Positions 1 to 64,000 of a stretch of DNA of 64,000 nt are shown piece by piece. The notes under the pieces are model-generated. The model had not been told where the DNA came from, searched no databases, and was given only the letters and a program-made list of their open reading frames with translations. Source of the DNA: Octopus sinensis (Eukaryota); NCBI RefSeq assembly GCF_006345805.1, contig NC_043024.1:15314001-15378000 (forward strand). Direction: 5' to 3'. Both the position numbers and the translations under genes were made by a program. Position 1 is the first letter of the stretch; each line of letters opens with the position of its first letter.

Positions 1-2892
1 ACATGACCATACCAGCGCAATCGTCTCTCTTGCACACAACAACTGATGCTTCTTAGGTACAACATTTCTCTCAAGGAACTAACTCTCTGTCGAGTAAGTA
101 CACTGACATTACACATCCATCGGAGCATACTAGCTTCATTCCTCATGAGCTTACGCATGTCCTCAGCAGTCACGGCCCATGTTTCACTGCCATGTAGCAT
201 GGCAGTTCGTACACATGCATCATACAGTCTGCCCTTTACTCTGAGTGAGAGGCCTTTAGTCACCAGCAGAGGTAAGAGCTCCCTAAACTTTGCCCAGGCT
301 ATTCTTATTCTAGCAGTTACTCTCTCAGCGCACCCACCCCCACTACTGACTTGGTCACCTAGATAACGGAAGCTATCAACTACTTCTAATTTTTCCCCTT
401 GGAAAGTGATGGAAGTTGTTTTCTGCAGATCTTCGGAGGTCAATGCTCCCGAGCATCTGCCACATACAAAATCTATCTTCCCAGTTAGCCTACCTTTGAC
501 ATTGCTGCACCTCTTATGTGTCCATAGCTTACACTGGGTACATCTTATAGAGTTTCTACCTACACCTTTTCTACAGATCGAGCAGGGCCATCTTCCTGAG
601 GACATTTGTGGATTGTCTACCTTTCTACTTATTAGTACTTTGGTTTTAGCTAGGTTGATCTAAGTGTTTTTTATTCTAAACCCTCCTTCCACACCTCGAA
701 CTTCACCTCCAGTTCTGATAGTGACTCAGCAATTAGAGCGAGGTCGTCAGCATAGAGGAGCTCCCAGGGGCATCCTGTCTTGAATTCCTCCACAATTGCC
801 TGGAGGACTATGATAAATAGGAGGGGGCTGAGTACTGAACCCTGGTGGACCCCAACCTCTACTTTGAATTCTTCTCTGTACATGTTGCCAACCCTAACCT
901 TACTTACGGCATCTCTGTACATGGCTTGCACAGCCCTAACCAGCCATTCATCTATCTCTAGTTTCCTCATTGACCACCAGATGAGGGATTGGGGGACCCT
1001 ATCAAAGGCTTTCTCCATGTCAACGAAAGCCAGGTACAGGGGCTTATCTTTGGCTAGGTATTTCTCCTGCAGCTGCCTTACCAGGAATATAGCATCAGTG
1101 GTGCTTTTCCCTGGCATGAACCCAAACTGCATCTCATCTAAACTAACTCTCTCTCTAATTAGTTGGGCTATGACCCTCTCCGTAACCTTCATTACCTGAT
1201 CCAACAGCTTGATACCTCTGTAATTATTTGTATCTAGGGCATCACCTTTACCCTTGTAGCAGTTGACTAGTATGCTGCTACACCAGTCATTGGGTATGAC
1301 TCCTTCGTGTATCACCTGGTTGACTATACGGGTGACTAGGTTATAGCCGACACTGCCAGATATTTTGAGCATCTCTGCAGTAATTCCTGATGGGCCTGGG
1401 GCTTTCCCTGTCTTCACGCTTCTAATTGCCTTAGCTACCACGGAACTATCAACTCGGATAGCTGGTCCCTCTGTTGGGTCGACATTCGGCAGACTCTCTT
1501 TATCCCATTCATTTTCTTTATTCAGCAACCTTTCATAGTGGCATCTCCAAACCTCTCTCTTTGCATCCTCATTTAGCGCAAGTGAACCATCATCCATGCG
1601 AATACACTTCTCTCCTACCACATCACGATTCTCTCTCACACACTGTCTTGCAACACGAAATACCTCAAGTCTTTCATCCTCACGGCGCAGAACATTGGCA
1701 AATTTTTTCTTATCCGCTTCCCCTCTGGCTAAATAAACCTGTCTCCTAGCTTCCCTTCTGGCTGTCTGATACAATTCCCTGCTACCACCGTTCTTCCAGT
1801 CCTTCCAAGCCTGTCTCTTTTGTCTAATAGCCCTGTCAACCACAGTGTTCCACCACCATGTTACTCTGGGTTGAGATGGTACTTTTCTCCATCCACAGAT
1901 CTGGTCAGTGGCTGTCAGCAGATTGTCCCGTAGAAATCTCCAGTTGTCTTCCACATTAAGTGAAGCTATATCCCCTTCTATTTCGTCAAAGGCTTCGAGT
2001 AGTATGTCTCTAAATCTCTGTCCATTTGCAGGATCTTTAAGCTTCCAGACCCTTCTCCTCCAAGCTGGTCTTCTTCTGGGCAACCATTTAGCTCTGATCC
2101 TGAAGTCGCTAACTACTAATCTATGTTGAGGAGTACATTCTTCGCCTGGAAAGGTTTTGGCATTTATAATCAGCCCTCTTTCCCTTTTTCTGGCAAGGAT
2201 GTAGTCAATCTGGCTGGTGTGTCTGCCAGAACGGTAGGTGACTAGGTGAGAGGTGGGTTTCCTGAAGTTGGTATTGCAGACCATAAGGTCATTTGCATCG
2301 CAGAACTCCAGCAGCCTGGTTCCCTCCTCATTACGAGAGCCAAAACCGTAGCCTCCATGGACGCCATGGAAGTCCCCGACATGCCGTCCGACATGTCCAT
2401 TGAAATCACCTGCCACGAGGTAGTCCGCAATAGGGTGTCATAGAATTGGTCTTTTTGTCCTTCCGGTAGTCCTGGTTGAGGGGCATATGCCGAGATGATG
2501 GTAGCTGTCCTGTGGTGAAGGACTAATCTAATTTTAATTACTCTGTCACTTACTCTGACTACCTCGATTACCTTACCTACCCATTTCTCAGCAAGAAGTA
2601 TACCCACGCCCCTGACCCCGTCAGTGTTCCCTGCCCAGAAAATCTTGTACCTGTGTTCCTTGCCTGTGAGGAGACTAGCGGAACCTCCTCTCCACCTTAC
2701 TTCCTGGATACAACATACATCCACATGTCTCCGTTCAAGCAGCTCTACAATCTCTCCAGACCTACCTTTCAATGTGCCAACATTGAGTGTGCCAACTCTG
2801 AGGGTGTGGGAGGTGTAGGCTTCTGAGACCCTGGGATGAGGGACAGTCGTGTCATGTACCTGAAAAGAAAGCTTGCAGTTGGCAGATTTCAT
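1..2892 (-). mobile_element. RTE-clade non-LTR retrotransposon ORF (APE endonuclease + RT), frameshifted, running off the window's left edge
   Basis: ORF 2242-2892 has APE motifs (GTLNVGTL, CCIQEVRW). After a frameshift near 2410, ORF 671-2416 has GDFNGHVG, SQIDYIL, QFGFMPGKSTTDAIF, FVDMEKAFD, GVHQGSVLSPLLF and LLYADD. A further frameshift lies near 670. Confidence 0.95.
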
Positions 2893-2913
2893 ACTGAAAC
2901 ACTTTCTTTAAAG

Positions 2914-3106
2914 CCCACAAGGTGCTAAACATAGAGAGTACAAACAAGGACAGACAAAGGGATTAAGTCGATTACATCGACCCAGTATATCGACCCCGAA
3001 ATGATGAAAGGCAAAGTCGACCTCAGCGGAATTTGAACTCAGAACGTATTGGCAGACGAAATACGGTTATGCATTTCGCCTGGCGTGCTAACGTTTCTGC
3101 CAGCTC
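2914..3106 (-). mobile_element. tRNA-derived SINE (family B)
   Basis: Minus strand reads GAGCTGGCAGAAACGTTAGC (A-box-like) ... GAGTTCAAATTCC (B-box-like); related copies at 12273-12503, 13975-14176 and 15237-15467. Confidence 0.8.
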
Positions 3107-3635
3107 ACTCACTCACTCACTCTCTCACTCACTCTCTCACTCACTCACTCACTCACTCACCCACCCACATCCTCACTTACCGACCCACTCACTCACTCAC
3201 TCACTCACGCACCCACTCAATCACTCACTCACTCACTCACTCACTCACCCACCCACTCACTCACTCTCTCACTCACTCACTCACTCACTCACTCACTCAC
3301 TCACTCACTCCTCACTCACTCACTCACTCACTCACTCACCCACCACTCACTCACTCACTCACCCACCCACATACTCACTTACCGACCCACTCACTCACTC
3401 ACTCACTCACGCACCCACTCAATCACTCACTCACTCACTCACTCACTCACCCACCCACTCACTCACTCTCTCACTCACTCACTCACTCACTCACTCACTC
3501 ACCCACCCACTCACTCACTCACTCACCCACCCACTCACTCATTCACTCACTCACTCACTCACTCACTCACTCACCCACCCACTCACTCACTCACTCACTC
3601 ACTCAATCACTCCCTCACTCATTCTCTAACTCACC
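3103..3635. repeat. (ACTC)n tetranucleotide satellite with ACCC variants and an internal higher-order repeat
   Basis: Direct reading; accounts for the His/Ser/Leu/Thr ORFs 3033-3629 and 3049-3651. Confidence 0.97.
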
Positions 3636-3809
3636 CTTCAGCCTGTTATGAAAACAACCTTCTCCAAAATTCATTAAAGACAACAGACCAGTATTTTTTA
3701 AAAAAATTCTTTATTAAAGTTCAGATCCCACAAAAAGTAATTTTTAGCCAAATTTTATGGTTACATGGCAGTTTAGGGCAACATCACAACACTATTAATA
3801 AGAAACTTA

Positions 3810-4046
3810 TATCGGGTTGGTACATAATTATTGCGGCTTTTTTTCAACGAATTTTATTTAACAAAATCAATAACAATATTTAACAAAAGCATCTTTAAAT
3901 GATGGTCTGACCGTCTGCCAAGCAAATGGGAAGCAGTAATTGAAGTAGATGGTGACTATGCTCCAGGATAATTATTTAAAAATGTTTTTATTACATGTTA
4001 TTGCTTTTGTTGAAAAAAGCCGCAATAATTATGCACCAACCCAATA
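3810..4046. mobile_element. mariner-derived MITE
   Basis: TA-flanked TIRs TCGGGTTGGTACATAATTATTGCGGCTTTTTT / AAAAAAGCCGCAATAATTATGCACCAACCCAA; the interior encodes RLPSKWEAVIEVDGDY, resembling the mariner transposase C-terminus. Confidence 0.88.
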
Positions 4047-4059
4047 ATAATGTGAATAG

Positions 4060-4595
4060 ATTCCAAATTGGAATATTGCAGACAGAATATGTGAACCATT
4101 TGCTAACATACAAAAATAACGAAGAATTTTGTAAAATAACTCTGTCATTATTAGCAGTTTTGTTATCATACTTCTATTGAAATACCTCAACTTTCTTTCT
4201 GTTAATTAAGAAAATAGGGAAGAATTTAATAAATTTTATTTAGTAAAATAAAATGGTTTTGTTAAAATTAAGTTTCAAAATAAGAATTTAGTAAAATAAC
4301 TTTGTCGTTATGATGCTGGTGTTTTGAACATATATTAACATGGAACTTTTTAATGGAACTCACTTTAAAATAGAAAGATTTTAACATAGAAGCAGGTGGT
4401 TGTCTCAAGTGGGTTGATATTGAAAGGGCTAGTAGGTGTTCCTTAATATCCCCTGGTGATTGTCAAGGACGGTCTGAATGTTAAACAGTTAACTGGCCTA
4501 TGACACTTGCCATATATGTAAGTATGTATGTATGTATGTATGTATGTATGTATGTATGTATGTATGTATGTATGTATGTATGTATGTATGTATAT
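4060..4595 (+). repeat. Interspersed repeat with (TATG)n tail; second copy in opposite orientation at ~54833-55290
   Basis: 4330-4515 matches the reverse complement of 54833-55030 (e.g. TCTCAAGTGG..TTGATATTGAAAGGG..GTAGG..TTCCTTAATATCCCCTG). Confidence 0.75.
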
Positions 4596-4608
4596 ATGTC
4601 CTGTCAGG

Positions 4609-5562
4609 TCACTTTTGAGTGCCTTGTTCATAATATTCTTCTTTGCTAATTGATAAGTCATTAGAGGTAAGCAGAGAAGTCAATTCTGCATCTCCAGGCC
4701 ACCATCCTCTTGGATGAACGACCTCAATCCTTGTGGAATCTGCTGTGATAGAACTGATTTCCTTCTTCATACGCTCTTCAAAACCTTTGAATGTTGTCGA
4801 ACCACCAGACAATACAATGTTGGCAAACATGCCTTTCCTAATATCCCTATCACATTTTATGATTGAGTTATAAATCAGTTTATGAATGCCATCAGATTCC
4901 TTACCAATTAAACTTGGCTGGAACATAACTTCTGGCGTTCGGAATCGTTCATTGCCAATGGTAATGGCTTGCTTGTCAGGTAATCTATATTTCTCAGAGG
5001 CTGCAGTCTGCATTTCCTGTTCAAAGTCTAGAGCAACATAACAGCACTTCTCTTTGATGTTACGGACAGTTTCCGTCTGAGAATGACTGTCAAAGGAATT
5101 GCCAGGTAAAGTCAACATACTCGTAAGGTAATCTGTCATGTCCACACCACCAAAATCCCACTGGACAGCAGCATCTCGTTTAATTGACCCGTCATAGACA
5201 GGGACAATTTGGGTGATGCCATGACCTACATCCACAGACATACCTGTGCTATGACCAGAAGCAAAAATGGACAGTAAAGCCTGATTAGTAATACGTAATG
5301 TGTGAGCATTAAACTTTTCAAACATAATTTCGGCCATCTTTTCTCTGTTGACCTTAGAATTATGAACAGCCTCAGTCAACAAGATAGAGTTTTCCTCAGG
5401 TGCAACTTCCAACTTGTGGAATATATACTGCCAAATCTTCTCCATCTCATCCCAGTTGGTAATAACACCACGTTCAATAGAATGCTTCAAATCAAGAACA
5501 AACTTGTAATCAAAGTCCTTTTTGTTGTAGTAATCTTTGAGTTCATTTCCAATCATTTCATC
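4609..5562 (-). CDS. Divergent actin-related gene copy 1, exon 2 (degenerate C-terminus; possibly a pseudogene)
   Basis: Actin-like motifs LKHSIERGVITNWDEMEKIW, LLTEA, DVGHG, VRNIKEKCCYVALDFEQEM, ITIGNERFRTPE, NIVLSGGSTTF. Acceptor ttgtatttcag|GAT GAA ATG at 5563/5562, phase 0. Confidence 0.9.
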   Translation of the reverse strand, partial: DEMIGNELKDYYNKKDFDYKFVLDLKHSIERGVITNWDEMEKIWQYIFHKLEVAPEENSILLTEAVHNSKVNREKMAEIMFEKFNAHTLRITNQALLSIFASGHSTGMSVDVGHGITQIVPVYDGSIKRDAAVQWDFGGVDMTDYLTSMLTLPGNSFDSHSQTETVRNIKEKCCYVALDFEQEMQTAASEKYRLPDKQAITIGNERFRTPEVMFQPSLIGKESDGIHKLIYNSIIKCDRDIRKGMFANIVLSGGSTTFKGFEERMKKEISSITADSTRIEVVHPRGWWPGDAELTSLLTSNDLSISKEEYYEQGTQK

Positions 5563-5699
5563 CTGAAATACAATAAGAATTCTTGAAAGTTGGTTAATTC
5601 AATTGTTGAGATGTTAGGAATTATAGAAAGAATTACATGAATTATGGAAGAGGCCCTGTGTTGCTAGCAGAAGTAGGAGCTCTCTGAAGTTTACCCAGC

Positions 5700-6062
5700 A
5701 TATTCTTATTCTCACAGCTACACTCAGCTACTAACTTGGTCACCTAGATAACAGAAGCCATCTACGACCTCTAGCTTACCCCCCTGGCAATTGATGGAGT
5801 CTATTTTCTGTACATTTTCGGTGCTTATTGTACCTCTGCACCTTCCACACACAAAAGTTATTTTTCTTGTTAACCTTCCTCTGATATTGCTGCACCTCCT
5901 ATGTGTCCAAAGCTTACACTGGTTACATCTCATGGATTTTCTACCTATGCCTTTTCTAGAGATTGAGCAGGGCCATCTACCTGAAGGAGTTTGTGATTTG
6001 TTTGCCTACCTACTATCTATGACTTTTGTTTTTGCCAGGTTAACCAGTTGTACAGTAACTCA
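5700..6062 (-). mobile_element. RTE LINE fragment (zinc-finger-like insert and RT thumb region)
   Basis: Translates CNQCKLWTHRRC...FVCGRC...LEVVDGFCYLGDQVSS, homologous to the other RTE copies. Confidence 0.88.
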
Positions 6063-6323
6063 CCCACAAGGGATCGAGGCAGGTTGGGTCAACACAATCG
6101 TTGTGAGCAATAAAATTTCTCATATATTCTAGTTTCCATTTCTATATTTTTTGCTGTATACTCAAGGAACATTCAGGAATTCCTGAGGTAGATCCAGTGA
6201 CAATTGTGTAAGTACTGTTGATGACATCAGGTAGCCATAGGCAGTGAATGTGTTTCATCGGCTAATTAGGTACATACACAATACTTAGATAATTACTTAT
6301 ATATCTATCTATCTGTCTATCTG

Positions 6324-6357
<34 letters not shown>

Positions 6358-6360
<3 letters not shown>

Positions 6361-6520
6361 TCATCATCATCGTTCAACGTCCGTTTTCCATGCGAGTCTG
6401 GCAACGGCCACGATCAGATGGTGCTTTTTACGTGCCACCGACACGGAGGCCAGTCCGGGCGGCGCTGGCAACGGCCACGTTCAGATGGTTCTTTTACATA
6501 CCACAGGCACTGGTATCACA
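6358..6520 (-). mobile_element. Short RTE 3'-end-derived copy; similar copies at 7258-7418, 9064-9180, 13180-13660
   Basis: (TCA)n tail followed by TTAACGTCCG..TTCCATGC on the plus strand, matching the 3' end of the long RTE at 24890-25310. Confidence 0.75.
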
Positions 6521-6674
6521 TATATATATATATATATTTTAAATATAGGGAAAAAATTATTAATTTAATAATTAACAAATTTTACCAAGTAGCTTTGATA
6601 TGGAAAAAAGCCATTATCGGTAAAAACTTATATAAAAAGTTCTTTTTATAATTATAAATATAATTTAGGTTACT

Positions 6675-6831
6675 AGCAGAAAGTTGCTTCACCACATACC
6701 GAAAATTTAGAAATAGCAGTCAAGACTGACTAATTCCTTTAACTAGTGGAGTTATATTTGTAGTTAAAGGAATTAATCAGTTCTGACTGCTATTTCTAAA
6801 ATTTTGGTATGTGGTGATGCAACTTTTTGCT
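6675..6831. repeat. Palindromic (fold-back) element, 71-bp arms with 15-nt loop
   Basis: 6675-6745 is about 90% complementary to 6761-6831. Confidence 0.9.
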
Positions 6832-6849
6832 AAACCCTTAATTATAATT

Positions 6850-7180
6850 ATATATATATAAAGATGAGAATGTGTGTGTCTGTGTGTGTATCTGTCTGTC
6901 TGTCTGTCTGTGTGAATCCCTAAAACTTCAGAACTACAGAACCAATTTCATTCAAATTTTACACGTGCTTTTACTTACAGTCCATGTAGTGTCATAGGCC
7001 CAAAAACTTTTCAGCTTCTTACCTAGTGCAAACCCACAGCAATATCATATCTCCTCCACTAATTCAGTATTACGTGTCAAAAGTGAAACAATAACATCTT
7101 TCTATTGTAATGTCAGATATTTTCACTTTAATAGTTTCACTTTAATACTGAAACTATTAAAGTGAAACTATTATCTCACA
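6850..7180 (+). mobile_element. Probable non-autonomous Helitron/Helentron-like (DINE/Lep1-type) element; similar at ~9196-9410
   Basis: TATATATAAA start, (TGTC)n microsatellite, then AACTAC..AACCAAT....T.AAATTT block recalled as typical of such elements (recognition from memory). Confidence 0.5.
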
Positions 7181-7206
7181 TATATACAGGCATACATATA
7201 TATATA

Positions 7207-7238
<32 letters not shown>

Positions 7239-7530
7239 ATATATATATATATATATCATCATCATCATCATCATCGTCGTTTAACGTCCGTTCTCCATGC
7301 TAGCATGGGTCGGACGGTTCGACCGGGGTTCTGGGAAGCCAGAAGGCTGCACCAGGCTCCAGTCTAATCTGGCAATGTTTCTACAGCTGGATGCCCTTCC
7401 TAACGCCAACCACTCCGTGATATATATATATATATATATATCAATCAATATAAGGGTAACAAAAAATTCAAGAAAAATTTTCTGCAACCAGCGGTCAAGT
7501 GAGAAAATAGAGATAGTCACAGACTATATA

Positions 7531-7897
7531 GACTCACTTGAAAAGAGCAGCTAAACTCAAAACCGCAAAAATAGTAGTAATTCTGAAACTAGAGGAGAAA
7601 TAAAAACATTTATCCCCTTCAAACTTTGTACCCTGCAAGGTTTCAACATCTTTCACGCAATCAAATTTAATTAAATTAAATTAAATCTGTTTACGCTTGG
7701 CTTGTCTCGTCAGCAAAGTCGCCAAAAGAGGGGGAAGATATATATACACGAGGCTACACCATCCAAGCCTCGGGTCTATATATCCTAAATTTTTGAAAGC
7801 AAAGTTTGAAGGGGATAAATGTTTTTATTTCTCCTCTAGTTTCAGAATTACTACTATTTTTGCAGTTTTGAGTTTAGCTGCTCTTTTCAAGTGAGTC
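7531..7897. mobile_element. MITE with 98-bp terminal inverted repeats
   Basis: 7531-7628 versus the reverse complement of 7800-7897: one mismatch by eye. Confidence 0.9.
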
Positions 7898-7940
7898 GAA
7901 CGACCTTCTCAGGGTCATTCCTTAATTATTTGTTGTATAT

Positions 7941-8299
7941 ATATACAACTTATAAATAAGGGCAAACGAAAAAATTTCTAATGCCAAATATGCTGAAAAA
8001 TTGGACGTAAAACCATATAATTATTCACAATACGCACGCTACTTGAAAAAAAGTCGACAGAAATTTCTAAAAAATTCCATTAATACCATATCGGACCGAT
8101 TTCAGGGTTAGTTTGTAAGAACCCTCCCTTTGTCAGTGATAAATGTGGCAAAGAAATAAATGAGATACTTACTGATACCCATGGAAGAAGCAAAATACTA
8201 AGTCATGAGCACAATTAAGTACCCCAACTTAGTCCAATTTTTAGGCATATTTGGTATTAGAAATTTTTTCGTTTGCCCTTATTTATAAGTTGTTTATAT
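7941..8299. mobile_element. MITE with ~65-bp terminal inverted repeats
   Basis: ACAACTTATAAATAAGGGCAAACGAAAAAATTTCTAAT..CAAATATG...AAAAATTGGAC at the left end and its reverse complement at 8232-8293. Confidence 0.87.
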
Positions 8300-8633
8300 T
8301 TTTAACCGCTAAAGATATTTTTTAATAAGCTGGCCATTGATAAAATTTTTTTCTTTTGAAAACATTTTATCCTACATTAAATATATATATATATATATAT
8401 ATATTAGCGCAGAAAACGGACGTTAAACGATGATGATGATACATCTGCACAAATGTATATATATATATAGATGTATTGCATACATGTATATGTATAGATG
8501 TACATATATATAGATATAGTTGTATATGTATGCATGTATATGTGTAAATGTATATATAGAGAAATACATGAAATATGTACACATATATACATGCATGCAT
8601 ATATATACACCCACACACACACATATGCATAAG

Positions 8634-8945
8634 TGCAGGTGTGGTTGTGTGGTAAGAAGCTTCATTCCAAAACACATGGTCCTGGGTTCAGTCCCACTGT
8701 GTGGTGACTTGGCATGTGTCTTCTGCCATAGCCTCAGATCAACCAAAGCCTTGTGAGTGGATTTCGTAGAGAAAAAATGAAAGAAATCAATTGTATATAT
8801 GTAAGTGTATGTGTGTGTCTTTGTGTTTCTCCCTCATCACTGCTTCACAACTGCTGTTTGTTTATTTACTTTCCCATAACTTACTGGTTTGACAAGAAGA
8901 AACTGATAGAATAAGTACCAGGTTTATCAAAATAAAAAAAAAGCA
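8634..8945 (+). mobile_element. tRNA-derived CORE-like SINE (family A)
   Basis: GTGTGGTAAG A-box-like and GGTTCAGTCCC B-box-like motifs, CORE-like TTGGGCAAGTGTCTTCT in the family consensus, internal (TA)/(TG) tract. Copies at 11587-11995, 19548-19972(-), 56446-56860, 59738-60160, 60648-61055 and 63758-64000(-). Confidence 0.85.
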
Positions 8946-10046
8946 CTAGGCAGTGTCTCATATTTTTGTTTGCCCAACCTGTTGTATCTATTAATCTATC
9001 CTTTTGTGTGTGTGTGTGTGCATATATATATATATATATAATACACAAACACACACACGCATACATCATCATCATCATCATCATCATCGTCATCATCATC
9101 GTTTAACGTCCGCTTTCCATGCTAGCATGGGTTGGACGGTTCAACTGGGGTCTGGGAACCCCGAAGGCTGCACCAGGCATATGCATATTCATTATTTTAT
9201 ATAAAAGTCAATTTCCTTATGTGTGTTCGTGTGTTACTTATACATTCGAAAACTACTGCACCAATCCTAATGAAGTTTGGAACACAAAATCAAGCCTAGG
9301 GAGAAGAGTAATGCTGTGTGTTTCCTACAATTTCATGGACGAAAATTACTGAATGGATGCTTATGATATTTGAAACTTAGATTCAATGCATAAGGGCGGG
9401 TATAATGCAATTTGTTTGGTTTGAACTTGAGATGGCTTAAAGTGGTGAACTTTTAACCATAGATATTAGACACAGATGAAGTAATATTTCTAAACTTTCA
9501 TTTTAGAAGTTACAAAGACCCCTTCATGGGGATTTAACACCCACAATTTAGTCATTTTCTCTAAGCAAAGACGAATATAGTTGTACTCATGGGAGCTATA
9601 GGGTCACCGGAGCATAAAAGATGAACGTTATTTGTAATTGAATGGTACAACAGTGTAAGAGTTTGCTTTGAGATATATTTAGATTGTGATTTCTGCAATG
9701 TGGTGCATAAATTGTCAAGTAAAGGAGAGGCATCATGCGAAATAACCTGGAAAAGAAAAGACCCACGAAATAAAACCCTGTTGCTGGGAAACTGAGTCTC
9801 CAGGTGACCCAATGGGTCATGGGTAGTCTAGTATATTTTAAAATCAAGGACGCTGGACAGTGGGAAAATAAGAAAAGTAAACGTGGAAAAATACATGAAA
9901 AAGTGGTGCAAAAAATGGAATAAGAAAAATGAAATGAAGTCAAAAAAACTAATATCATCATCTTCCCTGATTGCAGAAAGCTCATTAATTACAACTGGTT
10001 TAGAATAAAATAAAATAAAATATGTCAAAGCCTGGAAGACAGCAAC

Positions 10047-10460
10047 TCAATGTGGAGTAGGTGGAACCCTCCAATTCAGTAAAAGAAACTTGGCCATGTG
10101 TCTACTTCTGCTCAAAATTTCAGATCTGCATTTCTTAGATCCATGAACATATGGCTTGAATTTCTCCACAATTCTCCACTTAATTGTGTGTGATGTGGAG
10201 CTGCTCCTCAAATTCCATACATGGCTAATCAATTTAGTTGTATTACTTTTATCAATGTACCTGAAAGAAAATAGGTGGTTTGCACAACGTTTGTTGAATT
10301 CACCCCTCACATAACCCAATGTAATTCTTCTGTAATACCTCAGTGTTTATTGTACGTGCCTCATATATTACAGAGTTCATTGTACATGCCTGGTCAAGTG
10401 GGTAGGCTTCAGGGTCTCAGCTGTTACAACTGGGTGTTGTCTCTTGCAGATTTTTAACAA
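10047..10460 (-). mobile_element. Penelope-like element GIY-YIG endonuclease remnant in intron 1 of copy 1
   Basis: GEFNKRCANHLFSFR...KLISHVWNL...HTIKWRIVEKFKPY..GSKKC; homologous remnants at 23400-23770 and 40715-41085. Confidence 0.8.
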
Positions 10461-10614
10461 GTTATAATGTTCTTCATATTAGAGCAGCTGTATGATATTT
10501 GGAAAACGGTGAAGGATTACCTGATATTAAAGTGGACATAAAAGCCAGGATCATTATTATCATTTTGTGTGTGTGTGTGTGTACAATTAGAGATATAAGT
10601 TGTTATCAACTTAC

Positions 10615-10737
10615 CGGCACATTAGGATAACCAACTTCTGAAGGAATGACAATTCTTGGTTCAGGATCACCTCCAAAGCCAGCTTTACATGTATGTGATC
10701 CATTATCAATGATGACAGGATGAACTACATCAGCCAT
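10615..10737 (-). CDS. Divergent actin-related gene copy 1, exon 1 (41 codons)
   Basis: [41 protein letters not shown] followed by GTAAGT donor at 10614; contains the actin phosphate-1 loop DNGS..CKAG. Confidence 0.93.
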
Positions 10738-10848
10738 GTTAGATAAAAGGTTCCTGGCTAAACTATAAAAATGTAAATGTTTTGTTGATATTGTTGTTGA
10801 TGGAACGTGAACTTGTGTTCGATTTAACTGCTGGTTGTTTAATGAAAA

Positions 10849-11390
10849 TAAAAATGTACAAGGAAGAAAGCTAAACTGTATCAATTGAATGAAATTTCAC
10901 ACTAATGGTAAAATGTAGAAAAGACAAGTATTAGTTTGTATTGGATTTCATGTTCTATTTTCTGACCAATATCTTTTCTTCATTACAAAACCAGGAAGAT
11001 TTCTATAAAGAAACTGCGTGCATACATTTAATTAATTATATTCAATGTTATTTCAGAAATGTGGTGAACCATACATTTGTTCATGTGATATTGTATAAAA
11101 GTTTTAAAGCAAACAATTCTTCCTTGTAAGAGTTTTGATTCTCCGGAATTCTCTTCCTGGTCCTATCTTTTCCTAAAACATTGTGACTTCAAGAGGAACA
11201 TACATAGCATGAATCTTGGCTAAAATATAGAAATATAAATGTCTGTTTTCTTAATATTGTTGTTTATGGAACGTGGAATTGTGTTGGATTTGACTGTTGG
11301 TGTTTAATGAAATTAAAAATGTTTGAGGAAGAAAGTTAAACTATTTTGGTTGGATGAAATTTCAATCTGGCGGATGAAATTTCAGATAAC
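10849..11390 (-). promoter_or_regulatory. Upstream non-coding tract nearly identical in all three actin-like genes (putative 5'UTR/regulatory region)
   Basis: Reverse complement of 22362-22903 and of ~39675-40216; about 5 differences versus copy 3 by eye. A regulatory function is inferred only. Confidence 0.55.
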
Positions 11391-11586
11391 ATTCAGATTT
11401 GAAACACCCCAATTGAGAAAGGAATGCAAAGACCAAGGGAACTGTCTCTAATTTCAGGCCCAGGAAGTAGAAAGTAAAAAATAAACACCTCACAAATTGT
11501 TAATGACTAATTCTGGATGAATAACTCAATTCTGGGCCCAAAATATGGTTGTTTGGTCAAGGATATATATGAAATGTATATAATAG

Positions 11587-11995
11587 GAATGGCTGTCTGG
11601 TAAGTAGCTTGCTTACCAACCACATGGTTCTGGGTTCATTCCCACTACGTGGCACCTTGAGCAGGTATCTTCTACTATAGCCTCAGGCCAACCAAGCCTT
11701 GTGAGTTGATTTGTGAAACGGAAACTGAAAGAAGCCCGTTATACATATGTATATGTATATATATATATGTATGTGTGTGTATATGTTTGTGTGTCTGTGT
11801 TTGTCCTCCAACAATGCTTGATAACCAATGGTGGTGTGTTTCCGTCCCCGTCACTTAGCGGTTTGGCAAAAGGGACCGGTAGAATAAGTACTAGGCTTAC
11901 AAAGAATAAGTCCTGGGGTCGATTTGCTCAACTAAAGGTGGTGCTCCAGCATGGCCACAGTCAAATGACTGAAACAAGTAAAAGAGTAAAGAGTA
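11587..11995 (+). mobile_element. CORE-like SINE family A
   Basis: Same head and body as 8634-8945, ending GAAACAAGTAAAAGAGTAAAGAG. Confidence 0.88.
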
Positions 11996-12016
11996 AAATA
12001 TTTTCTTTTACATATA

Positions 12017-12193
12017 TACAAGGTCTGATCAATAAGCATTTGGACTTTTGCCATAGTAATGAAGCTGAAGTACACTGACCAAAAAGTACGCTCAGCAAAA
12101 TTCAAGGCCAGTCTGTGCCAAGTGGCTTTACACTGTGTCGTTTAGGTTCATTAATATAGCAACAGTCCGGATACTTATTGATCAGCCCATGTA
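12017..12193. mobile_element. mariner-type MITE
   Basis: TA-flanked imperfect ~30-bp TIRs TACAAGGTCTGATCAATAAGCATTTGGACT / AGTCCGGATACTTATTGATCAGCCCATGTA. Confidence 0.75.
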
Positions 12194-12866
12194 AGTGCAG
12201 ACGTGGCTTTTTTATTAAGAAATCATGTGGTTTTAGATTGAATCCCACTGTGTAGTGCTTTGGACAAATACCTATTTCTTTACTACCCACAAGGGGCTAA
12301 ACACAGAGGGGACAAACAAGGACAGACAAACGGATTAAGTCGATTATATCGACCCTAGTGTGTAACAGGTACTTATTTAATCGACCACGAAAGGAAGAAA
12401 GGCAAAGTCGACCTCAGCGGAATTTGAACTCAGAACATAATGGCAGACGAAATACGGCTACGCATTTCGCCCGGCGTGCTAACGATTCTGCCAGCTCGCC
12501 ACCTTGGACAAATGCCATCTACTATAACACATCTGATATAGGAAAATAAGGTTGTCACAACTAGAAGTTTCTGATCATGGATCCACTCAACGACAACAAC
12601 GCTCAAAAACAACAACAACGCTCAAACACACTCACACACACACACAAGCGCACACACACACACAAGCGCACACACACACATATATATATTAAATCTGAAA
12701 AGAAAAGGCAAACAGTTTGACAAGACTTGACAAGGACATTTATAATAAAAGGTTTAGATAGTCTGTGACAGCTGTTTCTAGGACATTCCAAATATTGGAA
12801 CATCGTGTTGAGCGAAGATTCCAAATGTTGATATTCCATCATCGGAGAAAGATAAGTTAATCATAG
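12131..12866 (+). repeat. ~740-bp local direct duplication (partner 15096-15816), including a family-B SINE nested in a family-A SINE remnant
   Basis: Near-identical sequences; the nested SINE is flanked by the 13-bp TSD TTGGACAAATACC (perfect at 15224-15236 / 15468-15480). Confidence 0.9.
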
Positions 12867-14180
12867 GTATTTTGATTAGAATCTCTGGTCTATCCACAAC
12901 CGAGGTAATACTCCATAACCATGCCACCTATTACATTCGAACGCTTGCAGCTAGCGGCTTCTTGCAAAAATAATGTTCCTATCTAACACTAGGCTTAAGA
13001 ACTACCCAGCTCCATTACATTCCAAGGCAACATACCCTAAAAGAATGGAGGCAACATCCCTCACAGTTGAGAGGGATACTCAACCCTTTACTAGGAACTG
13101 TAAAATGTGTAAAAGGCAGCATATTCTGCCACCTCTCATACACCCCTATAATACCCGTGTAAAAGTTAACCCTATACATCATCATTATCGCTTAACGTCT
13201 GCTTTCCATGCTGGCATGGGTTGGATGGTTTGACTGAGGACTGGCAAGCCAGATGGCTACACCAGGCTCCAATCTGATCTGGCAGAGTTTCTACAGCTGG
13301 ATGCCCTTCCTAACGCCAACCACTCCGAGAGTGTAGTGGGTGCTTATATGCGTCCCCGGCACGTGGACCAGTCTGGTTGTACTGGCAACAGTCAAGCTCA
13401 AATGGTGTTTTTTACATGTCACCTGCACAGGTGTCAGTCCAGTGGCACTGGCAATGACCTTGCTCGAATGTTTTATTCACTGCCACTGGCACAAGTGCCA
13501 GTAAGGCGACGCTGGTAACAATCATGCTCAAACAGTGCTTTTTATGTGCCACCGGCATGGAAGCCAGACAGCTGCTCTGGCAGTGAACCTGCTCAGATGG
13601 AGCTGTTAGTTCTCCACTGGCACGAGTGCCAGTCATCGATTTGGTTCAATTTCGATTTGAACCAAATTCAATACATAGAACAGAATTCTCAGTACCAACT
13701 AGGAAACATGAACCCCGCCAGATTACCTAATAGAAGCTGGGGGAGAACCCTACTTTAGTACTACCCCTTTCTCCTTAAATGTTAAGAGCTTATCCCGGAC
13801 CTTTTTTACTGTCATTGATTCCAACTTCGCTCCTCACCATAAGTACCCCTCTATCTTTTATCGATGTACCCTGAAATTATCCTACCCTTTCCTGCCTAAT
13901 AGCGAATCCACTGTAGACTTCATATTGTCTAATAACAATAACGATGATGATAATAACGATAATATTACTTTCTATTATAGGCACAAGGCCTGAAATTTGG
14001 GGAAGAAGGATAGCTGATTACATCAACCTCAGTAATTAACCAGTACTTAATTGATCGACCACAAAAGGATTAAAGGCAAAGTTGACCTTGGTAGAATTTG
14101 AACTCAGAATGTTGCGGCAGACAAAATACCACTAAGCATTTTGCCCAGCGTGCTAACAATTCTGTCTGCTCACCACCTTA

Positions 14181-14211
<31 letters not shown>

Positions 14212-14244
14212 ATAATAATAATAATAAAAATAATAATAATAATA

Positions 14245-14654
14245 AAAAGGCCAACAGACCAGATATAGTTGTCAGAGATCATGAAGAAAAAAAATGCCTT
14301 CTAATTGATGTATCAATACCGGCAGATGACAACGTGTCTCTAATAGAAATGGAGAAACTCTCAAAATACAAAGACCTGGAAATAGAGGTAACTAGAATGT
14401 GGAATCTGAAAACAGAAACATTCCTATCATAGTAGGTGCATTAGGCATGATAAAAAAATATTCAGACAAATACATAACAAAAACACCAGTACTAACAAAT
14501 ATATATAACATACAGAAAATTGCACTACTAGGCACTGCACACATCCTACGCAGAACACTTTCCATACAATAACCATCAGAGCATCACAACAATCCACAGC
14601 ACATACCCAAGGCACACAGAGCTGCGCTTGGTAGTGAAGTGAAAAATAAAACTA

Positions 14655-14656
<2 letters not shown>
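14245..14656 (+). mobile_element. R4/Dong-type (RLE) non-LTR retrotransposon 3' fragment
   Basis: NRPDIVVRD...CLLIDVSIP.D.N......EKLSKYKDL is a PD-(D/E)xK restriction-like endonuclease; flanked by (AAT)n. Confidence 0.85.
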
Positions 14657-15069
<413 letters not shown>

Positions 15070-15816
15070 CAGATGGTATATGATCAAAGCTATCAACTGT
15101 GTGGTTTAGGTTCATTAATATAGCAACAGTCCGGATACTTATTGATCAGCCTATGTAAGTGCAGACGTGGCTTTTTCATTAAGAAATCATGTGGTTTTAG
15201 ATTGAATCCCACTGTGTAGTGCTTTGGACAAATACCTATTTCTTTACTACCCACAAGGGGCTAAACACAGAGGGGACAAACAAAGACAGACAAAGGGATT
15301 AAGACAATTATATCGACCCCAGTGCGTAACTGGTACTTATTTAATCGACTCTGAAAGGAAGAAAGGCAAAGTCGACCTCGGCGGAATTTGAACTCAGAAC
15401 GTAATGGCAGACGAAATACGGCTACGCATTTCGCCCGGCATGCTAATGTTTCTGCCAGCTCGCCACCTTGGACAAATACCATCTACTATAACACATCTGA
15501 TATAGGAAAATAAGGTTGTCACAACTAGAAGTTTCTGATCATGGATCCACTCAACGACAACAACGCTCAAAAACAACAACAACGCTCAAACACACTCACA
15601 CAAACACACAAGCGTACACACACACATATATATATATATTAAATCTGAAAAGAAAAGGCAAACAGTTTGACAAGACTTGACAAGGACATTTATAATAAAA
15701 GGTTTTGATAGTCTGTGACAGCTGTTTCTAGGACATCCCAAATATTGGAACATCGTGTTGAGCGAAGATTCCAAATGTTGATATTCCATCATCGGAGAAA
15801 GATAAGTTAATCATAG

Positions 15817-16975
15817 ATATCGAACAGGGGTAATTGCATGTACAGTAGGCGAACTAAACAGCTTAGACAGAAAGACAAGGAAGTTGCTAACTAGATATGG
15901 GTCCCTCCACCCAGACTGTATGTACCAAGAAAAAGAGGGGGAAGAGGACTTATTGGATACGGACACAGCATTAGAGCAGAAGAAAACAACATAGCAATGT
16001 ATGTAAAAAATGCCACAGAACCGCTATTATTAGAAGTAAGAAGGTCAGGCTTGTGTAGGATGAAAGTTTGCAAAGATAAAGCACTATACAAGAAATTGAA
16101 ATCGAATGAAACTGAAAATAGGTGGGTAAAGAAAAGAATGCATGGTCAATTTCATAGGGATGTTGAAGATAAGACAGGCAGAGAAAAAAAATGGCTGTGG
16201 GTGACTAAAAGTGATTTAAAACTAGAAACGGAGGCCCTAATCTGTGCTGCCCAAGAGCAAGCACTAAGAACAAACTAGATAAAATACAGAATAGACAACA
16301 AATCAGAAAATGATAAGTGCAGAATCTGTGGACAAAACGGTGAAACTGTATGGCATATTACCAGCCAATGTATGCCACTAGCCCAGAAGGAATATAAGAG
16401 ATGCCATGACAACATAGCCAAGCTTGTCCATTGGATACTTTGCAACAAGTATTGACTTGACAGAGCAAAAAATTGGTACAACCACAAACCTCAAGGTATT
16501 GTCAAAAATAAAAATGCACAGATCCTATGGGATTTTATGATTCAGTGCAACAATGAGATTGAGAATAGGAAGCCGGACATAGTCTTAATTGAGAAAGAAA
16601 ACAAACTATGCTGGATCATAGATACAGCATGCCCAGCTGACAACCAGGTATGCGATAAGGAAGAAAGAAAAGTCGAGAGATATGACAGGTTAGCTGGGGA
16701 AGTTAAGCAGTTTTGGTTGATGAAAAAGGTAGCAGTAGTACCAATAATTGTTGGAGCCCTGGGAACAGTGAGCAAAAATCTCAAGAAGTATGTGGAACAA
16801 ATAGGGGCTGCAATAAGGGTGGAGCACTTGCAGAAAACAGCACTACTTGGAACCGCCTAAATACTCCGGAAGGTGCTCGAAAAATAAAAGTTGTTACCTT
16901 AGTTCACTGGTAGTGAACTGCTGACACTGTAGTACATCTCCAGAGTTAGAAGCTGTGCAAAGGTAACAATAACAA
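15817..16975 (+). mobile_element. R4/Dong-type RLE LINE 3' fragment (CCHC knuckle + endonuclease)
   Basis: ETEALICAAQEQALRTN, CRICGQNGETVWHITSQC, RKPDIVLIEK...IIDTACP.D...KVERYDRL, VVPIIVGALG. Confidence 0.9.
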
Positions 16976-16977
16976 TA

Positions 16978-17697
16978 ATAAATGCCCTGATGCAGTACCA
17001 GGTAGTGGCTCTCATGGCTCCTGACCTAAAATGACTGGAAGTGTTATCATGTACATGTTTTGTCTTGCTATAAAAAATGAGTTACAGCAAATATTCTGCC
17101 CAATACCACAGGTTTGCGTGACCTTAACCATCTCTGATCATGACCAGAAGTAGTGGGGGAGCACCAAAGCCATGTGCTGAGAGGAATTCTTTGGGGTTTG
17201 GATAATTCACTTCTGGAAACATGAGTGTTTTGTTCAACATCCTAAAACAATCCTTATTCAAGGACATTTTGAGCAAGATAGGCTACTCAACCTGATGAAA
17301 ATTCTGACGGAGCCCCACCTGCAAGGTCATGCCCTGATTATCTTGATATGAAATCACCATGTTGCGTACATATGGTTGTGATGCATGTGCCTGGTGTACC
17401 GTTATCAGACAGGTAGTCATGATGGGTATACAGTCAAGGCCAATCTGGAACCCAACCTAGGCCCCCACATCTACGGTGTTCACCACTGGAATAAGGAGTG
17501 TTTGGAGATCACGCGGTCGTTAGCCTCAAATAGCCAGGTCTGGTCGGCGTTTGTGAGAGATGCAGCATTGAGGATGAATGAAGCCAGCTCAACCCACCCC
17601 GGGTGAATGCTGTAAGAAGAAGAAAGAAGATGGGTATACTGGGCTTCGTATATTTTACCCCAGTGTCACTTTGAGGGCATGCACTGCTCTCTCGCTC

Positions 17698-17700
<3 letters not shown>
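16978..17700. mobile_element. Uncharacterised ~580-bp (AAT)n-flanked element, copy 1, carrying a nested ~200-bp LINE 3' fragment
   Basis: Starts ATAAATGCCCTGATGCAGTACC and ends CTCTCTC(G/A)CTC(AAT)n; nested insert bounded by GATGGGTATAC direct repeats. Other copies at 17743-18500, 35460-35720 and 63330-63757 (reverse). Confidence 0.75.
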
Positions 17701-17742
<42 letters not shown>

Positions 17743-17746
<4 letters not shown>

Positions 17747-18500
17747 GCCCTGATGCAGTACCAGGCAGTGGCTCTCATGGCTTCTGATCTTAATTGATTG
17801 GAAGTGTTATCATGTACATTGTTTTGTCTTGGTATAAAAGATGGGCTACAGCAAATATTCAGCTCAATACCACAGATTTGCTTGTCAGTTGTTTGACCGT
17901 AACCAGTTGAGCATGTCCCTTAGTGGCTGACGATATGTGCATCTCTGATCACGAGCAGAAGTAGTGGGGGAGCATCATAGCCATGTGTTGAGAGGGATTC
18001 TTTGGGGTTTGAATAGTTCACCTCTGGAAACATGGGTGGTTCTTTCAACATCCTTAAACAACCCAGGGACCTTTTGAGCGGGATGGGCTACTCAACCTGA
18101 AGAAAATTCTAACTGGGCCCCACCTGCAAGGTCATGTGCTGTTTATCTTGATATGAGATCACCATGTCGCGCACATATGGTTATGATGCATGTGCCTGGT
18201 ATACCCTTATCAAATGGGTAGTCATGATGAGTATACAGTCAAAGCCAATCTGGAACCCAATCTAGGCCCCCACATCTACGGTGTTTGCTGCTGGAATAAG
18301 GAGTGGTTGGAGATCACCTGGTCGTTAGCCTCAAATCGCCAGGCCTGGTCAGCGTTTGTGACAGATGCAGCATTGAGGATGAATGAAGCCAGCTCAACCC
18401 ACCCAGGGTGAATGCTGTAAGAAGAAGGAAGATGGGTATACTGGGCTTCGTATATTTTACCCCAGTGTCACTTTGAGGGCATGCACTGCTCTCTCACTCA
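17743..18500. mobile_element. Uncharacterised (AAT)n-flanked element, copy 2, with the same nested LINE fragment
   Basis: Tandem to copy 1, about 90% identical; insert translates LGPHIYGV..WNKE.LEIT.SLASN.Q.WSAFV.DAALRMNEASSTHPG* with an (AAG)n tail. Confidence 0.75.
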
Positions 18501-18509
18501 ATAATAATA

Positions 18510-18564
<55 letters not shown>

Positions 18565-19508
18565 TTAACAGCTCAGAAAATCTACTAAAAACAGTTAATA
18601 AAGAACACATGATGAATCCTTTAATAGGAGAGAAGGACAAAGAAAGCATGTCAGGCAGATGGAAGAGAAACATCTGAACGGCCAATTTTGAAGAGGCACT
18701 GAAGATGTATGTGGAACAACATCCTGAGTTTGGTTAAAAAGGAGGCAATGACAAAGTGAAACAGAGAGCCTAATTGGAGTAGCCCAAAATTAAATGATAG
18801 AAACAAAAAACAACTTGAGAAAAAAATATATATGGAGGGAATATGTCAGAAGCATGTAGAGCCTGTAGAACTTGGAATGAGACAGTGGCATACATTGTGA
18901 CAGAATGCTCCAAGTTGGCACAGGAAGAATATAAGAAACGGAGGCATGACCAGGTTGTAAAAGTTATACACTGGAAACTGTGCCAGAAATGGGGATTTGA
19001 AGGTGGAAATACAGAGTACAGTCATTGAGCCAAAAGAGTACTTGAATTGGAGAAATGTACGATTTTGTGGGACATTCCTATTCAAACAGACAAGAAGTTA
19101 GAAAACAACAGACCAGATAAGGAAAAGCAAAGCTGCTTACTTATTGAACCATCATTCCCATTTGATTCCAGGTTCGTAAAAAAGAGGAATTAAAATAAAA
19201 TACAATCCCTTCAAATTTTAAAGAGGAAGAACTTGGAGCATGAAAACAGTAAAGTTGTGCCCGTAATAATTAGTACTTTGAGAACAGGAAGCAAAGATAT
19301 AGACAAATGGCTGAAGGGGGTTGGAATAGGATACCCGGCAGAGCTCCTACAGAAAGTTTGTGTCTTAGGGACAGCAAGGATTATCAGGAGGGTTCTAAAC
19401 ACTTGAAAGACTGTTGAAAACTTGTGGATATCTAAGGTTACAGGTAGTAACCTGCTACCCACATAATTCCTACCAACCAGGAATAAGACTGAACTTGAAC
19501 CAAACCAA

Positions 19509-19510
<2 letters not shown>
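18565..19510 (+). mobile_element. Degenerate R4/Dong-type RLE LINE fragment (duplicate at ~35740-36680)
   Basis: CRACRTWNETVAYIVTECSKLAQEEYKKRRHDQV, WDIPIQTDK...NRPD. Confidence 0.85.
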
Positions 19511-19547
<37 letters not shown>

Positions 19548-19764
19548 CTTTTTCTCTCTTTCTCTTTTACTTGTTTCAGTCATTTGACTGCGGCCATGCT
19601 GGAGTACCGCCTTTAGTCGAGCAAATCGACCCCGGGACTTATTCTTTGTAAGCCCAGTACTTATTCTATCGGTCTCTTTTTGCCGAACCGCTAAGTGACG
19701 GGGACGTAAACACACCAGCATCGGTTGTCAAGCAATGCTAGGGGGGACAAACACAGACACACAA

Positions 19765-19802
<38 letters not shown>

Positions 19803-19972
19803 ATATATACGACAGGCTTCTTTCAGTTTCCGTCTACCAAATCCACTCACAAGGCATTGGTCGGTCCGGGGCTATAGCAGAAGACACTTGCCCAAGATGC
19901 CACGCAGTGGGACTGAACCCGGAACCATGAGGTTGGTTAGCAAGCTACTTACCACACAGCCACTCCTGCGCC
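19548..19972 (-). mobile_element. CORE-like SINE family A inserted in (AAT)n, unit A only
   Basis: Full-length reverse copy; absent at the equivalent site in unit B. Confidence 0.9.
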
Positions 19973-19973
19973 T

Positions 19974-20015
<42 letters not shown>

Positions 20016-20530
20016 GTGGCACAAGATCAAAGCTTGCTAACCAAAAACTACCAGGCTAATGTTCTTCAAAATGGTTCTGACCTCAAATGCAAATTCTGTA
20101 ATAAATTTGATGAAACAATAGACCGTCTTGTCTCGGGAAGTTAAGAAATTTTGATAAGCCTATAATATCATATAATTGATCCTATATATTTCTGTTAAAC
20201 GTTTGAAATTTGCTTTCATTATAACTTTCAGAAACCCTGTCGATCATATAATTATTATCGCAAATATTGATCTGCATCAGTTAAAATGTGACTTGGTTAC
20301 TAACCTGTATGTTCTGAGTTCAAATTACACCAAAGTGAATTACATATTTCATATTTCTGTGTTCAATAAAAATAAAATACCAACTAAGTGTGGATTGATT
20401 TAATCTAGTTCATTCTCTTTAGAAGTCTTGGGTCAATGTTAGAAATCAGTATTATTTTAATAACAATAATAATAATAATATAATAATAATAATAGTAATA
20501 ATAATAATAATAATAGTAATAATAATAATA

Positions 20531-20593
<63 letters not shown>

Positions 20594-20779
20594 GTGGCAC
20601 AAGATTAAAGCTTGCTTACCAAAACCTACCAGGTTAATGTTCTTCAAAACGATTCTGACCCCAAATGCAAATTCTGCCATAAATTTGATGAAACAATAGC
20701 CCATCTTATCTCGGGAGATTATGAAATTTTGATAAGCCTATAAAATCATATAATTGATCCTATATAAATATACATAAAA

Positions 20780-21400
20780 TATACAATTTATGCAAGATCT
20801 GAGCAGAACAACATCACATGACAACCAAATATTGAGAGGATCGTTTTGAATAACACCAAAAACTACAAAGCCACCTGTGATAGCAGCGAACTTAGATGGA
20901 GTAGCCATGGGTTCCCCCTTAGGACTGCTGTTTGCAGCATTCTACCTATACACTTGAGAGAACAGAATAATACCAAAACATAATACACAGTGTATTTAGA
21001 TGATATACAAGCTAAGTACATGATATGCTAATGATAATGGGTACATTAAATGACATTCAGAAATGAAAAGAAAGGTTAGAAACCAACTCAGTATTAAAAT
21101 CTAACTTTCAGAATTTTAGGTTCATTGGAAAACATAGAAATTGAAATGAGAAGATACGTGACAGCTGCAAACACAAGAATCTAACAAATACACATAACTA
21201 CATGGAAAGAGTGAATGTCCAGACAAACTATGTCAGCGGTGATATCAATATTTTTAAGTACATTTAGGTTCTTATCTACAAATAAGGCAAGGGAGAAAGA
21301 AATCCGCAATGTTTATTCCAAGAGAGTTGTAGACAGAGGTAGAGAAGAATAATAACAAATACATCGAAGAATACATCCAATGAATATACACTTTCCCCCT
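20780..21400 (+). mobile_element. Penelope-like RT remnant (duplicate ~38290-38900)
   Basis: GVAMGSPLG.LFA.FY and YLDDI motifs across stops and frameshifts; the 3' part is homologous to 62000-62110 (minus). Confidence 0.72.
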
Positions 21401-21819
21401 CTACAAAAAATCCCAAATTTTATTTAATTTGCTTTGCGGGAAGGATTGTTTCAACGAAGTCACGTCTTGTTCTTGCCTTCGAATGTGGAGTAGTTGAAAC
21501 AGGGACAACTAAAGAAGGGGAATATTCTTTATGTTGTATGTCTCGTTTCTCTGTTTGTTTTTTTCGTTGTTCAAAAAAAGTTCGTTTCTATGTTTTTGTT
21601 TTCATGTTTTCGTTTCTCATTGTCTTCAACGTATTTTTGATGTCCTGTACCCATATATGCATGTATATATACATATATATGTAGGTATGTACATATATGT
21701 ATGTATATATGCATATATTTATATAGTATTAACATTATTATATGATCGAATGCCACGCATCCTTTTCCAAGTTATATATATATATATATGTACGTATGTA
21801 TATATATATTTATATATAC

Positions 21820-21862
<43 letters not shown>

Positions 21863-21878
21863 TATGTATATATATATT

Positions 21879-21923
<45 letters not shown>

Positions 21924-21950
21924 ACGTGTACGTATGTATGTATATATATT

Positions 21951-22000
<50 letters not shown>

Positions 22001-22043
22001 TGTGTGCGCGTGTGTACATATGTATATATATATTTATATATGT

Positions 22044-22074
<31 letters not shown>

Positions 22075-23031
22075 GGTGTATCAGGTGTGCTTTTAGTTTG
22101 TCTGGAGCTACAGTAGATGGTATTTGTCCAAAGCGTTGTGCAATGGGATTGAACCCAAAACCACACGATTGGGAAACAACCTTCTAAATTAAATAGCCAT
22201 GCCAGCACTTATATATGAGTTACTCATCCAGAATCAGTCGTTAGCAATTTGTTATAAGATTTATTTTATATTTTTAACTTCCTGGGTCTGAGATTAGAAG
22301 CAATTCCCATGGCCATTGCATACCTTTCTCAATTGCTGTGTTTCAAATCTAATGGCAAAACGTTATCTGAAATTTCATCCGCCAGATTGAAATTTCATCC
22401 AACCAAAATAGTTTAACTTTCTTCCTCAAACATTTTAAATTTCATTAAACACCAACAGTCAAATCCAACACAATTCCACGTTCCATAAACAACAATATTA
22501 AGAAAACAGACATTTATATTTCTATATTTTAGCCAAGATTCATGCTATGTATGTTCCTCTTGAAGTCACAATGTTTTAGGAAAAGATAGGACCAGGAAGA
22601 GAATTCCAGAGAATCAAAACTCTTACAAGGAAGAATTGTTTGCTTTAAAACTTTTATACGATATCACATGAACAAAGGTATGGTTCACCACATTTCTGAA
22701 ATAACATTGAATATAATTAATTAAATGTATGTACGCAGTTTCTTTATAGAAATCTTCCTGGTTGTGTAAAGAAGAAAAGATATAGGTCAGAAAATAGAAC
22801 ATGAAATCCAATACAAACTAATACTTGTCTTTTCTACATTTTACCATTAGTGTGAAATTTCATTCAATTGATACAGTTTAACTTTCTTCCTTGTACATTT
22901 TTACTTGCATTAAACACCAACAGCTAAATCCATTACAAGTTCACGTTCCATCAACAACAATATTTACAAAACCAACTTTTACATTCACATACTTTAGTCA
23001 GGAACGTTTTGTCTAACTCAGAAATATAAAC

Positions 23032-23154
23032 ATGGCTGTTAAAGTTCCTTGTGTTGTCATTGACAATGGATCGTATACATGTAAAATTGGCCTTGGACGT
23101 GATGTTGAACCGAGAATTTTCATTCCTTCACGTAGCGGTTATTGCAATGATCAG
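23032..23154 (+). CDS. Divergent actin-related gene copy 2, exon 1
   Basis: MAVKVPCVVIDNGSYTCKIGLGRDVEPRIFIPSRSGYCNDQ, 123 nt, CAG|GTATGT donor. Confidence 0.93.
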
Positions 23155-23399
23155 GTATGTTGACTATATTTATATAAATAATTGCAATACACACGATCAT
23201 AATGATCCTTGTCTTTTAATGTCCACTTTTCCATGTTTGCATGGGCCAGGTAGAATTCTTCATGAGGGATATTCTATGCTGATACCTTTTATATCAGGCT
23301 ATCCTTCGCCTTTTTCCAAATATCATACAGCTGATGAACATGAAGACCATTATAACTTGTGAAACTCAATCACGAAGATACCTCTCGCAGTTGTAACTG

Positions 23400-23770
23400 C
23401 CAAGACTCTGAAGCCTATCCATTTGACCAGGCATATAAGTTAACCTCCGTCATATACATGGCAGAAGTTTGAGATAAGCTCCAAGACAAATCCATTGAAA
23501 AAAGAATTACATTGGTTTATGTGAAGGAGAATCCAAGAGACGTTATGCAAACCACCTATTTTCTTTCTGGCACATCAATTAATGTAATGCAACTAAGTTG
23601 GCTAGCCATGTATGGAATTTGAAGAGAAGCTCCACAGCACATACAATTAAGTGGAGAATTGTGGAGAAATCCAAGCCATACATTAATGGACATAAGAAAT
23701 GCAACTTCTCCATAGCAGAAAAGTCTCGTATGCTTTTTAGATCGAGATCTGCCTAATTCCAGATCTGAAA
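23400..23770 (+). mobile_element. Penelope-like GIY-YIG endonuclease remnant (duplicate ~40715-41085)
   Basis: CNCQD...SVIYMAEV...NYIGLCEGESKRRYANHLFSF...KLASHVWNL...IKWRIVEKSKPY. Confidence 0.82.
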
Positions 23771-24041
23771 TTTTTAGTAGGTGTAGAAACACGGACAGGT
23801 TTCTTTTATTGAATTTAAGGGCACCACCAGCTCCATATTGAGTTACTGTCTCACAGACTTTGACATACTTTCTGTTATTTTGTTCTAAACCAGTTGTATT
23901 TAATGAGCTTTCTGAAATTGGGGAGGACGAAGATTTTAGTTTTCTTGACTTTGTTTCTTTTTTGTCTCATTTTTTTACATCACCTTTCTTCTTGTGTTTC
24001 CTTATTTTCTCACTGTCCAGCGTCCTTGATTTTAATATATA

Positions 24042-24072
<31 letters not shown>

Positions 24073-24200
24073 ATGCATAAAGAGAATTTGGAAGATTGCT
24101 TTAAGATACATTGTGCCTTTTATAAATATACCTGTTCATTTATCGTAAAAGCATAGAAGTATCAGTAGCTCTTTCAATTGATACATACATGCATACATAC

Positions 24201-24232
<32 letters not shown>

Positions 24233-24889
24233 CTGTTAAAAGTCAGATTGAATCTTGCTTGATTGAATCAGCCAAACTGGCGCATAATGGGAAAATACTA
24301 TGAATTAAATTTACCCAGAAATGTTAATACGAACGCAATGAAACAATTTTCATGTAAACCGACCAAATGGCTTTTGAGATATTAGAGGTTTTCGGGATAT
24401 AAATACCGAAATCGTTGCATAATGGGAAAATGTTCCGAAAATAATCTTCATCGTGAAATGGAAGAATCTCTTATCTATCTGTTAGACACTGTGAGTTGAT
24501 GACGACAAAATACAATTTTTTTTTACAATAAATATTTCTATTTTGACTTTTGTTAAACGTAATATCTTAATCCTTTAATAGTATTTCTAACTGAATGTGA
24601 TTTCAAAAATGTAAGCATTTGTACTGTTTTAGCTTTCTTTAAACAGAAAATATTTTAATGATTTTAAAAATTATTTTCCGAAATTATAAAAATTTTTTTG
24701 GCTTATAAAAAAGATATTCACAACTGCTTGTGGTGTTTCTCCCTCAGTATAAAAGTGTCTCGTCAGGTGATGTTATAAGAGGTATATATTTAAATAAACT
24801 CTGTTTTGCTCAGTTTTAATACAGCATGTTGTTGGTGACCATGTTGGAATAGCTAGGAATAGCTAGGGACTCATTCCATTGCAATGTTC

Positions 24890-27800
24890 ATCGTCATCAT
24901 CATCATCATCATCCTTTAGCGCCCGCTTTCCATGCTAGCATGGGTTGGACGGTTCAACTGGGGTCTGGGAAGCCAGAAGGCTGCACCAGGCCCAGTCTGA
25001 TCTGGCAGTGTTTCTACGGCTGGATGCCCTTCCTAACACCAACCACTCCGTGAGTGTAGTGGGTGCTTTTTACATGCCACCCGCACAGGAGCCAGACGGA
25101 GCTGGCAAACGGCCATGGTCGGATGGTGCTTTTTACGTGCCACCTGCACGGGGGCCAGGCGAGGCTGGCAATGGCCACGATCGGATGGTGCTTTTTACGT
25201 GCCACCGGCACAGAGGCCCGTCGGTGCGGCGCTGGCAACGGCCACGTTCTAATGGTTTGCTTACGTGCCACCGGCACTGGTATCACAGCTGCATTTCCAT
25301 TGATGTTGATCGATTTCGATTTTGATTTTTTGATTTCCACTTGCCTCAACAGGTCTTCACAAGTAGAGTTTTGTGTCCCAAGAAGGACAGGTATGCATAA
25401 GTGGACTGGCTACATCCCAGGTAGAGGCCATGGGTTATGGTCTCACTTGTCCTGCCGGGTCTTCTCACGCACAGCATACTTCCATAGGTCTTGGTCTCTA
25501 GTTATTTCCTCGGTGAGACCTAAATTTCGGAGGTCGTGCTTCACCACCTCATCCCAGGTTTTCCTGGGTCTACCTCTTCCACAGGTTCCCTCAACCGCTA
25601 GGGTGTGGGACTTTTCACACAACTATCTTCAGCCATTCTCGTCACATGACCATACCAGCGCAAACGTCTCTCTTGCACACAACAACTGATGCTTCTTAGG
25701 TTCAACTTTTCTCTCAAGGTACTTACACTCTGTCGAGTATGAACACTGACATTACACATCCATCAGAGCATACTGACTTCATTTCTTGCGAGCTTACGCA
25801 TATCCTCAGCAGTCACAGCCCATGTTTCACTACCATGTAGCATGGCTGTTCGTACACATGCATCATACAGTCTGCCTTTTACTCTGAGCGAGAGGCCTTT
25901 TGTCACCAGCAGGGGTAAGAGCTCTCTGAACTTTGCCCAGGCTATTCTTACTCTAGCAGTTACACTTTCAGCACACCCTCCCCCGCTACTGACTTGGTCA
26001 CCTAGGTAACGGAAGCTATCAACTATTTCTAGTTTTTCTCCCTGGAATGTGGTGGAAGTTGGTCTCTGCACATTTTCAGTGTTTATTGCTCCTGAGCATC
26101 TTCCACATACAAAAACTATTTTCCTAGTTAGCCTTCCTTTGACATTGCTGCACCTCTTACATGTCCATAGCTTACACTTGGTGCATCTTATAGAGTTTCT
26201 ACCTACGCCTTTTCTACTGATCGAGCAGGGCCATCTACCTGAAGGCGTTTGTGATTTGTCTACCTTCCTACTTATTAGAACTTTGGTTTTAGCTAGGTTG
26301 ACACAAAGGCCCTTCGATTCCAATCCTTGCTTCCATACCTGAAACTTCTCTTCCAGTTCTGATAGTGATTCAGCAATTAAAGCAAGGTCATCAGCATAGA
26401 GGAGCTCCCAGGGGCATCCTGTCTTGAATTCCTCAGTTATTGCCTGGAGGACTATGATAAATAGGAGGGGACTGAGGACTGAACCTTGGTGGACCCCTAC
26501 CTCTACCCGGAATTCTTCACTGTACTCGTTTCCAACCCTCACCTTACTAGCAGCGTCCCTGTACATGGGTCGCACAGCTCTCACTAACCATTCATCTATC
26601 CCTAGTTTCCTCATTGACCACCAGATAAGGGATCGGGGGACCCTGTCGAAGGCTTTCTCCATGTCAACAAAAGCCAGGTACAGGGGCTTATCTTTGGCTA
26701 GATATTTCTCCTGCAGCTGTCTTACCAGGAATATAACATCGGTACTACTTTTCCCTGGCACGAACCCAAACTGCGTCTCATCTAAACTAACTCTCTCTCT
26801 CTCTCTCTAATTAGTTGGGCTATGACCCTCTCCGAAACCTTCATTACCTGATCCAGCAGCTTGATACCCCTGTAGTTATTTGTATCTAGGGCGTCACCTT
26901 TACCTTTGTAGCAGTTGACAATTATGCTGCTACACCAGTCATTGGGAATGATTCCTTCGTGTATCACCTGGTTAACTATACGGGTGACTAGGCTATAGCC
27001 GACACTACCAGATATTTTGAGCATCTCTGCAGTGTTTCCTGATGGGCTTGGGGCTTTCCCTGTCTTCATGCTTCTAATTGCCTTAACTACCAAGGAACTG
27101 TCAATTCGGATAGCTGGTCCCTCTGTTGGGTCGACATTCGGCAGACTCTCTTTATCCCATTCATTTTCCTCATTCAGCAACCTTTCATAGTGGCGTCTAC
27201 AAACCTCTCTCTTTGCATCCTCATTTAGCGCAAGTGAACCATCATCCATGCGAACACATTTCTCTCCTACCACATCACGATTCTCTCTCACACACTGTCT
27301 TGCAACACGAATTACCTCAAGTCTTTCATCCTCACGGTGCAGAACATTGGCAAATTTTTTCTTATCTGCTTCCCCTCTGGCTAAATACACCTGCCTCCTA
27401 GCTTCCCTTCTGGCAGTCTGATACACTTCCCTGCTACCACCGTTCTTCCAGTCCTTCCAAGCCTGTTCCTTTGTCTAAGCCCTGTCAACAATATTGTTCC
27501 ACCACCACGTAATTTTGGGTCTTGAAGGGACTTTGCACCAACCGCAGATCATGTCAGTGGCTCTCAGCAGGTTGTCCCTTAGAGACCTCCAGTTGTGTTC
27601 TACCCCATGTGAAGCTATACCCCCTTCTATTTCGTCAAAGGCTTCAAGTAATATGTCTCTAAATCTCTGTCCATTTGCAAAATCTTTAAGCTTCCAGACC
27701 CTTCTTCTCCATGTTGGTCGTCTTCTGGTCGTCCTCTTAGTCCTGCTCCTAAAGTCACTAACTACCAGTCTGTGTTGTGGGGTACATTCTTCGCCTGGGA

Positions 27801-27951
27801 AGGTTTTGGCATTTATTAGCAGCCATCTTTCCCTTTTTCTGGCAAGGATGTAGTCGATTTGGCTAGTATGTCATCCCCATCGGTAGGTGACCAAGTGGCT
27901 TGTAGGTTTCCTGAAGTTAGTGTTGCAAACCATAAGACTATTCGCATCGCA
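24890..27951 (-). mobile_element. 5'-truncated RTE LINE in intron of copy 2 (antisense), with long 3'UTR and (GAT)n tail
   Basis: ORF pieces 26782-27426 and 25763-26761 carry RT motifs; frameshift at an expanded (CT)9 tract; 3'UTR has ~55-60-bp tandem subrepeats. Confidence 0.95.
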
Positions 27952-27999
27952 TATATAAGGATAATCATATTAAAAGGAATATGAAGCTGTGAAAACATT

Positions 28000-29290
28000 T
28001 ATGACAGAATTCACTGAGTACCATAACGAATGGGGCTGCAATTCTTGGCTGAAATTGAGGTCTACAAACATGATTCACTCGTGATTTACATGCGATCGGG
28101 AAATAGGGCTGAAGTTGACTGTCATAAATTTCTTGGTTTAAAATTAATTTAAAACGATTATTAAACTATTAAAAATACAAAATATCAAATATATTACTAT
28201 TAATAATTGTTAGTAAAACCTTTAGAAGTGATTTGAACACATATCAATACTGTCAAAGTTTTTCCTTTGTGATTTCGTTTATTATATAAAACACATTCTG
28301 ATACAAAAACAGATCGGTGTTGACCTAAGAAAGAAGTTAAACAAGCTCACATGTTTGGTGATGGATACAGGAAGATTTCTGAACGATTTTCTGTCAAAAT
28401 ACTGACTATTCAGTTGATTATTAAGAAATATCGAACCTTGAGTTGTGTGAAATTTGTCGAATAGAAGAAAATGAAAGGTATCAGACGAACTCATTCAAAG
28501 ACTGGTGAGATGAATAGAGGGTGAACCGAGGACAACTGTAAAAGAGATCAGCCATCAGGTTGGGCTGTTGGGCGTAAATGTTACATCATCATCTGCATTG
28601 TATACATTTGGGCACCGTGGGTGCTGAATGAGAACCTCATCCCTACCCAGGCCCACCACGTTAAGGCTCGGCTAAACTATGCAAAAAACTTGTTAAACAA
28701 ACCTTCTCAATTTTGGTCGATGGTTCTGCGAATTGATGAGACTAAACTTTAACTTTTTGGCCACAACAAGAACGCCACAGTTTAGCGGAAGTCTGGGCGG
28801 CCCTCTTGACCCCAAAACATCATTTCTACCAAGAAGCATAGGTGTGGAAATTTAATGTTTTGGAGGTGTTTTACAGCAATCAATTGAGGATGACTAGTTT
28901 TTATCAAAGACCAGATGAAAAAAGAGGATTACGTCAAAATATCAGACGAAAATCTTTTAGTGTCGACAGAAGAGTTGGTGCTAGGTGACAACTGGATCTT
29001 TCAAGAAGATAATGATCCAAAGCATATATACTGAAACTAACGACTGCCTGGATCGGTGAAAATGGCTTCAACATTTGGTAATGGCCATCATAATTGTTGG
29101 ACCTGAATCCAACTGCAAAAATTGGTGCCATTCCAAAGCTCAGATTTGGTAAAGAGGTCTAAAATATGAGGAATTGCAAAGAAAAAATGATAAATAAATT
29201 TGTTTCTAGTTAGACAAAAAAATTGAATATAATTATTTATAATAAATAATTTTATGGAATTTATTAATTTTGCTTGTTAGCCATTGTAAA
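28000..29290 (+). mobile_element. Degenerate Tc1-family (DD34E-type) transposon (duplicate ~45330-46620)
   Basis: ARLNYAK...FWSMVLRIDETKL, LMFWRCF, WIFQEDNDPKH and WPS.LLDLNP recognisable across stops. Confidence 0.85.
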
Positions 29291-29456
29291 AACATATTAA
29301 TGACTAAACGAAATTGTGTATATTATTAAAGTATAAATAATATACAAAAGATATTACAAACCGACTAGTGATAAGAATATATTTTTAAAAAATCAATGTT
29401 ATTCTACACTATATGAATACTTATAAACACCACCGTCTCTCTGTTTCGGTCTCCCC

Positions 29457-29554
<98 letters not shown>

Positions 29555-29555
<1 letters not shown>

Positions 29556-29810
29556 GCGCAATGGCCCATTGGTTAGGGCAGCGGACTCGCAGTCTTAGGA
29601 TCGCGGTTTCGATTCCCAGACCGGGCGTTGTGAGTGTTTATTGAGCGAAAACACCTAAAAGCTGCACGTGACTCCGGCAGAGGGTGGTGATCCCTGCTAT
29701 ACTTTCTCCCACTCTTTCTTCTGTTGGCCTGCTCGCTTAGCTAGCGAGGTGGGGTCATTCGAAGGCTAAAACAATGCGAACGCATAGTGACCAGCGATGT
29801 ATAACTATAT
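29555..29810 (+). mobile_element. tRNA-derived SINE (family C; duplicate 46888-47140)
   Basis: GGCGCAATGGCCCATTGGTTAGGG A box and GGTTTCGATTCCC B box, then a non-tRNA body; followed by (AGAT)n. Confidence 0.75.
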
Positions 29811-29822
29811 GTATATATGTAT

Positions 29823-29900
<78 letters not shown>

Positions 29901-30769
29901 GTAGCTATAGGTATGTATAGATAGATACCTTACTGTTCCATTTAGCGAAGCTCAACAAAAAGAGTACTCCATTCAATGAATGATAAGTATGATTTAATGT
30001 ACAAAGAACAAAAGATTCAAAGAATGAAGCCAAAGAGAGGTGTGCTGCCGTAAAGAAATACATAGTTAGCTAACCTGAGGAAAGTGTAGGAAAAGGAAAG
30101 AGAATGTGGGAGACATCAGGATAGAGATGGTGGTAAAGTGCTGGGCATATTCTCAAGGGCTGGAGATCAGAATATAAATGGGATGGTTGAGTAAAGGAAG
30201 AGAGAGATATCGATGGTGGCAAGTGCCAGGGAATACCCTTGAGGTTCAAATACCATAATGTAAGTGGCAGGATATTGCGAAGGAAGCACAATTAGAGAGC
30301 GCGGAGTGGGCGGAGTGAGTGGTGAAAACCTGGGTATATATATATTAGTCGGTGGGTGCTACCAGATAGCAATGATACAGATAAACAGGGCCGTGTGAAT
30401 AGGATCGGGGAGTGAAAGGTAGGCATAGAGTATGAAGGAAGAAATGTGTGGAAGATGCAGAGATGTAGATTGGTTTGTTGGGGTTGGATGAGTGAGAAGT
30501 TTTCTTGTTACATGTAGGTGAAACACGTGTCAGGGGGACTAGCAAATTGCATTGATAAAGTGGGACAGGTGATGTGAGTGGAACACACAGGTCGGGGCCT
30601 AGCGGAGAGCTACGACACAGTGGGACAGGATTGGGGAGTGGGAGGTAAGCGTAGTGCATGAAGGGGAAATGAAGAGAAGAAATGAAGAGATGTAGTTTAG
30701 TATGTTGTGGTAGGGTGTGTGAGATGTTTACTTGTTAAGTGTGGGTGGGACACACAGCACTTCTAGAAC

Positions 30770-31225
30770 TCAGTTTGCTGACGTAGGTGGGTCTTCTCAA
30801 GAAGCTCATATCATCAGACATCTCAGTCCATTGTCATTTCCTCCATGAGGTCCAACGTCCTGAGATCGGTCCTTACCCCCTTCATCCCACGTCTTTCCGG
30901 GTCTCCCTCTTCTGCAGACACCATCCACTTTCAGTGATCACCACTTCTTTATGCAGCTGGCCTCATTCATACACATCACATCTCCAAACCAACGGAGTCT
31001 TCTCTCTTGCATGCTACATTTGATTCCTCTTATGCCCAACTTTTCTCTCAATACATTTGCACTTTGTCGTACATGTGCACTGATGTTGCACATCCAACAG
31101 AGCACACTACCTTCATTTCTCTCCAGTCTATGCACATCTTTTGCATTGAGAGCCCATGTCTCACTTCCAAGGAGTATAGGCCATTCACACACAAGCATCA
31201 TACAGTCTACTTTTCACTCTGAGGG
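30770..31225 (-). mobile_element. RTE LINE 3' fragment, older subfamily (duplicate ~48100-48555)
   Basis: LLGSETWAL...LERNE...WMCN......LREKLGIR.I...QERRLRWFG. Confidence 0.85.
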
Positions 31226-31499
31226 AGACTCCTTTTATTGCTGTTAAATACTCCTAATAACTATTTTGTGATGGAATGTTCTGAATAGAGTTTCAATTAC
31301 TCAAGAAATAAGGAAAACACATTTCATCCTTACTTCAAACTTTAACAGAAAGATATCAAAGGATTAATCATGGGATATTATAGTATTTAATATGGGATAT
31401 TGTAGGATTAGTTATCAGAATTCCAGAATTCATGTAATTCTTTCAATAATTATTAACATTTCAACAATTTTATCAACCCAAGTTTCAAGAATTCTTATC

Positions 31500-32190
31500 A
31501 TTAACTAACTGAGGTATCCAGTAAAAATTACCATTAATTAGATGTCTGTTTATAGCCATGAAGCATTTTTCCTCAAATTTCGACATTTTTCAAAAATTTA
31601 AAATGTATATTAATGGGTTGGACCAATTTGACAATTAAATGAGCAGTGTCTGGTAGTGAACCTGTGTTGTTGTCATTGTTGTGCATGTGCATAAAATGGC
31701 CAAATTTTACACTTTGGGGCAGATTTCATCAAATTGATGTTATGACAGCTAGTGTACAAAATGCCTAAATTTTTGCTTGAGAAATAAAATGGTCTCACTT
31801 AATCAAAACCTGAAACACTGGGGAATTAAAACAATGAATTGAAATAAGTTTTAGCAAATCAAAACAATTCGCATTGAAATGAAGAATTAGCAAATGCTAC
31901 ACAGATTGCTGTTAATAAGATGTCTGTTTATACCCATGAAATATTTTTCGTCAAACTTCAGCATTTTTCAAAAAATTGATGTAACGATGGCTAATGCAAA
32001 AATAGCTGAAATTTTATAACATTTGAAAAATTGATGCTGATTAAAATTCAATTTTTTAAAAATTCCAAGTGTGTAAGTGGCCGCATGAACATAAGCCCTA
32101 CACTTATGTCAAGTTTCATCAAGATCTGTTGGAGAGTATCAGAGAAGTTAAAGTAACAAATTCACAAGCTTTCCATTTATTATTATAGAT
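31500..32190. other. ~700-bp segment present only in unit A, just upstream of the exon-2 acceptor of copy 2
   Basis: Absent in unit B (48770-48801) and in copy 1 (5563-5650); repeat class not established. Confidence 0.7.
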
Positions 32191-32225
32191 TCTTACTGAA
32201 TTCCAGAATTCTTTTTGTATTTCAG

Positions 32226-33212
32226 AGTGAAATGATTGGAAATGAACTCAAAGACTACAATGTTATAAATAAATTTGGATACAATACAAGTGTTCTTAAC
32301 TTGAAGCATCCTATTGAACGTGGTGTCATTACCAACTGGGATGATATGGAGAAGATTTGGTTGCATGCATTCAAAGAGTTGAAAGTTGCACCTGCAGAAA
32401 GCTCTGTCTTGTTGACTGAGGCTGTTTTTAACCCCAAGTACAACAGAGAAAAGATGGCCGAAATTATGTTTGAAAAGTTTAACACTCATGCATTATGTAT
32501 TGCTGATCAGGCTTCACTGTCCCTTTATGCTTCTGGTCGTAACACAGGTATGTCTGTGAATGTAGGTCATGGCATCACCCAAATTGTCCCTGTCTATAAA
32601 GGGTCAGTTAAACGAGAAGCTGCTGTCCAGTGGGAGTTTGGTGGTGTGGACATGACAGATTACCTTACGAGTATGTTGACTGAACGTGGTTATTCCTTTG
32701 ACAGTCCTTCTCAGACAGAAACTGTCCGTAACATCAAAGAGAAGTGTTGTTATGTTGCTCTAGACTTTGAACAGGAAATGCAGACTGCAGCCTCTGAGAA
32801 ATATAAATTACCTGACAAGCAAGTCATTACCATTGGCAATGAACGATTCCGTACCCCGGAACTTCTGTTCCAGCCAAGTTTAATTCATGAGGGATCTGAG
32901 GGTATTCATGTAAGAATTCGTGATTCAATCATCAAATGTAATAGGTGGATTAAAATGCCTCAATTTCATAAAATTGTATTGTCCGGTGGTTCGACAACAT
33001 TCAGAGGCTTTGCCCAGCGCCTAAGAAAAGAAATGAGTTCCATTCTGGCACCTGCAACGATATTTAAGATTATTGATCATGGAGAACTTAAATACGCTAC
33101 ATGGCTTGGTGGTGCTGCATTGGCTAGTTTGTCTATCTTTAAAGATTGGTGTATTAGCAGAGAAGAATATAATGAACATGGCTCAAATATTCTCGATAAA
33201 AAATATACGTAA
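32226..33212 (+). CDS. Divergent actin-related gene copy 2, exon 2 (369 aa in total)
   Basis: Acceptor ctttttgtatttcag|AGT GAA ATG; open frame to TAA; actin core motifs throughout. Confidence 0.93.
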   Translation, partial: SEMIGNELKDYNVINKFGYNTSVLNLKHPIERGVITNWDDMEKIWLHAFKELKVAPAESSVLLTEAVFNPKYNREKMAEIMFEKFNTHALCIADQASLSLYASGRNTGMSVNVGHGITQIVPVYKGSVKREAAVQWEFGGVDMTDYLTSMLTERGYSFDSPSQTETVRNIKEKCCYVALDFEQEMQTAASEKYKLPDKQVITIGNERFRTPELLFQPSLIHEGSEGIHVRIRDSIIKCNRWIKMPQFHKIVLSGGSTTFRGFAQRLRKEMSSILAPATIFKIIDHGELKYATWLGGAALASLSIFKDWCISREEYNEHGSNILDKKYT

Positions 33213-33852
33213 TATGTATGTGTCATTGATATATATATATATATATGATATAATATAATATAAATCCAGTTCTGTGTGTTTGTGTGTGTGTGTGTGTGGA
33301 TGTGCGTAAAAGATTATAACGGCTGTATTGTTCAACTGATTTTACTCCAAAGTGGGAACAGATATTACTTATGTTCCAGGGATGGACCAAGATTCCAAGC
33401 ACTTCCAAATACAAAATTAGACAATACAACGCTGCACTAAAGATAATATCATTTGGAGTCACAAAAAATTTAACTGAGTCAGGATTCATGCAATCTTTCA
33501 GGATCCAAAGTCAGATTTATCATCGGATTGCCTCTTTACTACCTCTGTCCAATGAATCACCAAAATCAGCCTTTCATTGTTTATAATCTGTACATGTTCT
33601 TTGGTTACGAAATAAGCTACCAAAAACATATTTTTTTAATTATGTGTAGTTACTTTATATACATATATGAGCTGAAGACTTTCTTTTAACATTTCACTTA
33701 ACGTCTGTGTTCCATGCTGGCATGGGTTGGAGAGCTGTTAATTTGGAAAGTTGGAATTGCAGCTACCAGCAGTTGAGAACTACGTAATCTAGCCAGCGAT
33801 TTTAAATTTCATTATTCTCTTTAACCCAGGCAATGCTGGGTATTTCTGCTTG

Positions 33853-33956
<104 letters not shown>

Positions 33957-33989
33957 CATATACATATATATATATATGTATATGTATAT

Positions 33990-35459
33990 ATATGTATAAA
34001 TATATATATATTAAATTAGAGATAAAACCCTTATTAGGCAAATCAAACAGTGAAAAACATAAACCAATACATAGAAATAAAATTAATTAATATAATATAA
34101 AAAATATATAAAATATAAAATTCAAAGTTTAAATTATTTAAATTTATAGTTAAAATTTAAAAAAATATTTAAATTATTGATTTATACTTATAAATTTATA
34201 TATATATATATATATATATTATTTTTAGTTTTAATATTATTATTATTTTATTATAATTTTAATTTTTTTAAATATAAATATAACTATCAAAAAGTATTAA
34301 AAAGTTTAATATAAGTAAAGAGTAAAACCACTACGATCGTTTCATGCCCATAACCTAATTCGAAAAACAATAATTTGAATTCAATTAATAATTCGAATTA
34401 TGGTTATAGTCAATCTTCAGGTCAATGTTAATATTTAAATAAATAATCAAAAATATTTATACGATATTTTTTTAAGAAATAAATAAAATAATAATTTTTC
34501 TTATAAAAAATCTATTATCAAACTAGAAACTTTAACGATTATAATTATGTCAGACAATCGATTATAATGTTAAATATTAATTTTTAAGTATTAATTTTTA
34601 AGGTAAGAAACCCACAAATAATCTAATCTCAGTTATAGTCAATATCTAATTACATAAATATTTTACAAAAAAAATGACTATTCGTATTATTAAATATAAT
34701 TTCAAGTCAAATAATTATATAATATTTGAATAATAACTAAATTATCAATGAAAATATATAAATGTATAAAATATAAGAATTAAGATCTAAAATTATCTCT
34801 ATCAATAAATATATATGCACGTATAATAAAGACCTAATAAATTAATTATTCATTATTACTTATAAAAATATTAAAAGATTAAAGATGAAATAGCTAATTG
34901 TAAACAAATAAACAAACAATCTTAAAAGAACGCTATAACTAATTAACGATCCATATATATGGTTGGCTAACTAATAACTTTCAAAAATCGTATAGTTAAG
35001 AAACTAAAATGAAATAAAATACTAATGAAATAATGAATCCGTGGTTATATAGTATCAAATAAATACTACGAATATATTTATCAAAGGAAAAAATATTACT
35101 ACCAATTATCAATTTAAAAAAAAACAATATATAAGTTATAATAACAATTATAAAAAATTTAAAATAACTATCAACAAATATAGTTATTTAAGACTAAAAT
35201 TTATGCTATCAATACATGTATATACATGAAACCTAACTTTAAAAATACTCGTATAACTGTTAACGATCTATATCTCTCTTTGGCTAAGTAAAGTCTTACG
35301 AATAAACGTAAAGTTAAAATTTTATAATTATATAGAAAAACTACGATAACTAGATCATTATATAACCATCAGTATTTATATAAAATACAATATTATACAA
35401 TAAGACTTGTTAAAATATTAAAATTTTATTAAAAATTTGCTAAAAGAAGAAATAATGTT
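33990..35459. repeat. Extremely AT-rich segment contiguous (in unit B) with a Penelope-like element; truncated at the duplication junction
   Basis: Duplicate of ~50690-52065, which continues into PLE-like coding sequence on the minus strand. Confidence 0.6.
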
Positions 35460-35720
35460 TCATTCAACATCCTTAAACAACCCTTATTCAGGGACCGTTT
35501 GAGCAGGATGGGCTACTCAACCTGAAGAAAATTCTAACTGGGCCCCAACTGCAAGGTCATGTGCTGTTTATCTTGATATGGTATCACCATGTCGTGCACA
35601 TATGGTTGTGATGAATGTGCTTGGTGTACCCTTATCAGACGGGTAGTCATGATGGGTATACTGGGCTTCGTATATTTTACCCCAGTGTCACTTTGATGGC
35701 ATGAACTGCTCTCTCACTCA
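35460..35720. mobile_element. Truncated copy of the (AAT)n-flanked element at the duplication junction (no nested insert)
   Basis: Single GATGGGTATAC (empty site) at ~35651; joined to the AT-rich segment through TGTT microhomology. Confidence 0.8.
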
Positions 35721-36677
35721 ATAATAATAATAATAATATTAACAGCTCAGAAAATCTACTAAAAACAGTTAATAAAGAACACATGATGAATCCTTTAATA
35801 GGAGAGAAGGACAAAGAAAGCATGTCAGACAGATGGAAGAGAAACATCTGAACGGCCAATTTTGAAGAGGCACTGAAGACGTATGTGGAACAACATCCTG
35901 AGTTTGGTTAAAAAGGAGGCAATGACAAAGTGAAACAGAGAGCCTAATTGGAGTAGCCCAAAATTAAATGATAGAAACAAAAAACAACTTGAGAAAAAAA
36001 TATATATGGAGGGAATATGTCAGAAGCATGTAGAGCCTGTAGAACTTGGAATGAGACAGTGGCATACATTGTGACAGAATGCTCCAAGTTGGCACAGGAA
36101 GAATATAAGAAACGGAGGCATGACCAGGTTGTAAAAGTTATACACTGGAAACTGTGCCAGAAATGGGGATTTGAAGGTGGAAATACAGAGTACAGTCATT
36201 GAGCCAAAAGAGTACTTGAATTGGAGAAATGTACGACTTTGTGGGACATTCCTATTCAAACAGACAAGAAGTTAGAAAACAACAGACCAGATAAAGAAAA
36301 GCAAAGCTGCTTACTTATTGAACCATCATTCCCATTTGATTCCAGGTTCGTAAAAAAGAGGAATTAAAAAAATATACAATCCTTCAAATTTTAAATAGGA
36401 AGAACTTGGAGCATGAAAACAGTAAAGTTGTGCCCGTAATAATTAGTACTTTGAGAACAAGAAGCAAAGATATAGACAAATGGCTGAAGGAGGTTGGAAT
36501 AGGATACCCGGCAGAGCTCCTACAGAAAGTTTGTGTCTTAGGGACAGCAAGGATTATCAGGAGGGTTCTAAACACTTGAAAGACTGTTTAAAACTTGTGG
36601 ATATCTAAGGTTACAGGTAGTAATCTGCTATCCACATAATTCCTACCAGGAATAAGACTGAACTTGAACCAAACCAA

Positions 36678-36748
<71 letters not shown>

Positions 36749-36749
<1 letters not shown>

Positions 36750-37460
36750 CGGTGGACCACCTAATCTCTGGATGTAAAGTCTTAGCACCAGTGGAGTATA
36801 AATTAAGACATGACAGAGTTGGCCAATATCTCCACTGGCTAATAAGTCGGCATTACAATATCAAAACTGCCGACAAGTGGTATAATCACCACCCTGAGGC
36901 TGTAACTGAAGGAGAAAATGTAACCATTCTGTGGGACTTTCCAGTACATACAGACCGAACCATCAAGGCCAATAAACCAGATATTGTTGTGAAAGACCAA
37001 AACAATAAAGTTTGCTTATTGATCGACATGAGCATCCCCTGTGATCATAATATCTCAGCGAAAGAGTTTGACAAGCTCAGAAAATATAAAGACCTACTCA
37101 TTGAAATTGAGAAAATGTGGCATCTCAAGGCGGTTACAATACCAGTGATCGTAGGAGCACTAGGAATGATCAAGAAGGGAACCGAAAATTATATGAGAAT
37201 GATCCCTGGCTTACCATCCCTGCAAGAAGTGCAAAAGATTGTCTTAACTGGTACATCACACGTATTGAGAAGAGCATTGTCGATGTGAGAACTGTTGCTG
37301 CTCATGTATTTTAATTTAACTTTAAAAAAAAAAAAAAAATGAACGAACTACTGAGTTTGGTTTAATGGCCTACCAATATACACTATGAGTTTCTTTGCCC
37401 TAGGAGTCGGGAAGACACTCGGCAAGAAATGGAAGAAAATTTGAAAGAAGAAAAAAAAAG
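36749..37460 (+). mobile_element. R4/Dong-type RLE LINE 3' end, intact reading frame, unit B only
   Basis: ORF 36752-37288: DHLISGC...RHD...WDF...ANKPDIVVKD...CLLIDMSIP.D.N...KEFDKLRKYKDL...IPVIVGALG; flanked by (AAT)n. Confidence 0.92.
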
Positions 37461-37963
37461 TAATAATAATAATAATAATGATAATAATGGTGGCACAAGA
37501 TCAAAGCTTGCTTACCAAAAACTACCTGGCTAATGTTCTTCAAAATGGTTCTGACCCCAAATGCAAATTCTGTAATAAATTTGATGAAACAATAGACTAT
37601 AATATCATATAATTGATCCTATATATTTCTGTTAAACGTTTGAAATTTGCTTTCATTATTTCTTGAGTAATTGAAACCCTGTCGATCGTATAATTATTAT
37701 CGCAAATATTGATCTGCATCAGTTAAAATGTGACTTGGTTACTAACCTGTATGTTCTGAGTTCAAATTACACCAAAGTGAATTACATATTTCATATTTCT
37801 GTGTTCAATAAAAATAAAATACCAACTAAGTGTGGATTGATTTAATCTAGTTCATTCTCTTCAGAAGTTTAGTCTTGGGTCAATGTTAGCAATCAGTATT
37901 ATTTTAATAACAATAATAATAATAATAATAAAAATAGTAATAATAATAATAATAGTAATAATA

Positions 37964-37994
<31 letters not shown>

Positions 37995-38008
37995 TAATAA
38001 TAATAATA

Positions 38009-38104
<96 letters not shown>

Positions 38105-39358
38105 GTGGCACAAGATTAAAGCTTGCTTGCCAAAAACTACCAGGCTAATGTTCTTCAAAACGATTCTGACCCCAAATGCAAATTCTGCCATAAATTTGAT
38201 GAAACAATAGCCCGTCTTATCTCGGGAGATTATGAAATTTTGATAAGCCTATAAAATCATATAATTGATCCTATATAAATATTCATAAAATATACAATTT
38301 ATGCAAGTTCTGAGCAGAACAACATCACATGACAACCAAATATTGAGAGGATCGTTTTGAATAACACCAAAAACTACAAAGCCACCTGTGATAGCAAGAA
38401 ACTTAGATGGAGTAGCCATGGGTTCCCCCTTAGGACTGCTGTTTGCAGCATTCTACCAATACACTTGAGAGAACAGAATAATACCAAAACATAACACACA
38501 GTGTATTTAGATGATATACAAGCTAAGTACATGATATGCTAATGATAATGGGTACATTAAATGACATTCAGAAATTAAAAGAAAGGTTAGAAACCAACTC
38601 AGTATTAAAATCTAACTTTCAGAATTTTAGGTTCATTGGAAAACATAGAAATTGAAATGAGAAGATACGTGACAGCTGCAAACACAAGAATCTAACAAAT
38701 ACACATAACTACATGGAAAGAGTGAATGTCCAGACAAACTATGTCAGCGGTGATATCAATATTTTTAAGTACATTTAGGTTCTTATCTACAAATAAGGCA
38801 AGGGAGAAAGAAATCCGCAATGTTTATTCCAAGAGAGTTGTAGACAGAGGTAGAGAAGAATAATAACAAATACATCGAAAAATACATCCAATGAATATAC
38901 ACTTTCACCCTCCACAAAAAATCCCAAATTTTATTTAATTTGCTTTGCGGGAAGGATTGTTTCAACGAATTCACGTCTTGTTCTTGCCTTCGAATGTGGA
39001 GTAGTTGAAACAGGGACAACTAAAGAAGGGGAATATTCTTTATGTTGTATGTCTCGTTTCTCTGTTTGTTTTTTTCGTTGTTCATAAAAAGTTCGTTTCT
39101 ATGTTTTTGTTTTCATGTTTTCGTTTCTCATTGTCTTCAACGTATTTTTGATGTCCTGTACCCATATATGCATGTATATATACATATATATGTAGGTATG
39201 TACATATATGTATGTATATATGCATATATTTATATAGTATTAACATTATTATATGATCGAATGCCACGCATCCTTTTCCAAGTTATATATATATATATTT
39301 GTGTATGTGCGTGTGTGTGCGCGTGTGTACATATGTATATATATATATTTATATATGT

Positions 39359-39392
<34 letters not shown>

Positions 39393-40344
39393 ATCAGATG
39401 TGCTTTTAGTTTGTCTGGAGCTACAGTAGATGGTATTTGTCCAAAGCGTTGTGCAATGGGATTGAACCCAAAACCACACGATTGGGAAACAACCTTCTAA
39501 ATTAAATAGCCATGCCAGCACTTATATATGAGTTACTCATCCAGAATCAGTCGTTAGCAATTTGTTATAAGATTTATTTTATATTTTTAACTTCCTGGGT
39601 CTGAGATTAGAAGCAATTCCCATGGCCATTGCATACCTTTCTCAATTGCTGTGTTTCAAATCTAATGGCAAAACGTTATCTGAAATTTCATCCGCCAGAT
39701 TGAAATTTCATCCAACCAAAATAGTTTAACTTTCTTCCTCAAACATTTTTAATTTCATTAAACACCAACAGTCAAATCCAACACAATTCCACGTTCCATA
39801 AACAACAATATTAAGAAAACAGACATTTATATTTCTATATTTTAGCCAAGATTCATGCTATGTATGTTCCTCTTGAAGTTACAATGTTTTAGGAAAAGAT
39901 AGGACCAGGAAGAGAATTCCAGAGAATCAAAACTCTTACAAGGAAGAATTGTTTGCTTTAAAACTTTTATACGATATCACATGAACAAATGTATGGTTCA
40001 CCACATTTCTGAAATAACATTGAATATAATTAATTAAATGTATGCACGCAGTTTCTTTATAGAAATCTTCCTCGTTTTGTAATGAAGAAAAGATATTGGT
40101 CAGAAAATAGAACATGAAATCCAATACAAACTAATACTTGTCTTTTCTACATTTTACCATTAGTGTGAAATTTCATTCAATTGATACAGTTTAACTTTCT
40201 TCCTTGTACATTTTTACTTGCATTAAACACCAACAGCTAAATCCAACACAAGTTCACGTTCCATCAACAACAATATTTACAAAACCAACTTTTACATTCA
40301 CATACTTTAGTCAGGAACGTTTTGTCTAACTCAGAAATATAAAC

Positions 40345-40467
40345 ATGGCTGTTAAAGTTCCTTGTGTTGTCATTGACAATGGATCGTATACATGTAAAAT
40401 TGGCCTTGGACGTGATGTTGAACCGAGCATTTTCATTCCTTCACATAGCGGTTATTGCAATGATCAG
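40345..40467 (+). CDS. Divergent actin-related gene copy 3, exon 1
   Basis: MAVKVPCVVIDNGSYTCKIGLGRDVEPSIFIPSHSGYCNDQ, CAG|GTATGT donor. Confidence 0.93.
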
Positions 40468-41345
40468 GTATGTTGACTATATTTATATAAATAATTGCAA
40501 ATACACACGATCATAATGATCCTTGTCTTTTAATGTCCACTTTTCCATGTTTGCATGGGCCAGGTAGAATTCTTCATGAGGGATATTCTATGCTGATACC
40601 TTTTATATCAGGCTATCCTTCGCCTTTTTCCAAATATCATACAGCTGATGAACATGAAGACCATTATAACTTGTAAAACTCAATCACGAAGATACCTCTC
40701 GCAGTTGTAACTGCCAAGACTCTGAAGCCTATCCATTTGACCAGGCATATAAGTTAACCTCCGTCATATACATGGCAGAAGTTTGAGATAAGCTCCAAGA
40801 CAAATCCATTGAAAAAAGAATTACATTGGTTTATGTGAAGGAGAATCCAAGAGACGTTATGCAAACCACCTATTTTCTTTCTGGCACATCAATTAATGTA
40901 ATGCAACTAAGTTGGCTAGCCATGTATGGAATTTGAAGAGCAGCTCCACAGCACATACAATTAAGTGGAGAATTGTGGAGAAATCCAAGCCATACATTAA
41001 TGGACATAAGAAATGCAACTTCTCCATAGCAGAAAAGTCTCGTATGCTTTTTAGATCGAGATCTGCCTAATTCCAGATCTGAAATTTTTAGTAGGTGTAG
41101 AAACACGGACAGGTTTCTTTTATTGAATTTAAGGGCACCACCAGCTCCATATTGAGTTACTGTCTCACAGACTTTGACATACTTTCTGTTATTTTGTTCT
41201 AAACCAGTTGTATTTAATGAGCTTTCTGAAATTAGGGAGGACGAAGATTTTAGTTTTCTTGACTTTGTTTCTTTTTTTGTCTCATTTTTTTTACATCACC
41301 TTTCTTCTTGTGTTTCCTTATTTTCTCACTGTCCAGCGTCCTTGA

Positions 41346-41385
<40 letters not shown>

Positions 41386-41511
41386 GCATAAAGAGAATTT
41401 GGAAGATTGCTTTAAGATACATTGTGCCTTTTATAAATATACCTGTTCATTTATCGTAAAAGCATAGAAGTATCAGTAGCTCTTTCAATTGATACATACA
41501 TGCATATATAC

Positions 41512-41598
<87 letters not shown>

Positions 41599-42244
41599 TG
41601 TTAAAAGTCAGATTGAATCTTGCTTGATTGAATCAGCCAAACTGGCGCATAATGGGAAAATACTATGCATTAAATTTACCCTGAAATGTTAATACGAACG
41701 CAATGAAACAATTTTCATGTAAATCGACCAAATGGCTTTTGAGATATTAGAGGTTTTTGCGATATAAATACCGAAATCGTGGCATAATGGGAAAATGTTT
41801 CGAAAATAATCTTCATCCTGAAATGGAAGAAACTCTTATCTATCTGTTACACACAGTGAGTTGATGACGACAAAGTACAATTTTTTTTTTACAATAAATA
41901 TTTCTATTTTGACTTTTGTTAAACGTAATATCCTTTAATAGTATTTCTAACTGAATGTGATTTCAAAAATGTAAGCATTTGTACTGTTTTAGCTTTCTTT
42001 AAACAGAAAATATTTTAATGATTTTTAAAATTATTTTCCGAAATTATAAAAATTTTTTTGGCTTATAAAAAAGATATTCACAACTGCTTGTGGTGTTTCT
42101 CCCTCAGTATAAAAGTGTCTCGTCAGGTGATGTTATAAGAGGTATATCTTTAAATAAACTCTGTTTTGCTCAGTTTTAATACAGCATGTTGTTGGTGACC
42201 ATGTTGGAATAGCTAGGAATAGCTAGGGACTCATTCCATTGCAA

Positions 42245-45200
42245 TGATGATGATGATGATCATCATCATCATCCTTTAGCGCCCGCTTTCCATGTTAGCA
42301 TGGGTTGGACGGTTTTACTGGGGTCTGGGAAGCCAGAAGGCTGCACCAGGCCCTGTCTGATCTGGCAATGTTTCCACAGCTGGATGTCCTTCCTAACGCC
42401 AACCACTCCGTGAGTGTAGTGGGTGCTTTTTATGTGCCATCGGCACAGGTGCCAGACGGGGCTGGCAAACGGCCACGGTCGGATGGTGCTTTTACGTGCC
42501 ACCTGCACGAGGGCCAGGCGAGGCTGGCAGCGGCCACGATCGGATGGTGCTTTTTACGTGCTACCGGCACGGAGGCCCCTCGGGGCGGCACTGGCGACGG
42601 CCACGTTCGGATGGTTCACTTACGTGCCACCGGCACTGGTATCACAGCTGCAATTTCTATTGATGTTGATCGATTTCGATTTTGATTTTTTGATTTCCAC
42701 TTGCCTCAACAGGTCTTCACAAGTAGAGTTTTGTGTCCCAAGAAGGAAAGGTATGCGTAAGTGGACTGGCTATATCCCAGGTAGAGGCCATGGGTTATGG
42801 TCTCACTTGTCCTGGCGTGTCTTCTCACGCACAGCATACTTCCATAGGTCTCGGTCTCTAGTCATTTCCTCGGTGAGACCTAAAGTTTGAAGGTCGTGCT
42901 TCACCACCCACAAGTTCCCTCAACCGCTAGGGTGTGGCACTTTTTCACACAGCTATCTTCAGCCATTCTCATCACATGACCATACCAGCGCGAACGACTC
43001 TCTTGCACACCACAACTGATGCTTCTTAGGTCCAGCTTTTCTCTCAAGGTACTTACACTCTGTCGATTATGAACACTGACATTACACATCCATCGGAGCA
43101 TATGGCTTCATTTCTTGCGAGCTTACGCATATCCTCAGCAGTCACGGCCCATGTTTCACTATCATGTAGCATGGATGTTCGTACACATGCATCATACAGT
43201 CTGCCTTTTACTCTGAGCGAGAAGCCTTTTGTCACCAGCAGGGGTAAGAGCTCTCTGAACTTTGCCCAGGCTATTCTTGCTCTAGCAGTTACACTTTCAG
43301 CACACCCTCCCCCGCTACTGACTTGGTCACCTAGGTAACGGAAGCTATCAACTATTTCTAGTTTTTCTCCCTGGAATGTGGTGGAAGTTGGTCTCTGCAC
43401 ATTTTCAGTGTTTATTGCTCCTGAGCATCTGCCACATACAAAAACTATTTTCCTAGTTAGCCTTCCTTTGAAATTGCTGCACCTCTTATGTGTCCATAGC
43501 TTACACTTGGTGCATCTTATAGAGTTTCTACCTACGCCTTTTCTACAGATCGAGCAGGGCCATCTACCTGAAGGCGTTTGTGATTTGTCTACCTTCCTAC
43601 TTATTAGGACTTTGGTTTTAGCTAGGTCGACTCTAAGGCCCTTCGATTCTAATCCTTGCTTCCACACCTGTAACCTCTCCTCCAGTTCTGATAGTGACTC
43701 AGCAATTAGAGCAAGGTCATCAGCATAGAGGAGCTCCCAGGGGCATCCTGTCTTGAATTCCTCCGTTATTACTTGGAGGACTATGATAAATAGGAGGGGA
43801 CTGAAGACTGAACCTTGGTGGACCCCTACCTCTACCCGGAATTCTTCACTGTACTCGTTGCAAACCCTCACCTTACTAGCAGCGTCCCTGTACGTGGCTC
43901 GCACAACTCTCACTAACCATTCATCTATCCCTAGTTTCCTCATTGACCACCAGATAAGAGATCGGGGGACCCTGTCAAAGGCTTTCTCCATGTCAACAAA
44001 AGCCAGGTACAGGGACTTATCTTTGGCTAGGTATTTCTCCTGCAGCTGTCTTACCAGGAATATAGCATCAGTAGTACTTTTCCCTGGCACGAACCCAAAC
44101 TGCATCTTATCTAAACTAACTCTCTCTCTCTCTCTCTCTAATTAGTTGGGCTATGACCCTCTCCGTAACCTTCATTACCTGATCCAACAGCTTGATACCC
44201 CGGTAGTTATTTGTATCTAGGGCGTCACCTTTACCTTTGTAGCAGTTGACTATTATGCTGCTACACCAGTCATTGGGAATGACTCCTTCTTGTATCACCT
44301 GGTTAACTATACGGGTGACTAGGCTATAGCCGACACTACCAGATATTTTGAGCATCTCTGCAGTAATTCCTGATGGGCTTGGGGCTTTCCCTGTCTTCAT
44401 GCTTCTAATTGCCTCAACTACCAAGGAACTGTCAATTCGGATAGCTGGTCCCTCTGTTGGGTCGACATTCGGCAGACTCTATTTATCCCATTCATTTTCC
44501 TCATTCAGCAACCTTTCATAGTGGCGTCTACAAACCTCTCTCTTTGCATCCTCATTTAGCGCAAGTGAACCATCATCCATGCGAACCCATTTATCTCCTA
44601 CCACATCACGATTCTCTCTCACACACTGTTTTGCAACACGAAACATCTCAAGTCTTTTATCCTCACGGCGCAGAACATTGGCAAATTTTTTCTTATCTGC
44701 TTCCCCTCTGGCTAAATACACCTGCCTCCTAGCTTCCCTTCTGGCAGTCTGATACACTTCCCTGCTACCACCATTCTTCCAGTCCTTCCAAGCCTGTTTC
44801 TTTTGTCTAATAGCCCTGTCAACAATATTGTTCCACCACCACGTAATTTTGGGTCGAGAGGGGACTTTGCACCAGCCACAGATCTGGTCAGTGGCTCTCA
44901 GCAGGTTGTCCCTTAGAGACCTCCAGTTGTGTTCTACCCCATGTGAAGCTATACCCCCTTCTATTTCGTCAAAGGCTTCAAGTAATATGTCTCTAAATCT
45001 CTGTCCATTTGCAAAATCTTTAAGCTTCCAGACCCTTCTTCTCCATGTTGGTCGTCTTCTGGTCGTCCTCTTAGTCCTGCTCCTAAAGTCACTAACTACC
45101 AGTCTGTGTTGTGGGGTACATTCTTCGCCTGGGAAGGTTTTGCATTTATAAGCAGCCATCTTTCCCTTTTTCTGGCAAGGATGTAGTCGATTTGGCTAGT

Positions 45201-45284
45201 ATGTCGGCCCGATCGGTAGGTGACCAAGTGGCTTGTAGGTTTCCTGAAGTTAGTGTTGCAAACCATAAGACTATTCGCATCGCA
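42245..45284 (-). mobile_element. 5'-truncated RTE LINE in intron of copy 3 (duplicate of 24890-27951)
   Basis: ORF pieces 44479-45159, 44116-44424 and 43053-44105; (CT)10 frameshift. Confidence 0.95.
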
Positions 45285-46789
45285 TATATAAGGATAATCA
45301 TATTAAAAGGAATATGAAGCTGTGAAAACATTTATGACAGAATTCACTGAGTACCATAACGAATGGGGCTGCAATTCTTGGCTGAAATTGAGGTCTACAA
45401 ACATGATTCACTCGTGATTTACATGCGATCGGGAAATAGGGCTGAAGTTGACTGTCATAAATTTCTTGGTTTAAAATTAATTTAAAACGATTATTAAACT
45501 ATTAAAAATACAAAATATCAAATATATTACTATTAATAATTGTTAGTAAAACCTTTAGAAGTGATTTGAACACATATCAATACTGTCAAAGTTTTTCCTT
45601 TGTGATTTCGTTTATTATATAAAACACATTCTGATACAAAAACAGATCGGTGTTGACCTAAGAAAGAAGTTAAACAAGCTCACATGTTTGGTGATGGATA
45701 CAGGAAGATTTCTGAACGATTTTCTGTCAAAATACTGACTATTCAGTTGATTATTAAGAAATATCGAACCTTGAGTTGTGTGAAATTTGTCGAATAGAAG
45801 AAAATGAAAGGTATCAGACGAACTCATTCAAAGACTGGTGAGATGAATAGAGGGTGAACCGAGGACAACTGTAAAAGAGATCAGCCATCAGGTTGGGCTG
45901 TTGGGCGTAAATGTTACATCATCATCTGCATTGTATACATTTGGGCACCGTGGGTGCTGAATGAGAACCTCATCCCTACCCAGGCCCACCACGTTAAGGC
46001 TCGGCTAAACTATGCAAAAAACTTGTTAAACAAACCTTCTCAATTTTGGTCGATGGTTCTGCGAATTGATGAGACTAAACTTTAACTTTTTGGCCACAAC
46101 AAGAACGCCACAGTTTAGCGGAAGTCTGGGCGGCCCTCTTGACCCCAAAACATCATTTCTACCAAGAAGCATAGGTGTGGAAATTTAATGTTTTGGAGGT
46201 GTTTTACAGCAATCAATTGAGGATGACTAGTTTTTATCAAAGACCAGATGAAAAAAGAGGATTACGTCAAAATATCAGACGAAAATCTTTTAGTGTCGAC
46301 AGAAGAGTTGGTGCTAGGTGACAACTGGATCTTTCAAGAAGATAATGATCCAAAGCATATATACTGAAACTAACGACTGCCTGGATCGGTGAAAATGGCT
46401 TCAACATTTGGTAATGGCCATCATAATTGTTGGACCTGAATCCAACTGCAAAAATTGGTGCCATTCCAAAGCTCAGATTTGGTAAAGAGGTCTAAAATAT
46501 GAGGAATTGCAAAGAAAAAATGATAAATAAATTTGTTTCTAGTTAGACAAAAAAATTGAATATAATTATTTATAATAAATAATTTTATGGAATTTATTAA
46601 TTTTGCTTGTTAGCCATTGTAAAAACATATTAATGACTAAACGAAATTGTGTATATTATTAAAGTATAAATAATATACAAAAGATATTACAAACCGACTA
46701 GTGATAAGAATATATTTTTAAAAAATCAATGTTATTCTACACTATATGAATACTTATAAACACCACCGTCTCTCTGTTTCGGTCTCCCC

Positions 46790-46888
<99 letters not shown>

Positions 46889-47153
46889 GCGCAATGGCCC
46901 ATTGGTTAGGGCAGCGGACTATCAGTCTTAGGATCGCGGTTTCGATTCCCAGACCGGGCGTTGTGAGTGTTTATTGAGCGAAAACACCGAAGCTGCACGT
47001 GACTCCGGCAGGGGGTGGTGATCCCTGCTGTACTTTCTCCCACTCTTTCTTCTGTTGGCCTGCTCGCTTAGCTAGCGAGGTGGGGTCATTCGAAGGCTAA
47101 AACATTGTGAACGCATAGTGACCAGCGATGTGTAACTATATGTATATATGTAT

Positions 47154-47231
<78 letters not shown>

Positions 47232-48801
47232 GTAGCTATAGGTATGTATAGATAGATACCTTACTGTTCCATTAAGCGAAGCTCAACAAAAAGAGTACTC
47301 CATTCAATGAATGATAAATATCATTTAATGTACAAAGAACAAAAGATTTAAAGAATGAAGCCAAAGAGAGGTGTGCTGCCGTAAAGAAATACATAGTTAG
47401 CTAACCTGAGGAAAGTGTAGGAAAAGGAAAGAGAATGTGGGAGACATCAGGATAGAGATGGTGGTAAAGTGCTGGGCATATTCTCAAGGGCTGGGGATCA
47501 GAATATAAATGGGATGGTTGAGTAAAGGAAGAGAGAGATATCGATGGTGGCAAGTGCCAGGGAATACCCTTGAGGATCAAATACCATAATGTAAGTGGCA
47601 GGATATTGCGAAGGAAGCACAATTAGAGAGCGCGGAGTGGGCGGAGTGAGTGGTGAAAACCTGGGTATATATATATTAGTCGGTGGGTGCTACCAGATAG
47701 CAATGATACAGATAAACAGGGCCGTGTGAATAGGATCGGGGAGTGAAAGGTAGGCATAGAGTATGAAGGAAGAAATGTGTGGAAGATGCAAAGATGTAGA
47801 TTGGTTTGTTGGGGTTGGATGAGTGAAAAGTATTCTTGTTTCATGTAGGTGAAACGCGTGTCAGGGGGACTAGCAAATTGCATTGATACAGTGGGACAGG
47901 TGATGTGAGTGGAACACACAGGTCGGGGCCTAGCGGAGAGCTACGACACAGTGGGACAGGATTGGGGAGTGAGAGGTAAGCGTAGTGCATGAAGTGGAAA
48001 TGAAGAGAAGAAATGTAGAGATGTAGTTTAGTATGTTGTAGTAGGGTGTGTGAGATGTTTACTTGTTAAGTGTGCGTGGGACACACAGCGCTTCTAGAAC
48101 TCAGTTTGCTGACGTGGGTGGGTCTTCTCAAGAAGCTCATATCATCAGACATCTCAGTCCATTGTCATTTCCTCCATGAGGTCCAACTTCCTGAGATCGG
48201 TCCTTACCCCTTCATCCCATCTCTTTCCGGGTCTCCCTCTTCTGCAGATACCATCCACTTTCAGTGATCACCACTTCTTTATGCAGCTGGCCTCATTCAT
48301 ACACATCACATCTCCAAACCAACGGAGTCTTCTCTCTTGCATGCTACATTTGATTCCTCTTATGCCCAACTTTTCTCTCAATACATTTGCACTTTGTCGT
48401 ACATGTGCACTGATGTTGCACATCCAACAGAGCATACTACCTTCATTTCTCTCCAGTCTATGCACATCTTCTGCACTGAGAGCCCATCTCTCACTTCCAA
48501 GGAGTATAGGCCATTCACACACAAGCATCATACAGTCTACTTTTCACTCTGAGGGAGACTCCTTTTATTGCTGTTAAATACTCCTAATAACTATTTTGTG
48601 ATGGAATGTTCTGAATAGAGTTTCAATTACTCAAGAAATAAGGAAAACACATTTCATCCTTACTTCAAACTTTAACAGAAAGATATCAAAGGATTAATCA
48701 TGGGATATTATAGTATTTAATATGGGATATTGTAGGATTAGTTATCAGAATTCCATAATTCATGTAATTCTTTCTATAATTCCTGTATTTTTGTATTTCA
48801 G

Positions 48802-49788
48802 GGTGAAGCGATTGGAAATGAACTCAAAAACTATAATGCTAAAATTAAATCTGGATACAGTACAAGTGTTCTTAACTTGAAGCATCCTATTGAACGCGGT
48901 GTCATTACCAACTGGGATGATATGGAGAAGATTTGGTTGCATGCATTCAAAGAGTTGAATGTTGCACCTGCAGAAAGCTCTGTCTTGTTGACTGAGGCTG
49001 TTTCTAACCCCAAGGACAACAGAGAAAAGATGGCCGAAATTATGTTTGAAAAGTTTAACACTCATGCATTATGTATTGCTGATCAGGCTCCACTGTCGCT
49101 TTTTGCTTCTGGTCGTATCACAGGTATGTCTGTGGATGTAGGTCATGGCATCACCCAAATTGTCCCTGTCTATGAAGGGTCAGTTAAACGAGAAGCTGCT
49201 GTCCGGTGGGATTTTGGTGGTGTGGACATGACAGATTACCTTACGAGTATGTTGACTGAACGTGGCTATTCCTTTGACAGACCTTCTCAGACAGAAACTG
49301 TCCGTAACATCAAAGAGAAGTGTTGTTATGTTGCTCTAGACTTTGAACAGGAAATGCAGACTGCAACCTCTGAGAAATATAAATTACCTGACAAGCAAGT
49401 CATTACCATTGGCAATGAACGATTCCGAACGCCAGAAGTTATGTTCCAGCCAAGTTTAATTCATGAGGGATCTGAGGGTATTCATGTAAGAATTCGTGAT
49501 TCAATCATCAAATGTAATAGGTGGATTAAAATGCCCATATTTCAGAACATTGTATTGTCTGGTGGTTCGACAACATTCAGAGGCTTTGCCCAGCGCCTAG
49601 AAAAAGAAATGAGTTCCATTCTGGCACCTGCAACGATATTTATGATTATTGATCATGGAGAACTTAAATACGCTACATGGCTTGGTGGCACTGCATTGGC
49701 TACTTTGTATACCTTTAAAGATTGGTGTATTAGCAGAGAAGAATATAATGAACATGGCTCAAATATTCTCGATAAAAAATATATGTAA
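48802..49788 (+). CDS. Divergent actin-related gene copy 3, exon 2 (369 aa in total)
   Basis: Acceptor ttttgtatttcag|GGT GAA GCG; frame open from the acceptor to TAA; lacks the internal Met found in copies 1 and 2, consistent with dependence on exon 1. Confidence 0.93.
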   Translation, partial: GEAIGNELKNYNAKIKSGYSTSVLNLKHPIERGVITNWDDMEKIWLHAFKELNVAPAESSVLLTEAVSNPKDNREKMAEIMFEKFNTHALCIADQAPLSLFASGRITGMSVDVGHGITQIVPVYEGSVKREAAVRWDFGGVDMTDYLTSMLTERGYSFDRPSQTETVRNIKEKCCYVALDFEQEMQTATSEKYKLPDKQVITIGNERFRTPEVMFQPSLIHEGSEGIHVRIRDSIIKCNRWIKMPIFQNIVLSGGSTTFRGFAQRLEKEMSSILAPATIFMIIDHGELKYATWLGGTALATLYTFKDWCISREEYNEHGSNILDKKYM

Positions 49789-49804
49789 TATGTATGTGTC
49801 ATTG

Positions 49805-49872
<68 letters not shown>

Positions 49873-50473
49873 ATATATAATATAAATCCAGTTCTGTGTG
49901 TTTGTGTGTGTGTGTGTGTGGATGTGCGTAAAAGATTATAACGGCTGTATTGTTCAACTGATTTTACTCCAAAGTGGGAACAGATATTACTTATGTTCCA
50001 GGGATGGACCAAGATTCCAAGCACTTCCAAATACAAAATTAGACAATACAACGCTGCACTAAAGATAATATCATTTGGAGTCACAAAACATTTAACTGAG
50101 TCAGGATTCATGCAATCTTTCAGGATCCAAAGTCAGATTTATCATCGGATTGCCTATCTACTACCTCTGTCCAATGAATCACCAAAATCAGCCTTTCATT
50201 GTTTATAATCTGTACATGTTCTTTGGTTACGAAATAAGCTACCAAAAACATATTTTTTAATTATGTGTAGTTACTTTTTATACATATATGAGCTGAAGAC
50301 TTTCTTTTAACATTTCACTTAACGTCTGTGTTCCATGCTGGCATGGGTTGGAGAGCTGTTAATTTGGAAAGTTGGAATTGCAGCTACCAGCAGTTGAGAA
50401 CTACGTAATCTAGCCAGCATTTTTAAATTTCATTATTCTCTTTAACCCAGGCAATGCTGGGTATTTCTGCTTG

Positions 50474-50629
<156 letters not shown>

Positions 50630-50871
50630 CATATACATATACATATATATATGCATATGTATATATATGTATAAATATATATATATTAAATTAGAGATAA
50701 AACCATTATTAAGGCAAATCAAACAGTGAAAAACATAAACCAATACATAGAAATAAAATTAATTAATATAATATAAAAAATATATAAAATATAAAATTCA
50801 AAGTTTAAATTATTTAAATTTATAGTTAAAATTTAAAAAATATTTAAATTATTGATTTATACTTATAAATT

Positions 50872-50902
<31 letters not shown>

Positions 50903-50920
50903 ATATATATATATATATTA

Positions 50921-50959
<39 letters not shown>

Positions 50960-52023
50960 CTAATTTTTAATATTACTATTATTTTATTATAATTTTAATT
51001 TTTTTAAATATAAATATAACTATGAAAAGTATTAAAAAGTTTAAGATAAGTAAAGAGTAAAACCACTACGATCGTTTCATGCCCATAACCTAATTCGAAA
51101 AACAATAATTTGAATTCAATTAATAATTCGAATTATGGTTATAGTCAATCTTCAGGTTAATGTTAATATTTAAATAAATAATCAAAAATATTTAAACGAT
51201 ATTTTTTAAAGAAATAAATAAAATAATAATTTTTCTTATAAAAAATCTATTATCAAACTAGAAACTTTAACGATTATAATTATGTCAGACAATCGATTAT
51301 AATGTTAAATATTAATTTTTAAGTATTAATTTTTAAGGTAAGAAACCCACAAAGAATCTAATCTGAGTTATAGTCAATATCTAATTACATAAATATTTTA
51401 CAAAAAAAAATGACTATTCCTATTATTAAAAATAATTTCAAGTCAAATAATTATATAATATTTGAATAATAACTAAATTATCAATGAAAACATATAAATG
51501 TATAAAATATAAGAATTAAGATCTAAAATTATCTCTATCAATAAATATATATGCAATAAATATATATGGTTGACAAACTAATAACTTTCAAAAATCGTAT
51601 AGTTAAGAAACTAAAATGAAATAAAATACTAATGAAATAATGAATCCGTGGTTATATAGTATCAAATAAATACTACGAATATATTTATCAATGTAAAAAA
51701 TATTACTACCAATTATCAATTTAAAAAAAAACAATATATAAGTTATAATAACAATTATAAAAATTTAAAATAACTATCAACAAATATAGATATTTAAGAC
51801 TAAAATGTAGGCTATCAATACATGTATATACATGAAACCTAACTTTAAAATACTCGTATAACTGTTAACGATCTATATATCTCTTTGGCTAAGTAAAGTC
51901 TTACGAATAAACGTAAAGTTGAAATCTTATAATTATATAGAAAAAACTACGATAACTAGACCATTATATAACCATCATTATTTATATAAAATACAATATT
52001 ATACAATAAGACTTGCTAAAATA

Positions 52024-54665
52024 TTAAAATTTTATTAAAAATTTGCTAAAAGAAGAAATAATGTTACCTACACTATTAGTGGTAGAATAACCTACTCCAA
52101 AGTTATTACTAGAGAAAAATTTTTTATATTTACGATTATCATGAATAAATTGTTCAATAATATCTAAAATCTCTTTAATAATGTTCGTTTTAACTTGAGC
52201 ACCATAAGGAACAATTAACCAAATTTTATTCTTATTTTTTTTATTATTATTATCACTATCATTCTTCTTCTTCTTATTATTATTATCATTATTATAATTA
52301 ATCATATTATTATAACCATTATTATTACCATGAACATTATTATTACCATTACTATTATTATATTTCTTTATAATATTATTAAATTTAAATTTATAATTAC
52401 AATTAACTGTCATGCCTTTGGATGTCAGAAGTGAAAGAAGAAAAATCTGACGTCATTTTGGCGTCACACTTTTTCTCGTCCATCTTCGTTTCTTTCCGTA
52501 TAATTTACGCAAAATCAAAAACGCGTGTAAATATATCAAATTAAAAAACGCAAATTATTTAGAATGTAAAAATCAAATATATCAAATTAATAAACGCAAA
52601 TTATTTTCAAATATCATTTTCAACGGTGAGATTATCAAAATATAAACTTGAAGTTAAGTTTAAAAATAAATGCGATACTCATTCTGTCTTGATACTTATA
52701 CTCAAACACATGGATATAGCTGTCGAATTTGCTCTATCAACTTCCCGAATATATCGTCCTTAAATTCATAGCGCCACATGAATTCGATGAGATGGGTCTG
52801 AAGTAAATTTCTGGCTGTTCCACATTCTCTTCTATTTCGAGTCTTTACGTGTTTCCATAAACATTCTATGTGGTTGGTTGTGGCAAATGTTACCGGATCA
52901 ACAAAATTTATTGAATGATTCACGGTCAAATGTCTGTATCCTAGCTGACTGAGTGTATTATACGAACGCCAAAGGTCGGAAATTATTGTTGTACCAGGCA
53001 ATATACGCTCTCGTATAATCTGTAAAAGAGTGTCCGCTGTCCGATCTTCCACTGCCACTAAAATACATCTTCTGGTATCTCTTTCTAAAGCACCAAACAC
53101 CCACTGCGTTTTAACCCGATGGCCAACATGATATTTTCTCCTAACAAACGCGGTTTCATCTATCTCTACGATTCTGTTGGGTCCTCCCAGCTTAATATTC
53201 TGTGCAACATAATATTCTGCACATACATCGCGGCAAAAATTCCTCCAATCTGTCACGGCTACATTTGCTAAATGACATTCCTGTCCTATTCCTTTTGCTA
53301 AATCTTCTTTGGCCCAGTAAAACAAAATATCTATGATTTGTTGACACTTCAATTTGCTATTTTCTAAAAATGTTCCTTTTCTAATTGACACGGATTTTCT
53401 ACAAGGCCTTCCACACGACCATATTACTTCATCAGATATACTTTTTTCCCTACTTCACTCATGCTAGCTCCACACGATGTACATATTTTCTGGGTATTCA
53501 AAAGGCCATGTCTCTTTAGCCAATTAATGCTATCTGCTGTTGTAGCAGTGGAGACGGCAATATCGCGGTGACTAATTCCTCTTAAACTTGGATATGCAAA
53601 AGCCATATTAAAAATTGTTTAGCACGTGTCGATATCACACTGAAAGTTTCTAACTGAATAAATTTCAAAGTTTGAATTACGCACGTGGAGGTCAGTGGTC
53701 ATTCTGATTGGTGTATGTAATCGCGGTGATGGTCATGGGGGTTCATTTGTGCAGATTTTGGTGTGATTTCTTTTTTAAAAACAATAATGAATAATGCAAG
53801 AATAAATATAATATATTAATATTATTATTATCATTATTATAATTAATCATATTATTATAACCATTATTATTATTACCATTATTACTATTATTAAATTTCT
53901 TTATAATATCGTTAAATTTAAATTTATAATCATAATTAACATTTAATGAATTATTAAAGTTAATCTTACTTTTAATTTTATTCTTATTTTTATTTATATT
54001 TTTATAATTACTAAATTTTCTACTAATATTACTAACAAAATTATTATAATTATTAATATTTTTATCTTAATTTTTAATAAAAAATTTAATATTACTATTA
54101 TAACCTGCCTCTCTTAGGGCCTCATTGTAATAAGGTGCATGTTTATTAAAAATCTCTAATTCATAAGAAAGTAATGGTATACGTTTACTTATATTATTAA
54201 TCAACGATTTTTAATTGATGGTGGGTGATTACTAATAACATTTATATAACTAAGGCTTTCATTCAGTTTATGATATGGTTGTGTTTTACCCGTAATTAGA
54301 TTAAAATTACCATCTAAATAATCAACATTAAAATATTCATTATATATAGTAATACTTAAACCATATCTCTTAAAGAAACTAGAAAGTTCTTTCTTATAAA
54401 ATTCTAGGTTATTATTAGTGCAATTCTTAGTAATTAATAAAAGCTCATCCCTTTATAAACCATCCTCTATTTTTAAATTTTCTAATTGAAGTTCAGATAA
54501 TTGATAAATACCTACCAAATCCATAGCTTGTGCAGAATCGGGTGCCCCCATAGTTGTATCAAAATAATCCCTAGTATCCTTCCAAGCCCATAATTTATTT
54601 TTGTATCTAATAAACAATTTCCTAGCCATTTTAATTATATCAACCTCTTCAAAAGTCATTCCCAC
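52024..54665 (-). mobile_element. Degenerate AT-rich Penelope-like element RT region, interrupted by the Merlin segment
   Basis: [55 protein letters not shown], then IWLIVPY...VKTNI.K..L...VGYST. Confidence 0.85.
52702..53606 (-). mobile_element. Merlin/ISXO2 (IS1016-like) DDE transposase, single frameshift
   Basis: LGGPNRIVEIDET, QWVFG, VEDRTADTL..II...I.PGTTIISDLW.SY, HLTVNHS.NFVDP.T..TTNHIE..W. The N-terminal ORF 53424-53606 (CTSC) joins via one extra base in an A6 run to give ~301 aa. Confidence 0.9.
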
Positions 54666-54669
54666 TTTA

Positions 54670-54730
<61 letters not shown>

Positions 54731-54757
54731 ATAAATGTATATATATATATATCTTTA

Positions 54758-54818
<61 letters not shown>

Positions 54819-55789
54819 ATGTATATATATATGGCAAGTGTCAAGGCCAGTGTTAGTTATTTATTACTTAACTTTCAGATCCTCTGTGTCAATCAGCAGG
54901 GGATATTAAGGAACGCCTACAAACCCTTTCAATATCAATCCACTTGAGACAACCCCCTGCTTCTCTGTTAAAATCTTTCTATTTTAAAGTGAGTTCCACT
55001 AAAAACTTCCATGTTAACGTATGTTCAAAACACTAGTTATTTTACTAAATTCTTATTTTGAAAATAATTAATTTCAACGAAACCATTTTGCTTTATCAGA
55101 AATATGGTAACAAAAGTGATAATAAAAATAAGGAATTATTTTACAAAATTCTTCCTTATTTTCAAAATTAATTGAAGCAAAGTTGAAGTATTGCAATAGA
55201 AATAGGGTAACGAAAGGGTTAATAATAACAAAGTAGTTTTACTAAATTCTGCATTATTTTCATATTCTAACAGAAATGTGTTAATAAATGGCTTAAGTTA
55301 GTATTTGCATATTCTGTCTGCAATCTTCCAATCTGAAATCTACTTTCACTATTATAAGTTTGTTATTAACGGTAACATAATGTTGCCCTAAACTGTCATG
55401 TAACCATAAAATTTGGCTAAAAATTGCTTTTTGTGTGATTTGAACTTTAATAAAGAACTTTAAATAAAACACTGGTCTGTTGGCTTTGTTGAATTTTTGA
55501 CAATGTTTTTTCATAACAGCCCAACTGCATCATTTATTTACTCCATCATTCATCTATTTCCATTGGTTCCAAAGTTCATTTATCTGCTGCTTTAATGGGT
55601 TTTCTTTCTTTTGTTTTGTTTTCTCACCCCCACCTCACCCCCAATTACCCCCACTTTATCTGCCTTGTTCTACTATTCCTCTGTAAATTACCAAATTAGT
55701 CAACTGGAATTTTTCCATTGTATTCTTTGACCATTTTAATACCTGCCCATCCAACTTCATTCGCTCCTCTTAATATATTCCCTTTATTT

Positions 55790-56100
55790 TCTCCACTGGA
55801 CAGACTACATTGACAGACTTTGGGATGATAGAATCCCACAGAAAGCTCTGTTCTTGCAAAATGACTGATGGCTATTGAAACATTTGTAGGATCAAACTGA
55901 GGTTTAAGGACAGTGTTAAGCAGTGTCTACCTATCCCTAATTGACAAGCAAAGAAACTCATTGAACCAATGGATCTAAATTTGGTAATTTAGAGAAAGTC
56001 GGATAACACTCATGGCTAACAAGGATATAAAGTCAACAGGGAATTTTAAATGCTATCACATGACCTGGTGGAATACAAACATAAAATCTCACCACGATTT
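55790..56100 (+). mobile_element. Old RTE/BovB-like LINE 3' fragment
   Basis: WTDYIDRLWDDRIPQKALF...LRFKD resembles the RTE C-terminal W.GH..RM.D.R.PK motif. Confidence 0.55.
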
Positions 56101-57229
56101 TATACATAAAAGTGTGTATAATTTGTGAATACACTATGTCAGAAATAATACTGGACTGTCAAGGCTGGATTGAGTCTGAATGTAGCTGCAGGGGAAAAGA
56201 ATATTTACAAAGAAAAATATCCTATATTAGCTACAAGAAGAATTTACAAGAAAGATGTCCCCTGTTTATAAATAACATAAGTATTATTAGGGTTTAACTT
56301 CTATACGAAGAGGTGGGTTGATAGGGATCATTTCATAGACATCTATTGATGAACTAGGTATTTGCATTCACATAATAAATATGAATATTTATGGTTACAA
56401 GCAAACACCTGTTGGTGTTTAGGGATTTAGACAAAATCCCTTTATAGGCGTAGGAGTGGCTGTGTGGTAAGTAGCTTGTTTACCAACCACATGGTTCCGG
56501 GTTCAGTCCCACTGCGTGGCATCTTGGGCAAGTGTCTTCTACTATCGCCTCGGGCCGACTAAAGCCTTGTGAGTGGATTTGGTAGACGGAAACTGAAAGT
56601 AGCCTGTCGTATATATGTATATATATATGTGTATATGTATGTATGTGTATATGTTTGTGTGTCTGTGTTTGTCTCCCTAGCATTGCTTGACAACCGATGC
56701 TGGTGTGTTTACATCTCCGTCTCTTAGTGGTTCGGCAAAAGAGACCGATCGAATAAGTACTGGGCTTACAAAAGAATAAGTCCTGGGGTCGATTTGCTCG
56801 ACTAAAGGCGGTGCCCCAGCATGGCCGCAGTCGAATGACTGAAACAAGTAAAAGAGTAATGGTACTGAGGGAGCTAGGCAAACAATTAGCAAGTTTTTAT
56901 GGAGCTTTAAAAACATTTATTATGGTCTATGGGTGTTTAGGGAGCTAGACAAACACTAATTAGGCAAATTTATGTTGGGGTTGAAAGCCAAAATATTTAT
57001 TATAGATAATGGTGATTTGGGAGATAGAGAGACCCTTATTAAAGACAGAGGTGTATAGGGAGCAAGACAAAAATTTCATTACAAATCATCATGTTTAGGG
57101 AGCTAGAGAAGCAGTTATTTGAGAGACTGCTTCTTAGGGAAGACAATTATGTTCAGGGAGTTAGAAAAACATTTAATGTACAGAATGATTTTTAAGGAGT
57201 TAAACAAACAATTATTATAGACAATGGTA

Positions 57230-57690
57230 TTAACCCTTTAGTATTCAGACTACTCTTCCAAATATAATTCTTATTTATTCACATTATTTTCAATTAATCC
57301 TGCATTATCTCATAACTGTGAGATTTCAATGATGTGATTAATAATTTTTAGAATGACATTTTAGGGATGACATGAGAGCCCAGATCTAGCCAATTTCAAC
57401 ATAAAACAAGTTAACTAATTTAGCAGGTGCTGTGGAAGGATACTGACCACCTCTCAAGTCACTAAAAAGTGGGCTGATTCATTGTTATAAAACAAAGAAC
57501 TGTGAGCACTTGGCAGTTCGTGTTGGTAGTAGTTCACTGCGAGCTGTTGATTTATAAAGTTTAGGCTCATGTAATAGTATTTGTAGTGTGTCATGTATAT
57601 ACTTTCTTTCCCTCTTGCTTCGTTATATTATATATCTAAATACAAAGATATAAAATCTGGATATGGCCAGTTTGAATGCTAAAGGGTTAA
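57230..57690. mobile_element. piggyBac-type non-autonomous element
   Basis: TTAA TSD with TIRs CCCTTTAGTATTCAGAC / GTTTGAATGCTAAAGGG. Confidence 0.82.
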
Positions 57691-57849
57691 GCAAGCTAGA
57701 CAAACTGTTATTTAGGGAGCAAGACAGTTATGGGTGTTTAAGGAGAAAGTGTGAATATTGGTTCAACACAGAAAATAACATTGTTCCTCTGAGCCACTGA
57801 GCACTTTTGACTGCCAAGACACCATTTTTACCACTTATCAATATTGACA

Positions 57850-58500
57850 AGTGTACAAGAAAGATTTAGCTATCATATCTATCCTACGGCATCCAGTTCT
57901 TGAAGTTATGATGCAAACAGTTCTGATTAACACAAGAATTGTTGGCTTCAGTTGACCAGCAAAGAACTGAATCTTGCACAGTTGATCTTACACCTCTTTG
58001 CCAGACAGTCTTCCAGATAGTCTTTTGGGAACTATTGAGTGCCCAAAAGAAGGTTAGCATCATCTTTCCCAGGAAAATTGAGTCTTGACTTTCTTTGGTG
58101 TTGGCAAGCCAGGTTGTTTCTACTTCTGTCTTTTAGATTCTGCCTCATAAAAATGGACCCACATTTAATCTGTGATTATTCTGTTCAAAAAATTCCTCAC
58201 TCTCATTGTTGTATATCTCAGCAAACCTCAAGACATTTGCCCTTTGCCCTGCGGCAAGCTCCCTTGGTACTCATCTTGCACATACTTTATGGAAGCTGAG
58301 CTCATCGTGGATGATTTGATGGGCAGAACCATAACTAATCTGCAGAAACTGAGCTACCTCCTCATTAATCACTTGCTAGTTCACCATTAGGATCTCTTGA
58401 GCTTGCTGAATCTTCTCCGATGAATTTCAGCACCTGACACAACTTCCAACCAGAGAAATCAGACCACAACTTTTTGGTCTTCTTCGGTGCAGATTGCTAG
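57850..58500 (-). mobile_element. Degenerate mariner transposase remnant
   Basis: Minus strand KQPGLPTPKKVKTQ..GKMMLTFFW resembles the mariner P.PKK.K...SAGKVM.TVFWD block. Confidence 0.65.
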
Positions 58501-59902
58501 TGGAGTGGCCTTGCTTACACTGTGAAGCCAGAAAGAAAAATGGTGCAATGAGACCCAAACTTCGATCATGTGGCCACAATAGTAACAACTATAAGCATGC
58601 ATGCGCAGAAGGCAGTGTGACAATAATAAAGATAAAAATCCCGTTCTGTGTGTGTGTGTGAATGTGTGTAAAAGATTATAACGGCTGTATTGTTCAACTG
58701 ATTTTCTCCAAACTGGGAACATACATCACTTACGTTCAAGGGATGGTTTTAGACTCTTAAAATTTTTCACATAATGAGTATTGGTACCCTTGGGGGCAGA
58801 AAACACCCTTTCCTGAGTTACGTGGAGAAGGGAGGTAACCCTTTGTTATGGTGAAAGCATGGATGATTTTTGACTTTTCATATGTATGTATGTGTGTACT
58901 TACATTTGTATTATTTGTATAAATGTATGTATATAAGTATTCATGTTTGGATGTATGAATGTAAAGGTCTTTGAACACTTTCATCAGAGATGTCTGAGAC
59001 ACATTCTGAAAGTTGGCTGGAGCTTAAAAAATCCGGACTTACAGGTCCTGAGGAAATCGGTTACGTTGAACTTGACACCTTATTTGAATGAAGGATAGCA
59101 GCATCCCTAAACATGCTATATGGGGAACTTGTTAGTGGAAAGAGACATTGTGAGAAACCAAGGCTATGATTTGCAGGAGACTGACTGGGAGATTCTATAA
59201 CATATACGATCCATAATATACTTCAGATCATGTGAGGAGTAGGTTCCGAGAAGTGTGAATTGTAAATAAATAAATAAATAAATAACAACAGATGGCTGAT
59301 GTGGCAATTCACTACAGCTGTTTCCAACGAATTTCTAATTGATTAATGGAGTCATTGCATCATTACAAAAAAACCATTTTAATCAACATTGATTCATGAA
59401 ATGTGGTTCTTGCATTTACCTGACAAAAGCAGTTTTTCTAATCATGTAATAGAAGACATTTGCCCAAGGTGCCATGCAGTGGGACTGAACCCGGAATCAT
59501 GTTGTTGAGAAGCAAGCTTCTTACCACACAGCCATGCCTGCAGTGATTTTAGAAAAAGACTGTGAATCTGTTTCAGTCATCACCATAGTCAAATCTACAG
59601 CCTGACAATATTGTGACAGATAGAAACATTTCAAACATTGTCATTCATTTTAATTCTCTTGTCAGTATTGTGTTGAATAACAATAAACTGGACCATGGGT
59701 TCAAAACTCACATGCCTAAAGATTTATCATTATCATAGACGCAGGAGTGGCTGTGTGGTAAGTAGCTTGTTTACCAACCACATGGTTCCGGGTTCAGTCC
59801 CACTGCATGGCACCTTGGGCAAGTGTCTTCTACTATAGCCTCGGGCCAACCAAAGCCTTGTGAGTGGATTTGGTAGACGGAAACTGAAAGAAGCCCATCG
59901 TA

Positions 59903-59942
<40 letters not shown>

Positions 59943-61479
59943 TGTGTGTGTTTGTGTGTCTGTGTTTGTCCCCCTAGCATTGCTTGACAACCAATGCTGG
60001 TGTGTTTGTGTCCCCGTTACCTAGCGGTTCGACAAAAGAGACCGATAGAATAAGTACTGGGCTTACAAAAAGAATAAGTCCCGGGGTCGAGTTGCTCGAT
60101 TAAAGGTGGTGCTCCAGCATGGCTGCAGTCCAATGACTGAAACAAGTAAAAGAGAAAGAGAGAGTCAAGGCTGGAATGAGTTTGAATGCAGTTACAGGAG
60201 AAAAGAATATTTAGAAAGTAAAATCTCCTGTATTTAGCTACTGTTTCTGAATAACATAAATATTATTAGGGTGCACAAAGGAGTGGAATGATGGGGATCT
60301 GTTATAGATAGATGTCTATAGATAAAACTAGAGGTCGGTATTTACATTTGCATATTAAACAGGGATATTTAGGATTCTAAGCAAACACGCATTGCAGATA
60401 TTGGCGTTAAGGGGTTTAGACAAAACCCCATTAAAGACAATGATATTCAGGGAGATAGGCAAACAATTAGCATGTGTTTAGAGAGCTTGGCAAACATTTA
60501 TTATGGGCAATGCATCTCTAAGGGAGCTAGACAAACATTGATTATATGAATTTATATTTGGGATGTTACAAGAGGTAGAAAAACAATTATTAAAGGCAAT
60601 GGTGTATAGGGAGCATTTTACAGACAAGAAAGTAAGTTTTGAACGTAGGCGCAGGAGTGGCTGTGTGGTAAGTAGCTTGCTAACCAACCACATTGTTCCG
60701 GGTTCAGTCCCACTGCGTGGCATCTTGGGCAAGTGTCTTCTGCTATAGCCCCGGGCCAACCAATGTCTTGTGAGTGGATTTGGTAGGCGGAAACTGAAAG
60801 AAGCCCGTCGTATATATGTATATATATATATGTGTATGTGCATTTGTGTCTGTGTTTGTCCCCCTAGCATCGCTTGACAACCGATGCTGGTGTGTCTATG
60901 TCCCCATCACCTAGCGGCTCAGCAAAAGAGACTGATAGAATAAGTACTGGGTTTACAAAGAATAAGTTCCGGGGTCGATTTGCTCAACTAAAAGGCAGTG
61001 CTTCAACATGGCCACAGTCAAATGACTGAAACAAGTAAAAGAGTAAAAGAGTAAAGACAGTATAGCTGTGAAAAAGCATAAAGATTTGGTGTGTCACACT
61101 TATGAGATGGAAAACGTTGTCAGCAGATGAGATACCAGCTGAGTACTTTACTATTAAGCTAAACAGCTAACTGGAAACAATCACCGTCAAATGCTAAATA
61201 TAAAAATTTGTTTATTACACATATCAACATTTCATTAGAAATACTACAATGCTCCAGGTTTATCTTTCTTATTAGAGATTTTAAATATTTACACATAAGT
61301 CTGTTGCAGTTACTTTAGAACAAACTGAAAATTCAACATTTCCAGAACTTCAATGTCTGTTATCCAAGAGTTGAAATAGTTTAGACATCTTCTTTGATAC
61401 TTATATGCTTGTTCATTTTTCAATTCATTTTTTGTAGAGTTTGCTGACAAAGTTTTACACCATTAGGCTTCCACATCTT

Positions 61480-62140
61480 TAGCACATATTAATTAGCTCT
61501 GTTGGCGGAAATTTATTTTCATCTGCTAGCTTTTTATGCCAGTTACCAAGAGGTAATTGTTTGATGTGAATGTTGCTTGGGTATCTATTTCAACTTTGTG
61601 TTGTGATATGAATGTAGCTTCTATGACTAATATTTTTTGTTGTGAGGAATTTTATTGATTGTGCAAGTATTATATTTCAGAATTTTTTTATCTAAGTATG
61701 TTTTGTAGTGTCAAACAGAATTATGTTGTAAATGCATAGTGAGCCATCAAGAGAGTGTTGTTCAAGTATGTCCAAAGATGTGGAGTCCTGAAGGTGGTCA
61801 TTAATAGTTTGGGTTTACATATTTGTAATTTGTTATTGATAAAAAGATTTGTGGTTTTGGGTTCATATTGTATATTATTAATTTTAGTTTATGCTCCCTT
61901 GTGATGCATTTTGTGTTGTGTTCTATAAAGCTTTTGATTACGTATTCGTCTATTTGTTATTTGTTATGTATTTGATTTTTATAATAAATTTTAAGTTTGA
62001 TTTGTGTATGTTCATTGGATGTATTCTCTGATGTATTTGTTGTATAATATTTCTGACTCTGTCTACTACTCTCTTGGAATACACATTGCGGATTTCTTTC
62101 TCTTGTGCCTCATTTGTGGACAAAAACTTGTTGACCACCA
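61480..62140 (-). mobile_element. Penelope/Poseidon-like 3' remnant (GIY-YIG region)
   Basis: IFGHT*TTLS*WLTMHLQ and LVIEATFI resemble YIG.T.TTLSRRLTMH and L.I.EA.I motifs; 62000-62110 is homologous to 21300-21400. Confidence 0.6.
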
Positions 62141-62199
62141 CTAGGCACGGTCTGTTATGCTCCAGCACCTGATCTGTTTGGATTGGGAAATACCAGATG

Positions 62200-63320
62200 A
62201 TTTTGCTAGTCACTGACTCTGCCATTCTCTGCCACGCCTGTACTCATACCATGTCTTGCCTCTCTCTAGACTCCACTTTTTGTACATTTTCCAATGTAGC
62301 ACTTCACTACCTGGTCATGTTGCTATAACATGTAGCAGTTTTGGGCAAGTATAGGGCATTCGTTCATGATATGAGCAATGGTTTCATCAACACTATTGCA
62401 GATACAACACAATGGAGACACTTGATCATTCCTAAGGTTGATCCTCCACTTCGTGTCCAGAGCTTGGTTCTGCGCTGCCAGTATAGTGCTCTTGGTCACT
62501 TTTTTAGGGTTCCTTTCATCAGCCAATACCTCCTATTATTTCCAGCAACTTCTGTAATGGCTATATGGAACTGATTATGTAGCCCCTTCTTGTGTAATTC
62601 ATCATCGTCATTGTCATCGTCATCATCATCATCATCGTCATCATCATCATTATTCGTTCGTAACACAGTGTAGGTAAAAATGCACCAGAGTCTTTAGTCA
62701 TCTGTCAATTCACAACAAGGTCCTCAGACAGATGATACTTACTTTAAAATGTGCGCTGTGCCCAATAAGGCTACTTTTTGCTAAACATCAATCTTGCATG
62801 GGATTTCCAGTTGCCTTAAGCAGTCTTGAAGTTTCAATGGGATTGAACCCAACACTCCGATCATCCCTGGTATCACTTTTACATTACCCTCTCACATTCC
62901 ATAGTCTTGCCATTTCCGCTTTCAATTCGGAGTACTTGGTGATTTTTTCAATCTCTTTACTCACAACATTCATGTCATTTGGAATAGATGCATCAATGAT
63001 CTGGCAGTATTTGTCTCTCTAATTCAGAATGACAATATCCAGCCAGCAGTGTTCGATTACACGATCCGTCTGAAAATCATAGTCCCAGAGTAACGTTACT
63101 TTTCCATCCTCCTTCTCTGGGTACATGCTCCTACCAGTCCTCTGTTATTTCATATTGGTATTTACAGCTTAAGAGCCAATGACGATACACCCGTACACTT
63201 TATTGTAACGTGGTTGTAGTCTTTTTGTGCAAGTCTCTTACATCCACTTACCAAGTGGGTCACACTTTCCATACTTTTTCCAGAGTCTGCATTCCTGGGT
63301 GTCAGAAATTTTATAGATGT
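62200..63320 (-). mobile_element. Two R4/Dong-type RLE LINE fragments
   Basis: ILAAQNQAL...CCICNSVDETIAHIMNECPILAQ (62323-62526); a second fragment with WDYDFQTD / WLDIVIL / QIIDASIPND motifs at 62700-63230. Confidence 0.75.
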
Positions 63321-63329
63321 TATATTTCA

Positions 63330-63757
63330 CTGACTTATTATTACTGAGTGAGAGAGCAGTGCATGCTATCAAAGTGACACTTGGGTACAAATATTCAAAG
63401 CCCAGTATACCCATCTGATAAGGGTACACTAGGCACATGCATCACAACCATATGTGCATGACATGGTGATCTCATATCAAGACAAACTGCACATGACTTT
63501 GCAGGTGGAGCCTAGCTAGAATTTTGTTCAGGTCGAGTAGTCTATCCTGATCAAAAGGTCCCCGAATAAGGGTTGTTTAAGGATGTAGAACGAAACACCC
63601 ATGTTTCCGAAGGGGAATTATCCAAAAGGTGTCTTCCTCTCAACACATGGCTATGATGCTCCCCCACTACTTCTGATTGTGATCAGAGATGCACATATCG
63701 TTAGCCACTAAGGGACATGCTCAACTGATTAAGGTCAAACAATTGACAGGCAAATCT
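63330..63757. mobile_element. Reverse-orientation copy of the (AAT)n-flanked element, interrupted by a family-A SINE at 63758
   Basis: Reverse complement of the 17880-18500 body without the nested insert. Confidence 0.8.
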
Positions 63758-64000
63758 CTTTACTCTTTACTCTTTTACTTGTTTCAGTCAATTGACTGCG
63801 GCCATGCTGGAGCACCACCTTTAGTCGAGCAAATCGACCCCGGGACTTATTCTTTGTAAGCCCAGTACTTATTCTATCGGCCTCTTTTGCCGAACTGCTA
63901 AGTGACGGGGACGTAAACACACCAGCATCGGTTGTCAAGCAATGCTAGAGGGACAAACACAGACACACAAGCATATACACACACATACATATATATATAT

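Follow-up and report, generated by a model that had tools for sequence, protein, structure and literature searches.

The inverted copies that form the palindromes of the human Y chromosome, with arms of tens of kilobases to megabases, are kept at least 99% identical by non-crossover gene conversion, and such repeats can in principle also mediate inversion of the spacer between them. Among directly repeated genes, the human fetal γ-globin pair HBG1 and HBG2 is the classic example of concerted evolution through conversion, with a tract that takes in coding sequence and stops at a simple-sequence hotspot. Slightom et al. reportedly placed this tract, in 1980, over the 5′ part of the duplicated genes, with a sharp boundary and older divergence beyond it.

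The closest described case to the one presented here is that of the paralogous mouse vomeronasal receptor genes of the V1R family, whose promoter ‘peaks’ of more than 500 bp are homogenised and for which conversion has been proposed (Stewart & Lane 2007, PMC1955453). In the HMA4 triplication of Arabidopsis halleri, recurrent ectopic conversion is accompanied by a network-like genealogy (Hanikenne et al. 2013, PMC3749932). We found no literature on conversion in octopus actin-like genes or at the locus studied here. This locus carries a tract of about 545 bp upstream of each of several actin-like paralogues, and the near-identity of its copies is probably, at a rough estimate of 85%, the outcome of recurrent ectopic (interlocus) gene conversion.

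The window, by which we mean the whole 64,000-nucleotide stretch analysed, comes from Octopus sinensis chromosome CM016886.1 (~15.314–15.378 Mb). It is AT-rich eukaryotic DNA with many microsatellites and interspersed repeats. A tblastn search with human β-actin as query located three two-exon actin-like genes within it, here called c1, c2 and c3. The c1 gene lies on the minus strand, with exon 1 at 10615–10737 (41 codons, donor GTAAGT) and exon 2 at 4609–5562, and encodes a protein of 358 aa that matches Pfam Actin (PF00022) over residues 3–356 with 331.7 bits and E = 6.7e-99, above the curated cut-off. The c2 and c3 genes lie on the plus strand, with exons at 23032–23154 and 32226–33212, and at 40345–40467 and 48802–49788, respectively. 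Each encodes 369 aa, and the c3 protein is identical to XP_029652464.2, annotated as ‘actin-like [Octopus sinensis]’. The exon 2 products are 51–54% identical to human β-actin.

A fourth O. sinensis gene, c4 (XP_036370416.1), has its ATG ~4.9 kb past the end of the window. The separately fetched c4-side locus (L002) overlaps window positions 58889–64000 at 100%; the gene occupies 9345–14644 of that locus (approximately window-equivalent 68233–73532), with a tract copy at 9345–9889. The orientation of c1 is inverted relative to that of c2–c4. The c2 and c3 genes are carried by a tandem segmental duplication on the plus strand with units of ~17.3 kb (18431–35459 and 35651–52065; 91–97% identity by self-BLAST), and substitutions between the two units amount to 2.1% over 9.4 kb. 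Divergence between the units varies from 0.4% to 6.4% per 500 bp, except for one stretch of 1.5 kb, 28034–29533, that shows zero differences from its counterpart in the c3 unit. This stretch could be another conversion tract or a product of local assembly smoothing.

Three LINE copies with reverse transcriptase and endonuclease reading frames, ~89% mutually identical, lie on the minus strand at 671–2892, 25763–27426 and 43053–45159; c2 and c3 each have one in their first intron, and the third is past the 3′ end of c1. A direct repeat at 1–2302, 25644–27951 and 42974–45284 was considered as part of the gene paralogy and rejected, being a LINE by its RVT_1 and Exo_endo_phos domains. SINE-like repeats of ~420 bp occur in both orientations at 8629–8938, 11584–12002, 19545–19986, 56444–56859, 59735–60160 and 60646–61055. 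The five full copies are 84–93% identical, the copy at 8629–8938 is at ~70–74%, and one copy adjoins the c1 upstream flank at a distance of ~190 bp from the tract. Neither ARAGORN nor Rfam called a tRNA in these repeats. In the AT-rich DNA downstream of c3, a 229-aa reading frame on the minus strand (52702–53391) contains an ISXO2-like DDE transposase domain (PF12762, E = 8e-19). Imperfect long microsatellite arrays with periods of 8–9 bp (3020–3650, 14576–15115, 21750–22080, 33800–34080 and 50420–50690) give rise to long but spurious frames when ORFs are listed mechanically.

Copy 1 of the tract lies upstream of c1 at 10849–11393 on the minus strand, with its proximal end 112 nt from the ATG. 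Copies 2 and 3 lie on the plus strand upstream of c2 (22359–22903) and c3 (39672–40216), each with its proximal end 129 nt from the ATG. Copy 1 is 98.2–98.9% identical to the other two. A repeat finder returned the same sequences as inverted repeats with arms of 558 nt each, 99% identical for 10836–11393 and 39672–40229, and 98% identical for 10836–11393 and 22359–22916. The spacer between the arms of copies 1 and 2 measures 10,965 nt. The maximal segment of high identity that copy 1 shares with copies 2 and 3 in a three-way alignment runs exactly from 11390 to 10849. Within its 542 sites, copy 1 differs at 5 from copy 3 and at 9 from copy 2 (6 and 10, respectively, when counted over the 545 bp of 10849–11393). 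Outside the segment, identity falls to 81% over 1124 alignable sites. In a maximal-segment permutation test, the observed score was 437 and the best permuted score 116, with 0 of 10,000 permutations reaching the observed value.

The sequences on either side of the tract can still be aligned, but with only ~80% identity. The upstream flank of copy 1 beyond 11393 has 79% identity over 143 nt. The proximal 112 nt of c1 are 85–86% identical to those of c2 and c3, but 92% identical to those of the O. bimaculoides orthologue. Exon 1 of c1 and c2 differs at 31 of 123 nt (74.8% identity), with 25 of 41 amino acids identical, and the start of the intron has 77% identity between c1 and its paralogues. 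The synonymous divergence of c1 and c2 is 0.285, so that the tract is ~15–30 times less diverged than neutral sites in these two genes. A 7-bp indel marks the distal boundary, and the proximal boundary (10849) falls inside a gene-proximal segment, described below as R, with no recognisable landmark there.

These measurements bear out much of the initial annotation of this DNA. It had described the tract as the reverse complement of 22362–22903 and ~39675–40216, which is exact, with about five differences from copy 3, which is also right, and the three-way alignment that it proposed returned its limits to the base. Its exon 1 counts were reproduced, and its ~80% flank beyond 11390, its sharp boundaries and its ~11-kb spacer agree with the identity, permutation and arm distances given above. 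It had further stated that copy 1 agrees at several sites with copy 3 and not with copy 2. This holds at six tract positions (79, 319, 374, 406, 412 and 426), and positions 209 and 402 go the other way, with copy 1 equal to copy 2 against copy 3.

As a probable 5′ conversion tract with a sharp edge, the octopus tract resembles that of HBG1 and HBG2, but its boundaries have no simple-sequence motif, and c1 is inverted. Its inverted, near-identical copies recall the Y-chromosome palindromes, although the octopus arm is only 545 bp long and is set within homology that has diverged to ~80%.

Comparison with other octopus species shows that the tract and its surroundings have different histories. 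In the flank, R, exon 1 and the intron, c1 of O. sinensis is 88–92% identical to c1 of O. bimaculoides, against 75–86% to its own paralogues c2 and c3. For the tract core, identity among the four O. sinensis copies is 97.5–98.9%, against 90.7–93.9% to all three O. bimaculoides copies. The flanks and exon 1 thus group by orthology, and the O. sinensis tracts group by species. Between the two species the tract has diverged by 6–9% and orthologous flanks by 8–12%. Evolution at about the flank rate between species, together with homogenisation within a species, is what marks concerted evolution. Outside a 120-bp core, the between-species rate is close to that of the flanks, which argues that the identity does not come from constraint.

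Homogenisation has not been continuous in every lineage, since the paralogous tracts of O. bimaculoides are only 89.5–93.6% identical. They are nevertheless more alike than their flanks, at 77–83%, which points to an older round of homogenisation that predates the split of O. bimaculoides.

This pattern is the one reported for the mouse V1R genes, in which paralogues resemble one another far more closely in unbroken promoter blocks of more than 500 bp than in the non-coding DNA around them, and low substitution between paralogues occurs without correspondingly low levels between orthologues (PMC1955453). The two systems differ in that the V1R blocks contain experimentally determined transcription start sites, whereas a promoter in the octopus tract is presumed from its position. 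The V1R family is also far larger, and in the octopus one copy is inverted and the coding dN/dS is ~1.

In the gene sense, the tract consists of 30 nt containing a palindromic TGAAATTTCA motif, a segment R′ of 150 nt, a unique middle of ~310 nt and the first 50 nt of R, and it spans approximately −656 to −112 from the ATG. R (10751–10899, minus strand) lies 162 to 14 nt upstream of the ATG and is presumed to be the proximal promoter or 5′UTR of c1. R′, in the distal part of the tract (11213–11363, minus strand; tract positions 31–181), is 81% identical to R in a local alignment covering −162 to −14, and we read it from this match as an old duplicate of the gene-proximal segment. The tract middle was also considered as a degenerate exon 1 or intron and rejected: its alignment score of 20 is no better than the mean for shuffled sequence (20.0), and 157 of 300 shuffles reached it, so that only R′ and R are homologous. 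Rfam gave 0 hits to structured RNA (10600–11600 at E ≤ 1, and the whole window at gathering thresholds), and ARAGORN found 0 tRNAs. A conserved small reading frame was sought in the region, where there are only frames of 30–62 aa within the tract and the in-frame upstream extension of the c1 exon 1 frame, none of them notable.

In both gene lineages, the 120-bp core (11188–11307, minus strand; −570 to −451) keeps 93–100% identity across O. sinensis and O. bimaculoides. The remaining tract is mostly at 78–92% between these species, with extremes of 52.5% and 100%, and in this resembles the flanks. The conservation of the core shows some purifying selection inside the tract, so that identity there does not come from conversion alone. 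The available gene models begin at the ATG, and from its position the tract is presumed to be a promoter or 5′ leader. Within it, the core may be a functional promoter or a first non-coding exon, and is the best candidate for the promoter of the family.

The initial annotation had offered gene conversion or strong selection as the force behind the identity. Purifying selection on a shared regulatory element, with no exchange of sequence, could draw on the conserved core and on the unvarying distance between tract and ATG, yet we regard it as very improbable. Constraint cannot give 97.5–98.9% identity among O. sinensis paralogues when the same sequences are at 91–94% to O. bimaculoides, and the species divergence of the tract, so close to that of the flanks, speaks against selection acting alone. 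The incompatible site patterns described below require exchange, and one O. vulgaris gene, c1b, has no tract core and still has an intact reading frame. It is the conversion half of the proposal that stands, on the species-wise clustering and on these incompatible sites.

The distribution of tract copies was assessed over ~330 kb of loci fetched through their proteins in three species, which yielded 14 copies. The O. vulgaris loci come from assembly GCA_951406725.2 (OX597840.1, 12.59–12.74 Mb; loci L001, L005 and L006) and those of O. bimaculoides from CM046627.1 (9.83–9.89 Mb; loci L003 and L004). Besides the three copies in the window, the tract occurs upstream of O. sinensis c4, upstream of O. 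vulgaris c1a, c2, c3, cX, cY and c4, and upstream of both recovered O. bimaculoides genes. In 13 of the 14 cases it precedes an actin-like ATG by 112–129 nt. The exception is an additional, partial copy in O. bimaculoides, 2.1 kb further upstream of the c2/3-type gene and beside an assembly gap. No copy was found away from actin-like genes in these ~330 kb.

Such a fixed placement bears on the idea, already raised in the initial annotation as a way in which conversion could fail, that a young high-copy transposable element inserted independently beside each gene. The surroundings are certainly rich in repeats, among them the LINE copies, the SINE-like 420-bp repeats and the DDE transposase frame. 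An element of this kind is nevertheless highly improbable here, and the evidence contradicts it at several points. The boundary sequences, when read, show neither terminal inverted repeats nor a target-site duplication at the tract ends; homologous flanks at ~80% continue on both sides, with no empty site; R′ is a duplicate, 81% identical, of the gene’s own proximal segment; and the ends of the identical stretch vary among gene pairs. Identity between c1 and c2 or c3 stops 112 nt upstream of the ATG, whereas identity between c1 and c4 continues to about +66 of exon 1, and this difference argues against a discrete mobile element.

The O. vulgaris array holds seven genes (c1b, c1a, c2, c3, cX, cY and c4) against four in O. 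sinensis, which reflects either a real change in copy number between very close species or a partial collapse in one assembly. Collapse or polishing of divergent copies to one consensus in the O. sinensis assembly, the other failure that the initial annotation had named, might be thought to gain from this difference, with which some collapse of the array is conceivable, and from the 1.5-kb stretch without c2–c3 differences. As an account of the tract it is extremely improbable. The copies are not identical but carry 6–11 copy-specific differences, and these recur in the independent O. vulgaris assembly, where the c1a tract differs from that of O. sinensis c1 at 1 of 545 sites and the c2 tract, a partial copy covering positions 222–545, from that of O. 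sinensis c2 at 1 of 324. The c2-specific variants 319G and 426A are both present in O. vulgaris c2, and O. vulgaris cY shares 79A and 319G with c2 without 426A. O. bimaculoides, in addition, has the same architecture.

The upstream region of O. vulgaris c1b (L001, 17903–18460) was considered as an ‘unconverted’ ancestral tract and rejected. Recombination between R′ and R has deleted one repeat unit of ~470 bp, and the junction carries a GC-richer, unrelated insertion of 370 bp with ATAGT on both sides. The tract of the O. bimaculoides c2/3-type gene is split into overlapping partial copies (L004, 7267–7710 and 9413–9870) that surround a 1.7-kb insertion with an N gap.

The site patterns within the tract indicate that sequence has been exchanged more than once. 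Among the O. sinensis copies, c1 pairs with c4 and c2 with c3 at tract positions 3, 250 and 302, and c1 pairs with c3 and c2 with c4 at positions 374, 406 and 412. The four-gamete test, applied to nine copies of full length, fails for 29 of the 120 informative pairs of sites, which gives a minimum of 5 exchanges. The conversion partners number at least four copies in O. sinensis and at least six in O. vulgaris. Between these two species, orthologous tracts show 1 difference in c1, 1 in 324 sites in c2, 7 in c3 and 9 in c4, and paralogous tracts differ at 3–19 sites (6–11 among the four O. sinensis copies). From these counts, the main homogenisation slightly predates the split of O. sinensis and O. 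vulgaris, with a few later exchanges.

We also considered a single chimeric duplication or replacement, in which a segment was copied into c1 on one occasion, with no change afterwards. The tract differences between c1 and c3 (5–6) are about as many as those between c2 and c3 (8), and this is compatible with one event close to the time of the c2/c3 duplication. A one-time event is nonetheless improbable in view of the four-gamete incompatibilities, with their minimum of 5 exchanges, and of the orthologous c3 and c4 tracts, whose 7–9 differences follow patterns common to other paralogues. Likewise, c4 has its own, differently bounded c1-type segment, and the paralogous tracts of O. bimaculoides are at 92% with flanks at 77–83%. 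The ‘recent gene conversion’ of the initial annotation therefore holds as conversion, but not as one recent event among three copies, given at least 5 exchanges that mostly precede the species split.

An excess of c2–c3 differences inside the tract, as a sign of exchange after their duplication, was sought and rejected (8/542 against 7/1124; Fisher p = 0.10, not significant). Singletons number 6, 2 and 3 in c2, c3 and c1, with no significant difference, and the variable sites are too few to place the exchanges in order.

The direction of transfer can be read at two places. Similarity of O. bimaculoides c1 to the other copies ends at tract position 440, and its positions 441–545 are only 63% identical to every other copy; over the same positions the c2/3-type copy of O. 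bimaculoides is 91% identical to all O. sinensis copies. This suggests that O. sinensis c1 was overwritten there by a c2/3/4-type donor, a reading based on the single outgroup copy of O. bimaculoides c1, which may itself have been altered. The c4 gene is c2/3-type in its flanks, intron and the 5′ half of exon 2, and c1-type in R (97.3%) and the first ~66 nt of exon 1. By this mosaic, c4 received its proximal segment and the start of exon 1 from a c1-type donor, so that exchange has run both ways.

Conversion has also reached the coding sequence. A second homogenised block lies in exon 2 of c1 (4966–5235, minus strand; CDS nt 451–720), with counterparts at 32553–32822 in c2 and 49129–49398 in c3. 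Over these 270 nt, c1 is 92–98% identical to the other paralogues, differing at 11–15 sites from c2, c3 and c4 as against 26 from its O. bimaculoides orthologue, and dS between c1 and c2, c3 or c4 is 0.035–0.054. The pattern identifies the block as a second conversion tract, so that conversion is active across the actin-like family and the upstream tract is its most recent and cleanest example rather than a uniquely protected module. The initial annotation had confined conversion to the upstream module, which the c4 exon 1 segment and the exon 2 block contradict; its claim of far more diverged coding exons is accurate for exon 1 and fails for CDS nt 451–720. The HMA4 triplication likewise combines tandem paralogues with lowered divergence between them, but there the coding sequence is homogenised and the promoters show a selective sweep, whereas in the octopus homogenisation is mostly upstream and the coding sequence is mostly divergent (PMC3749932).

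The proteins themselves do diverge, as the initial annotation had noted. Pairwise dN/dS is mostly 0.7–1.4, with dS up to 0.29; the exceptions are O. sinensis c2 against O. vulgaris cY (1.70) and O. sinensis c1 against O. vulgaris c1b (2.37). Intact two-exon reading frames of 358–369 codons are found in 10 of the 11 copies from the three species. Exon 2 of O. vulgaris c1a appears frameshifted, and the c1 lineage has a remodelled C-terminus that it shares with O. bimaculoides. These frames and rates suggest that the actin-like proteins are fast-evolving and probably still functional, rather than products of pseudogenes.

The molecular mechanism that we infer for recurrent ectopic conversion is repair by homologous recombination, in which one paralogue would serve as template and overwrite another without crossover. 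Unequal crossing-over could not homogenise an inverted copy; the orientation of c1 would thus rule it out and require non-crossover conversion. Recombination depends on homology, and the simplest explanation of the sharp edges is that conversion would be confined to the long perfect matches that remain. Flanks diverged by ~20% would block extension of the heteroduplex, and the tract would then behave as a self-perpetuating island of identity. The main homogenisation falls just before the split of O. sinensis and O. vulgaris, with an earlier round before that of O. bimaculoides.

With inverted arms 98–99% identical, recombination could in principle also flip the 11-kb spacer, as had been suggested. 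Of this spacer, the 1.7 kb adjoining c1 were compared and are collinear between O. vulgaris and O. sinensis; the O. vulgaris loci retrieved on either side are separated by a 6.5-kb gap. In O. bimaculoides, collinearity with the c1 upstream region ends near 14221, ~2.8 kb beyond the tract, and c1 and the c2/3-type gene are on the same strand, unlike in O. sinensis and O. vulgaris. This same-strand arrangement is possibly a local orientation error in a Hi-C scaffolded, gapped assembly; together with the split tract, it may reflect either a true rearrangement or faulty scaffolding. Nothing supports inversion mediated by the tract, which is possible in principle.

Any regulatory function that conversion might serve is more speculative. 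The tract could be a selectively maintained, interchangeable promoter or leader cassette, with conversion favoured as a means of keeping the array under one control region, although we consider this rather unlikely. If it were so, the genes might be co-expressed, or compete equally for a shared activator, as has been proposed for the V1R promoters. The proteins would meanwhile be free to diverge at dN/dS ~1, the 120-bp core would be the functional heart of the cassette, and the inverted c1 and c2 would form a bidirectional, symmetric promoter pair.

Recurrent ectopic conversion at this locus is a clear instance, though an unexceptional one, of a familiar process, and it calls for no new mechanism. 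It provides a clean worked example of concerted evolution acting mainly upstream of the coding sequence, in a cephalopod family whose proteins evolve near-neutrally fast with intact frames, and in an array that holds four genes in O. sinensis but seven in the very closely related O. vulgaris. For the actin-like family, this means that trees of paralogues mislead at this locus, as the histories of the upstream region, of exon 1 and of the central part of exon 2 are not the same.
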